The notes under the pieces: generated by a model | Database searches by the model: none | Seen by the model: only the letters and a program-made list of their open reading frames with translations | What the model was told of the DNA's origin: nothing | Translations under genes and position numbers: made by a program | In this document: positions 1 through 64,000 of the stretch, piece after piece | How positions within the stretch are numbered: the stretch's first letter is position 1 | Layout of the letters: every line of letters begins with the position of its first letter | Source: Bdellovibrionales bacterium | Lineage (GTDB): Bacteria > Pseudomonadota > Alphaproteobacteria > UBA9219 | Direction: 5' to 3' | Assembly: GCA_041649025.1 (NCBI GenBank) | Contig: JBAZNY010000002.1 | Span: 70,694-134,693 of the forward strand | Length of the DNA stretch: 64,000 nucleotides

Positions 1-1
1 T

Positions 2-1168
2 CGGCGAGTCGGCGCCTATCTGGTCGTCAACATCGACAAGATGTCCTTCGTCAACGAGGCTATAGGTCCCGAAGCGGGCGATTCCGTCCTTAAGGGCGTC
101 GCGAACCGTTTGTCTCAAATCATCCCGACACGCGCCATTCTGGGCCGCGTCGGCGGCGACGTTTTCGGCATCCTTTTGCCGGAACCTTTAGGTAACGACC
201 TGCAGACGCTTGCGGAGCGCGTTATCGATGATTTTCGGAACTCTCCGCTTGTCGTCGCCAATGCGCCGCTGCACGTCGCCGTTTCCGTCGGCGGCGTACG
301 CGTGCCGACCGTTGCCAAAAACGCCAACGAGGCGATGATTTTCGCCGAACAGGCTTTGCACATGGCGCGCCAACGCGGACCAAATAATTTTATCGAATAT
401 ATCGACAGCCCCGAGCGCGTTCAGGAAAATCGCCAGCTTTTGGAGCTGGGCGAGCGCATCAAGCGCGCCTTCAAAAACAACGGTTTTCGCCTTGCCTACC
501 AGCCGATTGTCGAGGCTTCCTCCGGCAAGCCGATTTGCCATGAAGCCTTGGTTAGAATGCTTACTGATAACGATCAACCGGTTGCGGCAGCTTTATTCGT
601 GCCCATGATCGAACAGATGGGGCTTGCGAGCGAGCTTGACAGGTTGGTGCTCACGATGGCCGTTCGCGACATGGAGGCCATTCCGTCACTTAATCTGGCA
701 ATCAACGTTTCCGGCTTTACAGCGTCGCAATCCGATTGGCCGGATTATGTCAGGCAAGTTCTGGAGACGCGCCCCGACGTCGCAAAACGATCGATCATCG
801 AAATTACAGAAACGGCCGTTCTTGTCGATGTCGGAGAAACAAAACGCTTTGTCAATACGCTGAAAGAGCTTGGCGTGCGCGTTTCTCTCGACGATTTCGG
901 AGCAGGTTCGACCTCCATCCGTTATTTGAGGGAATTGGGGCTGTCGATCATGAAGATCGACAAAGACCTTTTGAAAGACATTCTTACCAACCGCGAGCAG
1001 CAACATCTTGTTTCCGTGTTGATCGATCTGGCTCACGGTCTTGGCATTCAAACGGTGGCCGAAGGCGTCGAGACGGTTGAGGTCGCCGATTGGCTGCGCA
1101 AAACCAAGGTCGATTATCTGCAAGGCTATTTCTTCGGAAAGCCTACGCTTGAGCGTCCGACGAGCTAA
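2..1168 (+). CDS. GGDEF(degenerate)-EAL domain protein, likely c-di-GMP phosphodiesterase; 5' end lies outside the window
   Basis: The frame is open from base 2 (AYLVVNIDKMSFVNEAIG resembles a GGDEF domain). The GGDEF site reads GGDVF. EAL-domain motifs HEALVRM, DDFGAGSTSIRYL, EGVET and QGYFFGKP are present. Confidence 0.85.
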   Translation, partial: RRVGAYLVVNIDKMSFVNEAIGPEAGDSVLKGVANRLSQIIPTRAILGRVGGDVFGILLPEPLGNDLQTLAERVIDDFRNSPLVVANAPLHVAVSVGGVRVPTVAKNANEAMIFAEQALHMARQRGPNNFIEYIDSPERVQENRQLLELGERIKRAFKNNGFRLAYQPIVEASSGKPICHEALVRMLTDNDQPVAAALFVPMIEQMGLASELDRLVLTMAVRDMEAIPSLNLAINVSGFTASQSDWPDYVRQVLETRPDVAKRSIIEITETAVLVDVGETKRFVNTLKELGVRVSLDDFGAGSTSIRYLRELGLSIMKIDKDLLKDILTNREQQHLVSVLIDLAHGLGIQTVAEGVETVEVADWLRKTKVDYLQGYFFGKPTLERPTS

Positions 1169-1563
1169 TCTTCTTCACTCTCCTCGTCTTTTTTCTTTTT
1201 CTTGAGGTCTTTCGCCACCTCGGGCGCGAGAAGGATTTTCTCTATCCGATGCGCCTCATCGAAGCTTTCGTCGGCGACGAATTTAAGCTTCGGCACATGG
1301 CGCAACAAGACCGCTTTCCCCACCGCATAGCGAAAAAAGCCGACGCCCTCATTCATCGCAGAGACGACCTCTTTCATCATTTTTCCGCCCAGCGGCATGA
1401 CATACACCGTCGCGTTCTTCAGATCGGGGCTGATTTTAACTTCCGTGACCGTCACCGTGGGCGACTTTAACCTCCGCGGCCACGGAATGTCGCCCCGCAT
1501 CAGAACAAGCGCCAACGCGTGGCGGATTTCTTCGCCGACGCGAAGCTGTCTTTGTGTACGCAT
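1165..1563 (-). CDS. rbfA: ribosome-binding factor A
   Basis: 132 aa. The N-terminus RQLRVGEEIRHALALVL and the segment VTVTEVKISPDLKNATVYV are typical of RbfA. The tail is acidic and lysine-rich. Confidence 0.85.
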   Translation of the reverse strand: MRTQRQLRVGEEIRHALALVLMRGDIPWPRRLKSPTVTVTEVKISPDLKNATVYVMPLGGKMMKEVVSAMNEGVGFFRYAVGKAVLLRHVPKLKFVADESFDEAHRIEKILLAPEVAKDLKKKKKDEESEED

Positions 1564-1797
1564 ATGACCTATCCAAACTTCAAAAAACCGACGGTGGAAT
1601 ATAACCCCGTTTTGCCCATAAATACTACATTTCCGAAAGGGAATAATCTCAATTTAAGGGTTTTTTTCTCGCCATAGCCCCATCCGCCTATGCTAAAGCT
1701 TCGGCGGACTTGTTTTACCCCCCCCCGTCCGCAGCTCTAGCTAAGACAGGGTTGCGGCAAACAAAAACAGCCGCTATACCCCTCTTTCCTGAATTAT

Positions 1798-1872
1798 TGG
1801 GGCGTAGCCAAGCGGTAAGGCAGTGGATTTTGATTCCACCATTCGGAGGTTCGATCCCTCCCGCCCCAACCA
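1798..1872 (+). tRNA. tRNA-Gln (anticodon UUG)
   Basis: A cloverleaf can be read by eye: acceptor tggggcg/cgcccca, anticodon stem gtgga/tccac with loop ttTTGat, T-arm ggagg-ttcgatc-cctcc, and an encoded CCA. Confidence 0.9.
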
Positions 1873-2054
1873 CATATTTTTCTTAGTGAGCGCAGCGAGC
1901 TTAGAAAAATAGTGCCCCGGCGGAAGCCGGGGCCCAGATTGAAAACTTTAATTCTTTTCAACAATCCTTGACTCATATGCGCCGCTGACGCGGCGTTCTG
2001 GACTCCGGCTTTCGCCGGAGTGACGGGCTTATTAATGCCTCAAGAACTTCCGAA

Positions 2055-2621
2055 TTACGCGTGCTGCAATTTTTCTGCCTTTGGCTCGGAAGAGACGACA
2101 TTTTTTCTCAGATTCTCCACCATGATGACGGCATGGCTCACACTTCCGGGAAACGGCACAACCACGTTCGCCCCGGCGTCCATCAGCTCTGAGGGAATGG
2201 CGTCGTCCGACATGACGCCGATGACAAGGAACCCCAGATGGTGCGCCACACGGATGCACCTTGTGCTGCTTAATATCATGATCGTATTCGATGGATTAAT
2301 ATTGTGCGCGTTTTTAATCATTTGATTATCGCGAAATCGCCGAAAGATATCGGCCCACGCAATAAATTCGCCTTGAAAAGCGGTTCCATGAACATCTTCG
2401 AAGCAATCCAGAATGCCTCCGTCCTCGGCCAATTTCCTTGCCGTTTCCGTATCTCTATCCGTTACGATAAACAAGTTCTTTTTGCTTTGTTTCATTTCCT
2501 GAAGCACACCGGGAATGTCTTCGCACACCACGGCGGCGCATGGGGCGTTTTTCAAGGAACATCCCTTTTCCTTCCAAAGAACATTGTCCGCTTCGATGAC
2601 GACGTGTAAAATTTTACTCAT
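2055..2621 (-). CDS. HAD-superfamily-like protein with degenerate motif I
   Basis: 188 aa. The C-terminal half (IMILSSTRCIRVAHHLGFLVIGV...AGANVVVP) resembles HAD phosphatases. The nucleophile motif reads EADN rather than DxDxT. Confidence 0.4.
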   Translation of the reverse strand: MSKILHVVIEADNVLWKEKGCSLKNAPCAAVVCEDIPGVLQEMKQSKKNLFIVTDRDTETARKLAEDGGILDCFEDVHGTAFQGEFIAWADIFRRFRDNQMIKNAHNINPSNTIMILSSTRCIRVAHHLGFLVIGVMSDDAIPSELMDAGANVVVPFPGSVSHAVIMVENLRKNVVSSEPKAEKLQHA

Positions 2622-3288
2622 GTCGCGGCTCCGTCGCGAAGCGTTGTGTCATAAAGAGCAATACGATTTGTCACAGAACAAACTCCCCCTTGAAGAGGTT
2701 AAATAAAAAGACCGATGCTATGGGTGAGACGTTCTGTGTTTCCTGCTTTACGCAGGAATAATAATGGCGGCAATAATGATTGCGGACACGAGCGAACCCC
2801 GCGCCTTAAAGGCGCTTTGCGTCAAAACAGACGTGGGCAGGAAGGTGTTGCTCATGGGGGCATTTTATGCCGTCGCTCGTTATAAAGGCAAGAAAATTGG
2901 TGTAACTGTTTTGTTGAACGAGCTTTTTTCCATTAACAATACAAACGTTTCTTATGCGTAATTTTTACAATTAACATTCTTCTGAGCATGATTTTTCTAC
3001 ATATCCCCAACTTTATCTCAAAATTAACCAGAGAGTGCTTGGCTTGGATTCTTGCTTCCTTTACAATCGATTCTCTAGCAAACAAAGGAACGTCGCATGC
3101 CCGTTATCACAGAAAAAAAGCGTCCTGAAGCGAAGACTCCCTTTAATTTCACTTATGATAGAAGCCAATACGTTGTCCTTTCCTCCAGCATTAGAAGAGA
3201 GGCAGAAACTGGACGCCTCGTTTCTCAACCCAGACAAGCCAAAAATCAAAGCCCAGCAAAGAGCACGGGCAATAAGCGGTAATATGCT

Positions 3289-4194
3289 ATGCCCAATATC
3301 GCGATTGTTTGGGACTTTGATGGAACATTAACCCCGGAAGATTCGACTATTAAAACTGTCGATGTTCTTGAAGGACGGGATGGTGGAGGGCGTGCTTTTT
3401 TTGATAACGTCAAAAAATTAAAAGGAGACAAAAAACAGCCTAAGTGGGAACATGTACTTGCGATGGATGCGCCTATTTGGATGTATTCATTATCAAAGCT
3501 TGCCAGAGAGAAAAACGTCCCTTTAAATGAACAGTTCTTTCAACATTTCGTTCTTCCCCAAATATCTCTTTTTCCAAATGTCGTTGAATTTTTGCATAAA
3601 ATTAAAGCGTTAGAAAAAACGAAGCCTTTCAAGAACGTAAATCTTAAAATTCATCATTTTATCATCACGGCAGGCCTTAAAGATTTAGTAGAACAGGTTT
3701 TTCCTCGTGGCCTTATTCGTATGACTTTTGGATGTCGTTACACGGTTGTTATTGACCCATTAAACCCCGATGCTCCGCCTGAAAGCGTTCCTGTTTTTTG
3801 CATGGATGAAACTGTCAAAACTCGCTCTCTATTTGAAATATCAAAAGGATCCTTTCGTAATAAAAAAATCAAGGTGAATACAAGAATTCGCAATGATAAG
3901 TATTGGGCTCCTTTTAGCGACATGATTTACATCGGAGATGGAGATACAGACGTTCCATCCTTATCTTTAGTCAGAAGCAAAGGGGGGATGGGTGTAGCAG
4001 TTTACAATTCGCAAAAATCCGCTACTGAAATTCAAAACCGTCTTCATAATATGAGTTTAGATAAACGAGCAGATTTCATCACTCCTGCTGATTTTTCATT
4101 TGATGGAGCTCTTCTAAAATTCATTGAATCTCGATGCATTCAAATCCGTCAACGTTGTGAAGCAGCAAAATTTAATTTAGAACAAACTGCTTAG
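3289..4194 (+). CDS. HAD-superfamily hydrolase
   Basis: Motif I is IVWDFDGTLT at the N-terminus and motif IV is YIGDGDTDVPS. The gene and its flanks look AT-rich by eye. Confidence 0.6.
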   Translation: MPNIAIVWDFDGTLTPEDSTIKTVDVLEGRDGGGRAFFDNVKKLKGDKKQPKWEHVLAMDAPIWMYSLSKLAREKNVPLNEQFFQHFVLPQISLFPNVVEFLHKIKALEKTKPFKNVNLKIHHFIITAGLKDLVEQVFPRGLIRMTFGCRYTVVIDPLNPDAPPESVPVFCMDETVKTRSLFEISKGSFRNKKIKVNTRIRNDKYWAPFSDMIYIGDGDTDVPSLSLVRSKGGMGVAVYNSQKSATEIQNRLHNMSLDKRADFITPADFSFDGALLKFIESRCIQIRQRCEAAKFNLEQTA

Positions 4195-4200
4195 ACGCCC

Positions 4201-4926
4201 ATGATCGAAAGCGCGCAAAACGACACGTTCAAGAAGCTGCTCAGCCTTACGTCCTCCAAAGGACTTAAAGAGGAAGGGTTGTTTCTGTTGTCCGGCGAAA
4301 AGCTGATACGCGAATTTCTGAAAAAGCCCCATTTAAAAATCGTTTCGGAAATTCCGGCTCCCCATCAAAGCCCCTTGGTCAAAGATGCGGTACAGGTGGA
4401 GCTTGCCGCTCCCCTCTTCAACCAAATCGACGTGCTGGGCACGCATTTCAATATTCTGGTTCTGGAACAGCCCCCCGTTCCCGCCTTAACCGCCGCGGAT
4501 ATGGCTTCTTACAAACCTAAGGGCATTGAGGTTGTCGCGCCTATCGGAGATCCCGGAAATCTCGGCGCGCTCATCCGCAGTTGCGAGGCTTTTTCCGTTC
4601 CGCGCGTTATTTTGTCGCGCGAGGCGGCGCATCCTTTTCTTCCGAAATCCGTCAAGGCCTCGGCGGGCAGCGTCTTGCGCGTGCCTTTAGCGCGCGGGCC
4701 TGCACTGAATGAATTTCCTTCCACGTGCATCGCGCTTGACATGCACGGCGCTTCCATCAACGATTTTGCATGGCCTAAGAGCGGGTTGCTGCTTTTGGGC
4801 GAAGAAGGCCCCGGCTTGGATGCGACAAAATTTCAGACCCGCGTTCGCATCCCCACATCAGGCGTTGAAAGCCTGAATGTCGTCGTCGCCGCAAGCATCG
4901 CTTTGTCGCGGATTCCCCTGCGCTAA
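4201..4926 (+). CDS. TrmH/SpoU-family RNA 2'-O-methyltransferase
   Basis: SPOUT motifs GDPGNLGALIRSCEAF, LLLGEEGPGL and IPTSGVESLNVVVAASIAL are present. Confidence 0.8.
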   Translation: MIESAQNDTFKKLLSLTSSKGLKEEGLFLLSGEKLIREFLKKPHLKIVSEIPAPHQSPLVKDAVQVELAAPLFNQIDVLGTHFNILVLEQPPVPALTAADMASYKPKGIEVVAPIGDPGNLGALIRSCEAFSVPRVILSREAAHPFLPKSVKASAGSVLRVPLARGPALNEFPSTCIALDMHGASINDFAWPKSGLLLLGEEGPGLDATKFQTRVRIPTSGVESLNVVVAASIALSRIPLR

Positions 4927-4932
4927 GCGTCT

Positions 4933-6252
4933 TTATTCTTTTTTTTCTTCTTCTTTTTTCAGAAGATCTTTAAGCACCTTTTTTTGTTCCGCATCAAGCT
5001 GCGTGCCGTCCAAATTGGCGCCCTTGAAATCGGTACCCGTCACGTCCGCCCCGCGCAAATCGGCATCGCACAGATCGGCGTCGCGCAGAATGACATCCCT
5101 AAGATTTGCCTTGGCCAAACTGGCGTGGCGCAGAGAAACGCCCGTCAGATTGGTTCTCATGACATGCCCTTCGGACAAAGTCAGTTTTTGCAAACGCGCG
5201 CCCTGAAGGTTGGCGTTTCTCAGTTGAGCCTTGCTGAAATTTGCGCCGCGCAAATCGGCCCCGCTAAAATTGACGCGACGTAAGTCGGCCTCGCGGAAAT
5301 CGGCCCCCTGCAACTGGGATTTGGAAAAATCGAGTTCATAGAGAACAGCCCCTTTTCCCTTCATCAAAATCAGACATTGACCGTTGAATCCGGTGCTTCC
5401 GCGCAAGTCGAAACCGCTGACATCAAATTGTTTGCCGATGCTGCCGTTGTTTTCAACCCACTGTCTGTGAGTTTGCAAAAGCTGATCAACCGGCACAGCC
5501 AAATCCTTAATCGTGCGCCCGACGGGCGCGGCCATCATCGCACCCTCCAGATTCTCTTTGGGAACCTGACTCAGATTAATCGCGGTTCCCGACAGAACGG
5601 CCCCGCGCAAAATCACATTTTCCAGATCGCATTCGCTAAAATCGGCGTTTTCCAAGTTTGTGCCGCTAAAGTCGGCATCCCTGAGGCTCGCTTTTTTGAC
5701 CTTGGCGCCCTTCATCGTCGCATCGCTGAAATTGCTCCCTACCGCGACTGCGCCTGACATTTTGGCGTTGTCGAGTTTGGCTCCGCTGAGATTAGCGCCT
5801 CCCTTATCTGAAACTGTCAGTTCGTCGTGCGCTTCCTTGAGTTCGCCTTTGCTGTCCGCGCTTGAAAGAGAGCCTTCCCGCAAATCGATCCCGACCATAT
5901 TGGCGCCGACCAAATTGGCGCCGCGTAGCGAGGCTCCGCGCAAATCGGCGCTTTTCAAGCTGGCGCCATAAAGATTGGCTTTTCGCAAATCGGCGCAATA
6001 AAAAGTTGCGCGATCTAATTTTGCTTCCGAAAAATCAGCCTCACTCAGATAGGCTCCGGTAAAATCGGCATCGGATAGATTCCGACCAGAAAAAACACGT
6101 CCTTCAAGGTTGTAATTGGCCAAGCAGGCGCGCAATCCCCCCTTACGCCCGGAGATGTAGTCTTCATGCAATTTAATAACGGCATCCAATTCCGTTTGAT
6201 TCAGGATGCGTTCTTTTTCATCGCTCTTTTCTTTATCTTCTTCAGTTTTCAT
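4933..6252 (-). CDS. pentapeptide-repeat protein
   Basis: Long runs of A(D/N)LxG-type pentapeptides (ADLRGANFSKAQLRNANLQGARL and similar). Both termini are K/E-rich. Confidence 0.85.
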   Translation of the reverse strand: MKTEEDKEKSDEKERILNQTELDAVIKLHEDYISGRKGGLRACLANYNLEGRVFSGRNLSDADFTGAYLSEADFSEAKLDRATFYCADLRKANLYGASLKSADLRGASLRGANLVGANMVGIDLREGSLSSADSKGELKEAHDELTVSDKGGANLSGAKLDNAKMSGAVAVGSNFSDATMKGAKVKKASLRDADFSGTNLENADFSECDLENVILRGAVLSGTAINLSQVPKENLEGAMMAAPVGRTIKDLAVPVDQLLQTHRQWVENNGSIGKQFDVSGFDLRGSTGFNGQCLILMKGKGAVLYELDFSKSQLQGADFREADLRRVNFSGADLRGANFSKAQLRNANLQGARLQKLTLSEGHVMRTNLTGVSLRHASLAKANLRDVILRDADLCDADLRGADVTGTDFKGANLDGTQLDAEQKKVLKDLLKKEEEKKE

Positions 6253-6608
6253 CGGCTTTTCAACCTATGGGGCGCAAAAACCATCATTGATCATGACTGG
6301 GTCGTCACAACGGAAGGGTTCTGTTTTTTGCATATGGAGAGCTATTATACCAAAGAAAACCTTAAAAAAGAGATTATGTTCTACCGATAATTGAGCAAAT
6401 AATTAGCAAAAATGCGTGTTTTTTGTCTTTTTTCTGCGCAAGCGCACTCCACCGTATTTGAGCCGCAAGGACGAAAAATTCGTGATTTGCAGCCCAAAAA
6501 CGCTCCTTTGGTGATACGCCAGATGAAAAAACCCTCTATTTGAATTTTCGTAATATATGCTATTCCTCATCGCTGTTTGTTACAGGCAGAATCTTCAGAG
6601 ACATACTT

Positions 6609-9278
6609 ATGACCAAAACGCTTTCCGACATCCGTTCGACCTTTCTTGATTACTTTGTGTCCCAAGGACATACGCGCATTGACTCCAGCCCTTTGGTTCC
6701 GCGCAACGATCCTACTTTGATGTTCACGAACGCGGGCATGGTTCAATTCAAAAACGTCTTCACAGGCGCGGAAAAACGCCCTTATACGAGAGCGACAACA
6801 GCCCAAAAATCGGTACGCGCGGGCGGTAAACATAATGATTTGGAAAATGTCGGCTATACGGCGCGGCATCATACTTTCTTTGAAATGCTTGGTAATTTCT
6901 CGTTTGGCGATTATTTCAAGCCTGAAGCGATTGACTTCGCATGGACTCTCGTCACAAAGCATTTTGGACTGAATAAAGACCGCCTGCTTGTCACGGTTTA
7001 TCATGAGGACGAACAAGCCGCCCAGTTATGGAAGAAAATTGCGGGATTTCCCGATTCCAAGATCATCCGTATCAAAACCGACGCCAACTTTTGGCGCATG
7101 GGCGATGTTGGCCCGTGCGGGCCATGTTCCGAGATATTTATCGATCAAGGCGACAAGCTTCAGGGAGGCCCGCCGGGAAGCAAAGACGAAGACGGCGACC
7201 GTTTCCTTGAATTCTGGAACCTTGTTTTTATGCAATCCGAGGAACTTCCGGGCGGCAAACGCATCAATCTGCCCAAGCCTTCCGTCGATACAGGCATGGG
7301 ATTGGAGCGCATCGCCGCCATTCTGCAAGGCGTCACGTCCAACTATGACATCGATTTGTTCCGCGCGATCATCGGCGGACTCGCAGATATGGTCGATATC
7401 GATCCCGAAGGCGCGCAGAAACCATCCTTCCGCGTCATTGCCGACCACTTGCGCGCGGTTTCCTTCCTTATCGCCGACGGCGTTTTGCCGAGCAACGAAG
7501 GACGCGGCTATGTCCTTCGCCGCATCATGCGCCGCGCCATGCGCCACGCCCATATGCTGGGCGCCAAAGATCCGCTGATTTACCGCCTCGTTCCCGAATT
7601 GGTCAAACAGATGGGAACGGCATATCCCGAACTGGTTTGCGCCCAAGACCTCGTTATGGAAACTTTGAAGCTCGAAGAAACCCGCTTTAAATCGATGCTT
7701 GACCGCGGGCTGAAGTTGCTCGATGACGAAACGAAAAAGATCAACAAAAACGGCCTGTTGCCGGGCGACGTTGCCTTCAAGCTTTATGATACTTTCGGCT
7801 TTCCCCTCGACCTGACGCAGGACGTTCTGCGCGGCCAAGGCCAGAAGGTGGATACGGCGGGGTTTGATGCCGCCATGGCCAAACAACGGGCAACCGCGCG
7901 CGCCGCGTGGGCGGGATCGGGCGACACAAAGACGGAAAAAATCTGGTTCGACTTGCGCGAGGAATTGGGCGCGACGGAGTTTCTGGGTTACAGCACCGAA
8001 GAAGCCGAAGGGAAGATACTCGCGCTCATTCAAAACGGCGCGCGCGTCAACGAGGCCAAGTCCGGATCGAACGTGGATGTCGTCGTCAACCAAACGCCGT
8101 TCTATGGCGAATCCGGCGGCCAGATGGGCGATACGGGAATTATCAAAACGGCGGGCGGCGCCGTCATTGCCGTTACGGATACGCAGAAAGAGGCCGACGG
8201 CGTCATCGTCCATCGCGGAAAAGTTCAAAGCGGCGTTGTCAAAACAGGCGACGACGCAACATTGGCGGTTGACGGCGACTATCGCGCGGCCTTGCGCGCC
8301 CATCATTCGGCCACGCATTTGCTGCACGAAGCCTTACGCCGCAAACTCGGCGAGCACGTCGCACAGAAGGGTTCGCTCGTCGCGCATAACCGCTTGCGCC
8401 TCGACTTTGCCCAAAACACTGCCATTCCTCCCGAAGTCTTGGCCAAGATCGAGGCCGAGGTGAATAAGCGCATTCGCATGAACACCGAAGTCGAAACGCG
8501 CCTTATGTCGCCTGAGGAAGCCATCGGCCACGGTGCACGCGCTCTCTTCGGCGAGAAATACGGAGATGAAGTCAGAGTTTTATTTATGGGCGGCCATGAA
8601 TTTGAAGACGCGCACGAGAAAAAGCATTTCTCGGTCGAGCTGTGCGGCGGCACGCATGCCAAGCGGACGGGCGATATCGGTTTGTTTAAGATTATCTCGG
8701 AAAGCGCAGTGTCGGCAGGCGTTCGGCGCATCGAAGCCGTCGTGGGCGCTGCAGCGCTGGCGTGGCTTGATGCGCAAAGCGGGTTGCTTAAAGCGGCCGC
8801 AGAGGCTCTTAAGGCATCGCCTTCGGACGTTCCGGCGCGCGTCGCGCAACTCGTCGACGACCGCAAAAAAATGGAGCGCGAAATTGCGGACTTACGCAAG
8901 CAAGCCGCGCTTGGCGGAGCCGCCGCAGGCGCGTGCGATGCGCCACGTTTTATCAACGGCATCAACTTCATCAGCCGCGTTTTAACGGACGTTCCCGCCA
9001 AAGACCTGAAGCCGATGGCTGACGAATTCAAGGTAAAGATAAAATCGGGCGTCGTCGCTTTGGCCTCAAGTTTTGAAGGCAAAGTGTCGCTGGTTGTCGC
9101 CGTCACGCCGGATTTGATTAAGCGTATCAGCGCCGTCGATCTCGTGAAAGCGGGAGCCGAACAACTCGGCGGCAAAGGGGGCGGAGGCCGCCCCGACATG
9201 GCTCAAGCCGGAGGCGCGGACGCCGCAGCTATGCCTAAGGCAATTGAGGCGATTGAGAAGGCGCTCGAGAAAAAATAA
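6609..9278 (+). CDS. alaS: alanine--tRNA ligase
   Basis: [67 protein letters not shown], the editing-domain motif HSATHLLH and a C-terminal GGGG segment. I prefer the ATG at 6609 to the upstream ORF start at 6540. Confidence 0.97.
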
Positions 9279-9289
9279 GCCGCACACGT

Positions 9290-9514
9290 TTATTGATGAA
9301 GAAGCGCTTTTAACATTTCGGCATGTATGCCCCTGGGATAGAGCAAGGCATCCCTTACGCCTGCGCCCTTTCCTTGAGGGTTCGGTTTTAAGAGTTCTTC
9401 CTCAACATGTTCGGTTTGGTTTCCAAAATCAATCCAACCGGAAAACTTCGAATTTCTCGGGATTTCATGGGCGGCGCTTTTCCTCGCGCTTGCGTCGAAA
9501 TTTTTGTTCATCAT
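9290..9514 (-). CDS. hypothetical small protein
   Basis: ORF only, 74 aa. It is co-directional with the genes at 9568-10528 and has no recognisable motif. Confidence 0.25.
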   Translation of the reverse strand: MMNKNFDASARKSAAHEIPRNSKFSGWIDFGNQTEHVEEELLKPNPQGKGAGVRDALLYPRGIHAEMLKALLHQ

Positions 9515-9567
9515 ATTTCCCCTAAAAAATTTTTGCCCAGCGCCATCCCGTTTGAACGCTTAAAAAA

Positions 9568-9756
9568 TTATTTGTCAAAACACGTTCCCGCCAGCTGTGT
9601 TTTTTCGCGAGAATTTTCTTTCGGATGCGACGGCGCCTGTTTTACGTTTTTTTCGGCCTCAATCTGGGCTATCGTTTGTTCGACAATCCGCTTTATGTCG
9701 GTTCTTAGAATACCAAGACGGGAACGCTCCGGCGCATCTTTTATTGTCAACATCAT
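9568..9756 (-). CDS. hypothetical small protein
   Basis: ORF only, 62 aa. It starts 8 bp after the stop of the upstream NTF2-like gene. Confidence 0.25.
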   Translation of the reverse strand: MMLTIKDAPERSRLGILRTDIKRIVEQTIAQIEAEKNVKQAPSHPKENSREKTQLAGTCFDK

Positions 9757-9763
9757 ATCCCCC

Positions 9764-10528
9764 TTAAAACTTGACGCTCTTGCTCTCGTAATGGCGGCCT
9801 AAAAAGGCGGGAAGCTTGCCGCCCGACTGCGAGCCGGGGAAATTCGCCATCTGGTACGAAGCATCCGTGCGGGTGCGCGTACTCCACAAAGCGTCGGGGT
9901 TCTGATGATAGAATATATCCGACGCGCTTTCCGTGCGCGCGAAGTCGAGAATTTCCTTGCGGTGCATGATCTTCCACACGCCTGCAGAACCCGAAGGACG
10001 GCGCTCGAAACGATCGAGATCGCGCCCGCCGAGGAACACGTCTTCGCGGCCTATCGGCTTTTCGATGCGGATATGAAGATGGAAGTAGGATTCAACCAAC
10101 GCTGAATCGCCGTCAAGCTCGACGCGAACATTGCCGATCAGGTGATGCGAGGAACGAACGCCCTGATAAACACCCAGGATCCAATGCACAAAATCGCCGC
10201 CCATTCCCTGAAAAACGCCGGGCCCGAGATCAAGCGTCGCATCGTGATACAGAACCGAGCGCAAAAGATTTTCATCAAGGCGGTCTATGCCTCGCGCAAA
10301 CTTGGCAAGAACTTCGGCAATCTCGCTTTTGTCGATGGCGGCCTGTAGCCGGGGAGGCAAATGTTCGCCCCTGCCCGACAATTGCGCCGCCATGCTGGGA
10401 CGCGGAAACTTCAGAAGAGAAAGAGCAGACTTGCTTCTGGTGTGAATCGCTGGTTTTTTCAATTTAGCTGGCTTTTTCTGCGCTGCCTGTTTTTTTACAG
10501 CAGCGCCTTTGTGTTGAGCAGTCATCAA
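9764..10528 (-). CDS. NTF2/SnoaL-like fold protein with a basic N-terminal extension
   Basis: The core LLRSVLYHDATLDLGPG...SSHHLIGNVRVELDGDSALVESYFHLHI is typical of SnoaL_4/NTF2-like domains. The N-terminal roughly 60 aa is K/A-rich. Confidence 0.55.
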   Translation of the reverse strand: MMTAQHKGAAVKKQAAQKKPAKLKKPAIHTRSKSALSLLKFPRPSMAAQLSGRGEHLPPRLQAAIDKSEIAEVLAKFARGIDRLDENLLRSVLYHDATLDLGPGVFQGMGGDFVHWILGVYQGVRSSHHLIGNVRVELDGDSALVESYFHLHIRIEKPIGREDVFLGGRDLDRFERRPSGSAGVWKIMHRKEILDFARTESASDIFYHQNPDALWSTRTRTDASYQMANFPGSQSGGKLPAFLGRHYESKSVKF

Positions 10529-10961
10529 GCCTCTCTCCTGCTTTCGATTTTTCTTAAGGACAACATTACGCCTCTAGCGAGGTGCCTTGAGGCAATATTC
10601 GTCCGGCCACCGGAACGATTAGCACGTCTGTTGTCTTTTTGCACGAAAATACAGAGGGTTAGCAAAAATTCCTTTAAAGAACACAAAATTGCACCATTTT
10701 TTCAACGAATTATATGGTAAAATTGACGTTTACAAGTAAAAAATAGCAGATTTTTGACGTTTTATCAGGAGAAAGAGTCAATTTTTTACAAACACGGCTT
10801 TTGAACGTGTGTTTTTATGACCTTAATGACTATAAATGCCCTTCAAACAGATAAAATTTCCTTTGAACATCATGAAACGATCATTGAACACCCTTTTTTG
10901 GCCTTTTCGCGTTTAGTCTTTGCGATATCGGAACAAAGAAGCAACAGACATTTACGAGCGT

Positions 10962-11156
10962 CTATTGAACCCTGAAAAGCGCAAAAAAGAGAACATAAAG
11001 CCAGCTGAACCAGCCATGAATGATCATCCAAAGAATGGAGTTGTTGACGCTATAAGACAAAATCATCGCCGCAACAGCGCCATAGCCAATCCCGTACTTT
11101 ATAAAAGCAGGGCCAAACGAGCCGAACCTGTGTTCTACGATATAAGTCATTGTCAC
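10962..11156 (-). CDS. small hydrophobic membrane protein
   Basis: 64 aa with two predicted hydrophobic helices (GIGYGAVAAMILSY and WMIIHGWFSWLYVLFFALF). Confidence 0.4.
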   Translation of the reverse strand: MTMTYIVEHRFGSFGPAFIKYGIGYGAVAAMILSYSVNNSILWMIIHGWFSWLYVLFFALFRVQ

Positions 11157-11179
11157 CTCCTAAGGGAAAAATGAAGCCG

Positions 11180-11929
11180 TTATATTACTAAGCCACGCTC
11201 GACGTTACGCAATGTCTTTCTGCGCGCTTTATAGTCGGGCATGGCTTGAGCAAGAAAATTCCAAAAACCGGCTGAATGGTTTTTGTGCCGGATATGGCTC
11301 AGCTCATGCGCCACGACATAGTCGAGGATCGGCAAGGGCGCCATAATGAGCCGCCAGTTTAACCGGATGGCGTTATCCCTGCTGCAGCTTCCCCACCGGC
11401 GCTCAGGGTTTGTGACGCTAAATTTCTTATATTTTACGTCCAGCTTTTTTGCCCAAAAGTCGAGCCGTTTCTGCATTTTCGTCCGCGCCCGTTTTTTAAT
11501 CCATATTAAAATTTCCAACCGGACTTCCTGCCACAAACTATCGGGCGACAGGCCTTCTTCCGCTATGTGCACATGCATGACTCGCGACGAAAGGCGGCAT
11601 GAGGAAGGCGCCGCCGCCCCTTCTGTAACCCGCAAGACACATGGATATCCGAGGTAAGAAAAAGACGCGCCGTCCTTAAATTCTGTTTTTCCGATTTCTT
11701 TCTTTCGCGCCGTTCGTTCGCGCATAATCCACGACGCCCGATAATGCAGGATCTTTTCTATCCTGCCGATAGGAGACGAATAGGGCGCCAGAACACGTAT
11801 GGTTCCATCGCACTCAATTCTAAAGGCTATCGTCCTTTTCCTTCTTTTCGATCTGGAAATGGAAAAAGGAACCTGCTCTCCGTTAAGAGTTATTAAGCCT
11901 GACTCGATGCTGGAAATCACTTTAGGCAT
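11180..11929 (-). CDS. YgjP-like (DUF45/M48-type) metal-dependent hydrolase
   Basis: A C-terminal HELSHIRHKNHS zinc motif (HExxH) sits in YgjP-like context. The start is taken at the internal Met (MPKVISS), because the upstream extension runs into a palindromic repeat. Confidence 0.7.
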   Translation of the reverse strand: MPKVISSIESGLITLNGEQVPFSISRSKRRKRTIAFRIECDGTIRVLAPYSSPIGRIEKILHYRASWIMRERTARKKEIGKTEFKDGASFSYLGYPCVLRVTEGAAAPSSCRLSSRVMHVHIAEEGLSPDSLWQEVRLEILIWIKKRARTKMQKRLDFWAKKLDVKYKKFSVTNPERRWGSCSRDNAIRLNWRLIMAPLPILDYVVAHELSHIRHKNHSAGFWNFLAQAMPDYKARRKTLRNVERGLVI

Positions 11930-12005
11930 ACCTAAGCATATCAAACAGAGCTTGGCTTTCCGAAGCAATTTTTCAAGAGGGTTTCCCACACTATTTCTAT
12001 CCCTA

Positions 12006-12034
12006 AGCCCTCTCCTGCCCAACAGGAGAGGGCT
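12006..12034. repeat. perfect 12-bp-stem palindrome
   Basis: agccctctcctg-cccaa-caggagagggct, read directly from the sequence in a divergent intergenic region. Confidence 0.8.
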
Positions 12035-12115
12035 TTGTTATGCGCCCGATAGGTGGTACTGAGGACTATTACAAGTCAGCGCATGAACTAGCCCGCGAAA
12101 AATGCGAGAGAGAAC

Positions 12116-12240
12116 TTCCCCTCCCCCCTGCGGGGAGGGTTAGGGAGGGGGGAGCTCAGCAGGAAAGGCGTTTCTTGATTCTGAACCGCACTGTCGGCGT
12201 CTCTCCCCCTCCCCTGACCCCTCCCGCGAGGGGAGGGGAA
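12116..12240. repeat. pair of inverted copies of a G/C-rich palindromic element (GGGGAGGGG family)
   Basis: ttcccctcccccctgcggggagggttagggaggggggag at 12116-12160 is the approximate reverse complement of ctccccctcccctgacccctcccgcgaggggaggggaa at about 12203-12240. The same element recurs at 54963-55066. Confidence 0.8.
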
Positions 12241-12315
12241 TATTTTTTCGCTTCACGAGTCGTTTCATGAGCAGATTAATATCATCGCTTCCACACCCCC
12301 TTAGAGGAGATTTCC

Positions 12316-12864
12316 ATGCCCGCCTTCAAAATCGCCGTTCTTGTCGGAAGCCTTAGGAAAGAGTCTTTCAACCGCAAGCTGGCCGATGCCCTTGCAGTTA
12401 TGGCGCCGCCCGATTTTTCGTTCAAGCAACTGCAAATCGGGGATTTGCCTCTTTACAATCAGGATGACGATTCAAATCAGGCGCCTTCCGTTAAACGCCT
12501 GAAAAAAGAAATTCAGGACTCTCAGGGCGTTTTGTTCGTCACGCCGGAATATAACCGCTCGGTTTCCGGCGTTCTTAAAAACGCCATTGACCACGCCTCG
12601 CGCCCCTATGGGCAAAGCGCATGGGCGCACAAGCCTGCCGCAGTCATCGGCGTGTCGCCGGGGGCAGTCGGAACAGCAGTCGCGCAGCAACACCTGCGCA
12701 ACATTCTCGTCACGATCAACATGCCGACGCTTGCCGCGCCGGAAGCTTTTATTCAGGCGACAGATGCCCTGTTCGACGCGTCGGGAAACATCGGCGAAGG
12801 CAGCAAAAAGTTCCTTGAAAAATGGATGAGTGCCTACGTCGCGTGGATTAAAAAGAACGCTTGA
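12316..12864 (+). CDS. NAD(P)H-dependent FMN reductase (ChrR/YieF-like)
   Basis: KIAVLVGSLRKESFNRKLA and LFVTPEYNRSVSGVLKNAIDHASRP are typical of the FMN_red family. Confidence 0.8.
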   Translation: MPAFKIAVLVGSLRKESFNRKLADALAVMAPPDFSFKQLQIGDLPLYNQDDDSNQAPSVKRLKKEIQDSQGVLFVTPEYNRSVSGVLKNAIDHASRPYGQSAWAHKPAAVIGVSPGAVGTAVAQQHLRNILVTINMPTLAAPEAFIQATDALFDASGNIGEGSKKFLEKWMSAYVAWIKKNA

Positions 12865-12869
12865 TCCCC

Positions 12870-13430
12870 TTACGAATCCAATCGCCATAACTCAAGCCTC
12901 CAGGTTTTCCAAAGTGGCGTTGGATAGCTCTTGGAGTCGGGGTATCTTTCGCGATTTTTTTTCACGATCTCAATATACGTTTTGATCTTCACATGCATGT
13001 TATCAGAAGCTTCTTTTCTTATGCCTTCGGCATTAGGAGCTATTTTCCCATCCGAGTAGAATTGTGAAGAAATAATGTTTTGTGGATAGAAAGCTTCATT
13101 CACCGAATGGGCATACCACCCGAGAACAAGAGCCGAAACGGCAAGCCCGGAACCCAAAAAAATCAAACGCTGCTCGCCCGTAGCGGACATCCCCCCTGCC
13201 AAAAGAGCCGCGGCAGTGATAATCCCGACTGTAAATCCTGCAACACCTTTTAGGCCTAAAGGCTTTACTACCTCATCCGCAGCGGCGCAAAAAGCTCCGG
13301 CAACAGTCTCCAAAGCCTTTTCTTTGGAAAGGCCTAACTTTTCCAACTCTTCCCGATAACCATATTGCGTCAAAAACTTATAAAGATTATCGCCTTGCTC
13401 GGCTTGTCCCAGATTAAAAAGAGCCCCCAT
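12870..13430 (-). CDS. hypothetical membrane protein
   Basis: 186 aa ORF with a central hydrophobic segment (GFTVGIITAAALLAGG...LGSGLAVSALVLGWY). No recognised motif. Confidence 0.4.
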   Translation of the reverse strand: MGALFNLGQAEQGDNLYKFLTQYGYREELEKLGLSKEKALETVAGAFCAAADEVVKPLGLKGVAGFTVGIITAAALLAGGMSATGEQRLIFLGSGLAVSALVLGWYAHSVNEAFYPQNIISSQFYSDGKIAPNAEGIRKEASDNMHVKIKTYIEIVKKNRERYPDSKSYPTPLWKTWRLELWRLDS

Positions 13431-13583
13431 ATCAATCTCCTTAAAATAATTTCCAAAAATTCTAATATAAAAAACATGGGCTGTCTCTATACCTTTTTAC
13501 AAAAAAACGCTTAAAAATAAGGGCTTGTTTGCAAGAACTAATAATTCTAATTTCCACCAATTCATATTTCTGGAGATACTCAC

Positions 13584-14354
13584 GTGCACGACGTTCCCGA
13601 TGACCATCCCCGCGCCGCCTCTTTGCGCTTACGACACGCTATCGCAGAGCATCACGCGACGGGGCTTGTCGCGGAAACGGGACCCATCGCGCACGGGCGC
13701 GGCGAAGCGTTCGATTACATATTGGGCGAGGCAACCCCTGCCCCCGTTTTGGACGACATCACATCGGCGGCGGCGCTTCTGCTTCAAGCAAAATATCCCG
13801 TCATCAGCGTCAACGGAAACACGGCGGCTCTTGCGCCGGAGTCTCTTATCGCCTTGGCGGACACAATTCCGGCCAAGCTGGAGGTCAACGTTTTCTATGG
13901 CCGGACGGCGAACCGCGAAAAAATGATCGCGGAGTTTCTTCAGTCGCACGGAGCGAAGGACGTGCTAGGCGTCAATGCAAAGGCGCGCGTTCCGCACCTG
14001 ACGTCAGCGCGCGCCAGCGTGGACAAGGACGGCATCGCCAAAGCCGACGTCGTGATCGTTCCCCTTGAGGACGGCGACAGGACGGAAGCCCTTATCGCGT
14101 GGGGAAAGAAAGTCATTTCCATCGACCTTAACCCCCTGTCGCGCACGGCGCAGGCCGCAACCATCAACATCTGCGATAACGTCACGCGCGCGCTGCCCTT
14201 GCTGGCAAAAGCCGTCGAAGAACTCAGGGGCAATGAGCGGGAAATCGCCAAGCGCGTCAAAGGCATCGATAACGCATTGACAAGCGCGCGAGTCCTTGCC
14301 TTCATGCGGGAACGGCTCGCCACATTAGAAAAACAGCTTTGCCGTAAACGCTGA
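13584..14354 (+). CDS. archaeal-type phosphopantothenate synthetase homologue (COG1701 / 4-phosphopantoate--beta-alanine ligase family)
   Basis: A GTG start, then HPRAASLRLRH, IAHGRGEAFDYILGE, PVISVNGNTAALAP, LEVNVFYGRT, VIVPLEDGDRTEALI and SIDLNPLSRTAQAA. As I recall them, these are the hallmark blocks of the archaeal PPS family. Confidence 0.75.
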   Translation: MHDVPDDHPRAASLRLRHAIAEHHATGLVAETGPIAHGRGEAFDYILGEATPAPVLDDITSAAALLLQAKYPVISVNGNTAALAPESLIALADTIPAKLEVNVFYGRTANREKMIAEFLQSHGAKDVLGVNAKARVPHLTSARASVDKDGIAKADVVIVPLEDGDRTEALIAWGKKVISIDLNPLSRTAQAATINICDNVTRALPLLAKAVEELRGNEREIAKRVKGIDNALTSARVLAFMRERLATLEKQLCRKR

Positions 14355-14372
14355 AAACAAAGGGAATTGCAA

Positions 14373-15185
14373 ATGCTTTTAGCCCTGGACGTCGGAAACA
14401 CGAATGTCGCGATGGGATTTTATCGCGGGCGCGGCAAGGACGCCAAGCTTGTCGCGGATTGGCGCCTCAGCACCATCAGAACCCGCACGGCGGACGAATA
14501 CGGCGCGGTCGTGCTTGGCTTTCTGATTTCAAGCGGCCTGAAATTGGAAGACGTCAAACACGTCGCCATTTCGAGCGTCGTGCCGCAGACCAACAGAGAC
14601 CTGACCGAATTCTCCCGCCGCTATTTTCATACCGAGCCGTTTTTTGCCACCGCCGATGCGGATTTGGGCATGAAGATACGCTACAACACGCCGCCCGCCG
14701 TCGGGGCCGACCGCATATGCAACGCAGTGGGCGCTTTCCATAAATACGGCGGCCCTTTGATCATCATCGACTATGGTACGGCGACAACGTTCTGCGCCAT
14801 CGCCAAAAACGGCGATTATCTGGGCGGCGCTATCGCCCCGGGCATCAACATTTCTATGAACGCTCTGTTTCAAAGCGCGGCAAGGCTTTATCCCGTCGAG
14901 TTCAAAACGCCGCCTGCGGCCATCGGCAAAAACACCATCCACTCCATGCAAAGCGGCGCGGTTTTCGGCTTTGCCGGACAAACGGATGCTTTGGTCAGAC
15001 GCATTCAAAAAGAGCTTGGCGGAAAAAAGGCCAAGGTCATTGCGGCCGGAGGGCTTGCCACGCTCATTAAGCACGAAAGCGAAACCATCGACGTCGTCGA
15101 TCAAATGATCACGCTGGAGGGCCTTCGGATTTTGTTCGAGCGGCACACGGAAAAAGCCGCCAAAAAGAAGCAGAAAAAGAAATAA
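14373..15185 (+). CDS. coaX: type III pantothenate kinase
   Basis: MLLALDVGNTN, IIIDYGTATTF and GGLA motifs are present. The ATG at 14373 is preferred over the TTG at 14367. The tail is lysine-rich. Confidence 0.9.
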   Translation: MLLALDVGNTNVAMGFYRGRGKDAKLVADWRLSTIRTRTADEYGAVVLGFLISSGLKLEDVKHVAISSVVPQTNRDLTEFSRRYFHTEPFFATADADLGMKIRYNTPPAVGADRICNAVGAFHKYGGPLIIIDYGTATTFCAIAKNGDYLGGAIAPGINISMNALFQSAARLYPVEFKTPPAAIGKNTIHSMQSGAVFGFAGQTDALVRRIQKELGGKKAKVIAAGGLATLIKHESETIDVVDQMITLEGLRILFERHTEKAAKKKQKKK

Positions 15186-15338
15186 CCCCCTTTAGATTAA
15201 GCCTTTTACAAGGCTCGACTCTGCCTTTAAGTCTGATATAAAGGCCGAACTCGATCTGCCCCCTGTTTGGATATAAGGAGCGAGCGCGTATTTTTTGCTT
15301 GATAGCCAAAAGCAGAAAATGTTTATTATCAATGGATT

Positions 15339-15432
15339 GGAGACGTGGCCGAGTGGCTGAAGGCGGCGGTTTGCTAAACCGTTATACGTTTGAAAAGATG
15401 TATCGAGGGTTCGAATCCCTCCGTCTCCGCCA
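15339..15432 (+). tRNA. tRNA-Ser (anticodon GCU)
   Basis: Acceptor ggagacg/cgtctcc, anticodon loop ttGCTaa, a long variable arm, T-arm gaggg-ttcgaat-ccctc and an encoded CCA. Confidence 0.9.
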
Positions 15433-15478
15433 ATTACCTTTTGTCCGACCCGGACACATGGGTAACAGAACGTACCGG

Positions 15479-16028
15479 CTACATAGGTGACACCCGCGAG
15501 CCAAACGGGTTGTCCAGGGGTTGCAAGATCTTCTCCTCCAAGTCGATATAACCTGGATCATAATCCATAAAACTGACAAGCCAAGTGCCTTCTTCGACCT
15601 CTTTGAGGCCGACAGCTTGTCCTGCGAACACGGTCGATAAATTGATTTTTTTTGCGGTGTAAACAGATCCGACCACAATGGGTAACGTTCGCGCTCAGGT
15701 CGTGGAGAGGATACACAAGTTCTGGAAGACCAGTATACACGCGTGGGGAAGGTTTATAAATCTCGGCCGGATACTTCATGCCCAAGGCTTCATGCGGACG
15801 GTCGTTGTTGTATTCTTCGATGAAGTCATCGAACTTGGCTTGCTGTTGGAAGATATTCTCTCCGGGTGGACGCGTAGCTTCTTTCTTCAGCGTCAGATGC
15901 ATGCGTTCATGGCGACCATTCTGTTGAGGATGTGCGCAAATACTGCTCATCCCGCGCTCGTGAGCCAACACAAAGCAAATATTTTTGGGCCGATCTCGCA
16001 ATTTCAGTGTTTGCGGCAATAATCTCAT
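15479..16028 (-). pseudogene. IS481-like DDE transposase remnant (N-terminally truncated and frameshifted)
   Basis: Two overlapping frames carry HPQQNGRHERMH (P-Q-x-N-G-x-x-E-R motif), NNDRPHEALGMKYP and the C-terminal LAGQAVGLKEVEEGTWLVSF. There is no N-terminal HTH or catalytic DD region. Confidence 0.75.
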
Positions 16029-16494
16029 GCGCAGATGTTAGCAGACGAAGCGTTTTGCCTTTTGCGGGCTGCTGGACAAGCGCGCTCGGTTCGAGCTTAA
16101 AAAAAGCTGCAAGGGCAGCAAGCGTTCCTGCGCGGCAACTATAGTTTGGATTGCTTTCCAGATTGCGAATAGTTTTTAAAGAAATTCCGGTTAGATCAGA
16201 TAGCCTTTCCTGCGAAATACCGCTGAGTTTGCGGTATCGCTTTATTTCAATGAAGCTTGGTTTGATTTTTCCGTCGTCTTTAATGACAAGCTCAGGAGCT
16301 AATTGATCTTGAGTATCTTTTTCGCGCTTATGTTGACGCGCAATGTCCGTAAGCATTGAAAAAGATTCTTCTTCACCAAAATCGCCGTTTTTAAAAACCT
16401 CCTTCTGGTTTTCAACACTGGCCCCTTGGTCCAACGGCTCTCGAAGCAAACTCCGGTTCCCCTGTACCATGACTTGCCACACCGCCCCGCGCAC
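15907..16494 (-). CDS. XRE-family HTH protein, apparently 3'-disrupted by the IS remnant (start uncertain)
   Basis: HTH segment LSGISQERLSDLTGISLKTIRNLESN. The ORF runs out of frame into the transposase fragment. It is paralogous in type to 28694-29344 and 30192-30857. Confidence 0.4.
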   Translation of the reverse strand: MRGAVWQVMVQGNRSLLREPLDQGASVENQKEVFKNGDFGEEESFSMLTDIARQHKREKDTQDQLAPELVIKDDGKIKPSFIEIKRYRKLSGISQERLSDLTGISLKTIRNLESNPNYSCRAGTLAALAAFFKLEPSALVQQPAKGKTLRLLTSAHEIIAANTEIARSAQKYLLCVGSRARDEQYLRTSSTEWSP

Positions 16495-16771
16495 AGATTA
16501 AAACCTTGCCAAAACCTTGCACCGCAGCATGCATACTCCATAACATACCTGCGTGTTTTTGGGAACGGGGGCAAACCAACCAAGAAAATCGCTATTTTCC
16601 ATGTATTCTTGATTGCTTCTTTACCTACTTCAAATAGGTCTATCGGTTAAAAACACAGCTTTCAGAAGAGAAAATCGGATGCACAGACATATCCAATAGC
16701 CGAACATCTTAATCTCCTACTAACTATAGGTTCGTCTTTTAAACTCCCATTTCAAGTTCTTTGCTCAGATT

Positions 16772-17245
16772 TTAATTCCACCCAATTTCACAGTATGGCT
16801 TCGGAGAAAGCGATCTGGCGATTCCTTCACGAACATAAGGAACCATGTTCTTGGGGAGCTTATTTACAGGGAAGAAGCGCAAGCCTCCGCATTTGTGAGG
16901 CTCCTTATTACAAATCTCGTTTTTCCATTTCTTGCAGACATAAAAGAGGTCGATTGACTCCCGATCAGGCGAAAAGCGATGAACAATACAAGAAAAGGCC
17001 ATGTCCTTCGGGCGAACAACAATGTCCGCTTCTTCAAAGGCTTCCCGAACCATCGCCGCCGTTGAGCTTTCTCCCCCATCAAGATGTCCCGCGATGACAC
17101 TATAGCTTCCGTCGCAGAAGCCTGTGTTCTGCCGAAGGAGAAGCAGAACCTCTTTTCCCTTAAGCAAAACCAAATGAACGGCAACAGGCATTTCAAAATG
17201 CTTAGACGGAGATTTCTTTTTGGCTTTGCCAACGATCTTACTCAT
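16772..17245 (-). CDS. Nudix hydrolase
   Basis: The Nudix box GHLDGGESSTAAMVREAFEEADI fits Gx5Ex7REuxEExxu. The start is taken at MSKIVGK, which makes an ATGA overlap with the upstream gene stop at 17242-17245. Confidence 0.8.
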   Translation of the reverse strand: MSKIVGKAKKKSPSKHFEMPVAVHLVLLKGKEVLLLLRQNTGFCDGSYSVIAGHLDGGESSTAAMVREAFEEADIVVRPKDMAFSCIVHRFSPDRESIDLFYVCKKWKNEICNKEPHKCGGLRFFPVNKLPKNMVPYVREGIARSLSPKPYCEIGWN

Positions 17246-18225
17246 GACTTCCCCCTGAACTTTTTCGCGAAGCTGTCCGTCGCTCTCACCGTCGCATCCA
17301 AAATGCCCGGATCGTTGTAAACGTGCGCAGCAACCTCCACCATGACCCATTGTGAAGAAGGCCAATTCTTGTGGAGTTCCCATGCCGTCGTCGCTGGGCA
17401 TACGGCATCGTAGCGTCCTTGAATAATTATGCCGGGAATGTTCTTCAGCTTTTTGGCCCCCTTAATAAGAGCACCTTCCTTCATAAATCCCGCGTTCAGG
17501 AAGTAATGGTTCTCAATAGCGGCGAAAGCTAACGCGAATTTATCTCTGGATTTATCGATAGTGTATTCCCCCTTCGGGATAAGGCACATCGCATCGCCTT
17601 CCCAGTCAGACCATGCCCGCGCAGCTTCAATTCTTGTTGCCCGCTTCTTTGAGGCCAATCTTTTCCGATAGGATTTCATAATGTCTTTTTGCTCGGCACG
17701 CGAAAGGATGCCGATAAAGCGATCCCAAGCTTCTGGAAACAGATAAGAAGCGCCCTCCTGATAAAACCACTTCAGCTCTTTCTTTCTGAGCATAAAGGTG
17801 CCTCTTAATATCAGACCGAGTACATTGCGCGGATACCGCTCAGCATAAGCCAAGGCAAGAGTGCTTCCCCATGAGCCTCCCAACATGATCCATCGATTAA
17901 TCCCCAAAAGATGGCGAAGCTTCTCAATATCGGCGACAAGATGCTGTGTTGTGTTTGCCTTCAAACATGTATGAGGGGTGCTGCGCCCACAGCCGCGTTG
18001 ATCAAATAGAATTATCCGATACTTCTTTGGATCAAATAAGCGCCGATGGTCTTTACCGCAGCCGCCGCCAGGCCCACCATGTATAAAGAGAGCTGGAATT
18101 CCGTTCGGATTGCCGCACGTCTCCCAATAAATCTTGTGTCCGTCCCCCACGGAAAGCATGCCGTGATCGTAGGGTTCGATGGAAGGAAAGAAGGAACGCA
18201 AAGATGGGGTTTTATGGGAATTCAT
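17242..18225 (-). CDS. prolyl-aminopeptidase-family (S33) alpha/beta hydrolase
   Basis: YWETCGNPNGIPALFIHGGPGGG, FDQRGCGRS and the nucleophile elbow GGSWGSTLALAYAERYP. The start is taken at MNSHKT, giving an ATGA overlap at 18222-18225. Confidence 0.8.
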   Translation of the reverse strand: MNSHKTPSLRSFFPSIEPYDHGMLSVGDGHKIYWETCGNPNGIPALFIHGGPGGGCGKDHRRLFDPKKYRIILFDQRGCGRSTPHTCLKANTTQHLVADIEKLRHLLGINRWIMLGGSWGSTLALAYAERYPRNVLGLILRGTFMLRKKELKWFYQEGASYLFPEAWDRFIGILSRAEQKDIMKSYRKRLASKKRATRIEAARAWSDWEGDAMCLIPKGEYTIDKSRDKFALAFAAIENHYFLNAGFMKEGALIKGAKKLKNIPGIIIQGRYDAVCPATTAWELHKNWPSSQWVMVEVAAHVYNDPGILDATVRATDSFAKKFRGKS

Positions 18226-18773
18226 GGCGATGGAGCATCCTTTTTTAAACCAATGTGAAAAGCGCGGGAGGGTTCTTTCATGAACTTTGAAACTTCTGGA
18301 TCGCTGTGACAACTATAACCGGCATCATATGTTTTTGCATGCCCCATGTTGCACCAGAAAGAAATCTGGCCTATCCGCATCATCGGATAAACCCTAAAGG
18401 GATGAGCTGACACGATTTCCAGCGTCCACTGGTGACAAGAGCCGGTGTGCCCAAGGTTTGCAGAAATCTGTAAAAACAAGCCGAGCCGCCCCAGAGAGCT
18501 GCGTCCGATTAAGGACATTGCGTATTCTTTGCTGCCCAGAGTCTCATGGGTATGTCCCAGATAGACCGTGTGAGGCTCTAGGACATAGCCCTCCTCAGGA
18601 ATTTTTATCTCTTTGAATCCATAAAGGCGTTCTTCGTCATATTCGGGAACAAGAAGCTTCGGCCCAAGCCTATAGTTATAGCTGTTGGGATTGATTTGAT
18701 CGTCGTTGAACGGAACAATCGTAATATCGCCCGCATCGACCATCTTCTTAATTTCTGTTCCCGTCAAAATCAT
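18222..18773 (-). CDS. dCTP deaminase/dUTPase-fold protein, divergent copy 1
   Basis: MILTGTEI, NPNSYNYRLG, GRSSLGRLGLFL and WTLEI. The Glu equivalent to E. coli Dcd E138 is retained, and DPGW is replaced by HTGS. Confidence 0.7.
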   Translation of the reverse strand: MILTGTEIKKMVDAGDITIVPFNDDQINPNSYNYRLGPKLLVPEYDEERLYGFKEIKIPEEGYVLEPHTVYLGHTHETLGSKEYAMSLIGRSSLGRLGLFLQISANLGHTGSCHQWTLEIVSAHPFRVYPMMRIGQISFWCNMGHAKTYDAGYSCHSDPEVSKFMKEPSRAFHIGLKKDAPSP

Positions 18774-18778
18774 ACTAG

Positions 18779-19870
18779 TTACGCAAAATCCACGGCAAGT
18801 TTTGTAAGTCTCTTATTAAGTATCGCCCTGTCAGGCCCCATTTTTTCTTTCAAATCTTGATAAGAGGAAACGTATGCCGCGATTAAGCCGCCAGCGCTTT
18901 TAGATGCCGTTCCGAAGCAGACCTTTTCCATCTGTTTTGATGCGCGCTCAAGATCGGCTGGCGTTGACATCGTGCGAGGCAATAGCTCGGCGATGCCCTG
19001 AAGATAACTGCGCAAAACCCGTCCGCGCCCGTCCGCAACGGGTTTTATTCCCGATCTCATAATGAAAGTGCTTGCAGCAACGGCATCCGCGATTTTCAAT
19101 TCGTCGTTGGTTTCAGTCGGCAGAAATTCTGCGATAGGAGCTGCATGAATGGGGGTCGGCAGCCCCGTCATTCTGCTGATTGCCGTCTCCACCCCGAAAG
19201 CCATTTCCACCCCAAGCTTTCGTTCACCAGCTTCGATGATGATAATATTTCCAATATCCCCGTACTCCTCGGAATATGGCCCTTTGATTGCAATGTTGCA
19301 GTTTCGCCCCGTTATGCCGTCAATGCCAAATTTATGCGTGTAGTAAACGGGTTCTTTCGTGTCGAACACCAAATACTGGTCGAGCCCAAGGTTTTTCCAG
19401 AAATCAACCAGATCAACGTCCGAGCTGGCGATATGAATCTTGATGGTGTTTGGGTTCAAACACAGCCGTTCCGTCAAAAACTGCCAGAAAAGTTTGGATA
19501 CTTTTTCGACATCATCATATTGCGACAGCGTCCCTGTGCTGAGAAACATGGATGACCAGTTGGGCACATAATTATTGTCTTGAATTCGCCTGGAGTTTTG
19601 CGTCCGCAAACAATCTTGAACCATAAACAGGCCGTTAGGAGGAATGCTCCCGCTAAGAAGAACCGGCTTCAAAGTGCTTATCGTTGAGCCGGTAAAAAGA
19701 ACAGAAGCATCATCCTTAGGAACTAATTTTCCGGCAGGAGCTTGTGAAAACCCATTCTCCAGAAAGAATGACTGAAAATGTGTCGAGAACTCGTTTCTCA
19801 ATCTGCGCAATATCGTTTTGTCGTCGTAATCCTCTATCGCGCGCGTTAGAAGGGAATTATAGTTTGTCAT
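18779..19870 (-). CDS. stand-alone AlaRS catalytic-core-like protein (class IIc aaRS paralogue)
   Basis: 363 aa, collinear by eye with the AlaRS N-terminal domain: FQSFFLENGF.. (vs [10 protein letters not shown]), LVPKDDASVLFTGSTI (vs [16 protein letters not shown]), QDCLRTQN (vs QKSVRAGG), and VEMAFGVETAISRMTG (vs [16 protein letters not shown] in the alaS of this window). No tRNA-recognition, editing or C-Ala domains. Confidence 0.6.
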   Translation of the reverse strand: MTNYNSLLTRAIEDYDDKTILRRLRNEFSTHFQSFFLENGFSQAPAGKLVPKDDASVLFTGSTISTLKPVLLSGSIPPNGLFMVQDCLRTQNSRRIQDNNYVPNWSSMFLSTGTLSQYDDVEKVSKLFWQFLTERLCLNPNTIKIHIASSDVDLVDFWKNLGLDQYLVFDTKEPVYYTHKFGIDGITGRNCNIAIKGPYSEEYGDIGNIIIIEAGERKLGVEMAFGVETAISRMTGLPTPIHAAPIAEFLPTETNDELKIADAVAASTFIMRSGIKPVADGRGRVLRSYLQGIAELLPRTMSTPADLERASKQMEKVCFGTASKSAGGLIAAYVSSYQDLKEKMGPDRAILNKRLTKLAVDFA

Positions 19871-19873
19871 AAT

Positions 19874-20419
19874 TTATGGCTCCGGCTTTTGTTGTGCACT
19901 CTTCTTAAAATCCCTAAATACTTCGGAAGACCTTGGCCCATTTGCCCCCTGATATTTGCCTTTGTAGAGAACGATCTCTCCCTTCGGAACCCAGAAGGAC
20001 ACTTGCCCGACGAGCATTCCTGGATAAAGCCGAATGGGCAGCGTTGCGTAGAGCTGAAACGACAGATTTCCGTGCATACCGAGATCGACGAGATCGGCTG
20101 TTACATGAACAAACAGCCCAAGCCGAGCGATGCTGGAACGCGCGTGAATAATTGGGACAAAGTAGTCGCTTCCAACTTTTTCCTGTGTATGTCCCACAAG
20201 AAAATCCCCCTTCTTCATCAAGATTCCCTTTTCATCTGCGATGATCTCTCGGAACTCCGGCGGATTTCGGGGATCGATAACTGGCGATGTGTACTGGATG
20301 AACTTATTGCCCAGCCGCAGATCATATGAATTTGTCGTCGCCCGTTCAGGATCGAAGGGGCAAATTTCAATCTTTCCCAAGTTCCACTGATTGATAATTT
20401 CTTTTCCGGTCAAAATCAT
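19874..20419 (-). CDS. dCTP deaminase-like protein, copy 2 (catalytic Glu replaced by Gln)
   Basis: MILTGKEI, TNSYDLRLGNKF, ARSSIARLGLFVHVTADLVDLG and RLYPGMLVGQVSF are close to canonical Dcd. The VLEF position reads SFQL. Confidence 0.7.
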   Translation of the reverse strand: MILTGKEIINQWNLGKIEICPFDPERATTNSYDLRLGNKFIQYTSPVIDPRNPPEFREIIADEKGILMKKGDFLVGHTQEKVGSDYFVPIIHARSSIARLGLFVHVTADLVDLGMHGNLSFQLYATLPIRLYPGMLVGQVSFWVPKGEIVLYKGKYQGANGPRSSEVFRDFKKSAQQKPEP

Positions 20420-20493
20420 CGTCGTCTCTATCGCTTGTTAAAATATACCCCGCAGTCGTTTGAATAACCGCAACTGCGGGGCCATTATTATAT

Positions 20494-21594
20494 TTATGGC
20501 GCAGGGCCTTCTTTTCTCTTCTTTTCCCATTGGAGCTTTTTCAGCCAAACGGGCTCATTCTGACGCGGCTTAAAGGAAACGCACAAAGGAACAAACTCAC
20601 CAAAATGATTCCCCTTGTTCTGATTGGTGCACGGAGTGTCCTTGGTCATGTCGTGGCCAAGAAGTTCATTCGTCGGCGTGTTGTTCCAATAGATTTTTTT
20701 GCTATCGTAAAAACCGATGCCGTAAGGAGTCCCAATCATGAGAGAGCAAAGACGGAGCATCCCATTCGGAAAAGCTAGAATACGATCGAACTGCTTGGCG
20801 GAGCAGTATCCATAATATTCCTTGTTTCTCTCAAATTCCTCCTTGACCGTAACGCACTGGGGCATCCGAACATCGATGCCCTTCTCTGTCTCTTTGTACT
20901 TTTGCACTTCTGCAAAGGCCTCCATGTATTCCTTGACGCTGGTATTGATATTATTTGACCAAACGTCGCGCGGAATTCCGCCCTTGAACAAATCATGCAT
21001 GTTGAGCGTCTTGACCCCAAGACCCTTCATAAATTCGATCATGTTGATAAGAGCGAGCTGTCCGTTTTCGGCTTGTGCAGTAAGCCCTTTGTGCACGCAG
21101 CTTGTTACGTGAACGTTGTAGCCCTTTTCGATGGCTTTCTTGATGTTTGAGGTACAGTTTTTGAAGCTACCTTTGCCACGGATGGCATCGTTCATTTCCT
21201 CCGTATAGCCGTCCAGGCTGAACGTAATTTCATCAAGCTCGCGGAAATAGGGATTGTCGAGCAAGGACGGATTGAACATCCCGTTCGTATCGATGCGAAC
21301 GTGCGAATACCCCATTTGCTTCGCTTCATGAATGAGTTCCGGCAGCTTCTTGTATAAAGTCGGCTCTCCTCCCATAAACGTCATCTTAATTGCGCCAAGT
21401 TCGCGCATATTTTTCATGAGATTTAACGCGTCGCCATATTCCATTTCCTTTTTCTGAAGCTGGAATGTGAGTTCAGGCTTGTACAAGCACTGCACGCACC
21501 TCAAATTGCAGGTGTCAGTGAGATACATAAAAACCTGTCCAATTTTATTGTTGAACGCCTGATAAAATTGTTCGTCAATTTCCATTTCGCTCAT
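20494..21594 (-). CDS. radical SAM enzyme with a Cys-rich C-terminal region
   Basis: CNLRCVQC (CX3CX2C) near the N-terminus, then MTFMGGEPTLY, VRIDTNGMF and ITFSLDG. There are additional C-terminal cysteines, possibly an auxiliary cluster domain. Confidence 0.75.
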   Translation of the reverse strand: MSEMEIDEQFYQAFNNKIGQVFMYLTDTCNLRCVQCLYKPELTFQLQKKEMEYGDALNLMKNMRELGAIKMTFMGGEPTLYKKLPELIHEAKQMGYSHVRIDTNGMFNPSLLDNPYFRELDEITFSLDGYTEEMNDAIRGKGSFKNCTSNIKKAIEKGYNVHVTSCVHKGLTAQAENGQLALINMIEFMKGLGVKTLNMHDLFKGGIPRDVWSNNINTSVKEYMEAFAEVQKYKETEKGIDVRMPQCVTVKEEFERNKEYYGYCSAKQFDRILAFPNGMLRLCSLMIGTPYGIGFYDSKKIYWNNTPTNELLGHDMTKDTPCTNQNKGNHFGEFVPLCVSFKPRQNEPVWLKKLQWEKKRKEGPAP

Positions 21595-21721
21595 ATTCGC
21601 CCCCTAAAAATTTATTTCCAAAATGAGAAGCGCTCATTTTGTGTTTGAAAATTAGTGGGTGCCGGTTTTACCCGCATCCCCCGTTCGGGGGTTTTTGATG
21701 TCTCTTCGATAAAAAGAGGTC

Positions 21722-23830
21722 TTAGTTTTTATCTAACGACGAAGTGTTAGATGACGAGTGCGATGCCGGCCTTGTCGGATCGCAGGAAGGCGCGCGTGCT
21801 TTGATTGCTTTCAGGTCGCCAACATCATCGAAGAAACGTTGAAGCCAAATAAGCATCCCTATTCTATTTTCTCTGATGCTTACGTTGTCATCGTTGATGC
21901 GAACGTTTTCAAAAAACTCCGTAACAGTTGTCTCGGTCTCGCTTAAGCGTTGTAGCTTTGCTCCGTAGTCCAGCACAGGAAATTGCAGCGTCATCTTCGC
22001 CAACATCCCGCACATGCGCACATCATAATCCGAAGCCAAGAGCTTGCTGCTTGTGGCATACTCTTTGGTAGCCCAGTCCTTCGGCAATATCTTGCGAACG
22101 CGCGTAGCTACCGCCAATAATTTTGCCCCTTCCGGAGTTTTCATAAACTCCCGAATGGCAGTGCCGCGCTCAAACAAACGGCTTACGTTGTTGGTCTTGT
22201 CGTTATTTAATACCGATGAAATCACATCTTCGGGCAACCCGCGTTCCAGGAACGTTGACCTGATCCGATCCCGCATAAAATCGTCAATCCCTTCAGGAAA
22301 CTTTGCACTGTAAAGTTCCGAAGAAAGAGCAATACCTTCGGAAAGATCATAATCAATATTGTTTTCCAAAAGAATTCTGACCATCCCCAATGCCGTCCGC
22401 CTTAATGAAAATGGGTCGCGGCTGGAGCTAGGTATTTCTCCGATGCTGAAAAAACCGGTCAATGTGTCGATCTTATCTGCCAGCGCTATGGTTGCCGCCG
22501 TCTTCTCTTTCGGGCAAGCATCGCTTGGGCCGAGAGGCGCATAATGGCTTCTTATTGCTTCGGCAACGATTGGGGTTTCCCCCTGCTGCAAAGCACATCT
22601 ATATCCGACAATCCCTTGCAATTCTGGAAATTCATAAACAAGCGATGTGGTGAGATCGGCTTTTGATAAATTGGCCGCATGCTGAACTAAAGAAACGTCA
22701 GCCCCTAGCTTCCGCGCAATTGCCTTTGACAAAGCGGCAACGCGCTGCGTTTTGTCATACATGCTGCCCAATTTGTTATGGAACTTGAGCGTTTGAAGAT
22801 TCTGGACTCTATCGATAAGCGGAACGCTGACATCCTTTGACCAGAAGAAAAGTGCGTCCGACAAACGCGCAGAAATTACTTTCTCATTGCCGACAACGAC
22901 CGTTTTTCCTCCATCCTCTGTTACAGTTCCTGCGGCAAATATAAAGTTGGAAGAAAGGCCTCCATTCTCCTTCTTTAACGAGAAATACTTTTGGTTTGCC
23001 TTCATTGAGGTTGTGATAACCTCCGGAGGAACGTTCAAGAATCTTTCTTCAAACTGCCCAAGCAAAACAATGGGCCATTCTGTCAATCCGGCAACTTCCT
23101 CCAGAAGATCATTATCTTCATTAAGATGCAGTCCCTGTGCTTCTGCTATCCTTTGCGCATCGTTATAAATAATCGATTTGCGTTCGTTTCTATCTATTAC
23201 AACATGTCTCAATGCCAATTCATTTTTGTATTGTGCAAAATCTGTAATACAAAACGACTCTGGATTTAAGAACCTGTGTCCCACAGATTGATTTGTGTAT
23301 TCGAGATTAGTGCCGTTTCCGAGGTCAAAAGCTCCTTCTACGGCCTTGCCGTCAAAAACAACCGAGATGCTTTTCAGAGGACGCGCCCAACGGAACGTAG
23401 TTGATCCCCAACGCATGGATTTCTTCCATGACATCTCCCTTATCGACTTATCGATAACGACTGCCAAAACCTGCTTTGTTTCTCGTTCCTGGACTACCTT
23501 GTTCAAAACATAACATTCCCCTTTTGAAGTGTTCTTTGTTGACAGGTTTGTCTTTTGAGACCCCGTTGCTTTCAAAAAAGCGGAGATAATTTTCTCATTG
23601 CTATTTGTTTTTGGCCCTAATCTTTCAATATTTCTCGCTGGCAAGACGGTTGGAATTCCTTCGATTGCCACAACAAGCCGCCGTGGAGTCGATCCCCGAT
23701 GTAACTCTCCCATGGGGACGCCCGCATCCGAAAGTTCTTTACACAAAATGCTGGCAAATTGTTCTTCCGCTGCTGCTTGCACGTTTGCAGGAAGTTCTTC
23801 CGATAAAAGCTCAACGAGTAATTCCGACAT
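21722..23830 (-). CDS. glyS: glycine--tRNA ligase beta subunit
   Basis: MSELLVELLSEELPAN at the N-terminus, about 700 aa, directly downstream of glyQ (18 bp gap). The start is taken at the internal Met of the ORF. Confidence 0.9.
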   Translation of the reverse strand: MSELLVELLSEELPANVQAAAEEQFASILCKELSDAGVPMGELHRGSTPRRLVVAIEGIPTVLPARNIERLGPKTNSNEKIISAFLKATGSQKTNLSTKNTSKGECYVLNKVVQERETKQVLAVVIDKSIREMSWKKSMRWGSTTFRWARPLKSISVVFDGKAVEGAFDLGNGTNLEYTNQSVGHRFLNPESFCITDFAQYKNELALRHVVIDRNERKSIIYNDAQRIAEAQGLHLNEDNDLLEEVAGLTEWPIVLLGQFEERFLNVPPEVITTSMKANQKYFSLKKENGGLSSNFIFAAGTVTEDGGKTVVVGNEKVISARLSDALFFWSKDVSVPLIDRVQNLQTLKFHNKLGSMYDKTQRVAALSKAIARKLGADVSLVQHAANLSKADLTTSLVYEFPELQGIVGYRCALQQGETPIVAEAIRSHYAPLGPSDACPKEKTAATIALADKIDTLTGFFSIGEIPSSSRDPFSLRRTALGMVRILLENNIDYDLSEGIALSSELYSAKFPEGIDDFMRDRIRSTFLERGLPEDVISSVLNNDKTNNVSRLFERGTAIREFMKTPEGAKLLAVATRVRKILPKDWATKEYATSSKLLASDYDVRMCGMLAKMTLQFPVLDYGAKLQRLSETETTVTEFFENVRINDDNVSIRENRIGMLIWLQRFFDDVGDLKAIKARAPSCDPTRPASHSSSNTSSLDKN

Positions 23831-23848
23831 AATTGTTCTCAACCAAAG

Positions 23849-24715
23849 TTATGGATTTGCTTTAAGAAGCGTCTCGCAACATGCCTTCGCCAAATTTCTC
23901 ACGCGCCCTATATATGCTTGTCTTTCCTGTGGACTGATGACGCCGCGCGCATCAAGCGAATTAAACGTGTTTGCGGCCAAAACACATTGCTCATAGGCCG
24001 GAATTGGAAGTCTCTTCTTTAACAATTCCTCACATGTTTCTTCAAAATCATTGAAGTGCAAGAACAGTTTTTGAGGATTTGAGTGTTCAAAATTATAGGC
24101 CGACATCTGTTTCTCGTTTTCGAGATAAACGTCGCCATATGTCAGGCCTGAATTGTTGTAAGGAAGATCGTAAACGTTGTTCACGTCTAGTACATACATA
24201 GCAAGACGCTCTAACCCATAGGTAAGTTCAAGCGTCACGGGGGAACACTCCAAACCGCCCATTTGCTGAAAATATGTGAACTGCGAGATTTCCATCCCGT
24301 CACACCAGACTTCCCAACCAAGGCCGCTGGCTCCTAAGGTTGGGCTTTCCCAGTCATCCTCAACAAATCGGATATCGTGCAACGCTGGCGTTATCCCGAT
24401 CTCCTTGATGCTGTCCAAATACAATTCCTGGGAATTAGCCGGAGATGGCTTTATCACGACCTGGAATTGATGGTGCATTTGCAGCCGGTTGGGATTCTCT
24501 CCGTATCTGCCGTCTGTCGGACGCCTTGCCTGCTGCACATACGCAGCTTTCCATGGCTTCCCTCCGAGCACCCTAAATACCGTTGCGGGATGATATGTGC
24601 CCGCGCCCATTTGCATATCGTAGGGCTGAAGAAGTGCGCACCCCTTCGATCCCCAGTATTTTTGCAAACCAAGAATAATGTCTTGGTAGCAGCGCAGCTT
24701 TTTGGAATCCTGCAT
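23849..24715 (-). CDS. glyQ: glycine--tRNA ligase alpha subunit
   Basis: [60 protein letters not shown], and [22 protein letters not shown]. Confidence 0.93.
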
Positions 24716-24807
24716 TGCAATTCGTCCTAAAGTTGTTTTTTAATGAATGTGTCTGAATTGATCTGAGGCCACATCCCCCTTTTGGGGGTTTCTGTGCCAA
24801 AAACGCT

Positions 24808-26835
24808 TCAAAGCGCGCTAGTTAATGACAGCAGAGGAAACACCGGTTTTTTCAAGCGAGCCCTTAGTTCATTGAAGTGTTTTCCAGCAAGATCAAACCC
24901 CCCTTTGCTCAGCATCGCGGAACTAATAAAATAGCCATCCCCTTTAACATTCTGCTCATCAACTGCTTTAGCGATGTCATCATGCGTAAGGAGACCAGCA
25001 ACACAGATATTTCCGCCAAAGTGTTGGTTAGACGCGGCAATTATGCGTAAATTACGAACTTTTTCATCAGGACGAAGCAGCTCCGTTGCTGCGTCTAAAA
25101 AAGGCTTCATGATAGAGCTTGTGACAAGAACGGGTTGTTGCAATTCATACTGCCGTTGGTGCGCAGCAATACGCCGGAAAATTGAGAAATCCACATCGTC
25201 ATTCATGAGGATTCCCCATGTTCCGACCTTCTTATCAACCAGCGTTCGCGCCCGCTTCAGTGACTTATAGGCAGAAAGCTCCACATCTCTTTGCATTCCC
25301 CTCGGGTCTCGCACAGCGACGACCATCTTGTTGGCTTGAAGATCATTTAATAGCTGAAGTGCTTCGGTTCGTGACCGTGGAGTTTTCCCATTAACTTCGA
25401 TGATTGTTGATCCCGCTTCGATGCCAGCTTGATCGGCGTTTGATCCTTCAATGACATCTTCTATCGTTGGCGTAAGCCCAGTTCGATTTAGCAATCCTAC
25501 CGTTACAATTATGGCTGTTTTGACAGATGGGCGTAGAGCGGTGACAAATGAATCAATCCGTGCCAATTCTTCTGGTGACAAAAGCAGTTTTGGATTGTGA
25601 TGAAGCGTGCCCGCCGGAAGAGCAACTCGTATATATGACGTCGGCTCATACTTGTCCGCATAACGAATTGTATGCTCGATGTCCTCTAATGGTATCCAAC
25701 TCGTGGCTGCAACAAGAGAAACATCAAACTGAATTCCCAAATCGTGCATTAGCGGTAATGATTGAATAGCAACTTCATGTTGTTCAGGTCTGCCCCCAGG
25801 CATAAGTATTTTTCTGTAGGCAGGGTCCGCGCTGTTCAGCGAGACTTGGAACAGGACTTGCTGGCGAAGCTGATCGTCTTCTGCAATTGCCTTAAGAAGC
25901 TTCTGTTTTAGGTTTCCGCCATGTGTCAGGATGGGGACTTGCGCCTTAGGATCAGCGGCGCATATAAGCTTCAGAACCTTTAGAAATTCAGGATGTTCCG
26001 TTGGCTCCCAATCCATCAGCGCATAACGTAACGGCGGATGCCCAAAACGAGTATTTGCGTCGTAGGAATTTAGAGCGTCCTTAATGTCATCAAGCGATCT
26101 CGCCCATCCGCGCGGGTATCTGACCGTCGAAAAACCTCGATCAACATAACAGAACCGGCATCCCTGATTGCAGTTATTCCATACGAAAGGAATTGCTGCA
26201 TTTTGAGCCGACCCAATAGGAACTTGAAGGGCTTGGGCATCAACGACTTTTGCCACACCTGGTTCAGAAAAATCAAATGTATTCAAAAGCCACTTCCGTA
26301 CCACAGCCTCAAGCGTATCGTTATTATGAACACTCGGTAATGGAATTGCCGGAGAAGGAAATGTTGCCCCGCCAAGAATATGTTGTACCGCCGCTACGCG
26401 CCCATTTAGCACACCCCCTTCATTGAGAAGTTCCACATCGTGCAATAGGGCAAAAGAAATATCTCCCCAATTGATTTGGGCTTTACCTGGATTAGATGCA
26501 GCTCCTGCTTCGAAAGAGCCTTTTCCTAAACGCATATAGGCATCGCATAACAATACTATGGGAGATTCAAACCCAAAAAGTTGACCCTGAACGCTTTGCA
26601 TTTCTTGTTGAGGGATAGGTTTGCTGAGATCGTTAGTACTATTTGAAACTCGAATACGATCAGGAACTAGGATATTGCCGTGAGCATCAAAAAACTGCGA
26701 AAACAGTATGACTGCTTGTGCCAAACCAAGAAAACGAGATTCTTTCGACCCAGCATCGTCAAGAAGACCATATTTCTGAATTTCGATAGCCTTTATCGTT
26801 GAAGAAAATTGTTTTGGCAGCGCGTTATTTACCAT
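24808..26835 (-). CDS. radical SAM / PDZ / DUF512-like multidomain protein with an unassigned roughly 230 aa N-terminal domain
   Basis: CNQGCRFC (CX3CX2C) at about residue 232. A PDZ-like segment IEDVIEGSNADQAGIEAGSTIIEVNGK. The C-terminal FGGNICVAGLLTHDDI resembles DUF512. Confidence 0.6.
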   Translation of the reverse strand: MVNNALPKQFSSTIKAIEIQKYGLLDDAGSKESRFLGLAQAVILFSQFFDAHGNILVPDRIRVSNSTNDLSKPIPQQEMQSVQGQLFGFESPIVLLCDAYMRLGKGSFEAGAASNPGKAQINWGDISFALLHDVELLNEGGVLNGRVAAVQHILGGATFPSPAIPLPSVHNNDTLEAVVRKWLLNTFDFSEPGVAKVVDAQALQVPIGSAQNAAIPFVWNNCNQGCRFCYVDRGFSTVRYPRGWARSLDDIKDALNSYDANTRFGHPPLRYALMDWEPTEHPEFLKVLKLICAADPKAQVPILTHGGNLKQKLLKAIAEDDQLRQQVLFQVSLNSADPAYRKILMPGGRPEQHEVAIQSLPLMHDLGIQFDVSLVAATSWIPLEDIEHTIRYADKYEPTSYIRVALPAGTLHHNPKLLLSPEELARIDSFVTALRPSVKTAIIVTVGLLNRTGLTPTIEDVIEGSNADQAGIEAGSTIIEVNGKTPRSRTEALQLLNDLQANKMVVAVRDPRGMQRDVELSAYKSLKRARTLVDKKVGTWGILMNDDVDFSIFRRIAAHQRQYELQQPVLVTSSIMKPFLDAATELLRPDEKVRNLRIIAASNQHFGGNICVAGLLTHDDIAKAVDEQNVKGDGYFISSAMLSKGGFDLAGKHFNELRARLKKPVFPLLSLTSAL

Positions 26836-26901
26836 GTTGAAATTCCAAAAATGAAATGCTTTAAAAACAATCCGCTCATGTAACCCTTATAAAGAACGTG
26901 T

Positions 26902-27339
26902 TTATAACCCCCTTTGGGGGGTATAAGTTTCAACAAAACAGCGCGTCCCCTCTATTGCATAAGGGGAGATCAAGCCAAGCGTACATGCAATCGAAACGGC
27001 GTTTGCCTTGTTAACCGCGTTAAGCTTGTTCGATATTTTCCGGTGATAATCTTTGACTGTCTCTTCAGATAGACAAACAATGTCCGATATTTCTTTCCGT
27101 GTTTTTCCCCTTGCCGTCCAAGTCAGGATTTCTGCTTCTCTCGCTGTTAGAGGTTCGATGAGGAAGGACTCTGATGAATTCGGTGTGGCATTAGGATAAG
27201 CCAAATATAGCGTGGCCAGATGGGTGCGAACACGAACGCTGGAGCCGTTTTTGCGCAGCGCTGTATGACCAGAGCGGATTTCCTCTACTGGAAACCTTCC
27301 CCCGGACACGTTGCTCAAATTTTCAAAAAGCTCGTCCAT
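26902..27339 (-). CDS. LuxR/FixJ-type HTH transcriptional regulator
   Basis: The C-terminal LTAREAEILTWTARGKTRKEISDIVCLSEETVKDYHRKISNKLNAVNKANAV is a GerE/LuxR HTH. The N-terminal roughly 70 aa is unassigned. Confidence 0.8.
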   Translation of the reverse strand: MDELFENLSNVSGGRFPVEEIRSGHTALRKNGSSVRVRTHLATLYLAYPNATPNSSESFLIEPLTAREAEILTWTARGKTRKEISDIVCLSEETVKDYHRKISNKLNAVNKANAVSIACTLGLISPYAIEGTRCFVETYTPQRGL

Positions 27340-27416
27340 TTATCTTCTTTTGCAAATAGATTAATTTAGTATTCCCGTTGTTAGACAGGTGAATTAATAA
27401 GTTATTGCGTTCTTTC

Positions 27417-27755
27417 CTAAGCAAACAACGCCTTTATCTGTTGGTTTTCCATATTCAGTGTATGTATTTTCAGTGCTTTGGAAGGAGTCATTGTTTTCCG
27501 ATATCTTCCATCATTATTTTTCATTAACCGCTGCTCGACATCAGCCATCGCGTTCGCCATGTGCCACAGCTCGTCGATTTCTTCTTTTGAAAAACCGAGG
27601 AGCAGTAAATCCTGCGGCAAACAGCCCCCATTCTTATGCGTCAGGTCGATAATGACGGTCGCCATGCGTTGATACGGAGCAAATTTGCTATCAAACTCGG
27701 TACTGATATGATCGATTGCTTGCGGAATGAGGCTTGTTTGTAATGCGGATTTCAT
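27417..27755 (-). CDS. hypothetical protein (third gene of a 3-gene overlapping set)
   Basis: 112 aa ORF. Its start overlaps the upstream stop by 4 bp (27752-27755). No recognised motif. Confidence 0.45.
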   Translation of the reverse strand: MKSALQTSLIPQAIDHISTEFDSKFAPYQRMATVIIDLTHKNGGCLPQDLLLLGFSKEEIDELWHMANAMADVEQRLMKNNDGRYRKTMTPSKALKIHTLNMENQQIKALFA

Positions 27756-28189
27756 TGGGGAGTCTCCGCATTCGTGTCTTCGATTTCTTCATCGAGATAT
27801 TTCAGCACCAGATCAGCAACTTTTCCTTGCTTTGCCGTAGCGTAGAGTTGCCACTGCATCCGGCGCGATTTTCGCGTTTGGAGCCGATCATAAAGTTGGA
27901 TGAGGGATTCCTTGTCTTGGGGAATTTGTGTCGAGCCTTTCGTTTTACGTTCTTCAATATATGTCGCAATTGCGTCGTCGATTTTCGCGGCGTCCTCGTC
28001 ATCAACAAAATTGATGGTTCCTGAAGGAAATGCTTGGAAAATATTGAGATTACAGAACTCATCCATGCGCTTGGCAAATTTCACAACCCTTTTTGCCATA
28101 TCCGGTGTTTTGCCTGCCTTCCCGTCGGCAATAACGGTTTGAAAAGCCAGCATAAGGCAAAGGCGCTGATAGAGGATATTCGACGTCAT
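27752..28189 (-). CDS. hypothetical protein (second gene of a 3-gene overlapping set)
   Basis: 145 aa ORF with 4 bp overlaps at both ends. No recognised motif. Confidence 0.45.
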   Translation of the reverse strand: MTSNILYQRLCLMLAFQTVIADGKAGKTPDMAKRVVKFAKRMDEFCNLNIFQAFPSGTINFVDDEDAAKIDDAIATYIEERKTKGSTQIPQDKESLIQLYDRLQTRKSRRMQWQLYATAKQGKVADLVLKYLDEEIEDTNAETPQ

Positions 28190-28473
28190 TTGGATTTCTC
28201 CTCGTTCGCCTTTGCTTCCTTGAATTTGGCAAGAAGGCGCGAAAATGAGCCAATCGCCGGACGGTCGGTCGGCGGCTCAATGAAATTCGCGGAACTCAGT
28301 ATGCTAAGGCCCGTGTGCGAGAAAGCCTGAAGAAACGCTTCACGGGCTGCTGAAGAGTCGAAAGTTCCCTGAAGAATGACGCTGTAGCGCAACTGAGGGT
28401 TTAACGAAGGAGCGACACGCGATGCTGCATCTTCTTTATGTAACGAGAAGGCTACTGTGTTGTCCCTCATCAT
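28186..28473 (-). CDS. hypothetical protein (first gene of a 3-gene overlapping set)
   Basis: 95 aa ORF with a 4 bp overlap to the downstream gene. No recognised motif. Confidence 0.4.
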   Translation of the reverse strand: MMRDNTVAFSLHKEDAASRVAPSLNPQLRYSVILQGTFDSSAAREAFLQAFSHTGLSILSSANFIEPPTDRPAIGSFSRLLAKFKEAKANEEKSK

Positions 28474-28693
28474 ATAAACCCTGAAATAGCGTTTAATTAA
28501 TGAGGCTAGTGTCTGCCGCCCAAGATAGAAGTTCCACGTTCCATCTCGTTGTTTTTCGTCAATTTCGGCTGGAAGAATTGACGAAAAACACTGTTTGTAT
28601 TTATTCGTCGTTTGTGAGGACTGTTCTTGTGAAGAAAAGAATGAAAACGCGGCAAGTAGATTTGCCGCGTTGGGATGCTTTATCAGAATATGG

Positions 28694-29344
28694 TTAGAAA
28701 CTTATCGCCGACGCTTCATTCCAGAGAGACAGAAAGTCTTTTCGTTCGCCTTGAGCGACCCAGGCGATATCGTAAATAACCGCCATGTAATTCAATGCGC
28801 CGTCCGTCAGAACATGGGCGTACTTATTCCCGTAGATAAACATCGAAACTGCGCCGCAGGGGCGATGATCAACCATCCGGCAAGGAAAGAAAGGCTTCTG
28901 AAACGAAGGCTTCGCGATGTCAGACATCAAACACTTGATATCAACAACGGCGCGCAGGGCTTCCAACCGATCCATATTGCTGAGAAAATCGACACCGCAT
29001 TTCCGTGTTAGAATCTTGTCATCCTTCGTAAATACGAGGATTTCTTTCTGTTCCTGATCGATGGTCTTGCAAATATCTTCAAAGAACAGATCGCAACTAT
29101 CGACCCCTCTCAACGTACACACGCCGAAATCGCGGCGGCGAACGCCCTCGCCTTCCGTAAATTCAAGCCCATTGTCCTGAAGCGTCGTGCAAATATCTTG
29201 CAAGGTAGTAATGCGCGGAATTTTTCCAAGTTCCATCGTCCTGATGGTCGAAATGGAAACGCAAGACTTCTCTGCCAGGTCTTCTTGAGACCAGTCGAGC
29301 AAGGCTCTTGCCGCCTTGATTTGTCCTGCACTGACTGGACGCAT
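28694..29344 (-). CDS. XRE-family HTH regulator with an unassigned C-terminal domain
   Basis: N-terminus IKAARALLDWSQEDLAEKSCVSISTIRTMELGK...GLEFTEGEGVRRR. Paralogue of 30192-30857. Confidence 0.7.
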   Translation of the reverse strand: MRPVSAGQIKAARALLDWSQEDLAEKSCVSISTIRTMELGKIPRITTLQDICTTLQDNGLEFTEGEGVRRRDFGVCTLRGVDSCDLFFEDICKTIDQEQKEILVFTKDDKILTRKCGVDFLSNMDRLEALRAVVDIKCLMSDIAKPSFQKPFFPCRMVDHRPCGAVSMFIYGNKYAHVLTDGALNYMAVIYDIAWVAQGERKDFLSLWNEASAISF

Positions 29345-29373
29345 ATTATAAATCCTTCAAAAAAATTCAAAAA

Positions 29374-29727
29374 TCAGTTCATCGCCATTCGAGGATCGAG
29401 ATCAACGAGATAAGCAACGGCTTTGTCAAAATCATTCCGACGAATCTTTTGAATGTCGTCGGTTCTAAAATAATCTTCTACAAGGGAACGAATAACGACT
29501 TCATTGAACTTGTGGGTATATGCAACATAGTCAATAAGCGCGCGAACCGAAGATAATTCCAAACCATTCAGAGTTGGTTCATCGGAACACAAGCCTTCCA
29601 GTGCAGCGTGCAACGCCTTGATAGCAGGATGAAAAACATCTTCTTTCTGGGCAGACACCGACAGCTCGGATTCCTTATTATCGTTGGAAGGGCCTTCTGA
29701 AGAATTGGTGTTGTGCGTTTTGCTCAT
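29374..29727 (-). CDS. hypothetical protein
   Basis: I prefer the internal start MSKTHNT of the 227 aa ORF. The upstream part of that ORF overlaps a better-looking 61 aa ORF in another frame. Confidence 0.35.
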   Translation of the reverse strand: MSKTHNTNSSEGPSNDNKESELSVSAQKEDVFHPAIKALHAALEGLCSDEPTLNGLELSSVRALIDYVAYTHKFNEVVIRSLVEDYFRTDDIQKIRRNDFDKAVAYLVDLDPRMAMN

Positions 29728-29732
29728 GATGA

Positions 29733-29918
29733 TTATCTGGCAACCGCCGTCATGGGCAGAAATTCGGTTGTATCGGGATGGGATAAAAGCGAGGCCCAAC
29801 GTTTTTCCAAGGGAATATTTGTATTGGCAACAATGCCTTGGTAGCGCTCCATACGCTCGATCAAATCTTGAACGCCAAATTCTCCATGGCGCATCATAAA
29901 ATCGTGATAATCCGGCAT
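29733..29918 (-). CDS. hypothetical small protein
   Basis: 61 aa ORF (MPDYHDFMMRHGEFGVQDLIERMERYQ...) that ends 6 bp before the MSKTHNT start. Confidence 0.3.
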   Translation of the reverse strand: MPDYHDFMMRHGEFGVQDLIERMERYQGIVANTNIPLEKRWASLLSHPDTTEFLPMTAVAR

Positions 29919-30191
29919 AATAAGGCTCCGTAATAATTATTTTTGTCTTCCAATATTGGGCAATATATATGGCGGTCTCACTGAAAGCAATTAGAAATTG
30001 TGTTTCATATCGTCCCGCGCTTGATCTCATATCAACTTCAATGGTTGGCATGCCCACAGTAGTTAACAGAAGTTAATTATAAAACTACCTTTTTTGGGTA
30101 GGAACATGCCTTTTGGAGGTAAAAAACATATTGTTCTTGAGTTTTTCAAAAAATAATTTTATAACAAGCGCCACTTGATGTGGGGTATATA

Positions 30192-30857
30192 ATGCCAACA
30201 GGAAAACAAATACGAGCTGCACGCGTTCTGGCTGGGTGGGACATAAAAGACCTCGCCCCACGCGCGGGACTGAGTGTAACCGCCGTTCAGAACATTGAAA
30301 CGGGCGTAGTTCCCAAAACATCTACAATTGAAAGAATCGTCAGAGCATTTTCTGGTGCAGGAATTGAGTTCACTGACAATGAAGGTGTGCGTCGTCGCCC
30401 TCAAGGTGTGGAGATATTTGAAGGCCAAGAGCGTTTCGAGGAATTTACAAATTTTGTTTATGAGCAAATCAAAGAGCACGGTGGACATATTTGTTTGAGC
30501 GTGACTGACGAGCGATTGTTTTCAAAGTATCGCACGAATACCATAGACTACTATGAAAGAATGAAGGATTTGTTCAATCGAGGAGTGATTAAATCCTTTC
30601 GCATATTGGCTAACAAGAGCAACTTTGCAACGAAGTATACTTATAGCACCTACAAGTGGCAGCCTGAAACAACAATGGCACCAACGGCTTTTTATACGTT
30701 TGCCGATTACCTTGCACTTATATCCTTTGAACATAGCAATCCCCCATACGTCCTAGTTATTCAATCAGCGGCTTTGGCTGATTCCTATCGTCGCGCTTTT
30801 GAGATCGCTTGGGCGGCGGGGAAAGAACCTCCGAAAACAAAGGGGGGTAAATCTTGA
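30192..30857 (+). CDS. XRE-family HTH regulator with an unassigned C-terminal domain
   Basis: MPTGKQIRAARVLAGWDIKDLAPRAGLSVTAVQNIETG...GIEFTDNEGVRRR. The stop overlaps the start of the downstream GNAT gene. Confidence 0.7.
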   Translation: MPTGKQIRAARVLAGWDIKDLAPRAGLSVTAVQNIETGVVPKTSTIERIVRAFSGAGIEFTDNEGVRRRPQGVEIFEGQERFEEFTNFVYEQIKEHGGHICLSVTDERLFSKYRTNTIDYYERMKDLFNRGVIKSFRILANKSNFATKYTYSTYKWQPETTMAPTAFYTFADYLALISFEHSNPPYVLVIQSAALADSYRRAFEIAWAAGKEPPKTKGGKS

Positions 30858-31531
30858 CCTGTGTCCAAATCCAATCAGTAGGCGCAGCCTCTTTGCCACA
30901 ACAATTTGAGCTTAGGCCTTTAACCGGGAATGACACTTCGGCTTATTTTGAGCGGCGTGATCATATTTTGAAAATCGGCGAAGGTCATTTTTTCAGCGAT
31001 TCATACGAGCGAGAAGATAAATTAATAACTGAACAGAAACGACGCGATTGGTGCACAGAAAAGCACGATCATTGTATTTTGGGCGCATTTGCCGACCGGA
31101 ATCTTGTTGGTTTTGTTATGATTACGCAATACGGCCCGCCAGCGGACAAAACCGTTGAGTGGGAGGCCGCTTGGGTTGATCCTCGCTATCGCGGCACCGG
31201 ACTTACAAAAGCACTTTATGAAGAAGTGGAAAAGTGGACCGTCTCTGAGGGATACCGCTTTGTTAAATCGTTTATCCGAGAAGATAACAAACGTTGGTTA
31301 GACATTCGCCGCAGGACGGGGTTTGTCGAAATCGGCACCAAATATGTTTCTCACTGGGCGGATAACACAGACGGAAACATGGTTATCCTCATACGTGATC
31401 TTTCTGTTCCAAAACCTCAGCAACAGAAATCGCTCCATTTTCTTGAAGACACCATTTCTTCTTTGGAGGGTCTTCCTGCTGTTTCGCACGGCATAGTAAG
31501 AGCGCGAAAGGTGCAGGCGTTAGGTCTATAG
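30854..31531 (+). CDS. GNAT-family N-acetyltransferase
   Basis: LVGFVMITQY...AAWVDPRYRGTGLTKALYEEVEKW is an acetyl-CoA-binding (R/Q-x-x-G-x-G/A type) motif. The TTG start overlaps the upstream stop (TTGA). Confidence 0.65.
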   Translation: MTCVQIQSVGAASLPQQFELRPLTGNDTSAYFERRDHILKIGEGHFFSDSYEREDKLITEQKRRDWCTEKHDHCILGAFADRNLVGFVMITQYGPPADKTVEWEAAWVDPRYRGTGLTKALYEEVEKWTVSEGYRFVKSFIREDNKRWLDIRRRTGFVEIGTKYVSHWADNTDGNMVILIRDLSVPKPQQQKSLHFLEDTISSLEGLPAVSHGIVRARKVQALGL

Positions 31532-31743
31532 CGGATCACATATTATTTTTCAGAAGACTGAAGAAGAAATTTGTTGTAGTCTGTTCGTAACTCAGGGGGA
31601 GAGAAAAAAATCGAGACCTCAAGTTTTAGGGATTTGAATTCTCGGTTTTCAGGAAATCCCTTTTGGGGATATAAGTGGGGGCATAAGAGGAAATTATGAT
31701 CGGTGATTGTTTAGCAATATCAATCTAATACAAGCCGCGTCCT

Positions 31744-31762
31744 AATCCCTCCGTCTCCGCCA
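31744..31762 (+). repeat. direct repeat of the tRNA-Ser 3' end (att-like, exact 19/19)
   Basis: aatccctccgtctccgcca is identical to 15414-15432 inside tRNA-Ser. Confidence 0.9.
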
Positions 31763-31801
31763 TTCTCATCCGACCCGCCGATTGGCGGGTCGGATGAGAA
31801 T
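31762..31801. repeat. perfect 18-bp-stem hairpin abutting the att-like repeat
   Basis: attctcatccgacccgcc-gatt-ggcgggtcggatgagaat, read directly. Confidence 0.85.
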
Positions 31802-31939
31802 GGAGAAAGCGGGATTCGAACCCGGCAAAAGGGTTCGATGGCAAGCCATTCAAATAGCGTTCGCGGAAGCTCCGCGAACGCACAAAAACAAAAATTTATG
31901 GCGCAGACAGGGCGAGCGGCGCGACAGCGCCGAGAAGCC

Positions 31940-31958
31940 AATCCCTCCGTCTTCGCCA
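31940..31958 (+). repeat. second direct repeat of the tRNA-Ser 3' end (18/19)
   Basis: aatccctccgtcttcgcca differs at one position from 15414-15432. Confidence 0.8.
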
Positions 31959-32070
31959 TAAATATAAGGGACGCTTGGCTCTTTTTTATTATGACATAGT
32001 GGGTTTCGAAACCGACAAAAGGGTTGATGGCAATCTTAGCTTAGAGGTAAGACAATCACGTTAAAGTTTT

Positions 32071-32724
32071 ATGCGGGGCTACTCAATGACAGAACAAGAG
32101 CTTTTAGATATTCTGAAAGAGACGGGCGGGTATATTACAGGAAGCCACATTGTCACGACTTCCGGAAAACATATTGATACCTACCTGAACAAGGATGCAA
32201 TCTATCCGCATACGCATGTCACTTCTGCGGTGTGCAAAGCAATGGCCGAACTGTTTGTGGATTCGAATATCGAAGCGGTGGTCGGACCAGCGCTTGGGGG
32301 CATCATCCTGTCGCAGTGGACCGCCTATCACCTGAGTGAGCTCACGGGAAAGGAAGTCCTCGGCATCTATGCTGAGAAGACAGCAAATAAGGATCAAATC
32401 CTCACGAGAGGATATGACGCCCTCGTTCGCGGAAAGCGGGTTCTTGTTGTTGAAGATATTCTTACTACGGGACAATCACTTGCGAAGGTCGTTCGCAGTG
32501 TTAAGGAGGTTGGAGGGATAGTCGTAGCTGCGTGCGCAATGATAAACAGGGCTCCTGACAAGGTCGATTCGACCGTTGTCGGCGCTCCTCTTAAAACCCT
32601 TGCCGAGCTTCGCCTGCCCGCTTGGGACAAGGCCGATTGCCCCCTGTGCAAAAACAACGTTCCAATTAATACGACAGTCGGCAAAGGCCGTGAGTATCTT
32701 GCACAACTTCAGCAAAAAGATTAG
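32071..32724 (+). CDS. type I phosphoribosyltransferase, orotate-PRTase-like
   Basis: PRPP-binding loop VLVVEDILTTGQSL. The N-terminus LLDILKETGGYITGSHIVTTSGKHIDTYL resembles the PyrE-like subfamily. The start could be the Met at 32086. Confidence 0.6.
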   Translation: MRGYSMTEQELLDILKETGGYITGSHIVTTSGKHIDTYLNKDAIYPHTHVTSAVCKAMAELFVDSNIEAVVGPALGGIILSQWTAYHLSELTGKEVLGIYAEKTANKDQILTRGYDALVRGKRVLVVEDILTTGQSLAKVVRSVKEVGGIVVAACAMINRAPDKVDSTVVGAPLKTLAELRLPAWDKADCPLCKNNVPINTTVGKGREYLAQLQQKD

Positions 32725-32826
32725 CCACAGTATAATCGCCCTTTACCATAAATAACATTTTTGAAAGAATTGCGCCTACGCTACACTTGCCTCCATTGGT
32801 TTTTTTCATTTTGAACAGAGAGAATT

Positions 32827-33855
32827 ATGCAGGACCTTCGTATTCCAAAAAATTCAGCCGATGTTTATTCGTACGCAAAAGAGTGGGAAGCCCTCTACGG
32901 CGACGATTTCTTTTTCGTCACCGGAAACGTCAAGAGCCTTCCCGACCGGCCGCGCCTTATGGATTATTCCATTCTCGGAAATACCGTTTTCACCCTGTCC
33001 GATAAGGTCGCCGTCAATCCCCACATCTCCGGCTTCGGCCTGACGCAAGACCAGATGGCGCGACGCGAGATATTTTTTGAGCTCCGCGAAGACGGAAAGC
33101 AAAGCGGCGTGCCGCAAGACAGGTTTCCTACGATTGCCGATGTGCGCAAGCAGAAAGAATCCGGAAAGGGCGTCACTCTTTTCTCGGGCGGCGCAGAGGT
33201 TTTTGTTCGTCAGGAAGAAGAGCGCGGCCCCGCCTATCGCTGGGGGCTCTTTGCGCGCACGGAATCCTCGACCTACGGCATGCTTACGGGGCCGAACGGC
33301 CTTTGCTCCGGCCCGCACACGGCGGAGATCGAGGCCGTTGATGAGTTCACCCCTGTGGACGTCAAATCCGAAAATGAGTCTATCGTCTATGGCCTTGTCT
33401 TCGACGATCGGCTTCAAAGCCTTCAAACGACCAAATCCGTCAAGCATAGGCAAGCGAGCGTCATCTCAAAAAATCTCATGGCGGAGGGTTTTTCCGGTAA
33501 ATTGAAATGCGGCACGCTGACGACATCGCCTCTTACGATCAAAGGATTAACGGTCAACCGCCATGCGGCGATATGCGATGGGTCAGGCAACTATTGCAGC
33601 ATAGATTATGGGTTTCTGGTTTTCGAGCACGACCAAAGCACGGTCAACCTGCGCAAGATCGTTGGCGTCACGCCGCCTAAAGATGCCGTCATTCACTTGA
33701 CCGACGGAGAGTATTTATCTCCGGGCAACAGACCGGGCAAATTGTATGATTCGGATTCTCTTGAGGTTGCCGTCAGGGATAACGGGGCTTTGTCCTCACT
33801 ACTCGCACTCCAAGAACATCTCAAAAAACACGAAAGCTGGCCGCAACCTTTGTAA
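32827..33855 (+). CDS. hypothetical protein
   Basis: 342 aa ORF with good coding appearance and no recognised motif. Confidence 0.5.
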   Translation: MQDLRIPKNSADVYSYAKEWEALYGDDFFFVTGNVKSLPDRPRLMDYSILGNTVFTLSDKVAVNPHISGFGLTQDQMARREIFFELREDGKQSGVPQDRFPTIADVRKQKESGKGVTLFSGGAEVFVRQEEERGPAYRWGLFARTESSTYGMLTGPNGLCSGPHTAEIEAVDEFTPVDVKSENESIVYGLVFDDRLQSLQTTKSVKHRQASVISKNLMAEGFSGKLKCGTLTTSPLTIKGLTVNRHAAICDGSGNYCSIDYGFLVFEHDQSTVNLRKIVGVTPPKDAVIHLTDGEYLSPGNRPGKLYDSDSLEVAVRDNGALSSLLALQEHLKKHESWPQPL

Positions 33856-33914
33856 TCAGAATAAGTCGGCTGGCTTACGGCGCGCCCTGTGGGTAGACTG
33901 CGTTTCGACTCAAC

Positions 33915-34478
33915 ATGGAAGCCTTTCTTGTCTCAACGGGCATTGTGGCCCTTGCCGAAATCGGCGACAAAACCCAGCTTTTGTCCTTCATTCTGGCTGC
34001 GAAATTCCGCAAGCCATGGCCGATTATGATCGGCATCCTTCTGGCGACTTTGGCCAACCACAGTTTTGCCGGCGCGATCGGTTCGTGGATCACCACGCTT
34101 GTTGAGCCGGATACGCTCCGTTGGATTCTCGGCCTTTCCTTTATCGCCATGGCGGCATGGACTCTCATTCCCGATACGTTCGATGAAAAAGACGCGGGCG
34201 CGGCGCGTTTTGGCGTTTTCGGCACGACGCTTGTCGCCTTTTTCCTTGCTGAAATGGGCGACAAAACGCAAATCGCGACAGTCGCCCTTGCCGCTCACTA
34301 CAAAAACCTGTTTGCCGTCGTCGCCGGAACGACCCTTGGCATGATGCTGGCGAACGTCCCCGCCGTCATTTTAGGCAATAAAATAGCCGACAAAATGCCC
34401 GCAAAGTTGGTGCACAGAATCGCCGCCGCAACCTTTATCGCGCTTGGGGTTGCGACTCTTCTCGGTACCGGCGTATAA
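33915..34478 (+). CDS. UPF0016 (GDT1/TMEM165/MneA-like) cation transporter
   Basis: Two copies of the E-x-G-D-K-T motif (AEIGDKTQLL and AEMGDKTQIAT) in a roughly 6-TM protein. Confidence 0.85.
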   Translation: MEAFLVSTGIVALAEIGDKTQLLSFILAAKFRKPWPIMIGILLATLANHSFAGAIGSWITTLVEPDTLRWILGLSFIAMAAWTLIPDTFDEKDAGAARFGVFGTTLVAFFLAEMGDKTQIATVALAAHYKNLFAVVAGTTLGMMLANVPAVILGNKIADKMPAKLVHRIAAATFIALGVATLLGTGV

Positions 34479-34507
34479 GCGTTAGTTCTCTCTTTTGCGG
34501 TGTTCTC

Positions 34508-35863
34508 ATGTTCGAAACGGCTTATTCTTGGGTTGGTCCCGCGATCCTCATTGTGTTTGTTCTTGCCTACGGATTTGTCTTTGCGGAAGAGAAGCTTCAC
34601 TTGCGCAAATCAAAGCCCATGATGATCGGCGCTGGCTTGATATGGATATTTGTCGCCATCGCCTTTCATGCCGAGGGACGCCAGAGCGAGGTTGCCCAAA
34701 AACTTAACGTCATTTTGGTCGAATACACGGGCTTACTCTTGTTCCTTTTATCCGCCATGAGCTTTGTCAACACGATGGTGGAGCGAAACGTTTTCGAATC
34801 CTTGCGTTCGCGCCTTATGGCGGCAAGGTTTTCGACGCGGAGTATCTTCTGGATCACGGGAGCATCAGCGTTTTTTCTTTCCCCTATTGCGGACAATCTT
34901 ACAACCGCGCTCGTGCTGGGCACTGTTATTTTATCCTGTCTGGCAGGAGATAAAAAAGCGACGGCAGGCGCCTTGGTCAGCGTCGTCGTCGCGGCCAATG
35001 CCGGCGGCACTTTTTCGCCGTTCGGCGACATTACGACCCTGATGATTTGGCAAAAAGGCGTTGTGGAATTTCAACAGTTCTTTGCCCTCTTCCTTCCCGT
35101 TCTTGTATGCTGGCTTGTCCCCGCCGCGCTTATTTCAATAACGCTTAAAGACAAACCTTCGACGGCTTCGTGCGAAATTGTCAAAGTCCGCAAAGGCGGA
35201 TACGTCGTTGTCGGCCTTTTTCTGGCGACCATCGCGACAACAGTGCTTCTGGATCATGAACTGGGGCTGCCCCCGTTCCTCGGCATGATGATGGGCTTCG
35301 GCGCCCTTAATCTGTACGGTTATTTTCTTCACGGCTCAGAATCCCGCCTCCTGTCCGAAACGCCCATCGCGTCGGCCTCCTCTCCCCATAACGGGGCTTC
35401 ATGGCCTTCGCGCAAGCCTTTTGATATTTCCGATATTCTGGAAAAGATCGAATGGGACACTCTGCTGTTCTTTTATGGCGTCATGCTGTGTATCGGCGGC
35501 ATCGGCGCCATGGGATATCTGGATAACTTCTCAAAAATTCTTTACACCGACCTTGGAAGCACAACGGCGAATATTTCCGTCGGCATTCTGTCGGCCATCG
35601 CGGGCAATATCCCGTTGACCTTTGCCGTTTTGACGATGAACCCGCCCATGGATTTGGGACAATGGCTGCTTATGACGTTAATGGTAGGCGTCGGCGGCTC
35701 TCTTTTGTCGATAGGATCGGCGGCGGGAGTCGCTTTGATGGGCATCGGCAGAGGAACCTATACATTCGCCTCTCACTTAAAATGGACATGGGCAATTTTG
35801 TTGGGCGTTGCCGCAAGCGTCGCCGTTCATTTCGCAATCAACAAGGCTTTGTTCTTGCTCTGA
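34508..35863 (+). CDS. NhaD/ArsB-superfamily ion transporter (NhaD-like Na+/H+ antiporter)
   Basis: 451 aa polytopic membrane protein. The N-terminal FVFAEEKLHLRKSKPMMIGAGLIW resembles NhaD. Confidence 0.65.
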   Translation: MFETAYSWVGPAILIVFVLAYGFVFAEEKLHLRKSKPMMIGAGLIWIFVAIAFHAEGRQSEVAQKLNVILVEYTGLLLFLLSAMSFVNTMVERNVFESLRSRLMAARFSTRSIFWITGASAFFLSPIADNLTTALVLGTVILSCLAGDKKATAGALVSVVVAANAGGTFSPFGDITTLMIWQKGVVEFQQFFALFLPVLVCWLVPAALISITLKDKPSTASCEIVKVRKGGYVVVGLFLATIATTVLLDHELGLPPFLGMMMGFGALNLYGYFLHGSESRLLSETPIASASSPHNGASWPSRKPFDISDILEKIEWDTLLFFYGVMLCIGGIGAMGYLDNFSKILYTDLGSTTANISVGILSAIAGNIPLTFAVLTMNPPMDLGQWLLMTLMVGVGGSLLSIGSAAGVALMGIGRGTYTFASHLKWTWAILLGVAASVAVHFAINKALFLL

Positions 35864-36013
35864 TGCGCCGCGTTTTGGCCTTATATTTCTTTCTGCAACG
35901 CTTGCTGTGCCGATTCCCAAGTGTTACGATTTGCGTCGATTCTACCTCAGGTGGTTTCAAGCGCGTAAAGGCCTTAATATCCCTCCCCCTTTTTGTCCTA
36001 AGGTTTTCTGTAA

Positions 36014-38965
36014 ATGGCTGCAGTTATCATTCTGGACGAAGTCAAATGCGTCGGATGCAACAAGTGTATTGCAGAGTGCCCTGTCGAAGGGGCCAACGTT
36101 TCCTATCTCAAAGACGGCCGCAGTAAAGTTCGGACTAATCAGGATGCCTGCATTCTTTGCGGTCGATGCGTCGACGTATGCGACCACGGAGCCCGCGATT
36201 ATCGGGACGATACGGAAGCCTTTTTCAGAGATTTGGCCAACGGGGAGCGAATTTCCGTCATTGCCGCGCCCTCTATCCGTTTTAATATTTCCAATTACAA
36301 AAAGCTGTTCGGCTACCTGTCGCAACTCGGAAGCAATCTGATCTACGACGTTTCGTTCGGCGCCGACATATGCACGTGGAGCTATCTTAGGTGCGCCGAG
36401 CAAAAACATCTCGATTCCTTCATCTCCCAAGCTTGTCCGGCCATTGTTTCGTACATTGAAAAACATTGCCCCGAGCTTATCGACCGCCTTGCCCCCTCTC
36501 ACAGCCCGATGCTTTGCACCGCCATTTATTTGAGAAAATACAAGAACATAACGAACAGAATCGCCTTTCTTTCCCCCTGCATCGCCAAGGAGCAAGAGTG
36601 CATCGATACCGACGGCCTTATTTCCTACAACGTCACTTTTAAAAAAATTAAAGCGTATCTTTCAAAAAACAACATCGCCCTCGATATGTATCCCGAAAAG
36701 GATTTCGACGACATCGGATGCGGCTTGGGCGTCGCCTTCAGCCGCCCCGGAGGCTTGCGTGAAAACGTCGAATACCATACGAACAACCAGGCTTGGATAC
36801 GTCAGGTCGAAGGCGTCCGCCCCGCCTGCGATTATCTGAGAAGATATGCCGCACGCGTGAAGACGGGAGAAAAATTACCTTTCCTTATCGACATTCTGAA
36901 TTGTTCGCACGGATGCAATCTTGGAACGGGCACCTGCAAAGAAATCAACGTCGACGACATCGACGCAAAAACGGATCAGCTCAAGAAAGAAAAGCTGAAA
37001 GAGAAGGAAATCGATAGATCGGGAAAAATCATCTACTCTTTGTTTGAAACGTTCGACAAAGAGCTTAGCCTTCAGGATTTTTCGCGAACGTACAAAAACA
37101 AATTGGTTTCGGGCAAACAAAGAGAGTTTACCGAAAGAGAATACGATAAAATGTTCAATGATCTCTACAAGTTCGACGCTGAAAGCCGCCGCATCAATTG
37201 TTTTGCCTGCGGCTATGGCAACTGCAAGGACTTCGCCAAAGCCGTTCTCAGCGGAGACAACCACCCCGGCAATTGCATCAACTACAACCGCGCCGTGGCC
37301 AAAGCGGAACATCAGGAAGTAATGCAACAAAAGCTGAAGGCCGAGGCGGCGACAAGGGCGAAAAGCGACTTTTTAGCCAATATGAGCCATGAAATCCGCA
37401 CGCCTCTCAACGCGGTTCTCGGCATGACCCAGCTTCTTCTCGACACGGAGATGTCTCAGGAACAGCACACATGGGCCCAAATCATCAACCAATCCGGAGA
37501 AAGCCTTCTTGGGTTGATCAACGACATTCTCGATCTCACGAAAATCGAAGCCGAACACCTCAATCTCGAAAGCGTAGACTTTAATCTGTGCTCCGCCGTT
37601 GCCGAAGTGACCGACACGCTCTCCATCAAAGCCCGCGAAAAAGGTCTGGAGATGATCGTTTCTTTCGTCGGCGAGGTACCGGAATATATTAAAGGAGACC
37701 CCGGCAGATTTAAGCAGATTCTTTACAACCTGATCGGCAACGCGACAAAATTCACCCAGAACGGACATATACTGACGCGGATCGTTTCGGAAAAAGTCAA
37801 TAATGACATAATGCTTAAAATTGACGTTGAAGACACGGGCATCGGCATTCCGGAAGAGAAGCTCGCCTACATCTTTGAAAAATTCGCGCAGGGCGAAGAG
37901 TCGACAACGCGCCGTTTCGGCGGAACCGGACTTGGCTTGGCAATCTCGCAAAAGCTTATTCGTCTTATGGGCGGCGAAATCAACGTTACAAGCAAGGAGG
38001 GCCTGGGATCGACATTCTCTTACACCATCCGCATGCGCCCGGGTTCCTCTGAAAACACCATTCAGGAAGTACCCGATGTCTCCCTTAAAAATAAGCGCGC
38101 CCTTATCGTCGACGATTATCTTTTTGGCTGCGAAATCACCAAAGGATGCCTGGATGGTTTTGGCATCAGAGCCGACATCGCAACGACGAAAAAAGAAGCC
38201 CTACAGAAGGTTCTGGACGCGCTGAAAGCCAAGGATCCTTATGATTTTATGATCCTTGATTATAAGCTCGGCGAAGAGAACGGGCTTACGCTATGCGACG
38301 ATATCGCGTTCGCGAAAGGCAGCGCCCTTATGCCTATGATTATTATGGTCACGGCGTACGGATACTTTTCAACGCTTGAAAATCTGGCGGCTCACGGCGT
38401 TATGGGCTTTATGGTCAAACCGTTCTATCCCGCTCAAATGGAAACGACGCTCAAGCTGATTTTGAACGGACGATTGAAAAACATTCCTTTACCGGTCGTC
38501 ACGCGCCACACCGTGTGCAAGATTTTGCATGACGATCTGGCTTCGGAAAATTTAGAAACGGAATCATTTAAAGGCACAAAAATTCTCGTCGTCGAGGACA
38601 TGCCCTTCAATCAGCTTCTTATGACTAAAATTTTGAATAAATTCGGGTGCAACGTCGATATGGCGTCGGACGGATCACAAGCACTGCAGAAAGTCAAAAA
38701 AGTTGATTACGATATCGTCTTTATGGATTGCCAGATGCCGGTTATGGACGGCTATGTTGCAACGCGAGAAATTAGAGAAATTGAAAATAAACTCAATAAA
38801 CACACGCCCATTATCGCCCTGACCGCCGACGCCATGACGGAAGATCGCGAGAGGTGTTTTCAAGCCGGCATGGACGATCATCTTGGCAAGCCCTTTAAAC
38901 AGGAGCAGATTGTGGAGATGATTAAAAAATACAAACCCAAAGATAATTCAGGAAACCCCGCTTGA
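36014..38965 (+). CDS. hybrid sensor histidine kinase with an N-terminal 2x[4Fe-4S] ferredoxin plus [FeFe]-hydrogenase-like domain, HisKA, HATPase_c and two receiver domains
   Basis: CVGCNKCIAECP and CILCGRCVDVC are ferredoxin motifs. H-cluster-like motifs are SQACPAIV (L1 variant), SPCIAKEQE (L2, PCxxKxxE) and NCSHGCNLGTG (L3, CxxGCxxG). H-box SHEIRTPLN; N/G boxes NLIGNATKF and DTGIGI...GGTGLGL. REC domains have ILDYKL and VFMDCQMPVMDG. Confidence 0.85.
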   Translation: MAAVIILDEVKCVGCNKCIAECPVEGANVSYLKDGRSKVRTNQDACILCGRCVDVCDHGARDYRDDTEAFFRDLANGERISVIAAPSIRFNISNYKKLFGYLSQLGSNLIYDVSFGADICTWSYLRCAEQKHLDSFISQACPAIVSYIEKHCPELIDRLAPSHSPMLCTAIYLRKYKNITNRIAFLSPCIAKEQECIDTDGLISYNVTFKKIKAYLSKNNIALDMYPEKDFDDIGCGLGVAFSRPGGLRENVEYHTNNQAWIRQVEGVRPACDYLRRYAARVKTGEKLPFLIDILNCSHGCNLGTGTCKEINVDDIDAKTDQLKKEKLKEKEIDRSGKIIYSLFETFDKELSLQDFSRTYKNKLVSGKQREFTEREYDKMFNDLYKFDAESRRINCFACGYGNCKDFAKAVLSGDNHPGNCINYNRAVAKAEHQEVMQQKLKAEAATRAKSDFLANMSHEIRTPLNAVLGMTQLLLDTEMSQEQHTWAQIINQSGESLLGLINDILDLTKIEAEHLNLESVDFNLCSAVAEVTDTLSIKAREKGLEMIVSFVGEVPEYIKGDPGRFKQILYNLIGNATKFTQNGHILTRIVSEKVNNDIMLKIDVEDTGIGIPEEKLAYIFEKFAQGEESTTRRFGGTGLGLAISQKLIRLMGGEINVTSKEGLGSTFSYTIRMRPGSSENTIQEVPDVSLKNKRALIVDDYLFGCEITKGCLDGFGIRADIATTKKEALQKVLDALKAKDPYDFMILDYKLGEENGLTLCDDIAFAKGSALMPMIIMVTAYGYFSTLENLAAHGVMGFMVKPFYPAQMETTLKLILNGRLKNIPLPVVTRHTVCKILHDDLASENLETESFKGTKILVVEDMPFNQLLMTKILNKFGCNVDMASDGSQALQKVKKVDYDIVFMDCQMPVMDGYVATREIREIENKLNKHTPIIALTADAMTEDRERCFQAGMDDHLGKPFKQEQIVEMIKKYKPKDNSGNPA

Positions 38966-39045
38966 ATGGACTGGTGCAGGACGCGCCAACGGCGTTGGGT
39001 CTTAATGTTTGCTTTAACTCTTGAAGAAATGCACGGATCCCTTTC

Positions 39046-40446
39046 ATGCGCAAAGAAACCGACATTTTAGGAAACGTAGAAATCGATGATTCCGCTTTGT
39101 GGGGCATTCATACAGAGCGCGCCCTGCAAAATTTTGCCGTTTCAGAACGGCGTGTTCCTTTTTCTCTGATTGCAGCCATCGTCACAGTCAAACAGGCGGC
39201 GGCACAGGCCAACGGAGAGCTGGGATATCTTCCACAAAACATCGCCGACGTCCTTGTGGCAGCCTGCGGCAAAATTTGCGGAAATGAAAACGACACGATG
39301 GCTTCTTTTCCCCTCGACGCGTTGCAGGGCGGCGCCGGCACATCCACGAATATGAACGTCAACGAAGTCATCGCCAATGTCGCGCTTCAGGCGATGGGGA
39401 AAAAAGCAGGCGCTTACGACGCCCTCCATCCGCTTAACCACGTCAATCTGCATCAATCGACGAACGACGTGTATCCGACGGCTCTCAGGATCGCCGCCAT
39501 ATCCGGCCTGAGGTCGCTTTCGGACGCGCTCGCAAAACTTCAGGGCGCGATGCAGAACAAGGAAAAAGAATTTCACGACATCCTTAAAATGGGGCGCACG
39601 GAATTGCAGCCTGCCGTGCCGATGACGCTGGGACAGGAGTTTTCCGCCTATTCCGAAGCCGTCGCGCGCGACCGCTGGCGCACGTTTAAATGCGAAGAAC
39701 GCCTGCGCATGGTCAACATAGGAGGAACAGCTATCGGAACGGGTCTGACGGCGCCCAGGGACTATATCTTCCGCGTCATTGAAATACTGCGCTCGCTCAC
39801 GGGCATGGGGCTTGCGCGAAGCGAAAACGTCATCGACGGCACGGCAAACGCCGACGTTTTTGTCGAAGTTTCCGGCATTTTAAAAGCCGCCGCGACGACG
39901 ATGGCCAAAATCGCGGGAGATTTGCGCCTTCTGCATTTTTTGGGCGAAATCGCCCTGCCGCCCATGCAAACCGGATCGTCCATCATGCCGGGAAAAATTA
40001 ATCCCGTCATGACGGAAAGCGTGATGCAAGCAAGTCTTGTCGTCCGCGCTAACGATTTTATGATCGCCGAGTGCGCGGCACACGGTACGCTTCAGATCAA
40101 CGAGTTTATGCCGCTCATTGCCAGCGCCCTTCTTGAATCCATCGATATCCTGAAGAATTCAGCCCTTGCGCTCGCGCCGCATATCGACGCTATCAAGGCC
40201 GACGCCGAACGCTGCCGCAGTTTCGTCGAAAACAGCCCCGCCCTGATGACGGCTTTGCTGCCGCACGTCGGCTATGAAAAGACGCTGCTTCTGATGAACG
40301 AATTCAACGCCCTTAAAAAGAAAAACGCCGAAACTTTCATTACGAGCTTTCTCGCCGAAAAACTAGGCAACGAGATCGCCAAAACCGTTTTATCCACGAC
40401 GAATTTTATCGGCCTTGGATACGTGAAAAAGGAACATAAAGAATGA
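39046..40446 (+). CDS. aspA: aspartate ammonia-lyase family (class II fumarase/aspartase superfamily) protein
   Basis: Collinear by eye with AspA: DILG...YGIHTERALQNF, GGAGTSTNMNVNEVIAN, HQSTNDVYPTA, KMGRTELQPAVPMTLGQEF and the signature GSSIMPGKINPV. Confidence 0.8.
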   Translation: MRKETDILGNVEIDDSALWGIHTERALQNFAVSERRVPFSLIAAIVTVKQAAAQANGELGYLPQNIADVLVAACGKICGNENDTMASFPLDALQGGAGTSTNMNVNEVIANVALQAMGKKAGAYDALHPLNHVNLHQSTNDVYPTALRIAAISGLRSLSDALAKLQGAMQNKEKEFHDILKMGRTELQPAVPMTLGQEFSAYSEAVARDRWRTFKCEERLRMVNIGGTAIGTGLTAPRDYIFRVIEILRSLTGMGLARSENVIDGTANADVFVEVSGILKAAATTMAKIAGDLRLLHFLGEIALPPMQTGSSIMPGKINPVMTESVMQASLVVRANDFMIAECAAHGTLQINEFMPLIASALLESIDILKNSALALAPHIDAIKADAERCRSFVENSPALMTALLPHVGYEKTLLLMNEFNALKKKNAETFITSFLAEKLGNEIAKTVLSTTNFIGLGYVKKEHKE

Positions 40447-41699
40447 TCGACCAGACTCCCAACACTCCGAAAGCGATGCGCCTGCATATTGGAATCATGG
40501 GCAGAATGAACGTCGGAAAGTCTTCGTTCTTGAATATGGTGGCCGGACAAGATGTCGCCATTACTTCGCCTGAGGCTGGAACGACGACGGATGTCGTTGA
40601 AAAGACTATGGAATTGTTGCCTTTGGGGCCTGTCGTTTTGCTGGATACGGCGGGGATCGACGACACGTCCGCGCTCGGCATCGCGCGTGTCGATAAGGCG
40701 AAAAAAGCCGTCCAGCGCATGGATGTTCTTGTGCTTATCGTCACGCCCAACGACTGGAGCGAATTCGAAGACGCCTTGGTGAACGAGGCTCATGCCCACA
40801 ACATTCCGGCGCTTGTCGTCATCAACAAGACCGATTTGGCGGAACCTTCGACCGATTTTCTCGCCCTTCTGGACGTCAAAAAACTTTCTTGGGTCGCAGG
40901 AAGTTCGACCGACGAATCCAAAAAAGAAGATTTCAAAAATGAATTCAAGCAAAGCCTGCGCGCTATGCTTCCCCGCCTTTTCGCCGCGCCGCAATCCCTT
41001 ATCGGCGACTTGCTGCCGCCCGGAGGCATGGCGGTTTTTGTCGTTCCCATCGATCTTGGCGCGCCGCAGGGGCGCCTTATCGTTCCTCAAGTGCAGGCGT
41101 TGCGCGATCTTCTCGACAACGACGCGTCAGCCCTTGTCGTCAAAGACAGGGAATACGCCGCGACGCTTGCGCGGCTTAAAAAAATGCCCGATCTCGTCGT
41201 GTGCGACTCTCAGGTGGTCGCGCGCGTCGTCGCGGATACGCCTGAAAGCGTTCCCCTGACGACTTTTTCCATTCTTTTCTCGCGCTTTAAGGGAGATCTC
41301 GCGCTGCAAGCCGAAGGCGCGGCAGCGCTTGAAAAATTGAATGACGGAGACAAGGTTCTGATTGCGGAAGGATGCTCGCACCATCCGATGGAGGATGACA
41401 TCGGGCGCATCAAAATCCCGCGCTGGCTTAAGCAATATAGCGGAAAAAACATTACGATTGAGTCTTCCGCAGGGCACGATTTCCCCGCGAATTTACAGGA
41501 TTATAAGGTCGTCATTCATTGCGGCGGCTGCGTCATGACAAAGCAGGAAATGTCGTCGCGCCTGTCCATCGCCAAAGGAAAATCCGTGCCGATGACAAAC
41601 TACGGCATTGCGATTTCCGCCCTGCAGGGGGTTTTGAAGCGCGCCCTGTCCCCCTTCCCCGCCGCGCTCGCAGCCTATGAGAAGGCAAAGAAATTTTAG
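40443..41699 (+). CDS. hydF: [FeFe]-hydrogenase H-cluster maturation GTPase HydF
   Basis: GTPase motifs GRMNVGKSS, TTD, DTAG and NKTD. C-terminal cluster motif CSH...(about 50 aa)...HCGGC, i.e. CxH-x(n)-HCxxC. The ATGA overlap with the aspA stop is at 40443-40446. Confidence 0.85.
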   Translation: MIDQTPNTPKAMRLHIGIMGRMNVGKSSFLNMVAGQDVAITSPEAGTTTDVVEKTMELLPLGPVVLLDTAGIDDTSALGIARVDKAKKAVQRMDVLVLIVTPNDWSEFEDALVNEAHAHNIPALVVINKTDLAEPSTDFLALLDVKKLSWVAGSSTDESKKEDFKNEFKQSLRAMLPRLFAAPQSLIGDLLPPGGMAVFVVPIDLGAPQGRLIVPQVQALRDLLDNDASALVVKDREYAATLARLKKMPDLVVCDSQVVARVVADTPESVPLTTFSILFSRFKGDLALQAEGAAALEKLNDGDKVLIAEGCSHHPMEDDIGRIKIPRWLKQYSGKNITIESSAGHDFPANLQDYKVVIHCGGCVMTKQEMSSRLSIAKGKSVPMTNYGIAISALQGVLKRALSPFPAALAAYEKAKKF

Positions 41700-42301
41700 T
41701 GCCTCAGGCTTTCAGGGTTAAGGCCTTTTAGTCTATCCACGAACGTATTTCTCTGATCTTCCGGCTCCGAGATTCCGGATGCCTTCAATATCATAGAACG
41801 AGCGGACGCGATATGCATCTCATCTCTCTTCCCGATATACGGATCTCCCGCACCCTCTTTCACAACGCCATACGCGACATTTGCAAGATGCGGGTTGCGT
41901 TTCAAAACGGAGCTTAACGGATCACGCTTCCCCATGACATGGGGTGTCGCGGTCGCCTGTGATAAAATAGGTAACAACCTATCATCAGCACCCGGAAATT
42001 TTTGCAGAAGCTCGTCAACAAAATCCAGCGCAGCGCCAAGAGAAAAATTCCGATCCTCCGCCTTAGCCTGCATAATATTTCGTTGGACACCCTTTTCAAT
42101 TGCATCGCCAATCAGAGTCTCGCCCATCACTCTCGGATTATTTTCTATCCTATTCATGATATGTTGGCGCAGTTTATCAAATCCTGAGGTCTGACCGAGA
42201 GCCGCATCTGGGTCCCCCATCCAAGCGAATAGATGTTCCATATCTTTTGTGAGTTCTTCGATCGCAGAATTTGTAATTAAATGGTCGTTCATTTTCTTCA
42301 T
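41696..42301 (-). CDS. hypothetical protein
   Basis: 201 aa ORF, convergent with hydF (4 bp stop overlap). No recognised motif. Confidence 0.45.
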   Translation of the reverse strand: MKKMNDHLITNSAIEELTKDMEHLFAWMGDPDAALGQTSGFDKLRQHIMNRIENNPRVMGETLIGDAIEKGVQRNIMQAKAEDRNFSLGAALDFVDELLQKFPGADDRLLPILSQATATPHVMGKRDPLSSVLKRNPHLANVAYGVVKEGAGDPYIGKRDEMHIASARSMILKASGISEPEDQRNTFVDRLKGLNPESLRH

Positions 42302-42464
42302 CCATATAAAATGAAAGAAATTAAATATGGGATGGATATTACCATGGATTCATGAAAGTAAAGATAACAGCCAGAAACCCATTGGTTTGTTTATATAATA
42401 TTTGTCTAAATCTTATTCCGCATCCACGCGTTTTCTGTAATGCGTATGCAGAAGCTTGTGCGCT

Positions 42465-42752
42465 TTACTGTGCTTTGCAGGTGGGCAGGCAGCTTTTGAG
42501 CGCGTTGCGGCATTCGCCGCTGGCGCCATATACGCCCGAAGGGCCGATGACGCCGCTGTTGTTATCGCCGGCGGCGCGGGAGTCCATGCAACGGGAATAG
42601 CTTTCGTTGCAGGAACGGCGGCAGGTTTCGCTGTCGCTTTCAATAAATGTTGTAAGGCCGTCTTTACCGACGTACGTATCCGCCGGTTTCGTTCCCGACA
42701 CGCATCCGATCAGCATTCCCATAACCATGATTATGAGAACGCGTTTCGTCAT
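42465..42752 (-). CDS. small Cys-rich lipoprotein
   Basis: Signal peptide plus lipobox MVMGMLIGC. Six further Cys occur in about 75 aa. The start ATG overlaps the rplQ stop (ATGA at 42749-42752). Confidence 0.6.
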
Positions 42753-43288
42753 GGGGTCACTCTATTTCCGGCAGGCTTGGCTACTGTTGCCGCTTTGGCA
42801 TGTTTTGCCGCTTTATCCGGTTTTGCCGTTTTCACGGGCTTTGCCGGTTCGGCCGTCTTCTCGGCCTTTTCGGCTTCCACCGGAGCTTCCGTGGCCTTCA
42901 ACGCGCGTTGCTTGGCGCCTTTGGCTTCAACGTCGCGGTCGATAAATTCGATCATCGCCATCGCTGCGGCGTCGCCGTAGCGGAATCCCGCCTTGATAAC
43001 GCGGGTGTAGCCGCCTTGGCGGCTCTTGTAGCGTTCGGCGAGCGCACCGAACAGTTTCTTGATGGCGGCTTCGTCGCGCAAGATCGACAGCGCGCGGCGG
43101 CGATTGGACAAACCGCCCTTTTTGCCGAGCGTAATCAGGCTTTCGATGACGGGGCGCATTTCCTTGGCTTTGGGCAAGGTCGTCGTGATCTGTTCGTTTT
43201 CGATCAGGGCTACAGCCATATTGGCGAACATAGCCTTGCGGTGTGTCGATGTCATCCCAAGCTTACGATATTGATTTCCGTGACGCAT
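42749..43288 (-). CDS. rplQ: 50S ribosomal protein L17 with a Lys/Ala-rich C-terminal extension
   Basis: [24 protein letters not shown]...[11 protein letters not shown]. The C-terminal roughly 45 aa is of [19 protein letters not shown] type. Confidence 0.95.
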
Positions 43289-43466
43289 GTTCTTCTTCCT
43301 TTATATGGCCGCGACTACTCTGCGGTACGCTTGCTTCGCAAGCTCCCCGCAACCGTGACTGCGGCGCTGCTTGGCTCTGTGATTTCGTCCTTATGACGCT
43401 CTTGCAGAAACCGGTTGTACATAAGTCCCGCGCCTGATCTCAGCACGCAGGACTATCCTCACTACC

Positions 43467-44483
43467 TCAGAACGGCTCTTCCATTCTTTTCGCAAGGTCT
43501 TCGATATTCTCTGGCGGCCAATTGGGAATTTGCATGCCCAAGGTCAGCCCCATCTGGGTCAACACTTCCTTGATCTCGTTCAGGCTCTTGCGGCCAAAGT
43601 TCGGCGTGCGGAGCATTTCGCTTTCGGACTTTTGAACCAGATCGCCGATGTAGACGATGTTATCGTTCTTGAGGCAGTTGGCCGAACGAACCGACAATTC
43701 AAGCTCGTCCACCTTGCGGAGCAAGTTGCGGTTGAAGGGCAGATCGGTGGCAGCTTCCGGCGCAACGGCCACGGCGTGGGGTTCTTCGAAGTTGATGAAG
43801 AACTGCAATTGGTCTTGCAGAATACGGGCGGAAATCGCCACGGCGTCTTCCGGCAAAATCGAGCCGTCCGTTTCGACCGTCAACATCAGCTTGTCATAGT
43901 CGGTCACTTGGCCGACGCGGCTGTGTTCGACCTTATAAGCGACCTTGCGGACGGGGCTGAACAACGCGTCAATCGGCAGCAGGCCGATGGGCGTGTCTTC
44001 CTTGCGCAACGCGGCGGCGGGAATGTAGCCGCGACCCGTTTCGACCATCAATTCCATCGACAGCTTGGCGCCCTTGTCGAGCGTGCAAACGACGAGTTCG
44101 GGATTCATGATCTCGACATCGGATCCCGTTTCGATTTGCTTGGCCGTCACTTCTCCGGGGCCTTCGGCGCGCAGACGCACGCGACGCGGAACGTCGTTAT
44201 GCGCACGCAAAGAGAGGCTCTTGAGGTTCAGGATGATGTCGGTAACGTCTTCTCTGACGCCCGGGATCGACGAGAATTCATGAAGCACGCCTTCGATCTG
44301 CACGGACGTAACGGCAGTTCCCTGCAAAGACGAAAGCAATACGCGGCGCAGCGCGTTGCCTAAAGTCATGCCAAAGCCGCGCTCCAGAGGCTCAATGACC
44401 AACGTCGCAATATTGGGATTGGCTTCGGCGGCAGAGATATTTTTTGTCGGCTGAATCAGCGACTTCCAATTTTTTTGTAACAC
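43467..44483 (-). CDS. rpoA: DNA-directed RNA polymerase alpha subunit
   Basis: [24 protein letters not shown], plus the C-terminal domain [22 protein letters not shown]. Confidence 0.97.
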
Positions 44484-44531
44484 GGCAGAACCCTTTCGGT
44501 TTATTTCAACTTAAACAAAACACTATGTCTC

Positions 44532-44960
44532 TTACACGCGACGACGTTTACGCGGACGGCATCCATTATGCGGGATGGGCGTCACGTCGCGGATCGATGT
44601 GATCGAAAAACCAACGGCTTGCAGCGCGCGCAAAGCGGATTCGCGACCGGCGCCCGGGCCTTTGACTTCGACCTCAAGCGTACGCACGCCGTTATCCATC
44701 GCTTTTTTGCCCACGTCTTCGGCGGCCATCTGCGCGGCATAAGGCGTCGACTTACGCGAGCCCTTAAAGCCCATCAACCCCGAAGACGACCAGGCAATGG
44801 TATTGCCCTGCGCGTCGGCGATCGTGATGATTGTGTTGTTGAAACTTGCATTGACATGCGCTGTAGCATTGACAATGTTTTTACGCTCTTTGCGGCGTCT
44901 GACCGGGGTTGCCTTTTCTTTGTTTTCGGCTTTGCCTTCAGTCTTTTCTGCTTTTGCCAT
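44532..44960 (-). CDS. rpsK: 30S ribosomal protein S11 (with a short basic N-terminal extension)
   Basis: [28 protein letters not shown]...[11 protein letters not shown]...[13 protein letters not shown]. Confidence 0.95.
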
Positions 44961-45109
44961 TTTTCTTTCTTTTCCCTGTTACTCCCCGGGAATAATTCCC
45001 GGAGCTTGCACTTCATCCCGCTACTTAGTAAGCAATCCGGCTTCGCAAAATTGCTTCGCCGGATGAGATTTTTCTAAGGCTTGCCAATCGGCAAGCCGTA
45101 AGAAAAAAC

Positions 45110-45490
45110 TCACTTCTTGGTAGCGATCTTCTTGCCGGCAATCGGCCTGGCCTTGCCCTTGCGGGTGCGCGCATTGGTATGCGTGCGTTGTCCGCGGACG
45201 GGAAGGCCCTTACGATGGCGCAGGCCGCGGTAGCAGCCCAAATCCATCAAACGCTTAATGTTCATTGAAACTTCACGGCGCAAATCGCCTTCGACTTTAT
45301 AGTTCTTGTCGATGTCTTCGCGCACTTTCAGAATTTCGCCTTCGGTCAACGTATTGACTCGCTTTGTCGGATCGATGCCGACACGGGCGCAGATTTCCAG
45401 GGCATTCGTCGGCCCAATGCCGAAGATGTAACGTAACGCAATGTGCAACGGCTTTGCCGCCGGAATATTAACGCCTGCAATACGAGCCAC
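45110..45490 (-). CDS. rpsM: 30S ribosomal protein S13
   Basis: (V)ARIAGVNIP...ALRYIFGIG...[26 protein letters not shown]. The GTG start at 45490 is preferred over the long upstream ORF extension. Confidence 0.93.
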
Positions 45491-45653
45491 TTTGTTCTCC
45501 AAAAAAACAACAAAAACACCGCATTGGCGAGAGATGCCTCGCGCGCCAAAACGGAGTTCATTTGCATAAGTTTTTAGCCCCAATCCCGAAGCTAAGGTGG
45601 CGCAGTATAGGGATTGATCGACCAGAGTCAAGCACGGAAGAAGCATTTAGGGG

Positions 45654-45771
45654 TTAGCATTTAGCATCTAGGGATTAGCATTCAGCATTTAGGGAAATAA
45701 TAACAAAGATGCTTGAATATCAATAGGTTGACAAAACGTTTCTTCCTTATCCTTAAATGCTAAATGCTAAC
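45654..45771. repeat. 21-bp repeat, two tandem direct copies plus one inverted copy, upstream of rpsM
   Basis: ttagcatttagcatctaggga (45654-45674), ttagcattcagcatttaggga (45675-45695), and tccttaaatgctaaatgctaac (about 45749-45771), which is the reverse complement. Confidence 0.8.
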
Positions 45772-45806
45772 TCGTAACTGCTACCCCTCCCCTGAATGCC
45801 CCACCC

Positions 45807-47540
45807 TCATATCGAAAGCATATAGGGCACACGAATCTCGAACTTTGTTCCGAGGTTTAGCTCGGAAAAGACCTCCAGAGTGCCGTTAAGATTGTCGACC
45901 TCGCGCTTGACGACGTTCATGCCGACTCCGCGACCGGATAGTTCCGAGACGTTTTCGCGCGTCGAAACGCCAAACGTAAATACGTTTTGGATGATGGCGT
46001 GATCATCCAGATCGTTCCATGGCTTCCCCGGCTCCATTTGCATAAGTTTTTCGCGAACGCGCGCAGGATCAATGCCGCCGCCGTCGTCGGAAATGGTTAT
46101 GGTGAGCCATTGTTTTTCGGTCTCTTTGTCCTGAACAACGTTCGTTTCAACCGAAACAAGCCCCGCAGGGTCTTTTCCCCGCGCAAGACGCGTCACCGTC
46201 GGTTCGATGCCGTGATCGATGATGTTGCGGCAAACGTGGGTCAAAGAAAAAAGCAACGACTGATATTCCCGCATTAGGATCGGCGGATTCGATCCGGAAT
46301 AACGAACGGGTTTTATTTGCTTGCCCGTAATCTCGGCGAGGTCGAGCAGTTCGCGTTCAAACTGGCGGAAACAATCCTGAATGGGAACCGCCACGATAAA
46401 CCGTAAATAATGATCGATGACGTCATGACCAATTCCCGATACGCTCATGACAAGCGCAAAATTATATAAAGCGCTTTCTTCGATTTCACGCGTATTGCCG
46501 CGCCGTTCGTAATCCTGCCCGATAAGGTCTTTGATGCCGTCAAGCACGGCGGTTAGTTCTTTATCGACGCAAAGGCGTCCCGCTTCCAAAACCTTATTGA
46601 ATTCTTCATCGGAGTCTATCGCTTCGCTGCGCAACTCGGACTCCAACCCATGCACCGTGTCGGCGAGATTTTTGAGATGAAAGTGTTTGACGGCCGCTTT
46701 CAGCGTATGAAGAAGCCGCAACAACGGCGTCGAGTCTTTGCGGGTAATGGACGCCGCCGCCTGCTCCAAAAACGTCCGCACATGGGTGATTGTCGCGAGG
46801 AACTGGTTGCGCTCGCGGAAGATGCGGCAAATCATGTCGGCATATTCCTGCCGCTGCTTGGCAAGCTCTTGCGCTTCGTATTCTTCCGTCACGTCGGTCG
46901 CGATCAAAACGACGCGCATCAGCGCATGCCCTTTCGCATAAATCGGCTTGTAGACAAGATTGACCCGCCGTTTTTTCGGATGGGGGAAAAGCTGCGGTAA
47001 AAAATTGATGACGTCGGGAAATCCAAGCGCGTGATCCGGCATAAACAATATCTCTAGCCATCCCTTGAAATCGGCGCGCGCTTCTTCGGAAACCCGCAGG
47101 ACATCCAAGATATCCTTGCCGCCAGGATCCGTTCCCAATAACTCAAGGCAAGCCTGGGAATAGACTTTGTCGCATATGCCGTCCCGCCCGAAAGACAGGA
47201 AGCCCTGCCCCAAGCTGTTGACAAGAACCTCGTTCAGGCGGTCATGATCGCTGACGAGCTTATACACGGCGTAGTTAAGGTAAGAGAGATAACTTATGCC
47301 CCCAAACGTTGCGGCCAATATGACAAAAAAACTATTTTTGTGCGTCACAGGCTCATATCCGAAAACAGGCAAGGCGACGGCGAAAAGCAGGATCAAGATG
47401 ATCGCCACCATTCCCGCTAACGACGTGTGCAAAAGGCTAAAACGGCGCGCCGCTTCGGTTACGACAGATTTCCCGTCTGCAGGTACCGGCTGCGCCGCCA
47501 TATCAGGCAGAATCTTGAGCCTATCCTTTGAATCAAACAT
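45807..47540 (-). CDS. membrane-anchored CheA-like histidine kinase (Hpt plus HATPase_c, no CheW-like domain recognised)
   Basis: N-terminal TM helices. Hpt-like LLHTLKAAVKHF. ATPase boxes NIIDHGIE, ISDDGGGID and GRGVGMNVVKREVDNLNGTLEV. Confidence 0.65.
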   Translation of the reverse strand: MFDSKDRLKILPDMAAQPVPADGKSVVTEAARRFSLLHTSLAGMVAIILILLFAVALPVFGYEPVTHKNSFFVILAATFGGISYLSYLNYAVYKLVSDHDRLNEVLVNSLGQGFLSFGRDGICDKVYSQACLELLGTDPGGKDILDVLRVSEEARADFKGWLEILFMPDHALGFPDVINFLPQLFPHPKKRRVNLVYKPIYAKGHALMRVVLIATDVTEEYEAQELAKQRQEYADMICRIFRERNQFLATITHVRTFLEQAAASITRKDSTPLLRLLHTLKAAVKHFHLKNLADTVHGLESELRSEAIDSDEEFNKVLEAGRLCVDKELTAVLDGIKDLIGQDYERRGNTREIEESALYNFALVMSVSGIGHDVIDHYLRFIVAVPIQDCFRQFERELLDLAEITGKQIKPVRYSGSNPPILMREYQSLLFSLTHVCRNIIDHGIEPTVTRLARGKDPAGLVSVETNVVQDKETEKQWLTITISDDGGGIDPARVREKLMQMEPGKPWNDLDDHAIIQNVFTFGVSTRENVSELSGRGVGMNVVKREVDNLNGTLEVFSELNLGTKFEIRVPYMLSI

Positions 47541-47576
47541 ATAAAAAATCTTTCAATCTGAAAGCCTCGACGATTC

Positions 47577-48086
47577 TCATCCCAATTCATGAGAGTCATG
47601 CAAGGCGACATAAACTTGGAACAATTTCCCATCAAGATGGAAGGGAACGATCATGTATTTGCCGCGATGAAACTGACAGACAAAATGCCCCTTGCCAGTC
47701 ACAACACAGGGAATACCAAGCTTGATCTGGTGTTTTCTTTGGTTCAGCTCGTTTTTGACTTGTCCAAAGATCATGTTCGTCAATTCGCCGACGGCATCGA
47801 TGGTCATTTCCTGCGTGACGGTAATGGACTTCCCCAGCACCTGCGGCAAAATGTCGCGTAACGTTTCGGACGTCATGCACAGAATCAACGTCCCGTCCAA
47901 TTGCGACTGAACCAAACCGATAAGGCCGGAAATATCGCCGACGAGCGACACCATGCCTTCGCCAAATTCGGGCTTTCCTGCAACAACGGTGCAGCTGAAC
48001 ATCTCGCTCATCGAACGAATGACGGCTTTAGTAATGTCTTTGGCTAAGACGTCATCGAGAGAAATGGGTGTTTGCTCATCGGACAT
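47577..48086 (-). CDS. CheX/CheC-like chemotaxis phosphatase family protein
   Basis: ISGLIGL...GTLILCM...DAVGELTNMIFGQVKNEL resembles CheX. Confidence 0.6.
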   Translation of the reverse strand: MSDEQTPISLDDVLAKDITKAVIRSMSEMFSCTVVAGKPEFGEGMVSLVGDISGLIGLVQSQLDGTLILCMTSETLRDILPQVLGKSITVTQEMTIDAVGELTNMIFGQVKNELNQRKHQIKLGIPCVVTGKGHFVCQFHRGKYMIVPFHLDGKLFQVYVALHDSHELG

Positions 48087-48098
48087 GGGAAACTCCTT

Positions 48099-48587
48099 TT
48101 AATTAAAAATTCCGCTCGAAACCTGACGCTTACGTTTGAGCCATTCGTTGATTTCAAAAAGCTTCTTACCCAAATCCGAAGGAGAAACGGGCTTGACAAT
48201 ATATGAGGTCGCTCCGGCCTTAATGGCCTTCATAATGTTCTGTTGTTCCGATTCCGCCGTCAGCATAACGAAGGCGGTATCCGAATATTCGGGTTTAGCC
48301 CGAAAATAACTCAGCACCTCCAATCCCGAAATCGTGGGCATATTCCAATCAAGGAAAACAATGTCAAAGGGTTGCCCTGCGAGCTTCGACTTCTGGACGA
48401 GATCTATTGTCTCGTTACCGTCCGCCGCCGTTTGCACGTTTTCAATCTTCGACTCTTTCAAAGTGTTGCGAACAAACTGCCGTATTAAAAAATGGTCATC
48501 GGCAATAAGCACGTTCAGACTAGCCAGTTGACTCACGTTTGTTCTCCTCAACAGGTATGGATCGTTTTCGATCCCCCGCTCGTTCAC
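48099..48587 (-). CDS. single-domain CheY-like response regulator
   Basis: VLIADDHFLIR, DIVFLDWNMPTISGLEV, MLTAES and YIVKP. Confidence 0.85.
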   Translation of the reverse strand: MNERGIENDPYLLRRTNVSQLASLNVLIADDHFLIRQFVRNTLKESKIENVQTAADGNETIDLVQKSKLAGQPFDIVFLDWNMPTISGLEVLSYFRAKPEYSDTAFVMLTAESEQQNIMKAIKAGATSYIVKPVSPSDLGKKLFEINEWLKRKRQVSSGIFN

Positions 48588-48973
48588 GAAAAGGGCGTAG
48601 CTAAAGGGACGGGGATTCTCGAAGATAAAGCCGTTGATTCATGCCATAAAAACCTTGCTGCATGGTTAAGAGCCGGAAAGCATAAAGGCTTGGAAAGACG
48701 TTTCAAACATTAGACAACGCCTTGATATGTATAAAAGAATAGAGCCAATTGGAAGCCGCCGCGAGTCTCCTAAAGGACGCACTAAACGCTAAAATCGATA
48801 AACCTTAGGCTTGGCTGTTTGTCTTCGAAACGTGCGGGGGGGGAGTTGGAATATATCAGTTAACACAAAGTCCTGACGCACGTTTTTCGAGTCTTGAGAC
48901 GGTTAATCTTGAGTTAATTCTTCCCATTCCTTTATAATCGTCCCTTGCGTGATTCGAGCGTCAGGGAAACGTT

Positions 48974-49585
48974 ATGACTTTCGTTTTAAGGGTAATTTTG
49001 CTCGCTGTTTTTGCGGTTGCGGCTTCCTCCGGAGCGCACGCCGAAGGCGATTTTATGTCCGAGCGCTCTTTGGGCAAAAAAGAGGCGCCGATCAGGGTTG
49101 ACGAATATACGTCAATGACGTGCATTCATTGCGCCGATTTTACCCTCACTATCTTACCGGAACTTGAAAAACGCTATATCGATACTGGTAAAGTGCTTTT
49201 CGTGATGCACGATTTTCCTCTCAGCGCCTTCAGCCTCAAAGCCGCCGTCGTCGCGCGGTGCATGCCTAAAGATACTTATCTTCCTTTTATCAAGGTTCTT
49301 TACGGAGCTTTGAGAGAAGGAAAACTTAACGAGGGCACTTCCGAAGATATGTTGTACCAATACGCCGCGCTGGGCGGTTTAGCCGCCGATAGAGCCAAAG
49401 CCTGCGCTAACGACCCTGCGTTGCAAAATGAAATTATCGCAGGACGCACGGAAGCCACGGCAAAATATAACATTCAAGCGACGCCGACTTTCGTGATCAA
49501 CAACGGCGTAGAGACAATCAACGGCGCCGTGAACGCGGATTCTTTTTCCGCCGTATTCGACCGTTTGCTCGCGGCCAAGAAGTGA
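48974..49585 (+). CDS. DsbA-family thiol:disulfide oxidoreductase (secreted)
   Basis: Signal peptide, CIHC (CxxC) active site, and the thioredoxin-fold C-terminal region QATPTFVINNG. Confidence 0.8.
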   Translation: MTFVLRVILLAVFAVAASSGAHAEGDFMSERSLGKKEAPIRVDEYTSMTCIHCADFTLTILPELEKRYIDTGKVLFVMHDFPLSAFSLKAAVVARCMPKDTYLPFIKVLYGALREGKLNEGTSEDMLYQYAALGGLAADRAKACANDPALQNEIIAGRTEATAKYNIQATPTFVINNGVETINGAVNADSFSAVFDRLLAAKK

Positions 49586-49630
49586 AATGTTTTCTTGGTT
49601 CGCCGTTCGGCGGCCTTAGAAAACATTTCA
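49583..49630 (+). terminator. long hairpin overlapping the dsbA-like stop codon (possible terminator or regulatory stem)
   Basis: tgaaatgttttct ... agaaaacatttca are 13-bp arms enclosing an inner cgccg-tt-cggcg stem. No clear T-tract follows. Confidence 0.35.
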
Positions 49631-49679
49631 TCCCTGTGAAAACGGGGATCCATACCATAGAAAAGGATAGAGGTTTGTT

Positions 49680-52600
49680 GTGAATTTTACTCGTTTACGT
49701 CTTCAGGGTTTTAAGTCTTTTGTCGAACAGACCGATCTTCATATCGGCGCCGGCATGACGGGCATTGTCGGGCCGAACGGCTGCGGCAAATCGAACCTCG
49801 TCGAGGCCTTACGCTGGGTCATGGGCGAAAACTCCGCCAAAAATCTGCGCGGCGGCGAAATGGACGACGTTATTTTCGGCGGCACCGCCATGCGTCCCTC
49901 GCGCAACGTGGCCGAAGTCACGCTCGAGCTCGACAACGCCAATCACAGCGCCACGGCCGAGTTCAATAACGATGAGACGTTGCATGTCACGCGCAAAATC
50001 GAACGTGGGGAAGGTTCCGATTACAGGGTCAACGGAAAGCCCGTGCGCCGCCGCGACGTGCAGCTCTTGTTTGCCGATCAATCGACAGGGTCGCATTCGA
50101 CCAATCTCGTCGGACAAGGACAAATCGACGCGCTGATCCGCGCCAAACCGCAGGACCGCCGCCAAATTCTGGAGGAAGCCGCCGGAACTTCGGGTCTTCA
50201 GGCGCGCCGGCATGAGGCCGAACTAAAGCTCAATGCCGCCGAGCAAAACCTGACCCGCGTCGACGACGTTCTGCAAGCTTATGACGCGCAGTTGCGCGGC
50301 CTTAAAACCCAGGTGCGCCAAGCTTCCCGTTATCGGAATCTTGCCGACCATATCCGCAGAACCGAAGCCGCTCTTCTTCATTTGCGCTGGCTTGAAGCCG
50401 GACAAAACGACGCGACGGCGAAGGCCGCCCTGCAAGCCGCAGAAGCCCGTGTGAGCGAATTGCTGGCTGTCGTGACGCAGGATAACGCCGCGCGCGCCGA
50501 AATCGCCGCCGAACTGCCTCCCATGCGCCAGGCGGAAGCCGTTGCCGCCGCCATCGTGCAAAAACTGACTCTTGCCCGCGAACAAATCGACGCCGAATTG
50601 AAACGCGTCGCCTTTGAAACGCGCGAACAGGAACAAAGGCTGGAACAGGCTAAGGGCGACCGCGACCGCGAACACGCCCGAAGCAAGGATAGCGAAGCCG
50701 CCATCGTCAAATTGCAGGAAGAAGCCGCTCAACTGGTGAAAACGCAGGCTTCACTCGACGAGGAAATTCCCCGCGCTTCCGAAGCTTTGGTCGCCATCTC
50801 TCAGGAAGTCGAAGCGATGGATATCGCGTTCAACAAGCTGATGCAGGAAACGGCGAATGCGGCAGCTCATAAAAACGCGCTGCAAAAAGAAACGGATTCT
50901 CTTGGGACAAGACGCGCGCAGATGATCCAAAGATGCGATCAGCTCAAGGCGCAGTACGCCTCTTTGAAGGCGGAAGCCGCCGCACGTCCCGATCTTGCCA
51001 TGGCGGCCTCTCTCGTCGAAGCGACCGAGACCGAGCTGGCCAAGCGCCAGGAACAGGCTCACACGGCGGAAGGCTATTATCGTGACGCGGAAGTCTTGCA
51101 AAATCAGGCTCGTGAGCTTGCTCAAAACGCGCAGGATGAAGTAACGAAGCTTCAGGCCGAGAGCGACGCCTTGACCTCTCTCTTGCAAACGCATGACGAC
51201 AACAACGAGCAAGTCATCGACTTAATCTCGGTAACACCGGGTCTGGAAAACGCTTTGGCCGTCGCCGTCGGCGAAGCTTTGACGGCAGCGCTCGACCCCT
51301 CTGCCGCCAAGCACTGGCGCGACGTGGGGCCTTTGGTCAACGCGCCTGCGTTGCCCATCGGCGTGATGTCCCTTGCGCAATACGTGAAGGCGCCCCCTGC
51401 CCTCGCCCGCTGCCTTTCGCAAATCGGCTTGGTCGAAAATGCGGCGGCGGGAGAAGCCGTCGCGCATACGCTCAGAGCCGGACAAATTCTCGTCAGCCGC
51501 GACGGGTGGGCTTGGCGTTGGGACGGCTTTACGCTGACGCCGGAAGCCAAAACGGCAACCGCTTTGCGCCTTCAACAACGCAACCGCGTCGAGGCGTTGC
51601 AGGAGCTTATCGAGAAAGCCGCAGCGGAAGCGCAGATAGCGCAGGGCACGCTGACCGACTCCAGCGCCTTTTTGGCGCAGCGCCAAAACGAAGACCTTCA
51701 GGCGCGCGAAGCCTTGCGCGCCGCCTTTGCCGCGTTGAACGATGCGCGTTCGACTTACGCCGAACAGGAAAAAGAAGTGGTCGGAATTACGTCGAAGATT
51801 TCCGCTTTGGACGACACTTTGCATCAAGTCGACGCGGATATCGGCCTTCTTGAGGCGCGTAAAGCAGAAGTCGAACAAGAACAAAAGGCATTGCCGGACC
51901 TTGACGCGGCGCGCATGACGATCAGCGAGAAACGCGCCGTCCTTGCGGATCAGCGCAACCAACAGGCCATGTGCCAAAGCGAATGCGACCGCCTGTCGCG
52001 CGAGATGGAAGCAAGTTTATCCCGCGCCAAGGCTGTCACGACGGAAATCGAGGAGTGGCAGGCGCGCCTTGAAAACGCCAACCAGCAAATCGGCGATCTG
52101 ACGTCGCGCATCGCCGACATTGACGCCCGCTTGGAAAATCTGCGCGGACGCCCTGCCGAATTGGAAACGTCGCGCGGAACTCTTTTGACCGAGCTTTCCG
52201 ACGCCGAGGCCAAACGCAAGGAAGCCGCCGATCTTTTGATCTCAACGGAACAAAATTTGAGCGGCGTCGAACAGCGCTTGAAGCACGATGAAAACGCGTT
52301 GACCGAAGCGCGCGAGTCCCGCGTCCGCGCCGAGGGCGCCGTGCAGGCTTCGGCGGAACACTTCAATACGTTGCGCGAACGCATGACGGAAAAGCTGAGC
52401 TGCGGCCCGGAAGAACTTCCGGCTCTTGCCGAATTTTCAGAAAGTCAGCCGTTGCCCGTTGTGGCCGATCTGGAACAAACGCTTTCCCGCTATATTCACG
52501 AGCGCGACAATATGGGCCCCGTCAATCTGCGCGCCGACACGGAAAGCCAGATGCTGCAAAACCAGATCGATACGCTCACCAAGGAAAGAAACGATCTGGT

Positions 52601-53174
52601 CGCCGCCATCGCCAAACTGCGGCAGGGAATTACGCATCTCAACACCGAAGCCCGCGATCGCCTGATCGGCGCGTTTACGAGCGTCAACGAGCATTTCCAG
52701 GAATTGTTCAAGGGCCTGTTCAACGGCGGCCGCGCTTACCTGGAGCTTATCGACAACGAAGACCCGATGAACGCCGGACTTGAGATTTTTGCGGCTCCTC
52801 CCGGCAAGAAGATGCAGGCTTTGTCTCTGTTGTCCGGCGGCGAACGCACGCTCACGGCGCTCGCGCTTTTGTTCGCCGTTTTCCAGACGCATCCCTCGCC
52901 CATCTGCGTCCTCGACGAAGCCGAGGCCGCGCTCGACGAAAGCAACATCGACCGCTTCTGCGGACTGGTTGAGAGAATTTCCAAGGAAACGGGGTCGCGC
53001 TTTATCATCATCACGCATCAACGCGTCACCATGGCGCGCATGGATCGCCTGTACGGCGTCACGATGGGCGAAAAAGGAGTCTCGCAGCTGGTTTCGGTCG
53101 ATCTGGATTCCGCCGTGGCCATCCGCGACGGCAGCAAGGCCGAAGAAGCGTTGCGCGGAGTCAGGGCGGCTTAA
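49680..53174 (+). CDS. smc: chromosome segregation protein SMC
   Basis: GTG start. Walker A GPNGCGKSN, long coiled coils, signature LSGGERTLTALALLFA and Walker B VLDEAEAALD. Confidence 0.95.
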   Translation: MNFTRLRLQGFKSFVEQTDLHIGAGMTGIVGPNGCGKSNLVEALRWVMGENSAKNLRGGEMDDVIFGGTAMRPSRNVAEVTLELDNANHSATAEFNNDETLHVTRKIERGEGSDYRVNGKPVRRRDVQLLFADQSTGSHSTNLVGQGQIDALIRAKPQDRRQILEEAAGTSGLQARRHEAELKLNAAEQNLTRVDDVLQAYDAQLRGLKTQVRQASRYRNLADHIRRTEAALLHLRWLEAGQNDATAKAALQAAEARVSELLAVVTQDNAARAEIAAELPPMRQAEAVAAAIVQKLTLAREQIDAELKRVAFETREQEQRLEQAKGDRDREHARSKDSEAAIVKLQEEAAQLVKTQASLDEEIPRASEALVAISQEVEAMDIAFNKLMQETANAAAHKNALQKETDSLGTRRAQMIQRCDQLKAQYASLKAEAAARPDLAMAASLVEATETELAKRQEQAHTAEGYYRDAEVLQNQARELAQNAQDEVTKLQAESDALTSLLQTHDDNNEQVIDLISVTPGLENALAVAVGEALTAALDPSAAKHWRDVGPLVNAPALPIGVMSLAQYVKAPPALARCLSQIGLVENAAAGEAVAHTLRAGQILVSRDGWAWRWDGFTLTPEAKTATALRLQQRNRVEALQELIEKAAAEAQIAQGTLTDSSAFLAQRQNEDLQAREALRAAFAALNDARSTYAEQEKEVVGITSKISALDDTLHQVDADIGLLEARKAEVEQEQKALPDLDAARMTISEKRAVLADQRNQQAMCQSECDRLSREMEASLSRAKAVTTEIEEWQARLENANQQIGDLTSRIADIDARLENLRGRPAELETSRGTLLTELSDAEAKRKEAADLLISTEQNLSGVEQRLKHDENALTEARESRVRAEGAVQASAEHFNTLRERMTEKLSCGPEELPALAEFSESQPLPVVADLEQTLSRYIHERDNMGPVNLRADTESQMLQNQIDTLTKERNDLVAAIAKLRQGITHLNTEARDRLIGAFTSVNEHFQELFKGLFNGGRAYLELIDNEDPMNAGLEIFAAPPGKKMQALSLLSGGERTLTALALLFAVFQTHPSPICVLDEAEAALDESNIDRFCGLVERISKETGSRFIIITHQRVTMARMDRLYGVTMGEKGVSQLVSVDLDSAVAIRDGSKAEEALRGVRAA

Positions 53175-53175
53175 G

Positions 53176-53976
53176 TCAGCGCGGCGCCGTTGCCGGAGAA
53201 ATGCCGGATTGAGGAACGGGGCCCCGAACGATGAACGCGGTGATATCTTCCCATTTTATCGATAAATCCTCATCGTCGGGCGTCTCCGGCTTCAGGTGAT
53301 CGGCCAGATCAAGCCTGAGCCCCAAGGCGTGCATGCCGAAGCTTCTGGCCTTGTCCCGATATTCCTTTTTGTTTTCAAGGACGAGGAAGTTTTCGCGCTT
53401 GAGGGGCGGCAAGTTATTGGCGAGGCGCTCTTTGTTTATTTCATTGAAAATATCATCATACGCATTCCCGTCTTTGCGCTTGCCGAGAACAACGTCTTTC
53501 CGCTTGCCGGAAACGGGGTCTTTGTTCCAGAGCGCCGTGCCGATTTCGGATTTAATACGGTCAAGTTGCATGTCGGCGAGCTCTCCGGTCGCATGCGTCA
53601 CAACGATGAACCTGACTCCGAAGCGGGTCAGCATGTCGATGGCATCGGCTTCGCCTTCCAGAAACTGTGCCGCATAGAAGTGCTTCAGATAATATTTATT
53701 GATTTGTTCCCGAACCACTTCCCATTTAGGAAGTTTTTTCGATGTCGGCGCGTTTGCCTGAAGTTTTTTGTAAACCGCCTCATCGCCGATGCCGATGAGT
53801 TGCGATTTCCACAATTTTCTGAATCCCTCTTCCGTGTATCCGGCTCGAAGGGCTATGCGCTCCCACTTTTCATAATGGAGCTGTTCCGTATTGACGAGCT
53901 GCCCTTCGATGCCGACGATAATAACGCGGATGTCGAGCGGCGAGCCGTCGTCGTTTTGAAAAGGTGTTGTCATCAT
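53176..53976 (-). CDS. hypothetical protein
   Basis: 266 aa ORF with coding-like composition and no confident motif. It is convergent with smc. Confidence 0.45.
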   Translation of the reverse strand: MMTTPFQNDDGSPLDIRVIIVGIEGQLVNTEQLHYEKWERIALRAGYTEEGFRKLWKSQLIGIGDEAVYKKLQANAPTSKKLPKWEVVREQINKYYLKHFYAAQFLEGEADAIDMLTRFGVRFIVVTHATGELADMQLDRIKSEIGTALWNKDPVSGKRKDVVLGKRKDGNAYDDIFNEINKERLANNLPPLKRENFLVLENKKEYRDKARSFGMHALGLRLDLADHLKPETPDDEDLSIKWEDITAFIVRGPVPQSGISPATAPR

Positions 53977-54460
53977 TTCTCATCCAGAATGGGACGAAGT
54001 TTATCACTCTGCCAAGTCGCGCCGCAACAGAGCCGATTAGTTCCAAAGGACGGAAACGGAAGTATATGTATCTTATTGAAAAGAATGTTCTTTTAAGTCA
54101 TTTGTCGATCCTTTAAAAAATTACTTCATAAAAAACTTCTTTAAAAATAGGTGGCGCGCGCCCCCTTCTTGCGGGTGATAATCGCAAGCCGGCAGCTGAC
54201 TACCATTCCAGTCCTTCTCCGTTTTTTTCCCACATCTGCTAGCCGAGTGGGCACGAAGTCAAACCGGATGCACCTTTCTTAAGGGTGCAAAGCCAATATA
54301 ATACAGGTCAAACGGAATGTCAAGGGATGTATCACATTAAATAAGGATATTTCTGTTAACCAACGAAGGGGTTGAAAGGATGTGATGTTTCCTTTGTATG
54401 GGAGGGGACGAAGGTGTTGAGGTGGGGAATGCAGCGTTATTGCAATGGTCGTTGTCCTTT

Positions 54461-54692
54461 TGCCGCGCGGACGCGCGGCGCTGGATTCCCGCTTTCGCGG
54501 GAACGACGAAGAAGATAAGGCGCGTTCAGGAATGACGAAAAAAAGAAAACAAATGGGGTCCCCGCCTTCCGGCTTCGCTAAGGCTACGCCGGACAAGTCG
54601 CGGGGATGACGAAGAAGAAAGAAAACAAAATCGGATTCCGCATAAATTCGCATTTTGCGATTTGCAAAAAGCGAATTTTGCGGAATGACAAA
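54461..54692. repeat. cluster of palindromic units of the ggattcc...ggaatgacgaa family
   Basis: ttgccgcgcggacgcgcggcgctggattcccgctttcgcgggaacgacga and ggattccgcataaattcgcattttgcga...gcaaaaagcgaattttgcggaatgac. Near-identical copies lie at 62639-62825. Confidence 0.85.
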
Positions 54693-54699
54693 AGTAAGA

Positions 54700-56640
54700 T
54701 TACTCTTTCAGAGAGGCTTTGAGTTCTTCGAGTTCCAGCCAACGCTCTTCGGCAGCGTGGAGCGACTCCAGCGCCTTGCCAAAGTCGCGCGTAAGCTTGT
54801 CAAACAACTCGGCGTCGCGCGTGTAAAGACCGTGGTCGGTAAGTTGGTCTTCGAGATACGCGATTTCTTTTTCGAGCGCCTTAATTTTTGCCGGTAGCTT
54901 TTCAAGCTCGTGCTGTTGGGTGAAGGACAGCTTTCCTTTATCTGAGGGCTTTCTTGCGGAACGCCCCCCTCCCTGACCCTCCCCGCGAGGGGGAGGGAAA
55001 TTGTTTATGTTTTCATCTGTTGTTCTATCATTGCCATCTGATTTTCCCCGCGAGGGGGAGGGGATTTCTTTCTTATCTTTCGCCTTCTGCTTGGTTGCAG
55101 GTTGGGGTTTTTCTTTGCCTTTGCGCTTGGCGAGATAGTCCTGATAGCCGCCGATGACGGCTTCGATTTTGCCGTCGCCTTCAAACGCCAAAACCTTCGT
55201 CACCGTCTGGTCGAGAAAGTCGCGGTCATGGCTGACGACAAGCAATGTCCCTTTGTATGCCGCCAGCATGTCTTCCAACCTGTCGAGCGTGTCCATATCG
55301 AGATCGTTCGTCGGCTCGTCGAGAATGAGGAGGCTTTGGGGATTGGCCATGATCTTGGCCAACATCAGGCGGTTTTTCTGCCCGCCCGACAGGGCGCTGA
55401 CGGGATGATGAACCATCTTCGGGTCAAACAGAAAATCTTTCAGATAGCCGCAGACGTGGCGCGTTTTACCCATCACATCGACGTAATCGCTGCCGTTCGG
55501 GCACAAGACGCGCTGCATCGTATGATGCGGGACAAGGTCTTTGCGCTTTTGGTCGAAGTACGAGAATTGCAAATCCTTCGCGACCTTCACCTTGCCCATA
55601 GAGGGCTTTAATTCGCCCACCAGCATGCGTAAAAAGCTTGTTTTGCCGCTTCCGTTCTTGCCGATGACGCCGATGCGGTCGCCGCGCAGAATGCGCAAAT
55701 TAAATTTATCGAGGATGATTTTTTCGCGCCCGCCTTCGTTAAACGATAGATGCACGTTGTGGAAATCGGCGGCGATTTTCGAGGAGGCTTCAGCCACTTC
55801 GCCCGGCGTGTACTCGATTTTCGCCAGCATGCGGGAGAGCGCGTTTTTGTCGGCGCGGAGCTTGTCGCGTTCCGCCTTCATCAGTTCGACACGGCGGACG
55901 TTGCGCTTGCGGCGCGCTTTGACTCCCCTACTCGCCCATTCGACTTCGTAATCCAAAACTTTCTGGCGGTTGTGAAGCTCGCGCTCTTCCTGCTCCAGAA
56001 TCATCGTCGCCCATTCATCGAAGAACGAGAACCCGCGCGGACAAACTCTTAACTTGCCGCGATCGAGCCAGAAAATTTCTTCCGATACATTGGCGAGAAA
56101 AGTTTTGTCGTGGCTGATGCACATGACAGCGCCGATATAGGATTTTAAATAGGTTTCAAGCCATTCGATAACGTCGAGATCAAGGTGGTTCGTCGGCTCG
56201 TCGAGCAGCAGAACGTCGGGTTCCTCCACCAGCGCCCGCGCCAACGCGGCGCGGCGCAATTGCCCGCCAGATAAATTCGTCATTTGATCTTCGAGATGGA
56301 GCTCCAGAGGTTCGACGACGCGTTCGATCTTGTAGTCGTGGCTGCCGTCCTGATTGTTAAGCGCGGCAAAGATAAACTCGTGGACCGTCTGGCCGGGTAT
56401 GGGCACGACTTCCTGTTGCAGGTAGCCGATGGTTGAGCCTTGCAGTTGCCAGCGCGTGCCTGCGTCAAGTTCTCGTTCGCCCTTGATGATGTTCATCAAG
56501 GTGGTTTTGCCCGCGCCGTTCTGACCGATGAGGCAGACTTTTTCGCCCTGTCGGATGTTGAACGTCAGGCCGTCAAACAGCGTTTTGTCGCCGAACTGAA
56601 TGACGCCGTCCTGAACGGTAAGGAGAAGGGTTGAGGCCAT
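54700..56640 (-). CDS. uup: ABC-F family ATPase (Uup-like)
   Basis: Two ABC cassettes (GQNGAGKTT...LSGGQLRRAALARAL...LLLDEPTNHLD; GKNGSGKTS...LSGGQKNRLMLAKIM...LILDEPTNDLD) and a C-terminal coiled coil. The start is taken at MASTLL (56640). Confidence 0.9.
   Translation of the reverse strand: MASTLLLTVQDGVIQFGDKTLFDGLTFNIRQGEKVCLIGQNGAGKTTLMNIIKGERELDAGTRWQLQGSTIGYLQQEVVPIPGQTVHEFIFAALNNQDGSHDYKIERVVEPLELHLEDQMTNLSGGQLRRAALARALVEEPDVLLLDEPTNHLDLDVIEWLETYLKSYIGAVMCISHDKTFLANVSEEIFWLDRGKLRVCPRGFSFFDEWATMILEQEERELHNRQKVLDYEVEWASRGVKARRKRNVRRVELMKAERDKLRADKNALSRMLAKIEYTPGEVAEASSKIAADFHNVHLSFNEGGREKIILDKFNLRILRGDRIGVIGKNGSGKTSFLRMLVGELKPSMGKVKVAKDLQFSYFDQKRKDLVPHHTMQRVLCPNGSDYVDVMGKTRHVCGYLKDFLFDPKMVHHPVSALSGGQKNRLMLAKIMANPQSLLILDEPTNDLDMDTLDRLEDMLAAYKGTLLVVSHDRDFLDQTVTKVLAFEGDGKIEAVIGGYQDYLAKRKGKEKPQPATKQKAKDKKEIPSPSRGKSDGNDRTTDENINNFPPPRGEGQGGGRSARKPSDKGKLSFTQQHELEKLPAKIKALEKEIAYLEDQLTDHGLYTRDAELFDKLTRDFGKALESLHAAEERWLELEELKASLKE
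54963..55066. repeat. GGGGAGGGG-family palindromic element copies inside the uup coding sequence
   Basis: gcccccctccctgaccctccccgcgagggggagggaaa (54963-55000) and ttccccgcgagggggaggggattt (about 55044-55066). These match the elements at 12116-12240. Confidence 0.8.
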
Positions 56641-56703
56641 GGAGGAACAATCCTTTTTAGGAAAAGCATTCACCCAAGCGATTTCGGACAAATGAGCGCT
56701 TAC

Positions 56704-57195
56704 TTATGATAGAGCCGCCTCTGCTTCTTTCATGGAAATCATAAGGAGCCACGAGTTAATCGGAGACTCGCGAAATCCGGACTGTTCATAGAAATGCTTG
56801 GCTCTGTGGGAAAGGGCGCGCACGAAGATTCCCCTTATGCCAACAATGGCTGCAGCTTCTGTCGTTCGCCAAACGGCGTCCCGAAGAAGCGCTCGTCCTA
56901 GTCCTTGGCGTTGATGCTCTTGATCGACAGCAAGGCGTCCAAACAACATCATCGGAATCGGATCAGGCATATTGCGTTTTATGTTTTTGTAAGCTTCGTT
57001 TATTTGGACGGCTCCGGCTGAAAGACAATAGTAACCTATAACTCGATCGGCCTCGCAGATCACATAAGTTTTCGAAGCTCCGCTTTTTTGATTGGCGAGC
57101 GCTCTTTGTCGCAACCACATATCAAGAACGGATTCACCGCAGCTAAACAAGGTTATATCATGATCTTCCGTCAAAAGTTTGGGGGCTAATATCAT
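56704..57195 (-). CDS. GNAT-family toxin of a TacT/AtaT-like type II toxin-antitoxin pair
   Basis: 163 aa. FSCGESVLDMWLRQRALAN..., LAVDQEHQRQGLGRALLRDAV, directly downstream of a DUF1778-type gene. Confidence 0.8.
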   Translation of the reverse strand: MILAPKLLTEDHDITLFSCGESVLDMWLRQRALANQKSGASKTYVICEADRVIGYYCLSAGAVQINEAYKNIKRNMPDPIPMMLFGRLAVDQEHQRQGLGRALLRDAVWRTTEAAAIVGIRGIFVRALSHRAKHFYEQSGFRESPINSWLLMISMKEAEAALS

Positions 57196-57208
57196 GAATT
57201 GAGTTCTT

Positions 57209-57511
57209 TTACTCCCAAGGAGCCGCTGTTTGCATCAGTTTACGCAACTCTGCATTACTCCCTGCGGGAGCATCAAGCATAGCGACAAATTTCTTGTAGA
57301 CCCCCGGATCAACCTGAAAAAGGGTTTTATTTAGAATAGTGTTTATCGCTTCGCGGCGGGCAGCTTCAAGCATGAAATCGGAACGTGTTTTACCCTCGGA
57401 TTCCGCAGCTTGATCAATAAGCGCGCGATCACAAATCTTCGCGCGGATATTGATAACTCCGGTACGCTTGAGCATAGGCTTTTGTTTCAACAAATTCGAT
57501 GATTTTGCCAT
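57209..57511 (-). CDS. DUF1778 (TacA-like) antitoxin
   Basis: INIRAKICDRALIDQAAESEGKTRSDFMLEAARREA...FVAMLDAP is the typical DUF1778 pattern. Confidence 0.8.
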   Translation of the reverse strand: MAKSSNLLKQKPMLKRTGVINIRAKICDRALIDQAAESEGKTRSDFMLEAARREAINTILNKTLFQVDPGVYKKFVAMLDAPAGSNAELRKLMQTAAPWE

Positions 57512-57616
57512 AAGTCCTCCATGTATAAATTATACACCAAATGTATTGACAATGTGTATACAATTATTAGATACGCAGAAAAGAAGCAACTTATTGTTAT
57601 AACAACATAAATTTGC

Positions 57617-60262
57617 TTATTGACCTGTGAGCTTTTTCCACCAGCCGCCCTTGGGTTTGTCCGTTTCCGGGTTGGTGACTTCATACGGCGACGGGGGAGG
57701 CGCAAATTTCATGGGCTTGTTCGGCTGAGCCGGAGGCAAGCGGGTCGGAGCCGCAGAAATCGGAGCTCGAGGAGCCGAGACCGGCGCCGAAGCGCGGGGA
57801 TCGCGCGGCGTCGTATCGAGTTCGTGAACGCTCACGGGGATCACCGGCGGAATATAGGGACTTTGCGGCTCTCCGCCGTAGCTGGGGCGGCCTTCGTTTC
57901 TGTTGTCGGGGCGTATATCGTCCCGATTATCGCGCGACCCGTTATGGCGGTTACGGCCTCCGCGACGACCGCGACGGCGGCTTTGACGGCGGGGATCCTG
58001 ATGATCGTCGCTGTACGGCGTATTGGTGGGGACGCCCTCGCCCACAACGCCGGGCACAAAGGTATTGCCGATATTGTCTTCGAGTTGCGTTTCGGGAACA
58101 ATGGGATTGCCGCTGGGATCGACTTGCGGCTGTTGGTCCTGGACGGGGCCTGCGTGCGGGGCGCGATTGCGGTCGCCGCGATCGCGGCCACGGCCAAAGC
58201 GGCCTCTGCCACGACGAGGCGCGCGTTCGCGGTCGCCTTCGGGACGCGGCGCGGGTTGATAGTCCGCGCTTTCGGCGACACGCGTAACTTCTCCATCCGC
58301 AGGCGCCTCGGCAAAAACCTGATCGCTATCAACGGCAGGAGCATGGATTTTATTTTCGCCGCTTCCGGTCTTTGCGCGTTCGAGGCGGCAATCGGGAGGC
58401 ACTAGCGTATCGTCGCTGTGCAAAAACACCTGAAGAGTGTAGCGGGCTTCGATATCGTGAAGCAGGCCGCGCTTCTGGTTCAGAATATAAAGAGCGACGT
58501 TCGTCGGCACGTGAAGAATAATCTCACCGCCCGGCTGACGAAGCGCTTCTTCTTCGATCTGGCGCAAGATGGATATTGCGGAAGAGTCCACCGAACGGAT
58601 CATTCCCGTGCCTGCGCAATGCGGGCATTTCTCAAAATTAATTTCCGTCAGACTGGGGTGAAGGCGCTGGCGCGAAAGTTCCATGAGACCAAAAGCCGAC
58701 AAACGGCCTATTTGCAGGCGCGCGCGGTCGGATTTCATCGCTTCTTTCATGCGACGTTCGACGGCGGCGTTGTTGCGCCCGTCTTCCATGTCGATGAAGT
58801 CGATGACGATAAGCCCCGCCAGATCGCGCAAGCGCAATTGCCGCGCGACTTCGTCAGCCGCTTCCAAGTTCGTTTTAAGAGCGGTTCCTTCGATGTGCCT
58901 TTCGCGCGTCGCGCGTCCGGAGTTCACGTCGATGGAGACGAGGGCTTCCGTCGGGTTGATGACGATGTAGCCGCCCGAACGCAATTGCACGACGGGATTA
59001 TAAAGCCCGTCAATCTGCTTTTCGACGTTGTAGCGGAAAAACAAAGGAACGGGGTCTTCGTAAAGCTTAATCTTCTCGGCGTCTTCCGGCATGATCGAGC
59101 GCATAAATTCGTGCGCCAGCTCAAAGCCTTTGCTTCCCGCCACCAGAATTTCGGCAACTTCGGGCGCGTACAAATCGCGGATGGAGCGCTTGATCAGATT
59201 GGCTTCTTCGTAAATCAATGTCGGCGCGGTCGAAACAAGCGTCTGCTCGCGGATGTTGTTCCAGAGGCGCAAGAGATGTTCCAGATCGCGCTGAATTTCG
59301 GATGTTTCCTGCTCCATGCCTGCGGTGCGCAGGATGACCGCCATGCCTTCCGGCGTTTCAAGCTTGTCGAGGATTTCCTTCATCCGACGGCGATCCTGAT
59401 GGCTTGTAATCTTGCGGCTGACTCCGCCGCCGCGATCGGTGTTGGGCATAAGGACGCAATAGCGGCCTGCGAGCGACAAGAAGGTGGTCAATGCCGCGCC
59501 TTTGTTGCCGCGTTCTTCTTTGACCACCTGGATCAACATGATCTGGCGGCGCTTGACGACTTCCTGAATTTTATAGCGCGGGCGGCGTTGGCGCGGACGT
59601 TCTTCGATTTCTTCCGCTTCGACCCCATGGCCGCCGACGGTTTCGACGGGCGCCGGAATAAACGGAGGTTCGACAACGGCGTTGCCGAAGTCGGTGATAA
59701 GCCCCAAATCGTCGGCTACTGCGCCAAGATCTGCGGGTTGTTGTTCCAAAACCGCTGTCGATGCCAAAGGCGTCACGGGAGCGATGTTTTCGTCAATAAG
59801 GGCGGCGGGCGCTTCCGAAGGAAGGGGCGCTGCGGCTGTTTCCGAAACCGGAGAGTCGGAAGCTTGATCCTGGATATGGCCGTGTTCTTCGTCGTGTTCG
59901 ACGGCTTCGTTCTGGTAGGCGCTCATCTCCTCGGCATAGGCTTCGGGAGAAATTTCGACTTCATCCTCGCCGCCTTCTTCTTCCTCTTCACCTTCGTCGT
60001 GAGGGCGATCCGCCATCGGGATGCGGAAATAGTCGGGATGAATTTCGGTAAAGGGCAGGAAGCCATGGCGATTGCCGCCATATTCCACAAACGCCGCTTG
60101 CAGGGACGGCTCGATCCTTATGACCTTCGCCAGATAAATATTGCCTTTGAGTTGTTTTTTGCTGGCGCTCTCGAAGTCGAAATCTTCTAAACGGCGCTCA
60201 TCAACAATTGCTACACGTGTTTCTTCCGGATGCGTCGCATCCACCAACATACGCTTCGTCAT
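57617..60262 (-). CDS. rne: ribonuclease E
   Basis: MTKRMLVDATHPEETRVAIVD...GNIYLAKVIRIEPSLQAAFVEYG, GGYIVINPTEALVSIDVNSG, and a long Arg/Pro-rich C-terminal scaffold. The start is taken at the internal Met (60262). Confidence 0.95.
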   Translation of the reverse strand: MTKRMLVDATHPEETRVAIVDERRLEDFDFESASKKQLKGNIYLAKVIRIEPSLQAAFVEYGGNRHGFLPFTEIHPDYFRIPMADRPHDEGEEEEEGGEDEVEISPEAYAEEMSAYQNEAVEHDEEHGHIQDQASDSPVSETAAAPLPSEAPAALIDENIAPVTPLASTAVLEQQPADLGAVADDLGLITDFGNAVVEPPFIPAPVETVGGHGVEAEEIEERPRQRRPRYKIQEVVKRRQIMLIQVVKEERGNKGAALTTFLSLAGRYCVLMPNTDRGGGVSRKITSHQDRRRMKEILDKLETPEGMAVILRTAGMEQETSEIQRDLEHLLRLWNNIREQTLVSTAPTLIYEEANLIKRSIRDLYAPEVAEILVAGSKGFELAHEFMRSIMPEDAEKIKLYEDPVPLFFRYNVEKQIDGLYNPVVQLRSGGYIVINPTEALVSIDVNSGRATRERHIEGTALKTNLEAADEVARQLRLRDLAGLIVIDFIDMEDGRNNAAVERRMKEAMKSDRARLQIGRLSAFGLMELSRQRLHPSLTEINFEKCPHCAGTGMIRSVDSSAISILRQIEEEALRQPGGEIILHVPTNVALYILNQKRGLLHDIEARYTLQVFLHSDDTLVPPDCRLERAKTGSGENKIHAPAVDSDQVFAEAPADGEVTRVAESADYQPAPRPEGDRERAPRRGRGRFGRGRDRGDRNRAPHAGPVQDQQPQVDPSGNPIVPETQLEDNIGNTFVPGVVGEGVPTNTPYSDDHQDPRRQSRRRGRRGGRNRHNGSRDNRDDIRPDNRNEGRPSYGGEPQSPYIPPVIPVSVHELDTTPRDPRASAPVSAPRAPISAAPTRLPPAQPNKPMKFAPPPSPYEVTNPETDKPKGGWWKKLTGQ

Positions 60263-60683
60263 TTTAATCTCCCGCCGGAATGTCGCCCTGAGGGTGAGTA
60301 CAAAACCCTCTGGCGCCAGAATCGGCAAATTGGTTGTCTACACTACCGAAGTCCCCAAATTCGGGTCTTTCGGCACTTTGCGCGCCCCCTGCTCACCAAG
60401 AGCAAAACGAGGCCGCTTCTTTAATCTGTCCGTTGACGAGGATAACTCTATGAATTTCCTGCCTTTAACCCCGATGCGCGAACCATTCGCACAAAAAGGG
60501 CCGGAAAGCGAAGGCATGATAGACGGAACGTGGCGGAAGAGCAACACGCAATTTTTACCGTTTATTTTCCAGATAAAGCGTTACGCAATGGTCGCTTAGC
60601 ATGAATTGGCTCGTTTCTGTTATTTAGTTTCAATGTATTCCGATATAATAGCCCGCATAGTTAATTTCATATTGAGGATTTAA
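60263..60683 (-). promoter_or_regulatory. long untranslated region upstream of rne (candidate autoregulatory 5' leader)
   Basis: About 420 bp with no credible ORF between the rne start and the divergent gene. Long structured rne leaders are known in other proteobacteria. No structure was verified here. Confidence 0.3.
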
Positions 60684-61055
60684 ATGACCCCGACTGTTGC
60701 AGATCATACCCAGCAACTCTCTGTCCCTGCAGAAATTGGGAAAACCGCAGAAAATCTGTTTGCGGCTGGCATGGGCATTGGAACGGCGCTCGTTAGCGCC
60801 GATGCTTTTATTTCTGCCTCTAATATTATGTTTTCCAATGTTCCCGGCGCGGGGTCTTTGGTCAATCCGCCGAATATTCTTGGACTTTCTGCGGCCAGCC
60901 CGGCGCTTACGGCCGCGGTCGTTATTGTCAGCGTGCCGGTCGGGATGCTTGGACTCGGCGCCTTTCTTGCTTACGGCGCGGGTGCAGAAGCCTGTGTCAG
61001 GAGAGCAGGCGCGGCAATTTTAAATAAAATCAATCCCCTCACAAACGTTCTTTAA
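60684..61055 (+). CDS. hypothetical Gly/Ala-rich membrane protein
   Basis: 123 aa with hydrophobic Gly/Ala-rich stretches. The C-terminal half resembles that of the next ORF. Confidence 0.4.
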   Translation: MTPTVADHTQQLSVPAEIGKTAENLFAAGMGIGTALVSADAFISASNIMFSNVPGAGSLVNPPNILGLSAASPALTAAVVIVSVPVGMLGLGAFLAYGAGAEACVRRAGAAILNKINPLTNVL

Positions 61056-61180
61056 CAACACGAGAAAAAATGATGTCGGACAATAGCAATACAAATAACA
61101 ACCAAAATGATCACCTGTCATTAGCGGGAAGCATTGCGTGATTAGTTCCGTCAGGGGCGGCTCTTTATGCAGGCGCCAGC

Positions 61181-61465
61181 ATGTTTGGCGGCACTCTTCG
61201 AGCGACTAACGGCAACCTCTTTCAAACGGCCAAACCCGCAACGATCAATCTTGTTACCGATCCTACCCTGTTGCCAAATATTGCGGCTGCTACCTGGAAA
61301 TTCGTCGCAGCGAATCCCGGTGCTGCGCCTATCGTCGGCATCCTTGGCATGGCCATCATGGCCGCCGGTTTTGTTTGCGGAAGCGAATGTGTTGTGATCG
61401 CAAGTGATGCCGTCAATAGGCTGCGTTTAAGAAAAAATGCTGTCCAAACGCTCGGGGCTCATTAA
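61181..61465 (+). CDS. hypothetical Gly/Ala-rich membrane protein
   Basis: 94 aa. ILGMAIMAAGFVCGSECVV compares with LGLGAFLAYGAGAEACV in the preceding ORF. Confidence 0.35.
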   Translation: MFGGTLRATNGNLFQTAKPATINLVTDPTLLPNIAAATWKFVAANPGAAPIVGILGMAIMAAGFVCGSECVVIASDAVNRLRLRKNAVQTLGAH

Positions 61466-61486
61466 GCGACAATAAAATCTACGCCA

Positions 61487-61641
61487 GTTTTTTGATCTGC
61501 TTCGCAATCAGGTGAAGGACTTCCTTGACGCGCGTATGGGCGACGGCAAAGAGGGCGTGGACGGGTTTTTTCGTCACTTTCTTGAGCGCGGCGACTTTCT
61601 TTTTAATTTCGGCGGCGTCTAAGGCACTGCATTTGTTGAAG
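61487..61641 (-). pseudogene. displaced duplicate of the obg 3' end (last roughly 50 codons)
   Basis: About 155 bp aligns by eye with 62851-63005 at roughly 85-90 percent identity (gttttttgatctgcttcgcaatcaggtgaag...ggcggcgtctaaggc). Confidence 0.8.
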
Positions 61642-61821
61642 TTAGCTTTTACTGCAAAGCCATTTTTAAAGCGCCCTTTTTATCCACAGCTTATTTCAGA
61701 CCTAATTTTATTTCTCGCGTTGACAAAAAATAGCAACAATGCAATCGAAAGGCGTTTGAATTTATTGATGCGGATTCATTTTTCGAAATGAAACGTTCCT
61801 TATCACTCCAGATCGAGGGAA

Positions 61822-62511
61822 ATGACAATGAAGAAATTATTACTCGCTGTTCTTGCCGTTCTGGCGCTGACGGCTCCCGCACAAGCGGCAACGGTAGGCA
61901 TCGCGTCAGTCGGCGCGCTTGGCACGACCGATACTTATGATTGGGGCCAATTGGGAGACGCTTTCCAAGAGCTTTCAAGCCCACAGAACGTCACATCGAA
62001 CGGCGGGGCAACGGCTGTTGTCAGTTCGGATGGGGCTCTCGCACGGTTTGATCAAGGCATAGAGTGGAGCGGAAATTTTCCGAACGGCGAAAAGCTACTT
62101 TACAGCAGCCCTTACGGCTTTGCTTTCTCGCTTACGAATCCCGTTCAAGGCATTGGTATGCAGATTCAGCCTAATTACTTCGGTTCGTTTGTCGCCGAGA
62201 TTACGGCTTATGATTCAAACGATACGGTTCTCGGAACCTTTATGGAACCCGGTTCTTCCACCTACAATGAAATTGGCGACGGTATTTTTCTCGGTGTTTT
62301 GAGCGATCTGATAAACATCTCGAAAATTGGACTCGTTGTGTACGACCCTGCCGCCTTTCAAGAGGATGGCTCTATAGAACCCGGTTATCTGTTAGATTTT
62401 GCCGTCGGCACTGTTTATACCACCGTGCCCGCCGTGCCCCTTCCGGCTGCCCTGCCCCTGTTTGCGGGCGGATTGCTGGGCTTGGGCTTGTTCAAGCGCA
62501 GGAAGGCGTAA
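61822..62511 (+). CDS. secreted protein with a VPLPA-CTERM (PEP-CTERM-like) sorting signal
   Basis: Signal peptide MKKLLLAVLAVLALTAPAQA. The C-terminus VPAVPLPAALPLFAGGLLGLGLFKRRKA has the motif, a TM helix and a basic tail. Confidence 0.8.
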   Translation: MTMKKLLLAVLAVLALTAPAQAATVGIASVGALGTTDTYDWGQLGDAFQELSSPQNVTSNGGATAVVSSDGALARFDQGIEWSGNFPNGEKLLYSSPYGFAFSLTNPVQGIGMQIQPNYFGSFVAEITAYDSNDTVLGTFMEPGSSTYNEIGDGIFLGVLSDLINISKIGLVVYDPAAFQEDGSIEPGYLLDFAVGTVYTTVPAVPLPAALPLFAGGLLGLGLFKRRKA

Positions 62512-62541
62512 AAAAGCCCGTTTAGGCTTTCTGAAGAAATT

Positions 62542-62574
62542 CTCCCCGCACGGAAACGAGCGGGGAGTTTTTTT
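62542..62574 (+). terminator. rho-independent terminator
   Basis: ctccccg-cacggaaacga-gcggggag followed by ttttttt, 30 bp after the stop of the VPLPA-CTERM gene. Confidence 0.8.
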
Positions 62575-62638
62575 GTCTTTTTGGCGCGGGTCGATGCGGA
62601 CATTATCGCGGCGGCGGAGAGAGATAAAAAAAACAAAT

Positions 62639-62825
62639 TGGATTCCGGATAAATTCGCATTTTTGCAAGAGCAAAAAAGCGAATTTTCCGGAATGACGAA
62701 GGAGGAGTGGAGGCGAATTATTTCTGTTTGCAAAAGAAACGACTCTTGCCGCGCGGACGCGCGGCGCTGGATTCCCGCTTTCGCGGGAATGACGATAGCG
62801 GGGAGCGCGAACGTCGGAATGACGA
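62639..62825. repeat. second cluster of ggattcc...ggaatgacgaa-family palindromic units
   Basis: ggattccggataaattcgcatttttgcaagagcaaaaaagcgaattttccggaatgacgaa and cttgccgcgcggacgcgcggcgctggattcccgctttcgcgggaatgacga. Confidence 0.85.
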
Positions 62826-62843
62826 GACTTTACGACCCGTTAA

Positions 62844-63998
<1,155 letters not shown>

Positions 63999-64000
63999 CA

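What the first reader, a model, noticed from the sequence alone, without database searches (positions are those of the whole stretch)
18222..20419. Two divergent dCTP-deaminase-fold paralogues, one with the catalytic glutamate replaced by glutamine
Seen: copy 2 (19874-20419) is close to canonical Dcd (ARSSIARLGLFVHVTADLVDLG...RLYPGMLVGQVSF). At the position of the E. coli Dcd VLEF motif (catalytic Glu138) it reads SFQL. Copy 1 (18222-18773) keeps the Glu (WTLEI) but has diverged elsewhere, with HTGSCHQ in place of DPGWSG.

Established knowledge: Glu138 is essential for deamination in Dcd, and the family forms trimers with active sites at subunit interfaces.

Inference: the pair may form a heteromer, or copy 2 may be a dCTP/dUTP-binding, non-deaminating enzyme or scaffold. 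Either would suit presenting a pyrimidine nucleotide to the AlaRS-like ligase encoded between them.
Basis: partly seen in the sequence, partly recalled or inferred. Interest (0 to 1): 0.55.

Follow-up and report, generated by a model that had tools for sequence, protein, structure and literature searches.

The report
Paired Dcd-fold enzymes in nucleotide-antibiotic cluster
The two dCTP-deaminase-like genes are one copy of a widespread, always-paired enzyme duo (one with the catalytic Glu changed to Gln, one with the catalytic Asp changed to His) that sits in microcin-C-like gene clusters with tRNA-synthetase-like enzymes and probably helps build an aminoacyl-pyrimidine-nucleotide antibiotic.

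Summary
Copy 2 (19874-20419, "DCD-Q") is a near-canonical Dcd with Gln (CAG, 20056-20054) at the E. coli Glu138 column. Copy 1 (18222-18773, "DCD-E") keeps the Glu but has His in place of Asp128.

It is not a local oddity. In 80 distinct DCD-Q and 74 distinct DCD-E sequences, Gln138/Asp128 and Glu138/His128/His133/Trp135 are each 100% conserved. The two genes are adjacent in 76 of 86 further loci, often with a 4-nt ATGA overlap, and they co-diverge (r=0.92).

Their usual neighbours are homologues of MccD, the MccE decarboxylase and MccF, plus an aaRS-like enzyme (a 360-430 aa AlaRS-like protein sized like AcmF, or a LysRS-like protein). No MccB homologue is present. The window carries a minority architecture: rSAM, DCD-Q, AlaRS-like, DCD-E, prolyl aminopeptidase, NUDIX, translationally coupled on a low-GC island.

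Best reading: a two-subunit pyrimidine-nucleotide-processing module of an MccB-independent aminoacyl-nucleotide (Trojan-horse type) pathway. The heteromer and the chemistry are inferred, not shown. I found no literature on it. PGAP-type annotation calls both proteins "dCTP deaminase".

The parts
19874..20419 (-). A Dcd-fold protein with Gln at the Glu138 column (codon CAG, 20056-20054). It keeps the equivalents of Arg110, Ser111, Arg115, His121, Thr123, Ala124 and Asp128, and the GKYQ lid.
   Evidence: (TIGR02274 108 bits against a cut-off of 92.8)
18222..18773 (-). A Dcd-fold protein that keeps Glu138 (18419-18417). Asp128 is replaced by His (18449-47). It has invariant His133 (18434-32) and Trp135 (18428-26). 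The lid Lys and Gln are not conserved.
   Evidence: (TIGR02274 64.7 bits, below cut-off)
18779..19870 (-). Truncated AlaRS-like protein, 363 aa. It has the aminoacylation core and the tRNA-recognition helices, but no editing or C-Ala domains. It is the same size class as AcmF (370 aa).
   Evidence: precedent in PMC12945691 and PMC4257720
20494..21594 (-). Radical SAM enzyme, 366 aa. Only the rSAM core matches MoaA, viperin or SPASM-type models, all below cut-off. It is conserved upstream of DCD-Q in the window-type clusters (L001, L006).
17242..18225 (-). Prolyl aminopeptidase (Pip), about 327 aa from the ATG at 18225. Its start overlaps the DCD-E stop as ATGA (18225-18222).
   Evidence: TIGR01249 397 bits; 1QTR 398 bits; 1AZW Xanthomonas PIP 382 bits
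16772..17245 (-). NUDIX hydrolase, about 157 aa from the ATG at 17245. Its start overlaps the Pip stop as ATGA (17245-17242).
   Evidence: (same gene order in L001)
21722..24715 (-). glyS (21722-23842) and glyQ (23849-24715) lie directly upstream in the same low-GC stretch. They may be cluster-associated, for example as a resistance copy, but this is not established.
15339..16028 (.). tRNA-Ser(GCT) at 15339-15432 (+) and an rve_3 integrase-core fragment at 15558-16028 (-). This is the likely boundary of the low-GC island that carries the cluster.

Best explanation
The two genes are the window's copy of a conserved two-protein module, DCD-Q plus DCD-E. It arose by an old duplication of a bifunctional dCTP-deaminase/dUTPase-type enzyme followed by reciprocal specialisation.

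**The two proteins**
- DCD-Q keeps the whole pyrimidine-triphosphate site: the RSS motif, Arg115, HVTA, Asp128 and the C-terminal GKYQ lid. The deamination base Glu138 is fixed as Gln. It should therefore bind a cytosine or uracil nucleoside triphosphate without deaminating it, and it can still carry out or support chemistry at the alpha-phosphate (dUTPase-like PPi release).
- DCD-E keeps Glu138 but has an invariant His at the Asp128 position, plus invariant His133 and Trp135. It has lost the lid Lys and Gln. It is therefore a re-tooled base-side catalyst or partner.

**How they act (inferred)**
The two most likely assemble into a hetero-oligomer of the trimeric Dcd type, or at least act in tightly coupled steps.

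**The pathway (inferred)**
The module is the nucleotide-handling core of an MccB-independent, microcin-C-like pathway.
- An aaRS-like enzyme supplies the aminoacyl group. Here it is an AcmF-sized truncated AlaRS-like protein; elsewhere it is a LysRS-like protein.
- Homologues of MccD and MccE add an aminopropyl-type decoration in most clusters.
- MccF-like S66 peptidases act as self-immunity or processing enzymes. In the window, the prolyl aminopeptidase and the NUDIX hydrolase would fill that role.
- The product would be an aminoacyl-pyrimidine-nucleotide that mimics an aminoacyl-adenylate and poisons an aaRS.

**Shown:** the residue patterns, the pairing, the coupling, the co-divergence, the neighbourhoods and the folds.
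**Inferred:** the heteromer, the substrate, the product and the biological role.
For: **Residue patterns.** 80 DCD-Q and 74 DCD-E sequences have 100% conserved Gln138/Asp128 and Glu138/His128/His133/Trp135 respectively.

**Pairing.**
- Both types are present in every DCD-bearing AlaRS-like locus from five phyla or classes.
- E is adjacent to Q in 76 of 86 loci, and 28 of these have a 4-nt overlap. Most exceptions sit at contig edges.
- The distance matrices correlate at r=0.92 (Mantel p=0.001). Within-pair identity is only 36-48%.

**Fusions.** Single-chain three-domain DCD proteins exist. In P0233 the third domain carries the DCD-E signature.

**Context.**
- The MTase-like neighbour has its best plasmid hits in MccD of E. 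coli mcc operons. It is 28% identical over 264 aa (E 2e-33).
- The S66 neighbour is 34% identical to MccF (E 3e-49).
- The PLP decarboxylase belongs to the same Pfam family as the MccE N-terminal domain.
- Among 69 distinct loci, 36 have an MccD-like gene, 26 an MccF-like gene, 29 (+6) an AlaRS-like gene, 11 a LysRS-like gene and none an MccB-like gene.
- Enterobacterales and Paenibacillus versions add two ATP-grasp ligases, a metallophosphoesterase and an MFS exporter.

**Precedent.** AcmF is a 370-aa truncated AlaRS-like protein. It transfers Ala from Ala-tRNA onto a nucleoside sulfamate, and it is encoded beside an alpha/beta-hydrolase that removes the Ala again.

**The window.**
- Its Pip is a close homologue of Xanthomonas PIP, 1AZW.
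- ATGA overlaps link DCD-E, Pip and NUDIX.
- Enterobacterales already carry a canonical dcd gene (own knowledge), so this pair is an extra set.
Against: - No experiment, and no multimer model, shows an E/Q complex. Adjacency and co-divergence are also expected for any two genes of one operon.
- No product is known, and the nucleotide could be ribo or deoxy, C or U.
- The window's own cluster lacks the MccD, MccE and MccF homologues that anchor the microcin-C analogy. It has an rSAM enzyme, Pip and NUDIX instead, so the transfer of function rests on the shared DCD-Q/DCD-E/AlaRS-like core.
- The related loci L001 and L003 lie in mobile or prophage-like regions next to Vsr, Dcm and ATPase genes, a setting also typical of defence islands.
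- BLAST did not link the L053 decarboxylase to MccE. Only 14 of 69 loci did so.
- Whether the AlaRS-like protein uses aa-tRNA or activates an amino acid itself is unknown. The motif-2 Arg is retained.
Confidence: 0.55

Rival explanations
1. DCD-Q is a catalytically dead pseudo-enzyme, acting as a regulatory or scaffold subunit, for example as a dTTP/dCTP sensor. Its only role is to modulate DCD-E. DCD-E would be the only active enzyme, a deaminase that supplies a uracil nucleotide to the pathway.
For: Glu138 is required for deamination (PDB mutant entries E138A/D and E145A/Q, listed; established knowledge). DCD-Q otherwise looks like a canonical nucleotide-binding subunit. The pairing is strict.
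Against: DCD-Q conserves at 96-100% not only its binding residues but also the dUTPase-type Asp128 and the lid residues Tyr171, Lys178 and Tyr179. A pure scaffold would not need these. DCD-Q is also the more conserved of the two, with a mean pairwise distance of 0.33 against 0.37. DCD-E has itself lost Asp128 and the triphosphate lid, so it is not a plain dCTP deaminase either.
Confidence: 0.18
2. The cluster is an anti-phage or abortive-infection defence system. It would deplete or chemically alter the (d)CTP pool, for example by making a chain-terminating aminoacylated or rSAM-modified nucleotide, rather than producing an exported antibiotic.
For: - Relatives lie in mobile or prophage-like regions with XRE regulators, Vsr, Dcm and an HATPase protein.
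- The window copy lies on a tRNA-flanked low-GC island.
- The rSAM core resembles the viperin and MoaA cores, which are enzymes that use nucleoside triphosphates.
- The R. sullae cluster carries a kinase fused to a dCMP-deaminase domain, plus a NUDIX gene.
Against: - PADLOC has no hit for either DCD or for the AlaRS-like protein.
- The rSAM matches cover only the generic core and fall far below the cut-offs.
- The dominant neighbours are the MccD, MccE and MccF homologues. ATP-grasp ligases and MFS exporters also occur. These are hallmarks of secreted Trojan-horse compounds and their immunity.
- The family is essentially absent from viral contigs.
Confidence: 0.12
3. Both proteins are ordinary, independent dCTP deaminases or DCD-DUTs serving dTTP synthesis, as the database names say.
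For: Both hit PF22769. DCD-Q exceeds the TIGR02274 equivalog cut-off. Sources name both 'dCTP deaminase'.
Against: - The catalytic Glu is Gln in every DCD-Q, and the catalytic or 3'-OH-binding Asp is His in every DCD-E.
- DCD-E scores below the TIGR02274 cut-off.
- The genes are confined to accessory, horizontally mobile clusters, with a patchy distribution from Patescibacteria to Streptomyces plasmids.
- Carriers such as Serratia and Ewingella already have a housekeeping dcd gene (own knowledge).
Confidence: 0.03
4. The module makes a modified pyrimidine for nucleic-acid modification, that is a hypermodified DNA or tRNA base carrying an amino acid in the manner of lysidine. The aaRS-like enzyme would attach the amino acid to the base rather than to the phosphate or the sugar.
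For: - The Glu138-type site performs addition-elimination chemistry at C4 of cytosine, and an amine could in principle replace water (inference).
- The partners are amino-acid-activating enzymes, LysRS-like or AlaRS-like.
- The AlaRS-like protein keeps its tRNA-recognition helices.
Against: No polymerase, glycosylase, transglycosylase or tRNA-modification genes recur in the neighbourhoods. The MccF-like peptidase, the MFS exporter and the ATP-grasp ligases point to a free small molecule.
Confidence: 0.05

Closest known systems
[quoted passage not shown]
   Same: - The fold matches: TM 0.89-0.93 for DCD-Q and 0.79-0.85 for DCD-E.
- Both paralogues share the RSS motif and Arg115.
- DCD-Q also shares HVTA, Asp128 and the GKYQG lid.
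   Different: - Neither paralogue has the full catalytic set. DCD-Q has Gln for Glu138. DCD-E has His for Asp128, lacks the lid Lys and Gln, and has new invariant His133 and Trp135.
- The aromatic residue three positions after the Asp (W131, or F in other species) is Ser in both.
- They are encoded as an obligate pair in accessory clusters, not as a single housekeeping gene.
Engineered Glu-to-Gln/Ala variants of Dcd and DCD-DUT (E. coli E138A 1XS4, E138D 2V9X; M. jannaschii E145Q 3GF0, E145A 2HXD)
   Same: DCD-Q is a natural equivalent of the E145Q/E138Q laboratory variants, which were made to abolish deamination while keeping nucleotide binding. 3GF0 was crystallised with pyrophosphate (entry titles).
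   Different: In DCD-Q the substitution is fixed by selection across hundreds of sequences and is always accompanied by a second, Glu-bearing paralogue.
Microcin C biosynthesis and immunity genes (mccABCDEF)
   Same: Homologues of MccD (28% identity, E 2e-33) and MccF (34%, E 3e-49), and a decarboxylase of the same type as the MccE N-terminal domain, flank the DCD pair in most loci. The logic is that of an aminoacyl-nucleotide warhead with self-immunity.
   Different: - There is no MccB (ThiF-type adenylyltransferase), and I did not look for an MccA precursor peptide.
- The DCD pair and an aaRS-like enzyme stand in their place.
- The window's variant lacks MccD, MccE and MccF altogether.
AcmF / AcmE / AcmD of ascamycin biosynthesis
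   Same: - A truncated AlaRS-like protein of about 365 aa with aminoacylation and tRNA-recognition domains.
- It is encoded beside an alpha/beta-hydrolase aminopeptidase. AcmE resembles the Xanthomonas aminopeptidase, and the window's Pip is a close homologue of Xanthomonas PIP.
- An aaRS gene is nearby: AcmD there, glyQS here.
   Different: - No sequence comparison with AcmF itself was possible.
- The ascamycin acceptor is a purine nucleoside sulfamate made by sulfur-metabolism genes, with no Dcd-fold proteins.
- The motif-2 Arg is retained here, whereas AcmF is reported to have lost most ATP-binding residues.

Membership tests
dCTP deaminase / DCD-DUT (TIGR02274, PF22769) | Dcd/dUTPase beta-barrel fold | tested here: met
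   PF22769 at E 2e-33 (copy 2) and 4.5e-32 (copy 1). AlphaFold models match 4XJC and 4A6A with TM 0.79-0.93.
dCTP deaminase / DCD-DUT (TIGR02274, PF22769) | Catalytic Glu (E. coli Glu138) that activates water for C4 deamination | tested here: not met
   In copy 2 / DCD-Q it is Gln in the window and in 100% of 80 family members. Copy 1 / DCD-E does meet this feature, with Glu in 100% of 74 members.
dCTP deaminase / DCD-DUT (TIGR02274, PF22769) | Conserved Asp of the 'IDPG(W/F)' hairpin (E. coli Asp128). It is equivalent to the catalytic Asp of dUTPase motif 3 (PMC5519681). | tested here: not met
   In copy 1 / DCD-E it is His in the window and in 100% of 74 members. Copy 2 / DCD-Q does meet this feature, with Asp in 100%.
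dCTP deaminase / DCD-DUT (TIGR02274, PF22769) | Phosphate-binding motif R/K-S-S and Arg115 | tested here: met
   Ser111 and Arg115 are 100% conserved in both families.
dCTP deaminase / DCD-DUT (TIGR02274, PF22769) | C-terminal lid (Tyr171, Lys178, Gln182 region, 'GKYQGQ') | tested here: inconclusive
   DCD-Q has Y171 100%, K178 96%, Y179 100% and Q180 96%. DCD-E keeps the Tyr residues but not the Lys or Gln, and its C-terminus is modelled with pLDDT 52-68.
dCTP deaminase / DCD-DUT (TIGR02274, PF22769) | Score above the curated equivalog cut-off (92.8 bits) | tested here: inconclusive
   Copy 2 scores 108.1 bits and passes despite lacking the catalytic Glu. Copy 1 scores 64.7 bits and fails.
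dCTP deaminase / DCD-DUT (TIGR02274, PF22769) | Homotrimer (or hexamer) with active sites at subunit interfaces; dCTP deaminase activity | not testable with these tools
   No multimer prediction or assay was available. The only evidence on oligomer state is indirect: the pairing statistics and the three-domain fusions.
Microcin C-type peptide-nucleotide antibiotic cluster | MccB-type ThiF adenylyltransferase and an MccA precursor peptide | tested here: not met
   There were no BLAST hits to MccB in 86 DCD loci. The window has none in 12-36 kb. A precursor peptide was not searched for systematically.
Microcin C-type peptide-nucleotide antibiotic cluster | MccD (SAM-dependent acp transferase), the MccE PLP decarboxylase and the MccF S66 immunity peptidase | tested here: inconclusive
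   These are present in most related loci: MccD-like in 36, MccF-like in 26 and MccE-like in 14 of 69. They are absent from the window's own cluster, which has rSAM, Pip and NUDIX in their place.
AcmF-like aminoacyl-tRNA-dependent transferases (truncated AlaRS-like) | About 370 aa; AlaRS aminoacylation plus tRNA-recognition domains only; altered amino-acid and ATP site; uses Ala-tRNA to acylate a nucleoside amine | tested here: inconclusive
   Size and domain content match: 363 aa, with profile matches to AlaRS residues 4-140 and about 254-359. The central catalytic region is too diverged to align.

The most novel reading that the evidence does not exclude
The DCD-E/DCD-Q complex is a new kind of dUTPase-fold enzyme that does not simply hydrolyse.

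- DCD-E would liberate ammonia from a cytosine nucleotide.
- DCD-Q, which has Asp128 and the lid intact but no deamination, would direct that ammonia or another N-nucleophile, instead of water, onto the alpha-phosphate of a pyrimidine NTP. The product would be a nucleoside 5'-phosphoramidate.
- The AcmF-like AlaRS paralogue (or the LysRS-like paralogue) would then N-acylate this product, forming the microcin-C-type N-acyl-phosphoramidate warhead without MccB or a ribosomal peptide.
- The recurrent extra GlyRS genes suggest GlyRS as the target in some clusters.
Probability: 0.12. Interest if true: 0.9.

Novelty: new variant of a known kind. Interest (0 to 1): 0.72.

Why it matters
- **Misannotation.** Thousands of database proteins are auto-named 'dCTP deaminase', and DCD-Q even passes the TIGR02274 equivalog cut-off. 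They form two co-evolving subfamilies that cannot be ordinary deaminases.
- **Reciprocal loss.** One paralogue lost the deamination residue and the other lost the pyrophosphatase residue. This is a clean natural example of sub- and neo-functionalisation of a bifunctional enzyme, and probably of hetero-oligomerisation within a fold thought to be homotrimeric.
- **Context.** The neighbourhoods point to a large, unexplored class of MccB-independent aminoacyl-nucleotide (aaRS-inhibitor type) gene clusters. They are common in Patescibacteria and also present in cultivable Serratia, Ewingella, Erwinia, Pectobacterium, Pseudomonas, Rhizobium, Paenibacillus and Streptomyces, so the hypothesis can be tested directly.
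- **Potential yield.** New antibiotic chemistry and a new reaction type for the dUTPase fold.

Tried and rejected
- **Literature.** Six full-text searches combined 'dCTP deaminase' (or 'dCTP deaminase-like') with radical SAM/AlaRS, tRNA synthetase, microcin C, MccF, biosynthetic gene cluster/nucleoside antibiotic, or phosphoramidate. None returned a paper. Only the AcmF precedent turned up.
- **PADLOC.** No defence-system model hits either DCD or the AlaRS-like protein. The rSAM hits to pVip cover only the generic core.
- **Viral origin.** A scan of IMG/VR with the DCD-Q profile gave only four ordinary Dcd-like hits at 32-34% identity, so a phage module is rejected.
- **Viperin or MoaA identity of the rSAM enzyme.** Scores are far below the cut-offs (80 against 284, and 57 against 180), so this is rejected.
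- **MccE link.** Direct BLAST of the L053 PLP decarboxylase against MccE gave nothing. The link rests on the shared Pfam family and on 14 other loci.
- **glyQS copy number.** I could not decide whether the window's glyQS is a second copy, because only 64 kb of the genome is visible.
- **Active-site geometry.** The structure models could not be inspected at coordinate level. The geometry of the His128/His133/Glu138 trio, a possible metal site, is untested.
- **Multimer prediction.** Not available.
- **Exceptions to pairing.** Three loci (L058, L059, L070) have a 259-aa DCD-Q with no detectable DCD-E, and I did not resolve them. In L133 the contig holds about 1.7 kb upstream of DCD-Q, mostly a 536-aa ORF on the opposite strand, and no DCD-E was found there.
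- **Gene calling.** ORF calling in the fetched loci was a crude longest-ORF procedure.

Full report
**1. What is in the window**

On the minus strand there is a tight gene row:
- radical-SAM enzyme (20494-21594)
- Dcd-fold copy 2 (19874-20419)
- a 363-aa AlaRS-like protein (18779-19870)
- Dcd-fold copy 1 (18222-18773)
- a prolyl aminopeptidase
- a NUDIX hydrolase

Pfam and NCBIfam confirm these assignments. Both Dcd copies hit PF22769. Copy 2 exceeds the TIGR02274 'dCTP deaminase' equivalog cut-off (108 against 92.8 bits), and copy 1 does not (64.7 bits).

The gene junctions are very short:
- 3 nt between copy 2 and the AlaRS-like gene
- 5 nt between the AlaRS-like gene and copy 1
- an ATGA overlap of the copy 1 stop with the aminopeptidase start (18225-18222)
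- another ATGA overlap of the aminopeptidase stop with the NUDIX start (17245-17242)

The row lies in a 16-32 kb stretch of GC 0.45-0.47, against 0.51-0.55 around it. This stretch starts at tRNA-Ser(GCT) (15339-15432) and an integrase-core fragment, and it contains XRE-type regulators and a GNAT gene. It looks like a genomic island. The sequence is from a Bdellovibrionales MAG.

**2.

HMMER alignments to solved structures (4XJC, 2QXX, 1XS1) put the Gln of copy 2 ('LSFQLY', CAG at 20056-20054) exactly on the catalytic Glu ('ITLELF'). They put the Glu of copy 1 ('WTLEI', 18419-18417) on the same column. Multiple alignments with E. coli Dcd agree.

PDB entry titles document that this Glu is the residue targeted in mechanistic mutants: E. 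coli E138A and E138D, and M. jannaschii E145A and E145Q. That Glu138 is essential for deamination is established knowledge (Johansson et al. 2005, recalled, not read here).

AlphaFold models are confident and most similar to the bifunctional DCD-DUTs. Copy 2 has pLDDT 91, TM 0.89-0.93 and rmsd 1.4 Å to 4XJC. Copy 1 has pLDDT 85 and TM 0.79-0.85, with a poorly defined C-terminus.

**3. The pair is a family, not an accident**

The AlaRS-like protein is a rare marker: 43 clusters among 5.8 billion proteins.
- Neighbourhoods of diverse members, and 45 genome loci, show that wherever Dcd-fold genes accompany it there are always two, one of each type. This holds in Alphaproteobacteria MAGs, Serratia plymuthica and S. 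nevei, Ewingella americana, Erwinia typographi, Paenibacillus, [Clostridium] polysaccharolyticum and Actinoallomurus.
- Copy 2 has 1131 database hits at E<1e-10, and 118 of the best 120 carry Gln at the Glu138 column.
- Copy 1 has 3438 such hits, and 116 of the best 120 carry the signature Gln121/Ser123/His128/His133/Trp135/Glu138.

From 86 further loci (a metagenome scan and contig look-ups) and the earlier ones, I compiled 80 distinct 'DCD-Q' and 74 distinct 'DCD-E' sequences (E. coli numbering).

| Position | DCD-Q | DCD-E |
|---|---|---|
| Ser111 | 100% | 100% |
| Ser112 | Gly 76%, Ser 23% | 100% |
| Arg115 | 100% | 100% |
| 121 | His 100% | Gln 98% |
| Thr123 | 100% | Ser 94% |
| Ala124 | 100% | 100% |
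| 128 | Asp 100% | His 100% |
| 133 | Gly 96% | His 100% |
| 135 | not conserved | Trp 100% |
| 138 | Gln 100% | Glu 100% |
| Tyr171 | 100% | 95% |
| Lys178 | 96% | not conserved |
| Tyr179 | 100% | 95% |
| Gln182 (E. coli) | Ser 96% | not conserved |

The loss is therefore reciprocal. DCD-Q lacks the deamination base but keeps the Asp that in dUTPases is the catalytic base for alpha-phosphate attack (Asp90 in E. coli Dut, D83 in Mtb Dut; PMC5519681), and it keeps the triphosphate lid. DCD-E keeps the Glu but not the Asp or the lid.

In both families the aromatic residue three positions after the Asp (W131 in E. coli, F in other species) is Ser. In dUTPases the equivalent Tyr excludes ribose (own knowledge), so ribonucleotides may be accepted. 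This is an inference.

**4. Evidence for joint action**

- DCD-E is directly adjacent to DCD-Q in 76 of 86 loci, and the order is E then Q in 73.
- In two loci an AlaRS-like gene separates them, as in the window. Of the eight with no DCD-E found, four have DCD-Q at a contig edge; the other four (L058, L059, L070, L133) are unresolved.
- In 28 loci the E stop and the Q start overlap by 4 nt.
- Pairwise distance matrices of the two proteins across 58 distinct pairs correlate at r=0.92 (Mantel p=0.001). The partners share only 36-48% identity with each other. The duplication is therefore old and both copies are under selection.
- An exhaustive HMMER search also found single polypeptides with three Dcd domains (P0165, P0178, P0233). 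In P0233 the third domain carries the DCD-E signature 'LGHTGVRHRWTLEI' and the first two are closer to DCD-Q. So covalent pseudo-heterotrimers of this fold exist in nature.

It does make a hetero-oligomer, or tightly coupled steps, the economical reading.

**5. Context: microcin-C-like, without MccB**

The commonest arrangement has, in order:
1. an S66 peptidase
2. a PLP Orn/DAP-type decarboxylase
3. a SAM-MTase-like protein
4. DCD-E
5. DCD-Q
6. either a LysRS-like class II enzyme (482 aa, below the LysRS cut-off) or one or two AlaRS-like proteins

The similarities to the mcc genes are as follows.
- The MTase-like protein has its best plasmid hits in E. coli plasmids carrying the mcc operon: a ThiF-family MccB, the MFS transporter MccC, the MTase MccD, MccE, and the S66 peptidase MccF. 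It is 28% identical to MccD over 264 aa (E 2e-33).
- The S66 protein is 34% identical to MccF (E 3e-49).
- The N-terminal domain of MccE belongs to the same Pfam family (PF02784) as the decarboxylase.

Among 69 distinct loci, many of them truncated contigs, the counts are:

| Neighbour | Loci |
|---|---|
| MccD-like | 36 |
| MccF-like | 26 |
| MccE-like | 14 |
| AlaRS-like | 29, plus 6 weak |
| LysRS-like | 11 |
| MccB-like | 0 |

In microcin C, MccD and MccE aminopropylate the phosphoramidate, and MccF hydrolyses the aminoacyl-nucleotide as immunity (own knowledge: Kulikovsky et al. 2014, and the reviews listed).

Other variants:
- Enterobacterales and Paenibacillus versions carry MTase, DCD-Q, DCD-E, AlaRS-like, metallophosphoesterase, two ATP-grasp (L-amino-acid-ligase type) enzymes and MFS. 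This is the classic layout for a peptide-extended, exported Trojan-horse compound.
- AlaRS-like clusters without Dcd genes carry HD or HIT domain proteins, an MTase, the S66 peptidase and a truncated class II aaRS.

**6. The AlaRS-like enzyme and the aminopeptidase**

The profile of the AlaRS-like family aligns to AlaRS residues about 4-140 (motifs 1-2, with the motif-2 Arg invariant) and about 254-359 (tRNA-recognition helices). The central part is too diverged to align.

The published precedent is AcmF. It is a 370-aa truncated AlaRS-like protein with aminoacylation and tRNA-recognition domains only, and it transfers Ala from Ala-tRNA onto the sulfamate nitrogen of a nucleoside. It is encoded next to the alpha/beta-hydrolase AcmE, which cleaves the Ala off again, and next to a resistant AlaRS, AcmD (PMC12945691 and PMC4257720). 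AcmE was noted there to resemble the Xanthomonas aminopeptidase that dealanylates ascamycin.

The window's aminopeptidase is a close homologue of Xanthomonas PIP (1AZW, 382 bits) and Serratia PAP (1QTR, 398 bits). That PIP and the ascamycin-dealanylating enzyme are the same protein is my recollection, not verified here.

The window's triad of AlaRS-like protein, Pip-type hydrolase and adjacent aaRS genes (glyQS) therefore parallels acmF, acmE and acmD. GlyRS genes recur beside AlaRS-like clusters, with two paralogous copies (63-67% identity) in three loci. This hints at GlyRS as a target, but for the window it is only a lead.

**7. Best explanation and its limits**

I conclude that DCD-Q and DCD-E form a conserved two-component pyrimidine-nucleotide-processing module. 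Together with an aaRS-like aminoacyl donor, it replaces MccA and MccB in a family of microcin-C-like aminoacyl-nucleotide pathways.

Confidence in each step:
- The module and the co-function are well supported.
- The natural-product role is supported by context, about 0.6.
- The division of labour is inferred from residue conservation only. DCD-Q would handle triphosphate and alpha-phosphate chemistry without deamination, and DCD-E would do re-tooled base-side chemistry.

The window's architecture (rSAM, Pip and NUDIX instead of MccD, MccE and MccF) is a minority type, shared with two Proteobacteria MAGs.

Rivals:
- a dead scaffold subunit (0.18)
- a defence system (0.12)
- nucleic-acid modification (0.05)
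- ordinary deaminases (0.03)

The most novel reading not excluded is that the complex couples cytosine deamination to ammonia or amine attack on the alpha-phosphate. This would make a nucleoside phosphoramidate that the AcmF-like enzyme acylates (probability about 0.12).

**8. Novelty**

No paper in the searchable library links Dcd-fold proteins to such clusters. Databases name both proteins 'dCTP deaminase'.

The superfamily and the microcin-C and ascamycin logics are known. The fixed Glu-to-Gln and Asp-to-His paired subfamilies, and their role in MccB-free clusters, appear undescribed. I therefore rate it 'new variant of a known kind', with a real chance of new chemistry. Cultivable carriers make it testable: Serratia, Ewingella, Erwinia, Pectobacterium, Pseudomonas viridiflava, Burkholderia lata, Rhizobium plasmids, Paenibacillus and Streptomyces plasmids.

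Noticed in passing
window 21722-24715 (glyS, glyQ); loci L032, L043, L045, L014, L082: glyQS lies directly upstream of the cluster, inside the same low-GC island. GlyRS genes recur next to AlaRS-like and DCD clusters elsewhere. Three loci hold two paralogous GlyRS copies at 63-67% identity. This may be a self-resistance copy, which would make GlyRS a candidate target.
   Followed up: partly
window 15339-16494: tRNA-Ser(GCT) is followed by an rve_3 integrase-core fragment and an XRE HTH gene. GC drops from about 0.53 to about 0.46 between 16 and 32 kb. This is a likely island boundary. I did not search for an att repeat.
   Followed up: partly
window 26902-31531: The rest of the island holds a LuxR/GerE regulator (26902-27339), XRE HTH proteins of 216-227 aa similar in type to those beside the cluster in L001, and a GNAT acetyltransferase (30854-31531). 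The C-terminal domain of MccE is also a GNAT that acts as an immunity enzyme.
   Followed up: no
window 24808-26835: A 675-aa protein combines a radical-SAM domain, a PDZ domain and DUF512 (distantly related to the TIGR03279 family). It lies upstream of glyQ, and its function is unknown.
   Followed up: no
L053 9809-10924 (also L051, L063, L075 and others): A 371-aa protein matches NCBIfam NF051887 'PheS-related mystery ligase SrmL' (396 bits). It is conserved on the opposite strand next to the DCD/LysRS-like clusters of Patescibacteria, together with a gene of about 90 aa.
   Followed up: no
proteins P0165, P0178, P0233; P0181, P0183, P0185, P0194, P0199, P0230: Some single-chain proteins have three Dcd-fold domains, making them covalent pseudo-trimers. 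A separate family of about 820 aa has an N-terminal Dcd domain that also carries Gln at the catalytic position ('WTLQL'), fused to a large C-terminal region that by eye resembles PEP-utilising/PPDK-type enzymes (not checked with Pfam). Glu-to-Gln has therefore arisen more than once in this fold.
   Followed up: partly
L142 (Rhizobium sullae plasmid pWSM1592_3), about 5200-11000: The cluster has the order metallophosphoesterase, DCD-E, DCD-Q, MTase, an AAA-kinase fused to a zinc dCMP/cytidine deaminase domain, then NUDIX. The DCD-E gene is missing from the PLSDB gene table.
   Followed up: partly
loci L012-L050 (mostly Patescibacteria): AlaRS-like clusters without Dcd genes have one of two layouts. 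One has an HD-domain protein, a SAM MTase, the AlaRS-like protein, an S66 peptidase and a truncated class II (D/K/N-type) aaRS. The other has rSAM, an AAA_18 kinase, a HIT protein, the AlaRS-like protein and S66. These may be sister pathways with a different source of nucleotide.
   Followed up: partly
window 19874-20419 and database relatives: DCD-Q exceeds the TIGR02274 'equivalog' cut-off although it lacks the catalytic Glu. Automated pipelines therefore name the whole family dCTP deaminase.
   Followed up: yes

What the first reader, a model, noticed from the sequence alone, without database searches (positions are those of the whole stretch)
18779..19870. Stand-alone, highly diverged AlaRS catalytic core sandwiched between two Dcd-like genes
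Seen: the 363 aa protein is collinear with the N-terminal aminoacylation domain of the bona fide alaS in this same window (6609-9278). It lacks everything after about residue 360, meaning the tRNA-recognition, editing and C-Ala domains. Blocks align by eye: LVPKDDASVLFTGSTI with [24 protein letters not shown] with QKSVRAGG, and VEMAFGVETAISRMTG with [16 protein letters not shown]. The [15 protein letters not shown] block is replaced by NWSSMFLSTGTLS. In my by-eye alignment, the Asp and Gly of the D-T-G-M-G block that shape the amino-acid pocket in AlaRS read Glu and Ala.

Inference: this is a truncated class II synthetase-like ligase, which probably adenylates a small amino acid and transfers it to a non-tRNA acceptor. 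Precedent for aaRS paralogues used as amino-acid ligases exists, for example SerRS-like amino acid:carrier-protein ligases. A Dcd-flanked AlaRS-like enzyme is, to my knowledge, undescribed.
Basis: partly seen in the sequence, partly recalled or inferred. Interest (0 to 1): 0.7.

Follow-up and report, generated by a model that had tools for sequence, protein, structure and literature searches.

The report
Stand-alone AlaRS-like enzyme in nucleotide operon
A shortened copy of the enzyme that normally loads alanine onto tRNA sits in a tight six-gene operon with nucleotide-modifying enzymes, belongs to a large unnamed family, and probably attaches a small amino acid to a modified nucleotide, possibly making an antibiotic-like compound.

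Summary
Window 18779-19870 (-) encodes a 363-aa protein that is a true, highly diverged homologue of the AlaRS aminoacylation domain (Pfam PF01411 above threshold; AF2 pLDDT 95; Foldseek top hits are all AlaRS fragments). It lies 3 and 5 nt from two Dcd-like genes.

It belongs to a large unnamed family of stand-alone proteins (389 clusters at E<=1e-30). The family keeps the motif-2 Arg and the amino-acid-holding residues, with AlaRS Asp235 replaced by Glu. It never has the motif-3 Arg that class II enzymes use to bind ATP.

The real unit is a six-gene operon: radical-SAM, DcdA (catalytic Glu replaced by Gln), AlaRS-like, DcdB, prolyl aminopeptidase, Nudix. In 50 related loci the commonest partners are MccF-like S66 peptidases, methyltransferases, nucleotide phosphohydrolases, an AsnA-like core, exporters and GlyRS genes. 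Full-length AlaRS is never a partner.

The closest characterised analogue is AcmF of ascamycin biosynthesis, a 370-aa AlaRS-like enzyme that uses aminoacyl-tRNA rather than ATP. Most likely this protein transfers Gly or Ala onto a modified pyrimidine nucleotide. It is a new variant of a known kind; the chemistry is inferred, not shown.

The parts
18779..19870 (-). AlaRS-like stand-alone protein ('AlaL', 363 aa): aminoacylation-domain fold plus the first helical half of the tRNA-recognition domain
   Evidence: PF01411 46.6 bits. BLASTP to the window alaS E=1e-8. AF2 pLDDT 95.4. Foldseek top hits are AlaRS fragments. Family conservation: R89, W105, F109, R189/N190/N192, D205, N208, E222, G226; no motif-3 Arg.
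19874..20419 (-). DcdA: dCTP-deaminase-fold protein with Gln in place of the catalytic Glu
   Evidence: PF22769 116 bits and TIGR02274 108 bits against a cut-off of 92.8. The alignment to PDB 4xjc/2qxx puts 'SFQLY' opposite 'TLELF'. Gln is found in all 13 orthologues next to AlaL and in all printed examples of the 120 listed homologues.
18222..18773 (-). DcdB: second dCTP-deaminase-fold paralogue that keeps the catalytic Glu ('WTLEIV')
   Evidence: PF22769 112 bits; TIGR02274 64.7 bits, below its cut-off. Alignment. Glu is kept in all 13 orthologues.
20494..21594 (-). Radical-SAM enzyme (CxxxCxxC at residues 29-36). Its nearest relatives act on nucleotides (MoaA, viperin, BlsE), but it belongs to none of those families.
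   Evidence: PF04055 69.6 bits. MoaA 80 bits against cut-off 284 and viperin 57 bits against cut-off 180. PDB hits to MoaA, cytosylglucuronate decarboxylase and viperins at E 1e-10 to 1e-6. Orthologues sit in the same position in L001 and L002, and a related rSAM is present in the L023-type cassettes.
17242..18225 (-). Prolyl aminopeptidase (Pip, 327 aa from the ATG at 18225). Its start overlaps the DcdB stop (ATGA).
   Evidence: TIGR01249 397 bits against cut-off 260. PDB 1azw, an entry titled 'PROLINE IMINOPEPTIDASE' (which I recall is the Xanthomonas citri enzyme), 382 bits. ATGA overlap read. The same overlap and order occur in L001 and L002.
16772..17245 (-). Nudix hydrolase (157 aa from the ATG at 17245). 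Its start overlaps the Pip stop (ATGA).
   Evidence: PF00293 48 bits. ATGA overlap read. Conserved downstream of pip in L001 and L002.
20450..20473 (-). Terminator-like hairpin followed by TATATTTT in the 74-nt spacer between the rSAM gene and DcdA
   Evidence: Function not tested.
21722..24715 (-). glyQ (23849-24715) and glyS (21722-23842): tetrameric-type GlyRS ending 127 nt upstream of the rSAM gene on the same strand. A possible functional neighbour.
   Evidence: ORFs. GlyRS genes of three architectures lie next to AlaL in 10 other loci. Absent beside L001 and L002, so the linkage in this window could be chance.
15339..16494 (.). Flank of the operon: tRNA-Ser(GCT) 15339-15432 (+), integrase-core fragment 15558-16028 (-), HTH protein 15907-16494 (-)
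   Evidence: Suggests an island border.
6609..9278 (+). Canonical alaS (889 aa), the housekeeping enzyme used for comparison

Best explanation
The 363-aa protein is a stand-alone paralogue of the AlaRS aminoacylation domain. It belongs to a large, unnamed family and is not a tRNA synthetase.

It is the aminoacyl-transfer enzyme of a tightly packed operon: radical-SAM, DcdA, AlaRS-like, DcdB, prolyl aminopeptidase, Nudix. That operon builds or handles a conjugate between a small amino acid (glycine or alanine) and a modified, probably pyrimidine, nucleotide.

Most likely mechanism (inferred, by analogy with AcmF of ascamycin biosynthesis):
1. The former ATP pocket no longer binds a triphosphate. 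It holds a nucleoside or nucleotide acceptor, stacked between W105 and F109 and anchored by R89, N208 and the family-specific R189/N190/N192.
2. E222, which replaces AlaRS Asp235, holds the alpha-amino group of the incoming aminoacyl moiety.
3. The aminoacyl group comes from an aminoacyl-tRNA, plausibly Gly-tRNA(Gly) from a neighbouring GlyRS, and is transferred to an amine or hydroxyl of the acceptor.
4. The radical-SAM enzyme, the DcdA/DcdB pair (probably a hetero-oligomer in which only DcdB is catalytic) and Nudix prepare the nucleotide.
5. Pip removes the aminoacyl group again, for activation or self-protection. MccF-like S66 or HIT enzymes occupy that position in related cassettes.

Shown: homology, fold, residue pattern, operon structure, conserved neighbourhoods. 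Inferred: donor, acceptor, product and the role of each partner.
For: Fold and homology.

Family size: 389 representatives at E<=1e-30, and the best 150 listed are nearly all 250-420 aa, apart from four longer proteins (498-627 aa), two of which are fusions to HD and methyltransferase domains.

Residue pattern in 180 representatives:
- R89 in 176
- N208 in 174
- E222 in 169 (Asp in only 3)
- W/Y/F105 in 173
- F109 in 175
- motif-3 Arg position never Arg

Parallels with AcmF: 370 aa, AlaRS-like, lacks the ATP and Ala-activation residues, D232E is essential, W100/F104 stack the nucleoside (the same i/i+4 spacing as W105/F109), R93 anchors it, the donor is Ala-tRNA from the cluster's own AlaRS, and it also accepts Gly-tRNA.

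Operon: 3-nt and 5-nt spacers and two ATGA overlaps. The same six genes occur in L001 and L002 with different flanks.

Partners of AlaL within 5 kb in 50 loci:
- S66 peptidase 36
- methyltransferase 29
- AsnA-like core 27
- Dcd pair 11
- HD 11
- rSAM 6
- HIT 6
- metallophosphoesterase 6
- plus HAD, MFS or ABC exporters and ATP-grasp ligases

Other context evidence:
- The S66 partner is MccF-like, not LdcA-like. MccF and HIT-type MccH are known to cleave aminoacyl-nucleotides.
- A proline iminopeptidase dealanylates ascamycin. The window's Pip matches PDB 1azw ('proline iminopeptidase', which I recall is from Xanthomonas citri) at 382 bits.
- Domain fusions AlaL+HD (P0119) and AlaL+methyltransferase (P0168) exist.
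- Bona fide GlyRS lies next to AlaL in 9 loci, duplicated in 4. A fused GlyQS is adjacent in L041, and glyQS is adjacent in the window. No full-length AlaRS is adjacent anywhere.
- A uridine-kinase-like gene is present in L062.
Against: - No biochemical data exist for any member of this family.
- I could not obtain the AcmF sequence, so relatedness beyond shared characters is untested. AcmF has Gln where this family keeps Asn (N208), and it has a shorter motif-2 loop.
- The family lacks the second half of the tRNA-recognition domain and the Asn/Asp pair that reads G3:U70. tRNA binding is therefore not demonstrated.
- The invariant R189 could in principle replace the missing motif-3 Arg and allow ATP use.
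- The closest relatives, L001 and L002, have no GlyRS nearby, so glyQS adjacency in the window may be coincidental.
- Pip is a common housekeeping gene.
- Many loci are MAG contigs. ORFs were called mechanically and clustered by single linkage.
- The GlyRS enrichment was not tested against a formal null model.
Confidence: 0.45

Rival explanations
1. The protein is an ATP-dependent adenylate-forming ligase. It activates a small amino acid as aminoacyl-AMP, as the AlaRS N-terminal fragment does, and passes it directly to a non-tRNA acceptor such as a nucleotide made by the Dcd and rSAM enzymes.
For: - The motif-2 Arg (R89) is kept in 176/180 members, along with the acid D205, N208 and E222.
- The protein is the size of the N-terminal E. 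coli AlaRS fragments that still make Ala-AMP but cannot charge tRNA (Jasin, Regan and Schimmel 1983, from memory).
- The invariant R189/N190/N192 could form a substitute phosphate site.
- Other class II paralogues work this way: AsnA, PoxA/EpmA and SerRS-like amino acid:carrier-protein ligases (established knowledge).
- An AsnA-like adenylating core is a partner in 27/50 loci.
- The protein lacks the distal half of the tRNA-recognition domain.
Against: - The motif-3 Arg, which class II adenylate-forming enzymes use to bind ATP (textbook knowledge, not tested here), is absent from all 180 representatives.
- The motif-2 loop Glu of AlaRS (FFEML) is replaced by variable residues at position 110.
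- AcmF shows the same size and the same Asp->Glu change, is reported to lack the ATP and Ala-activation residues, and needs Ala-tRNA made by AcmD for its reaction.
- Complete GlyRS genes recur in the cassettes. A free-amino-acid ligase would not need them, unless they are resistance genes.
Confidence: 0.3
2. The operon is an anti-phage defence module. The viperin-like radical-SAM enzyme and the Dcd proteins deplete or poison the nucleotide pool, and the AlaRS-like protein acts as sensor or effector, for example on tRNA.
For: - The rSAM gene gives weak matches to the PADLOC pVip models (67 bits).
- The family has a patchy, cross-phylum distribution.
- The operon is flanked by a tRNA gene, an integrase fragment and an HTH gene.
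- The L061 cassette lies beside prophage and transposase genes.
Against: - The AlaRS-like and Dcd proteins, and most of their partners, have no PADLOC match.
- The viperin NCBIfam score is 57 bits against a cut-off of 180.
- Related cassettes carry MFS or ABC exporters, ATP-grasp amino-acid ligases and pantothenate genes. That looks like biosynthesis of an exported compound.
- A tblastn search of the 50,697 phage records found no close homologue: five weak matches (22-29% identity, E 1e-7 to 3e-6), similar in strength to the matches to alaS in the plasmid search; the records are unannotated and I did not inspect them.
Confidence: 0.08
3. The family modifies a nucleotide-linked cell-wall precursor, for example tRNA-dependent glycylation of UDP-MurNAc-peptide. 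The S66 LD-carboxypeptidase and the AsnA-like amidating enzyme act on the same peptide stem.
For: - S66 peptidases and GlyRS are frequent neighbours.
- Gly-tRNA is the donor for peptidoglycan cross-bridges in Gram-positive bacteria (established knowledge).
- Many carriers are CPR bacteria.
Against: - The S66 partners are MccF-like, with far weaker similarity to LdcA.
- No Mur or Fem genes appear in the cassettes.
- The window operon has no S66 gene.
- The Dcd pair, rSAM, HIT, methyltransferase and exporters have no place in this model.
Confidence: 0.05
4. The AlaRS-like protein is a non-catalytic, ligand-sensing subunit that regulates the Dcd enzymes it sits between, as HisZ does for HisG.
For: - Loss of the motif-3 Arg would fit a pseudo-enzyme.
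- The gene is sandwiched between two Dcd paralogues with 3-5 nt spacers.
- HisZ is a precedent (established knowledge).
Against: - Roughly three-quarters of family loci have no Dcd gene.
- About 20 active-site positions are invariant or nearly so across a family with 22% mean identity. That argues for catalysis.
- The gene order relative to the Dcd pair varies.
Confidence: 0.05

Closest known systems
AcmF (ascamycin biosynthesis, Streptomyces sp. 80H647/JCM9888): AlaRS-like aminoacyl-tRNA-dependent transferase
   Same: - A truncated AlaRS-like protein of about 370 aa.
- The Asp that holds the amino group in AlaRS is Glu, and that Glu is essential in AcmF.
- A Trp and a Phe four residues apart stack the nucleoside.
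- The motif-2 Arg is retained.
- ATP-activation residues are lost.
- It has no G3:U70-reading Asn/Asp pair.
- It is encoded beside a hydrolase related to the ascamycin-dealanylating proline iminopeptidase and a complete aaRS.

Sources: compared.
   Different: - AcmF has Gln where this family keeps Asn208.
- AcmF has a motif-2 loop about 9 residues shorter (R93 to F104, against R89 to F109).
- Its partners are sulfamate-building enzymes and a dedicated AlaRS. Here they are a Dcd pair, rSAM, Nudix, and GlyRS in related loci.
Canonical alanine--tRNA ligase (AlaRS), including its N-terminal adenylate-forming fragments
   Same: It has the same fold and is collinear over the aminoacylation domain and the first helices of the tRNA-recognition domain. 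Motifs 1 and 2 are recognisable, and a motif resembling 'GRGYVLRR' is kept as 'GRGRVLRSY'.
   Different: - Only 21% identity to the window's own alaS.
- TIGR00344 scores 38 bits against a cut-off of 457.
- No motif-3 Arg.
- Asp235->Glu, Gly237->Ala and Val214->Ile.
- No distal recognition subdomain, editing domain or C-Ala.
Microcin C-type peptide-nucleotide systems (MccB, with MccF and MccH immunity)
   Same: Related cassettes pair the enzyme with MccF-like S66 peptidases (36/50 loci) or HIT hydrolases (6/50). These are the two enzyme types known to cleave aminoacyl-nucleotides. Methyltransferases and exporters are also present.
   Different: No ThiF/MccB-type adenylyltransferase and no precursor peptide gene was seen. 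An aaRS paralogue takes the place of MccB. The window operon has Pip rather than S66 or HIT.
Class II aaRS paralogues used as ligases (SerRS-like amino acid:carrier-protein ligases, AsnA, EpmA/PoxA) and the regulatory paralogue HisZ
   Same: All are stand-alone class II catalytic cores freed from tRNA charging (established knowledge). An AsnA-like core is itself a frequent neighbour.
   Different: Those ligases keep the full ATP site, including the motif-3 Arg. No carrier-protein domain appeared in any of the Pfam scans of the window operon or of the neighbour genes sampled from related loci.
dCTP deaminase, Dcd/Dcd-Dut (for the two flanking genes)
   Same: Both have the PF22769 fold and the RSSxxRLG motif.
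   Different: They form a fixed pair of paralogues. DcdA always has Gln in place of the catalytic Glu, and DcdB scores below the TIGR02274 cut-off. The pair also travels with other divergent class II aaRS paralogues: LysRS-like, AspRS-like and the PheS-related 'mystery ligase' SrmL.

Membership tests
Alanine--tRNA ligase (AlaRS) | Full-length equivalog score (TIGR00344 at or above 457 bits) | tested here: not met
   38.2 bits.
Alanine--tRNA ligase (AlaRS) | AlaRS-type class II catalytic fold | tested here: met
   PF01411 46.6 bits against a cut-off of 30.3. Foldseek top 19 hits are AlaRS fragments, TM up to 0.73.
Alanine--tRNA ligase (AlaRS) | Class II motif-3 Arg (GxGxER), which binds ATP | tested here: not met
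   Thr229 aligns with that Arg. The position is never Arg in 180 family representatives.
Alanine--tRNA ligase (AlaRS) | Asp235 and Gly237 of the alanine pocket | tested here: not met
   Glu222 and Ala224. Family counts are E169/Q7/D3 and A122/G50.
Alanine--tRNA ligase (AlaRS) | Complete tRNA-recognition domain, editing domain and C-Ala | tested here: not met
   The protein ends after the helical sub-domain, equivalent to AlaRS residue about 360-375.
AcmF-type AlaRS-like aminoacyl-tRNA-dependent transferase | Truncated AlaRS-like protein of about 370 aa | tested here: met
   363 aa here, 370 aa for AcmF.
AcmF-type AlaRS-like aminoacyl-tRNA-dependent transferase | Glu in place of the AlaRS amino-group-binding Asp (AcmF E232, essential) | tested here: met
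   E222, present in 169/180 of the family.
AcmF-type AlaRS-like aminoacyl-tRNA-dependent transferase | Gln in place of the AlaRS Asn (AcmF N219Q) | tested here: not met
   N208 is kept in 174/180, with no Gln at that position.
AcmF-type AlaRS-like aminoacyl-tRNA-dependent transferase | Trp and Phe four residues apart that stack the nucleoside (AcmF W100/F104) | tested here: met
   W105/F109. Family counts are W125/Y36/F12 and F175. The structural role here is inferred.
AcmF-type AlaRS-like aminoacyl-tRNA-dependent transferase | Significant sequence match or monophyly with AcmF | not testable with these tools
   The AcmF sequence is not retrievable. The profile search listed no named Streptomyces member.
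AcmF-type AlaRS-like aminoacyl-tRNA-dependent transferase | A cluster-encoded complete aaRS that supplies the aminoacyl-tRNA (AcmD) | tested here: inconclusive
   glyQS lies 127 nt upstream in the window. GlyRS is adjacent in 10 other loci but not in L001 or L002. No AlaRS is adjacent anywhere.
AcmF-type AlaRS-like aminoacyl-tRNA-dependent transferase | Aminoacyl-tRNA-dependent transfer to a nucleoside amine | not testable with these tools
   Needs enzymology.
dCTP deaminase (flanking genes) | Catalytic Glu (E. coli E138 equivalent) | tested here: not met
   Met in DcdB (18222-18773, Glu in 'WTLEIV'); not met in DcdA (19874-20419, Gln in 'SFQLY'). The status field gives the DcdA result. The same split holds in all 13 pairs.
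Microcin C-like peptide-nucleotide cluster | MccB/ThiF-type adenylyltransferase plus a short precursor peptide | tested here: not met
   No such domain appears in the window operon or in the sampled cassettes. Very short ORFs were not searched systematically.
Prokaryotic viperin (pVip) defence | Viperin equivalog score (NF038283 at or above 180 bits) | tested here: not met
   57.3 bits. The PADLOC pVip match is 67 bits and covers only the rSAM core.

The most novel reading that the evidence does not exclude
The window shows one member of a widespread, undescribed class of modular cassettes, found from CPR bacteria to Serratia and Paenibacillus.

In these cassettes a divergent class II aaRS paralogue takes an amino acid from aminoacyl-tRNA and puts it on a tailored pyrimidine nucleotide. 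The paralogue here is AlaRS-like; elsewhere it is LysRS-like, AspRS-like, AsnA-like or the PheS-like 'SrmL'. A DcdA(Gln)/DcdB(Glu) hetero-oligomer or an HD enzyme, a methyltransferase and sometimes a radical-SAM enzyme make the nucleotide.

The products would be aminoacyl-nucleotide antimetabolites that mimic aminoacyl-adenylates; for the AlaRS-like branch, a glycyl-adenylate mimic aimed at GlyRS. Duplicated GlyRS genes, MccF-like or HIT enzymes, or Pip would provide self-protection. This would be a tRNA-dependent route to microcin-C-like warheads that does not use MccB.
Probability: 0.3. Interest if true: 0.85.

Novelty: new variant of a known kind. Interest (0 to 1): 0.65.

Why it matters
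AcmF is the only AlaRS-catalytic-domain paralogue with a characterised non-translational catalytic role that turned up in these literature searches. This finding shows that stand-alone AlaRS-like proteins form a large family (hundreds of 50%-identity clusters across many phyla) with a distinctive active-site signature and a recurring set of partners.

If the inferred chemistry is right, these cassettes are an untapped source of aminoacyl-nucleotide antimetabolites and of enzymes for making them. They would also give a function to the very abundant "dCTP deaminase" paralogues that lack the catalytic glutamate. Carriers that can be cultured, such as Serratia plymuthica, Ewingella americana and Paenibacillus, make the hypothesis directly testable.

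Tried and rejected
1. Known defence system: PADLOC gave no match for the AlaRS-like or Dcd proteins, and only core-level pVip similarity for the rSAM gene.
2. Plasmid or phage cargo: tblastn against the plasmid collection found only canonical alaS; against the phage collection it found five comparably weak matches in unannotated records, none a close homologue.
3. Retrieving AcmF to test membership: a profile search of the word-indexed protein database with 150 family members returned only family members and two AlaRS-like proteins. Membership stays untested.
4. A regulatory RNA or leader in the operon: Rfam at E<=0.1 over 15000-25500 found only the tRNA-Ser and a sub-threshold overlap.
5. Assigning the rSAM enzyme to MoaA, viperin or BlsE: all matches fall far below the family cut-offs.
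6. Is the Dcd pair an obligate partner? No. It is present in about a quarter of AlaL loci, and it occurs without AlaL beside other aaRS paralogues.
7. A published description of 'SrmL', or of a Dcd-plus-aaRS-like cluster: none found.
8. My first neighbour clustering merged AlaL, methyltransferase and S66 into one cluster because of fusion proteins. I redid it with reference queries.
Full report
**1. The observation**

The ORF at 18779-19870 (minus strand, ATG start, 363 aa) exists as described.
- It matches Pfam PF01411 (class II AlaRS core) at 46.6 bits (gathering cut-off 30.3), E=2.4e-12, residues 30-172.
- It scores only 38 bits on the alaS equivalog model, whose cut-off is 457.
- BLASTP against the window's own alaS (6609-9278, 889 aa) gives a single collinear alignment: residues 26-291 against 6-308, 21% identity, E=1e-8. 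So Asp->Glu (E222) and Gly->Ala (A224) are real.
- An AlphaFold2 model built on 40 homologues has mean pLDDT 95.4. Its 19 best PDB matches are all AlaRS catalytic fragments (E 3e-14 to 3e-12, TM 0.60-0.73). GlyRS alpha, AsnA and others follow far behind.

One correction is needed. Residues about 255-362 form a five-helix bundle that aligns with AlaRS residues about 254-358 and includes the 'GRGYVLRR'-type motif. The first half of the tRNA-recognition domain is therefore present. The distal sub-domain, the editing domain and C-Ala are missing.

**2. The family**

- The exact protein is on record as 'alanine--tRNA ligase-related protein' from a Bdellovibrionales MAG.
- A profile search of 1.84 billion representatives found 389 proteins at E<=1e-30. 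The best 150 are nearly all 250-420 aa; four are longer (498-627 aa), including fusions.
- In an alignment of 180 representatives with 22% mean identity, about twenty positions are nearly invariant.
- Kept from AlaRS: the motif-2 Arg (R89, 176/180), the acid before the Asn strand (D205), the Asn (N208, 174/180) and the motif-3 Gly (G226).
- Changed in a family-specific way: AlaRS Asp235 is Glu (169 E, 7 Q, 3 D), Gly237 is mostly Ala, Val214 is Ile, and the FFEML segment has become W-x3-F. A new GRNxN motif replaces GPCGPC.
- The position of the class II motif-3 Arg is never Arg (T123 V18 N11 A7 S7 M4).
- The pattern keeps the sub-site that holds an aminoacyl-phosphate-like group and a stacked base. 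It removes the residue that class II enzymes use to hold the outer phosphates of ATP.

**3. The local unit**

The gene is part of a packed minus-strand row: radical-SAM (20494-21594), DcdA (19874-20419), AlaRS-like, DcdB (18222-18773), prolyl aminopeptidase (17242-18225) and Nudix (16772-17245).
- Spacers are 74, 3 and 5 nt, followed by two ATGA start/stop overlaps.
- The same six genes in the same order occur in two other MAGs, L001 and L002, where AlaL is 61% and 55% identical. Their flanking genes differ, so the block behaves as a unit.
- glyQ-glyS end 127 nt upstream on the same strand.
- On the other side lie an HTH gene, an integrase-core fragment and tRNA-Ser.

**4. The two Dcd genes**

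Both have the dCTP-deaminase fold, but they are two distinct orthologous groups that always travel together.
- DcdA has Gln where Dcd enzymes have the Glu I recall as catalytic (E138 in E. coli Dcd): 'SFQLY' lies opposite 'TLELF' in the PDB alignments. DcdB keeps Glu ('WTLEIV').
- This split holds in all 13 pairs found next to AlaL, whatever the gene order: A-AlaL-B, A-B-AlaL, B-A-AlaL or AlaL-B-A.
- The Gln type is very abundant. More than 1100 clusters at 90% identity match, mostly annotated 'dCTP deaminase'.
- The pair, usually with a methyltransferase, also occurs without AlaL next to other divergent class II paralogues. Examples are LysRS-like (255 bits, cut-off 468), AspRS-like (126 bits, cut-off 353) and NCBIfam's 'PheS-related mystery ligase SrmL', again with an S66 peptidase.
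- A hetero-oligomer with one catalytic subunit type is a reasonable inference. It was not tested.

**5. Neighbourhoods of the family**

Fifty-three genome loci were recovered, from Serratia, Ewingella, Paenibacillus, Clostridium, actinobacteria, a Calothrix plasmid, many CPR bacteria and a Methanosarcinales MAG.

Within 5 kb of AlaL in the 50 loci analysed, the partners are:

| Partner | Loci |
|---|---|
| S66 peptidase | 36 |
| SAM methyltransferase | 29 |
| AsnRS/AsnA-like core without anticodon domain | 27 |
| Dcd pair | 11 |
| HD phosphohydrolase | 11 |
| Radical-SAM enzyme | 6 |
| HIT protein | 6 |
| Metallophosphoesterase | 6 |

HAD phosphatases, ATP-grasp amino-acid ligases and MFS or ABC exporters also occur.

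- Three more contexts from the clade closest to the window show Dcd-Dcd-AlaL with different additions. One adds a methyltransferase, a metallophosphoesterase and an ABC exporter. One adds only an S66 peptidase. One adds a uridine-kinase-like gene, pantothenate genes and an MFS exporter.
- Fusion proteins AlaL+HD and AlaL+methyltransferase exist.
- The S66 partner is MccF-like. Its best PDB match is 'MccF-like BA_5613' at 365 bits, then MccF at 148 bits and LdcA at about 75 bits.
- MccF and the HIT enzyme MccH are the known enzymes that cleave aminoacyl-nucleotide antibiotics.

**6. GlyRS, not AlaRS**

- Bona fide dimeric GlyRS (606-615 bits, cut-off 312) lies within 5 kb of AlaL in 9 loci from several phyla. 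In four of these it is present as two paralogues 63-80% identical.
- A fused GlyQS lies beside the cassette in L041, and glyQS beside the window operon.
- No full-length AlaRS is adjacent in any locus.
- GlyRS is the only housekeeping translation gene among the recurrent neighbour clusters.
- With the tighter pocket (Ile for Val, Ala for Gly), this points to glycine at least as much as alanine.
- L001 and L002 lack a nearby GlyRS, so the linkage in this window may be chance. I did not run a formal null model.

**7. Comparison with what is known**

The one characterised analogue is AcmF of ascamycin biosynthesis.
- It is a 370-aa AlaRS-like protein that lacks most of the ATP and Ala-activation residues and carries D232E and N219Q.
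- It binds the nucleoside sulfamate in the old adenylate site, using W100/F104 stacking, R93, E216 and Q219.
- It transfers Ala, and also Gly or Ser, from aminoacyl-tRNA made by the cluster's own AlaRS (AcmD). E232 is essential.
- Its neighbour AcmE resembles the Xanthomonas aminopeptidase that dealanylates ascamycin. Two genome papers, citing Sudo et al. 1996, describe that activity as belonging to a proline iminopeptidase.
- The window's Pip matches PDB 1azw, titled 'proline iminopeptidase', at 382 bits; I recall that entry as the Xanthomonas citri enzyme.

The present family shares with AcmF the size, the Asp->Glu change, the W-x3-F pair, the retained motif-2 Arg and the absence of the G3:U70-reading residues. 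It differs in keeping Asn208, in loop lengths and in its partners. I could not obtain the AcmF sequence, so membership is untested.

Five full-text searches found no description of this family, of a Dcd-linked aaRS paralogue or of SrmL.

**8. Most likely mechanism and rivals**

I favour an AcmF-like aminoacyl transfer of Gly or Ala from aminoacyl-tRNA to a tailored pyrimidine nucleotide held in the former ATP pocket (0.45). The rSAM enzyme, DcdA/B and Nudix would prepare the acceptor, and Pip would reverse the step.

R89 and the acidic residues are kept, R189 might substitute for the lost Arg, and the distal tRNA-binding sub-domain is missing.
- Anti-phage defence (0.08), cell-wall precursor modification (0.05) and a HisZ-like regulatory role (0.05) fit fewer observations.
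- Everything about donor, acceptor and product is inference from residues and gene neighbourhoods.

**9. Verdict**

The finding is real and more interesting than a lone odd paralogue. It is the entry point to a large, uncharacterised family with a consistent 'amino acid plus nucleotide' neighbourhood. It is not categorically new, because AcmF provides a working precedent. I rate it a new variant of a known kind, with interest 0.65.

Noticed in passing
window 15339-16494: tRNA-Ser(GCT) at 15339-15432 (+), an integrase-core (rve_3) fragment at 15558-16028 (-) and an HTH_3 protein at 15907-16494 (-) lie directly beyond the Nudix end of the operon. This looks like an island border at a tRNA gene.
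   Followed up: partly
window 21722-24715; loci L009, L017, L027, L028, L038, L039, L043, L045, L047, L041: GlyRS genes of three architectures (glyQ+glyS, fused GlyQS, dimeric GlyRS) sit next to AlaRS-like cassettes. In four loci there are two GlyRS paralogues 63-80% identical to each other. No full-length AlaRS is ever adjacent.
   Followed up: partly
L054:8460-9575 (-), L056:8809-9924 (-): A stand-alone PheS-like protein matches NCBIfam NF051887 'PheS-related mystery ligase SrmL' (398 bits). It lies beside an S66 / Orn-DAP decarboxylase / methyltransferase / DcdB / DcdA / LysRS-like cassette. I found no literature on SrmL.
   Followed up: partly
window 19874-20419 and P0197-P0316: More than 1100 protein clusters, mostly annotated 'dCTP deaminase', match DcdA; the 120 listed are 57-100% identical to it (mostly 57-65%), and the ones I inspected carry Gln instead of the catalytic Glu. 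The annotation is probably wrong for this whole group.
   Followed up: partly
P0119 (549 aa), P0168 (627 aa); L018:5245-7323, L040:7962-9611: Natural fusions of the AlaRS-like domain with an HD phosphohydrolase domain and with a SAM methyltransferase domain. Long ORFs in L018 and L040 suggest further fusions.
   Followed up: no
window 20450-20473 (-): An 8-bp-stem hairpin followed by TATATTTT lies between the radical-SAM gene and DcdA. It could be an internal terminator or attenuator inside the operon.
   Followed up: no
L062:4239-14619: One cassette couples uridine-kinase-like, methyltransferase, Dcd-Dcd-AlaL and metallophosphoesterase genes with PanB, PanC, PanD, a PurD-like ATP-grasp, MFS and CoaBC genes. 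This hints at a pantothenate- or CoA-like nucleotide product.
   Followed up: no
L004:6012-13480 (Serratia plymuthica NBRC 102599); also L005, L006, L010, L016: Culturable enterobacteria and Paenibacillus carry methyltransferase, DcdA, DcdB, AlaL, metallophosphoesterase, two ATP-grasp L-amino-acid ligases and MFS. This is a compact cluster resembling a peptidyl-nucleotide pathway and is suitable for genetics.
   Followed up: partly
window 15374-15429 (-): An Rfam match to 'Plastid-psbl-rps4' (50.5 bits, below its gathering score of 68) overlaps the tRNA-Ser on the opposite strand. It is almost certainly spurious.
   Followed up: no

Follow-up and report, generated by a model that had tools for sequence, protein, structure and literature searches.

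An extra aminoacyl-tRNA synthetase (aaRS) encoded in a gene cluster is a proven pointer to natural products that target aaRSs and to mechanisms of resistance against them, and in the described cases (mupirocin IleRS2, indolmycin TrpRS, albomycin SerRS, SbzA IleRS and the tiarin-cluster ArgRS) the self-resistance enzyme is a divergent extra copy, with changes near the ligand site, encoded within or beside the genes for the aaRS-directed compound (PMC9437257; PMC12945691; bioRxiv 10.64898/2025.12.02.691738). The bacterial two-subunit GlyRS is itself a drug target; a review of duplicated aaRSs includes no bacterial alpha2beta2 GlyRS case (PMC9437257), and no natural GlyRS inhibitor was found in the literature searched. 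The stress-inducible GlyRS2 of yeast is a second GlyRS beside a housekeeping one (PMC9437257). In the ascamycin cluster of Streptomyces sp. 80H647 (acmD, acmE, acmF) the AlaRS-like protein AcmF, truncated and without activation residues, is accompanied by a full aaRS (AcmD) and an alpha/beta-hydrolase (AcmE); AcmD supplies aminoacyl-tRNA to AcmF, which also accepts glycyl-tRNA (PMC12945691), and the proline iminopeptidase family dealanylates ascamycin (Sudo, 1996, as cited in PMC4322347). Immunity to microcin C involves the S66 peptidase MccF (PMC8323819) and the GNAT enzyme MccE.

Here we compare with these systems a glyQS pair found in a 64-kb window, the whole stretch of DNA that was analysed. 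The reading that we favour, at about an even chance, is that it encodes an active, horizontally acquired and very probably additional GlyRS dedicated to its gene cluster, as a product-insensitive target, a supplier of Gly-tRNA, or both.

A two-subunit GlyRS on a low-GC island

The initial annotation had placed a complete two-subunit GlyRS between two radical-SAM genes, in a segment bracketed by tRNA-Ser-derived direct repeats, and gene calls, Pfam matches and the repeats bear this out. The alpha gene comes first, and the beta gene follows directly after a gap of 18 nt:

23849-24715, minus strand: glyQ, variant-type GlyRS alpha (catalytic) subunit, 288 aa; Pfam tRNA-synt_2e 1.9e-134, NF006827 457.4 bits (cut-off 369), TIGR00388 430 bits (cut-off 361)
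21722-23830, minus strand: glyS, GlyRS beta subunit, 702 aa from the ATG at 23830; Pfam tRNA_synt_2f 3e-168, TIGR00211 655 bits (cut-off 300)

Both subunits exceed the NCBIfam equivalog cut-offs, and the TIGR00211 match spans model positions 1-684, that of a full-length beta subunit; the glyS reading frame extends to 23842 through an in-frame TTG upstream of the ATG, judged the less likely start. The flanking radical-SAM genes lie at 24808-26835 and 20494-21594. Adjacent genes, all class II motifs and equivalog-level HMM scores are shared with canonical (alpha-beta)2 GlyRS, as known from E. coli (PDB 7EIV) and from the Aquifex alpha subunit with Gly-SA, whereas the foreign composition, the island location, the lack of a following ppdK and a Y80H replacement at the adenylate ribose contact are not.

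It is clear that the segment carrying glyQS is a horizontally acquired, low-GC island, marked at its edges by the following features:

15339-15432, plus strand: tRNA-Ser(GCU), whose 3' end is the left attachment repeat (ARAGORN; Rfam tRNA 60.6 bits; repeat family D2)
15558-16028, minus strand: truncated transposase/integrase-core fragment at the left edge (Pfam rve_3 6.2e-13)
31739-31762, plus strand: direct repeat of the tRNA-Ser 3' end, right boundary copy 1, 22/24 identical, with a 19-nt core kept identical
31935-31958, plus strand: direct repeat of the tRNA-Ser 3' end, right boundary copy 2, 19/24 identical

The composition of glyQS, judged island-like by eye at the outset, proves so by computed GC3 and RSCU, and the pair is clearly distinguishable from core genes in its codon usage. 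GC and GC3 are 0.460 and 0.472 for glyS and 0.480 and 0.526 for glyQ; measured against 20 core genes (GC3 0.643+-0.039) these values give z = -4.4 for glyS and -3.0 for glyQ, and against 15 other island genes (0.485+-0.060) they give -0.2 and +0.7. The RSCU of glyS correlates at 0.27 with the core and 0.66 with the island, while alaS, smc and rne correlate with the core at 0.93-0.96.

These data bear on an alternative that we consider unlikely, in which glyQS is the sole housekeeping GlyRS, installed by xenologous replacement, the native copy having been lost later and the operon position being a historical accident. Although displacement of aaRSs through horizontal transfer is established (reviewed in PMC9437257), the composition is unameliorated, with GC3 3-4 sd under the core, and the att repeats are still 19-22/24 identical; the same two observations disfavour the earlier suggestion of an old, fixed island. 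The enzyme is complete, with all catalytic residues kept, and no second GlyRS gene was seen within the 64-kb window, as such a replacement would have it. Having lost its integrase and kept just the transposase fragment, the island can also no longer count as freshly mobile. The canonical alphaproteobacterial order glyQ-glyS-ppdK occurs in 66/80 loci, and there is no ppdK in the 64-kb window; the canonical locus, being absent from the window, may well exist elsewhere in the genome, and we infer that a canonical glyQS does.

An insert in a conserved six-gene cassette

The operon is a mosaic: a conserved cassette of six genes carries glyQS and a radical-SAM gene of B12 type as an insert. The cassette recurs in two other loci, L083 and L085, at 55-87% identity and without glyQS or the DUF512 gene. 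Its order is radical-SAM, dCTP-deaminase-like, truncated AlaRS-like, dCTP-deaminase-like, proline-iminopeptidase-type hydrolase, NUDIX:

20494-21594, minus strand: radical-SAM enzyme, cassette gene 1, with generic MoaA/viperin-like similarity only (Pfam Radical_SAM 4.6e-19; 69-83% identical to L083/L085)
19874-20419, minus strand: dCTP deaminase-like protein 1, DCD1 (TIGR02274 108 bits, cut-off 92.8)
18779-19870, minus strand: truncated AlaRS-like protein, catalytic and tRNA-recognition region only (Pfam tRNA-synt_2c 2.4e-12)
18222-18773, minus strand: dCTP-deaminase/dUTPase-fold protein 2, DCD2 (Pfam DCD 4.5e-32; under the TIGR02274 cut-off)
17242-18225, minus strand: alpha/beta-hydrolase of proline-iminopeptidase type that may serve in de-aminoacylation (TIGR01249 prolyl aminopeptidase 397 bits, cut-off 260; 72-75% identical to L083/L085)
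16772-17245, minus strand: NUDIX hydrolase, last cassette gene (Pfam NUDIX 1.7e-12; 66-68% identical to the cassette NUDIX in L083/L085)

The insert, its upstream regulator and its junctions are as follows:

24808-26835, minus strand: radical-SAM protein with PDZ and DUF512 domains, co-inserted with glyQS (Pfam; only 15 homologues)
26902-27339, minus strand: LuxR/GerE-type regulator upstream of the operon (Pfam GerE 1.3e-15; 52% identical to the GerE protein of L083)
21678-21692, unstranded: junction hairpin ACCCCC-N4-GGGGG between glyS and the cassette radical-SAM gene (pattern search)
24775-24789, unstranded: junction hairpin between the DUF512 radical-SAM gene and glyQ (pattern search)
26907-26922, unstranded: junction hairpin between the LuxR-type and DUF512 genes (pattern search)

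The DUF512 gene, glyQS and the cassette make up one co-oriented string on the minus strand, with the regulator on the same strand; a GerE homologue precedes the cassette in L083 as well. The hairpin pattern occurs at only three places in 64 kb, with 0.03 matches expected, and all three lie exactly at the insert junctions; the region between glyS and the cassette radical-SAM gene folds with z = -3.96. In an Rfam scan of 14-34 kb the tRNA was the sole match, neither a T-box nor a riboswitch preceding glyQ, and a promoter scan gave nothing above chance. Under xenologous replacement an essential gene would sit between hairpins in an accessory operon that a LuxR-type gene precedes, which tells against it further.

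DUF512 is a cobalamin-binding domain (PMC11659888), and the co-inserted protein is probably a cobalamin-dependent radical-SAM enzyme. A general link between DUF512 and aaRSs was considered and rejected: among five DUF512 loci an aaRS is found in the window and possibly in one more (L089), there an archaeal-type AspRS close to a resolvase, and what usually accompanies DUF512 is a large radical-SAM protein together with PIG-L and NUDIX. Identification of the cassette radical-SAM protein as a prokaryotic viperin (pVip) of the defence type was likewise rejected, its NF038283 score being 57 bits against a cut-off of 180 and the PADLOC pVip matches reflecting generic radical-SAM similarity. No CDPS homologue is present in the window; one adjoins the cassette in L086.

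The AlaRS-like protein, of 363 aa, aligns with AlaRS to about residue 400, and its family is rare, just 43 homologues turning up among 5.8 billion proteins. It has no Trp170, the motif-3 GLER reads GVET with loss of the Arg, and D235 is replaced by E, as for AcmF, a likeness that rests on the published description of AcmF; since it lacks Trp170 and the motif-3 Arg, it is a candidate aminoacyl-tRNA-dependent transferase. The module thus resembles that of ascamycin in combining a full aaRS, a truncated AlaRS-like protein without activation residues and an alpha/beta-hydrolase with putatively nucleoside-directed chemistry. It departs from that module in having GlyQS in place of an AlaRS, in lacking sulfamate and halogenation genes, in its dCTP-deaminase-fold, radical-SAM and NUDIX partners, and in being set on an alphaproteobacterial island and not in an actinomycete cluster.

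The cassette can do without an aaRS, since none accompanies it in L083, L085, L088, L178 or L179. In L088 and L179 the DCD-DCD-AlaRS-like core is found with exporters, and related cassettes have the surroundings of defence islands or prophages, among them R-M systems, Vsr and terminase/portal genes. It is improbable, in our estimate, that glyQS came in with the DUF512 gene as a chance passenger and is kept as a spare GlyRS, resilient to stress, toxins or phage, that has nothing to do with the chemistry of the cassette. The existence of the cassette and DUF512 modules elsewhere without glyQS, the defence and prophage surroundings and the precedent of yeast GlyRS2 (PMC9437257) would all suit such a spare, but glyQS is inside the operon, in the same orientation, between regulator and cassette, and no PADLOC model matches it, the only similarity in the operon being of generic radical-SAM/viperin type. 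Peptidase genes in independent loci, described below, speak against a passenger as well.

Residues and relatives of the variant GlyQS

The roles of the GlyQ and GlyS catalytic residues are known from earlier work (PMC8464048; PMC4938167), and every known glycine, ATP and Mg residue is present in the window enzyme. In E. coli numbering, GlyQ keeps T39, R63, R64, D67, R76, Q82, Q84, W121, E134, E141, T146, E162, T164 and R169; its glycine pocket (T39, Q82, Q84, W121, E162) and its ATP/Mg residues (R64, R76, R169, D67, E134, E141) are all identical to the consensus of 108 sequences, and GlyS keeps Arg326 (R326) of its B3 domain, which completes the ATP site. On this sequence evidence GlyQS is an intact enzyme, predicted to be active.

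Around these residues the enzyme is altered. The departures from consensus that the initial annotation had pointed out (YVQQARRP, LQMHHQFQ) are real and unusual: P61, H79, Y80 and Y81 are conserved at 100%, 98%, 98% and 99% in 108 other GlyQ sequences and read Q, M, H and H in the window. Overall, GlyQ is changed at 11/123 columns that are at least 95% conserved (median of 1 for other sequences) and GlyS at 21/119 conserved columns (median of 3), relative to canonical GlyRS. With the GlyQ of another locus, L176, to which it is 77% identical, the window GlyQ has 12 identical derived residues in common at columns at least 90% conserved, namely P61Q, H79M, Y80H, Y81H and eight more, a pattern that speaks for a distinct clade under selection. 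Aquifex Tyr74, the equivalent of Y80, contacts the ribose O4'/O5' of a glycyl-adenylate analogue (PMC4938167), and among the derived residues a pocket-lining role is known from the literature for Y80 only. In GlyS the most diverged parts are the tRNA-binding ones (B1/B2 and the anticodon-binding domain); DALR_1 gives no match even at E<=10, though the region is present in length, compared with 42.7 bits in E. coli and 29-35 bits in two alphaproteobacterial GlyS. That twelve derived replacements at near-invariant positions are shared points to an enzyme that has itself changed and was not simply transplanted, a further difficulty for xenologous replacement.

The phylogeny of GlyQS, which had been proposed as a check, is not congruent with that of the host. 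For AlaS and Obg of the host, identity is 59-65% to alphaproteobacteria and 48-52% to gammaproteobacteria, as against 60-64% and 59.5-60.6% for the island GlyQ, and GlyQS groups with two orphan sequences outside all sampled alphaproteobacteria. In neighbour-joining trees on simple distances, with reference sets drawn from among the matches listed in the scans, the GlyS trio of the window, L176 and L177 is monophyletic in 100/100 bootstraps and falls outside 30 alphaproteobacterial GlyS in 99/100. These three make up the variant clade, a rare one among 1.84 billion cluster representatives; an exhaustive HMMER search gave only two near GlyS relatives, at 46% identity, and among the matches listed the best GlyQ in the GTDB scan is 70% identical and the best GlyS in the JGI metagenome scan 37%. 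The sister copies sit on 4-kb contigs and so could belong to the housekeeping set of some low-GC lineage not yet sampled.

Neither variant glyQS nor the AlaRS-like cassette was found in IMG/VR, INPHARED phages or PLSDB plasmids, where the matches are ordinary host genes or chromids, and a phage or plasmid origin was rejected. Proximity of alaS and glyQS, 6 kb apart in Paramagnetospirillum (L039), was set aside as coincidence, since no other gene is shared and no other locus has it.

In L176 the variant glyQS has an S66 peptidase as its neighbour; in L178 one comes immediately after the AlaRS-like gene, and the two are 57% identical (2e-61). Each is much closer to MccF-type immunity peptidases than to LdcA, their best PDB matches being the MccF-like BA_5613/Lmo1638 and MccF. 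Across independent loci, an MccF-like peptidase connects the clade of variant GlyQS with the AlaRS-like cassette. The likeness to microcin C immunity may extend to the window island through one further gene:

30854-31531, plus strand: GNAT acetyltransferase, candidate immunity-type enzyme (Pfam Acetyltransf_1 2.3e-14)

The island differs from microcin C systems in having no MccB-type adenylating enzyme and no precursor peptide, and its hydrolase is of proline-iminopeptidase type, not S66.

A role in supply alone, in which an extra GlyRS raises the supply of Gly-tRNA, perhaps made on a non-standard tRNA, or directs it to the AlaRS-like transferase or the B12 radical-SAM enzyme and has no part in resistance, seems to us more unlikely still than xenologous replacement. 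The feeding of AcmF by AcmD and its acceptance of glycyl-tRNA offer a model (PMC12945691), the divergence of the GlyS tRNA-binding parts is in keeping with it, and the AlaRS-like protein is the most diverged component of the glyQS-bearing cassette (55-61% identity to its counterparts in L083 and L085, against 74% between those two). Yet supply alone leaves unexplained both the replaced near-invariant residues around the adenylate site and the association of a sister glyQS with an MccF-like immunity peptidase; the island carries no tRNA-Gly gene, and other cassettes manage with host aminoacyl-tRNA.

A possible cluster-dedicated GlyRS

A divergent glyQS in an acquired operon apparently devoted to an aminoacyl-nucleotide toxin is most likely an extra, cluster-dedicated enzyme and not the housekeeping copy. 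The proposal of self-resistance or dedicated supply made in the initial annotation is partly supported: the codon usage and phylogeny are not those that would have refuted it, and independent support comes from the ascamycin-like neighbours and the link to MccF-like peptidases. Like the self-resistance aaRSs, the window enzyme is divergent and changed near its ligand site; it differs from them in that its compound, target and second copy are all putative. Yeast GlyRS2 is unlike it in being of eukaryotic alpha2 type, without gene-cluster context or remodelling of the active-site region; the window GlyQS has substitutions in that region with catalytic residues kept, a phylogeny and composition unlike the host and operon neighbours that fit aminoacyl-nucleotide chemistry.

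One plausible course of events, in which we infer the operon product, the direction of transfer and the resistance, is that the deaminase-fold and radical-SAM enzymes would build a modified pyrimidine nucleotide, onto which the AlaRS-like protein would move an aminoacyl group from aminoacyl-tRNA, as AcmF does in ascamycin biosynthesis. The hydrolase and NUDIX enzyme may then remove or degrade the aminoacyl-nucleotide, for processing or immunity. The variant GlyRS would supply Gly-tRNA(Gly) and stay active despite a glycyl-adenylate-like product, because its adenylate-binding region is remodelled (Y80H and neighbours); this would be target-replacement self-resistance like that of the AcmD, SbzA, IleRS2 or tiarin-cluster aaRS copies. 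A bolder version, tentative and somewhat doubtful, is that the operon is the first natural system directed at GlyRS, a tRNA-dependent pathway making a glycyl-pyrimidine-nucleotide antimetabolite, which the QQxRRP/MHHQFQ GlyQS would feed while protecting the producer, its remodelled C-terminal helices and tRNA-binding domains insulating it from host GlyQ and GlyS.

Should glyQS prove to be without a second copy, it would plainly illustrate the replacement of an essential synthetase by a xenologue that arrived on an island. If the cluster-dedicated reading is true, the variant clade would be a natural set of substitutions possibly making GlyRS inhibitor-tolerant, and variant glyQS, MccF-like peptidase and the DCD-AlaRS-like core would together offer a handle for target-directed genome mining. 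There would then also be an undescribed aminoacyl-nucleotide pathway around a rare AlaRS-like transferase family, distributed in islands, prophages and exporter-containing clusters.

Setting and composition of the glyQS operon

The glyQ and glyS genes stand, complete and adjacent, at the coordinates assigned to them by the initial annotation, which was also right in placing them between two radical-SAM genes and within a segment bracketed by sequences derived from tRNA-Ser. They are part of a string of co-oriented genes in the order LuxR-type regulator, radical-SAM protein with PDZ and DUF512 domains, glyQ, glyS, a second radical-SAM protein, DCD1, truncated AlaRS-like protein, DCD2, alpha/beta-hydrolase and NUDIX, in which DCD denotes a dCTP-deaminase-like protein and the gap between glyQ and glyS is 18 nt.

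Features of the operon and of the segment that holds it
15339-15432: tRNA-Ser(GCU), one boundary of the segment
15558-16028, minus: truncated rve_3 transposase/integrase-core fragment at the left island edge, adjoining the tRNA-Ser attachment site
16772-17245, co-oriented: NUDIX, last of the string
20494-21594, co-oriented: radical-SAM protein (366 aa), downstream of glyS
21722-23842, minus: glyS (complete), likely true start ATG at 23830, from which it encodes 702 aa
23849-24715, minus: glyQ (288 aa, complete)
24808-26835, co-oriented: radical-SAM + PDZ + DUF512 protein (675 aa), upstream of glyQ
26902-27339, co-oriented: LuxR-type regulator, first of the string
31739-31762: tRNA-Ser 3'-end repeat, copy 1 (22/24 identical)
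31935-31958: tRNA-Ser 3'-end repeat, copy 2 (19/24 identical)

The two tandem att-like repeats at the right end suggest repeated integration events at the island, in which no intact integrase is left. An ENA assembly, with a 123-kb contig, shows the identical arrangement, and the operon itself was also found in an independent Logan assembly.

That the composition of glyQS resembles the island more than alaS, smc and rne had been judged by eye, and computation agrees. GC3 is 0.643 ± 0.039 in the core (20 genes outside the island) and 0.485 ± 0.060 in the island (15 genes, glyQS left out); glyS, at 0.472, lies at z = -4.4 against the core and -0.2 against the island, and glyQ, at 0.526, at -3.0 and +0.7. 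In relative synonymous codon usage, glyS follows the island (correlation 0.66) more than the core (0.27); for alaS, smc and rne the correlation with the core is 0.93-0.96.

Integrity, divergence and ancestry of GlyQ and GlyS

By every sequence criterion applied, glyQS is a working GlyRS and, on the same grounds, no decaying pseudogene. Against the NCBIfam equivalogs GlyQ scores 457 bits (cut-off 369) and GlyS 655 bits (cut-off 300). GlyQ keeps the glycine-pocket residues T39, Q82, Q84, W121 and E162 (E. coli numbering) and the steric-filter threonines, and the ATP/Mg residues R64, R76, R169, D67, E134 and E141, together with beta R326, are kept as well; the roles of the pocket residues, and by mutagenesis those of the ATP/Mg residues, have been described (PMC8464048, PMC4938167).

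The enzyme is nonetheless strongly altered. When 108 GlyQ drawn from E. coli, alphaproteobacterial genomes and assorted metagenome contigs are compared with it, the window GlyQ departs from consensus at 11 of 123 columns conserved at 95% or more, the others at no more than 10 (median 1). The two motif departures flagged by the initial annotation are real: P61Q replaces a proline present in 100% of the other sequences, and H79M, Y80H and Y81H replace residues that are 98-99% conserved. The Aquifex counterpart of Y80, Tyr74, contacts through its hydroxyl the ribose O4'/O5' of a glycyl-adenylate analogue and Trp115 (PMC4938167). In GlyS, 21 of 119 such columns are changed (others: median 3), with its divergence clustered in the tRNA-binding B1/B2 and C-terminal anticodon-binding domains; Pfam DALR_1 finds no match in its C-terminal domain, and matches E. 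coli and alphaproteobacterial GlyS.

These changes are shared by few relatives. Run exhaustively against 1.84 billion representatives of 50%-identity clusters, HMMER returned 11,576 GlyS relatives, only two of which exceed 42% identity (both ~46%, on contigs L176 and L177, from samples ERZ15185938 and SRR27749059). This GlyS search alone was exhaustive; the GTDB and JGI scans speak for the matches listed and give no proof of absence. The L176 GlyQ is 77% identical to that of the window, has the same motifs (YVQQsRRP and LQMHHQFQ), and shares 12 identical derived residues at columns conserved at 90% or more (E34Q, L46F, P61Q, H79M, Y80H, Y81H, W129S, Q175L, L242I, H253N, L257S and V266P), and the partial L177 GlyQ also has H253N and L257S. 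Because identical derived states persist across 23% divergence, they imply that purifying selection acts on the altered GlyQ. Some derived positions would lie in helices, and remodelling there may set the enzyme apart from a canonical GlyQ in the same cell. The variant GlyQS is an undescribed subfamily.

Judged by AlaS and Obg, encoded in the regions that flank the island (window 1-64000; protein clusters P0001/P0044/P0059), the host is clearly alphaproteobacterial; one source, the NCBI record, labels the MAG 'Bdellovibrionales bacterium'.

Protein identity to alphaproteobacteria and to gammaproteobacteria
Window AlaS: 59-65% and 50-52%
Window Obg: 59-65% and 48-52%
Island GlyQ: 60-64% and 59.5-60.6%

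To Paramagnetospirillum, the window AlaS (65.5%) is 10 points closer than that of E. coli (55.3%), whereas its GlyQ (66.2%) is more distant than the E. coli protein (69.8%) and the two GlyS are level (38.2% and 38.0%). Mean identity among alphaproteobacteria is 74% for GlyQ and 53% for GlyS, and the window proteins reach 65% and 38% to them. In trees built by neighbour-joining on corrected p-distances rather than by maximum likelihood, GlyQ, GlyS and their concatenation each give the window the longest terminal branch, outside all 45 sampled alphaproteobacteria; the window, L176 and L177 are monophyletic in 100 of 100 bootstraps, and 30 alphaproteobacteria are so without this trio in 99 of 100. 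The order glyQ-glyS-ppdK, present in 66 of 80 alphaproteobacterial glyQ loci, is not found here, there being no ppdK in the 64-kb window.

The initial annotation had set a resistance or supply role against a housekeeping one, naming beforehand three findings against the former: a sole GlyRS, core-like codon usage and a phylogeny congruent with the species tree. On the latter two, usage proves island-like and the phylogeny incongruent, and the resistance or supply role is supported in part. Xenologous replacement that left glyQS as the sole housekeeping copy would also yield an intact, foreign enzyme; we regard it as unlikely. That glyQS is a passenger in the island, or a generic backup, appears improbable. 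L176 and L177 are short (4-kb), low-coverage contigs, so their glyQS may serve housekeeping in an unsampled low-GC lineage from which the gene was donated.

Mosaic construction of the operon

Only 43 proteins among 5.8 billion are homologous to the AlaRS-like protein, and the rare, conserved six-gene cassette that contains it (radical-SAM, DCD, truncated AlaRS-like, DCD, prolyl-aminopeptidase-type hydrolase, NUDIX) recurs at two other loci, L083 and L085/L086, in islands of mobile or defence type.

Cassette (protein identity 55-87%) and junction palindromes
16772-21594: cassette in the window
L083 8243-13122: cassette
L085 8280-13123: cassette
26907-26922, 24775-24789 and 21678-21692: perfect hairpin/palindrome ACCCCC-N4-GGGGG, usually AAACCCCC...GGGGGAT

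Both loci lie among restriction-modification and related genes, L085/L086 carries an integrase and a relaxase, and a GerE/LuxR-type gene precedes the cassette in L083; glyQS and the DUF512 gene are absent from both. The cassette gave no PADLOC model match beyond generic radical-SAM similarity, and a literature search found no description of its gene combination. The DUF512 protein, whose namesake domain binds cobalamin (PMC11659888), has 15 homologues, and its partners elsewhere are a large radical-SAM protein with PIG-L and/or NUDIX, not glyQS. Since the cassette and DUF512 modules both occur elsewhere without glyQS, the DUF512 gene together with glyQS forms an insertion that separates the LuxR-type regulator from the cassette.

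The ACCCCC-N4-GGGGG sites mark precisely the three boundaries of the DUF512 gene and glyQS and occur nowhere else in 64 kb (0.03 expected by chance); among all fetched loci the hairpin appears only in L001 and L002, the window's own sequence. The hairpins are terminator-like on the plus strand, without a U-tract on the coding strand, and could be mRNA-stabilising or processing elements, LuxR-type operator sites or scars of cassette insertion. The AlaRS-like protein is the most diverged cassette protein in the glyQS-bearing version (61% identical to its L083 counterpart and 55% to that of L085, against 74% between those two; the other five cassette proteins, 66-87%).

The minus strand between glyS and the radical-SAM gene (21595-21721) folds into three hairpins (z = -3.96 against shuffled controls), one of them AAAAUGAG-N5-CUCAUUUU with a U-rich stretch after it; the structure could act within the operon as attenuator or terminator, setting glyQS apart from the cassette.

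At L089/L090 (10001-18351; Alphaproteobacteria MAG JAFTSJ010000006.1), a DUF512 radical-SAM gene is grouped with a further radical-SAM gene and NUDIX, and a resolvase is 1.5 kb away. Past it are genes for a 432-aa AspRS of the archaeal, non-discriminating type, which scores above the NF003483 cut-off, and for an MFS transporter. Here too, an accessory aaRS may accompany a DUF512 module, which would make a second instance.

Proposed aminoacyl-nucleoside chemistry and a possible role of the GlyRS

The AlaRS-like protein aligns with AlaRS across the catalytic region and a large part of the tRNA-recognition region and keeps the motif-2 Arg; Trp170 of the amino-acid pocket is missing, GVET replaces GLER of motif 3, and E replaces D235. 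The description of AcmF, a truncated AlaRS-like enzyme without activation residues, fits it. In ascamycin biosynthesis AcmF aminoacylates a nucleoside from Ala-tRNA, accepts Gly-tRNA, and has as partners AcmD, which is a complete AlaRS copy, and the alpha/beta-hydrolase AcmE (PMC12945691). The window hydrolase passes the prolyl-aminopeptidase equivalog cut-off; according to Sudo 1996, as cited in PMC4322347, ascamycin is dealanylated by a proline iminopeptidase.

Other loci with the DCD-DCD-AlaRS-like core, and the L176 genes
L088 8076-15542 (Ewingella americana JBTNCH010000003.1): core with methyltransferase, metallophosphoesterase, two ATP-grasp ligases and MFS exporter
L179 8935-16042: core with methyltransferase, metallophosphoesterase and ABC exporter
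L178 8931-12151: core adjoining prophage terminase and portal genes, then an MccF-like S66 peptidase
L176 1-2473 (ENA ERZ15185938 NODE_9450): MccF-like S66 peptidase, Amidohydro_2, glyQ (overlapping the Amidohydro_2 end) and glyS

With their methyltransferase, metallophosphoesterase and exporters, and in L088 the ATP-grasp ligases, L088 and L179 look like small-molecule biosynthetic clusters. Cyclodipeptide synthases are enzymes that use aminoacyl-tRNA; one (L086 6004-6741, Pfam CDPS 36 bits, cut-off 27) lies divergently beside the L085/L086 cassette, and the window has no CDPS homologue.

The second gene upstream of the L176 glyQ encodes an S66 peptidase, of which the C-terminal half is present; its identity to the one that directly follows the AlaRS-like gene in L178 is 57% (2e-61). 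Both match MccF-like BA_5613/Lmo1638 and the microcin C immunity protein MccF (~1e-37 for the full-length protein), and murein LD-carboxypeptidases far more poorly (1e-14 to 1e-16); detoxification of aminoacyl-nucleotides is a property of MccF-type enzymes that LdcA lacks (PMC8323819). The gene order in L176 suggests a small resistance-type operon. Pairwise links across three independent loci thus join three elements: the AlaRS-like/DCD core, an immunity peptidase directed at aminoacyl-nucleotides, and the variant glyQS.

At the level of sequence, these comparisons establish an intact, foreign and divergent GlyRS of a rare clade, inserted in an accessory operon that is conserved and has components fitting aminoacyl-nucleoside chemistry. 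That glyQS is dedicated to the cluster is in our estimation the likeliest reading, at about even odds. If it is, the cassette would make an aminoacylated pyrimidine nucleotide, the AlaRS-like protein moving the aminoacyl group from aa-tRNA and the hydrolase and NUDIX protein processing or detoxifying the product, and the variant GlyRS would provide Gly-tRNA while staying active, through its altered adenylate region, despite a glycyl-adenylate-like product. Pure supply of Gly-tRNA would suit a tRNA-dependent AlaRS-like enzyme, but seems rather unlikely because it requires no changes at invariant residues and leaves the MccF link unexplained; within a cluster-dedicated role we therefore favour resistance. 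The literature searched yielded no natural GlyRS inhibitor, and the only GlyRS entries in a review of duplicated aaRSs are yeast GlyRS2 and carrier-protein ligases (PMC9437257). In kind, glyQS would be a cluster-encoded accessory aaRS, of a sort already known, and it is the GlyQS subfamily and the AlaRS-like cassette that are new to description.
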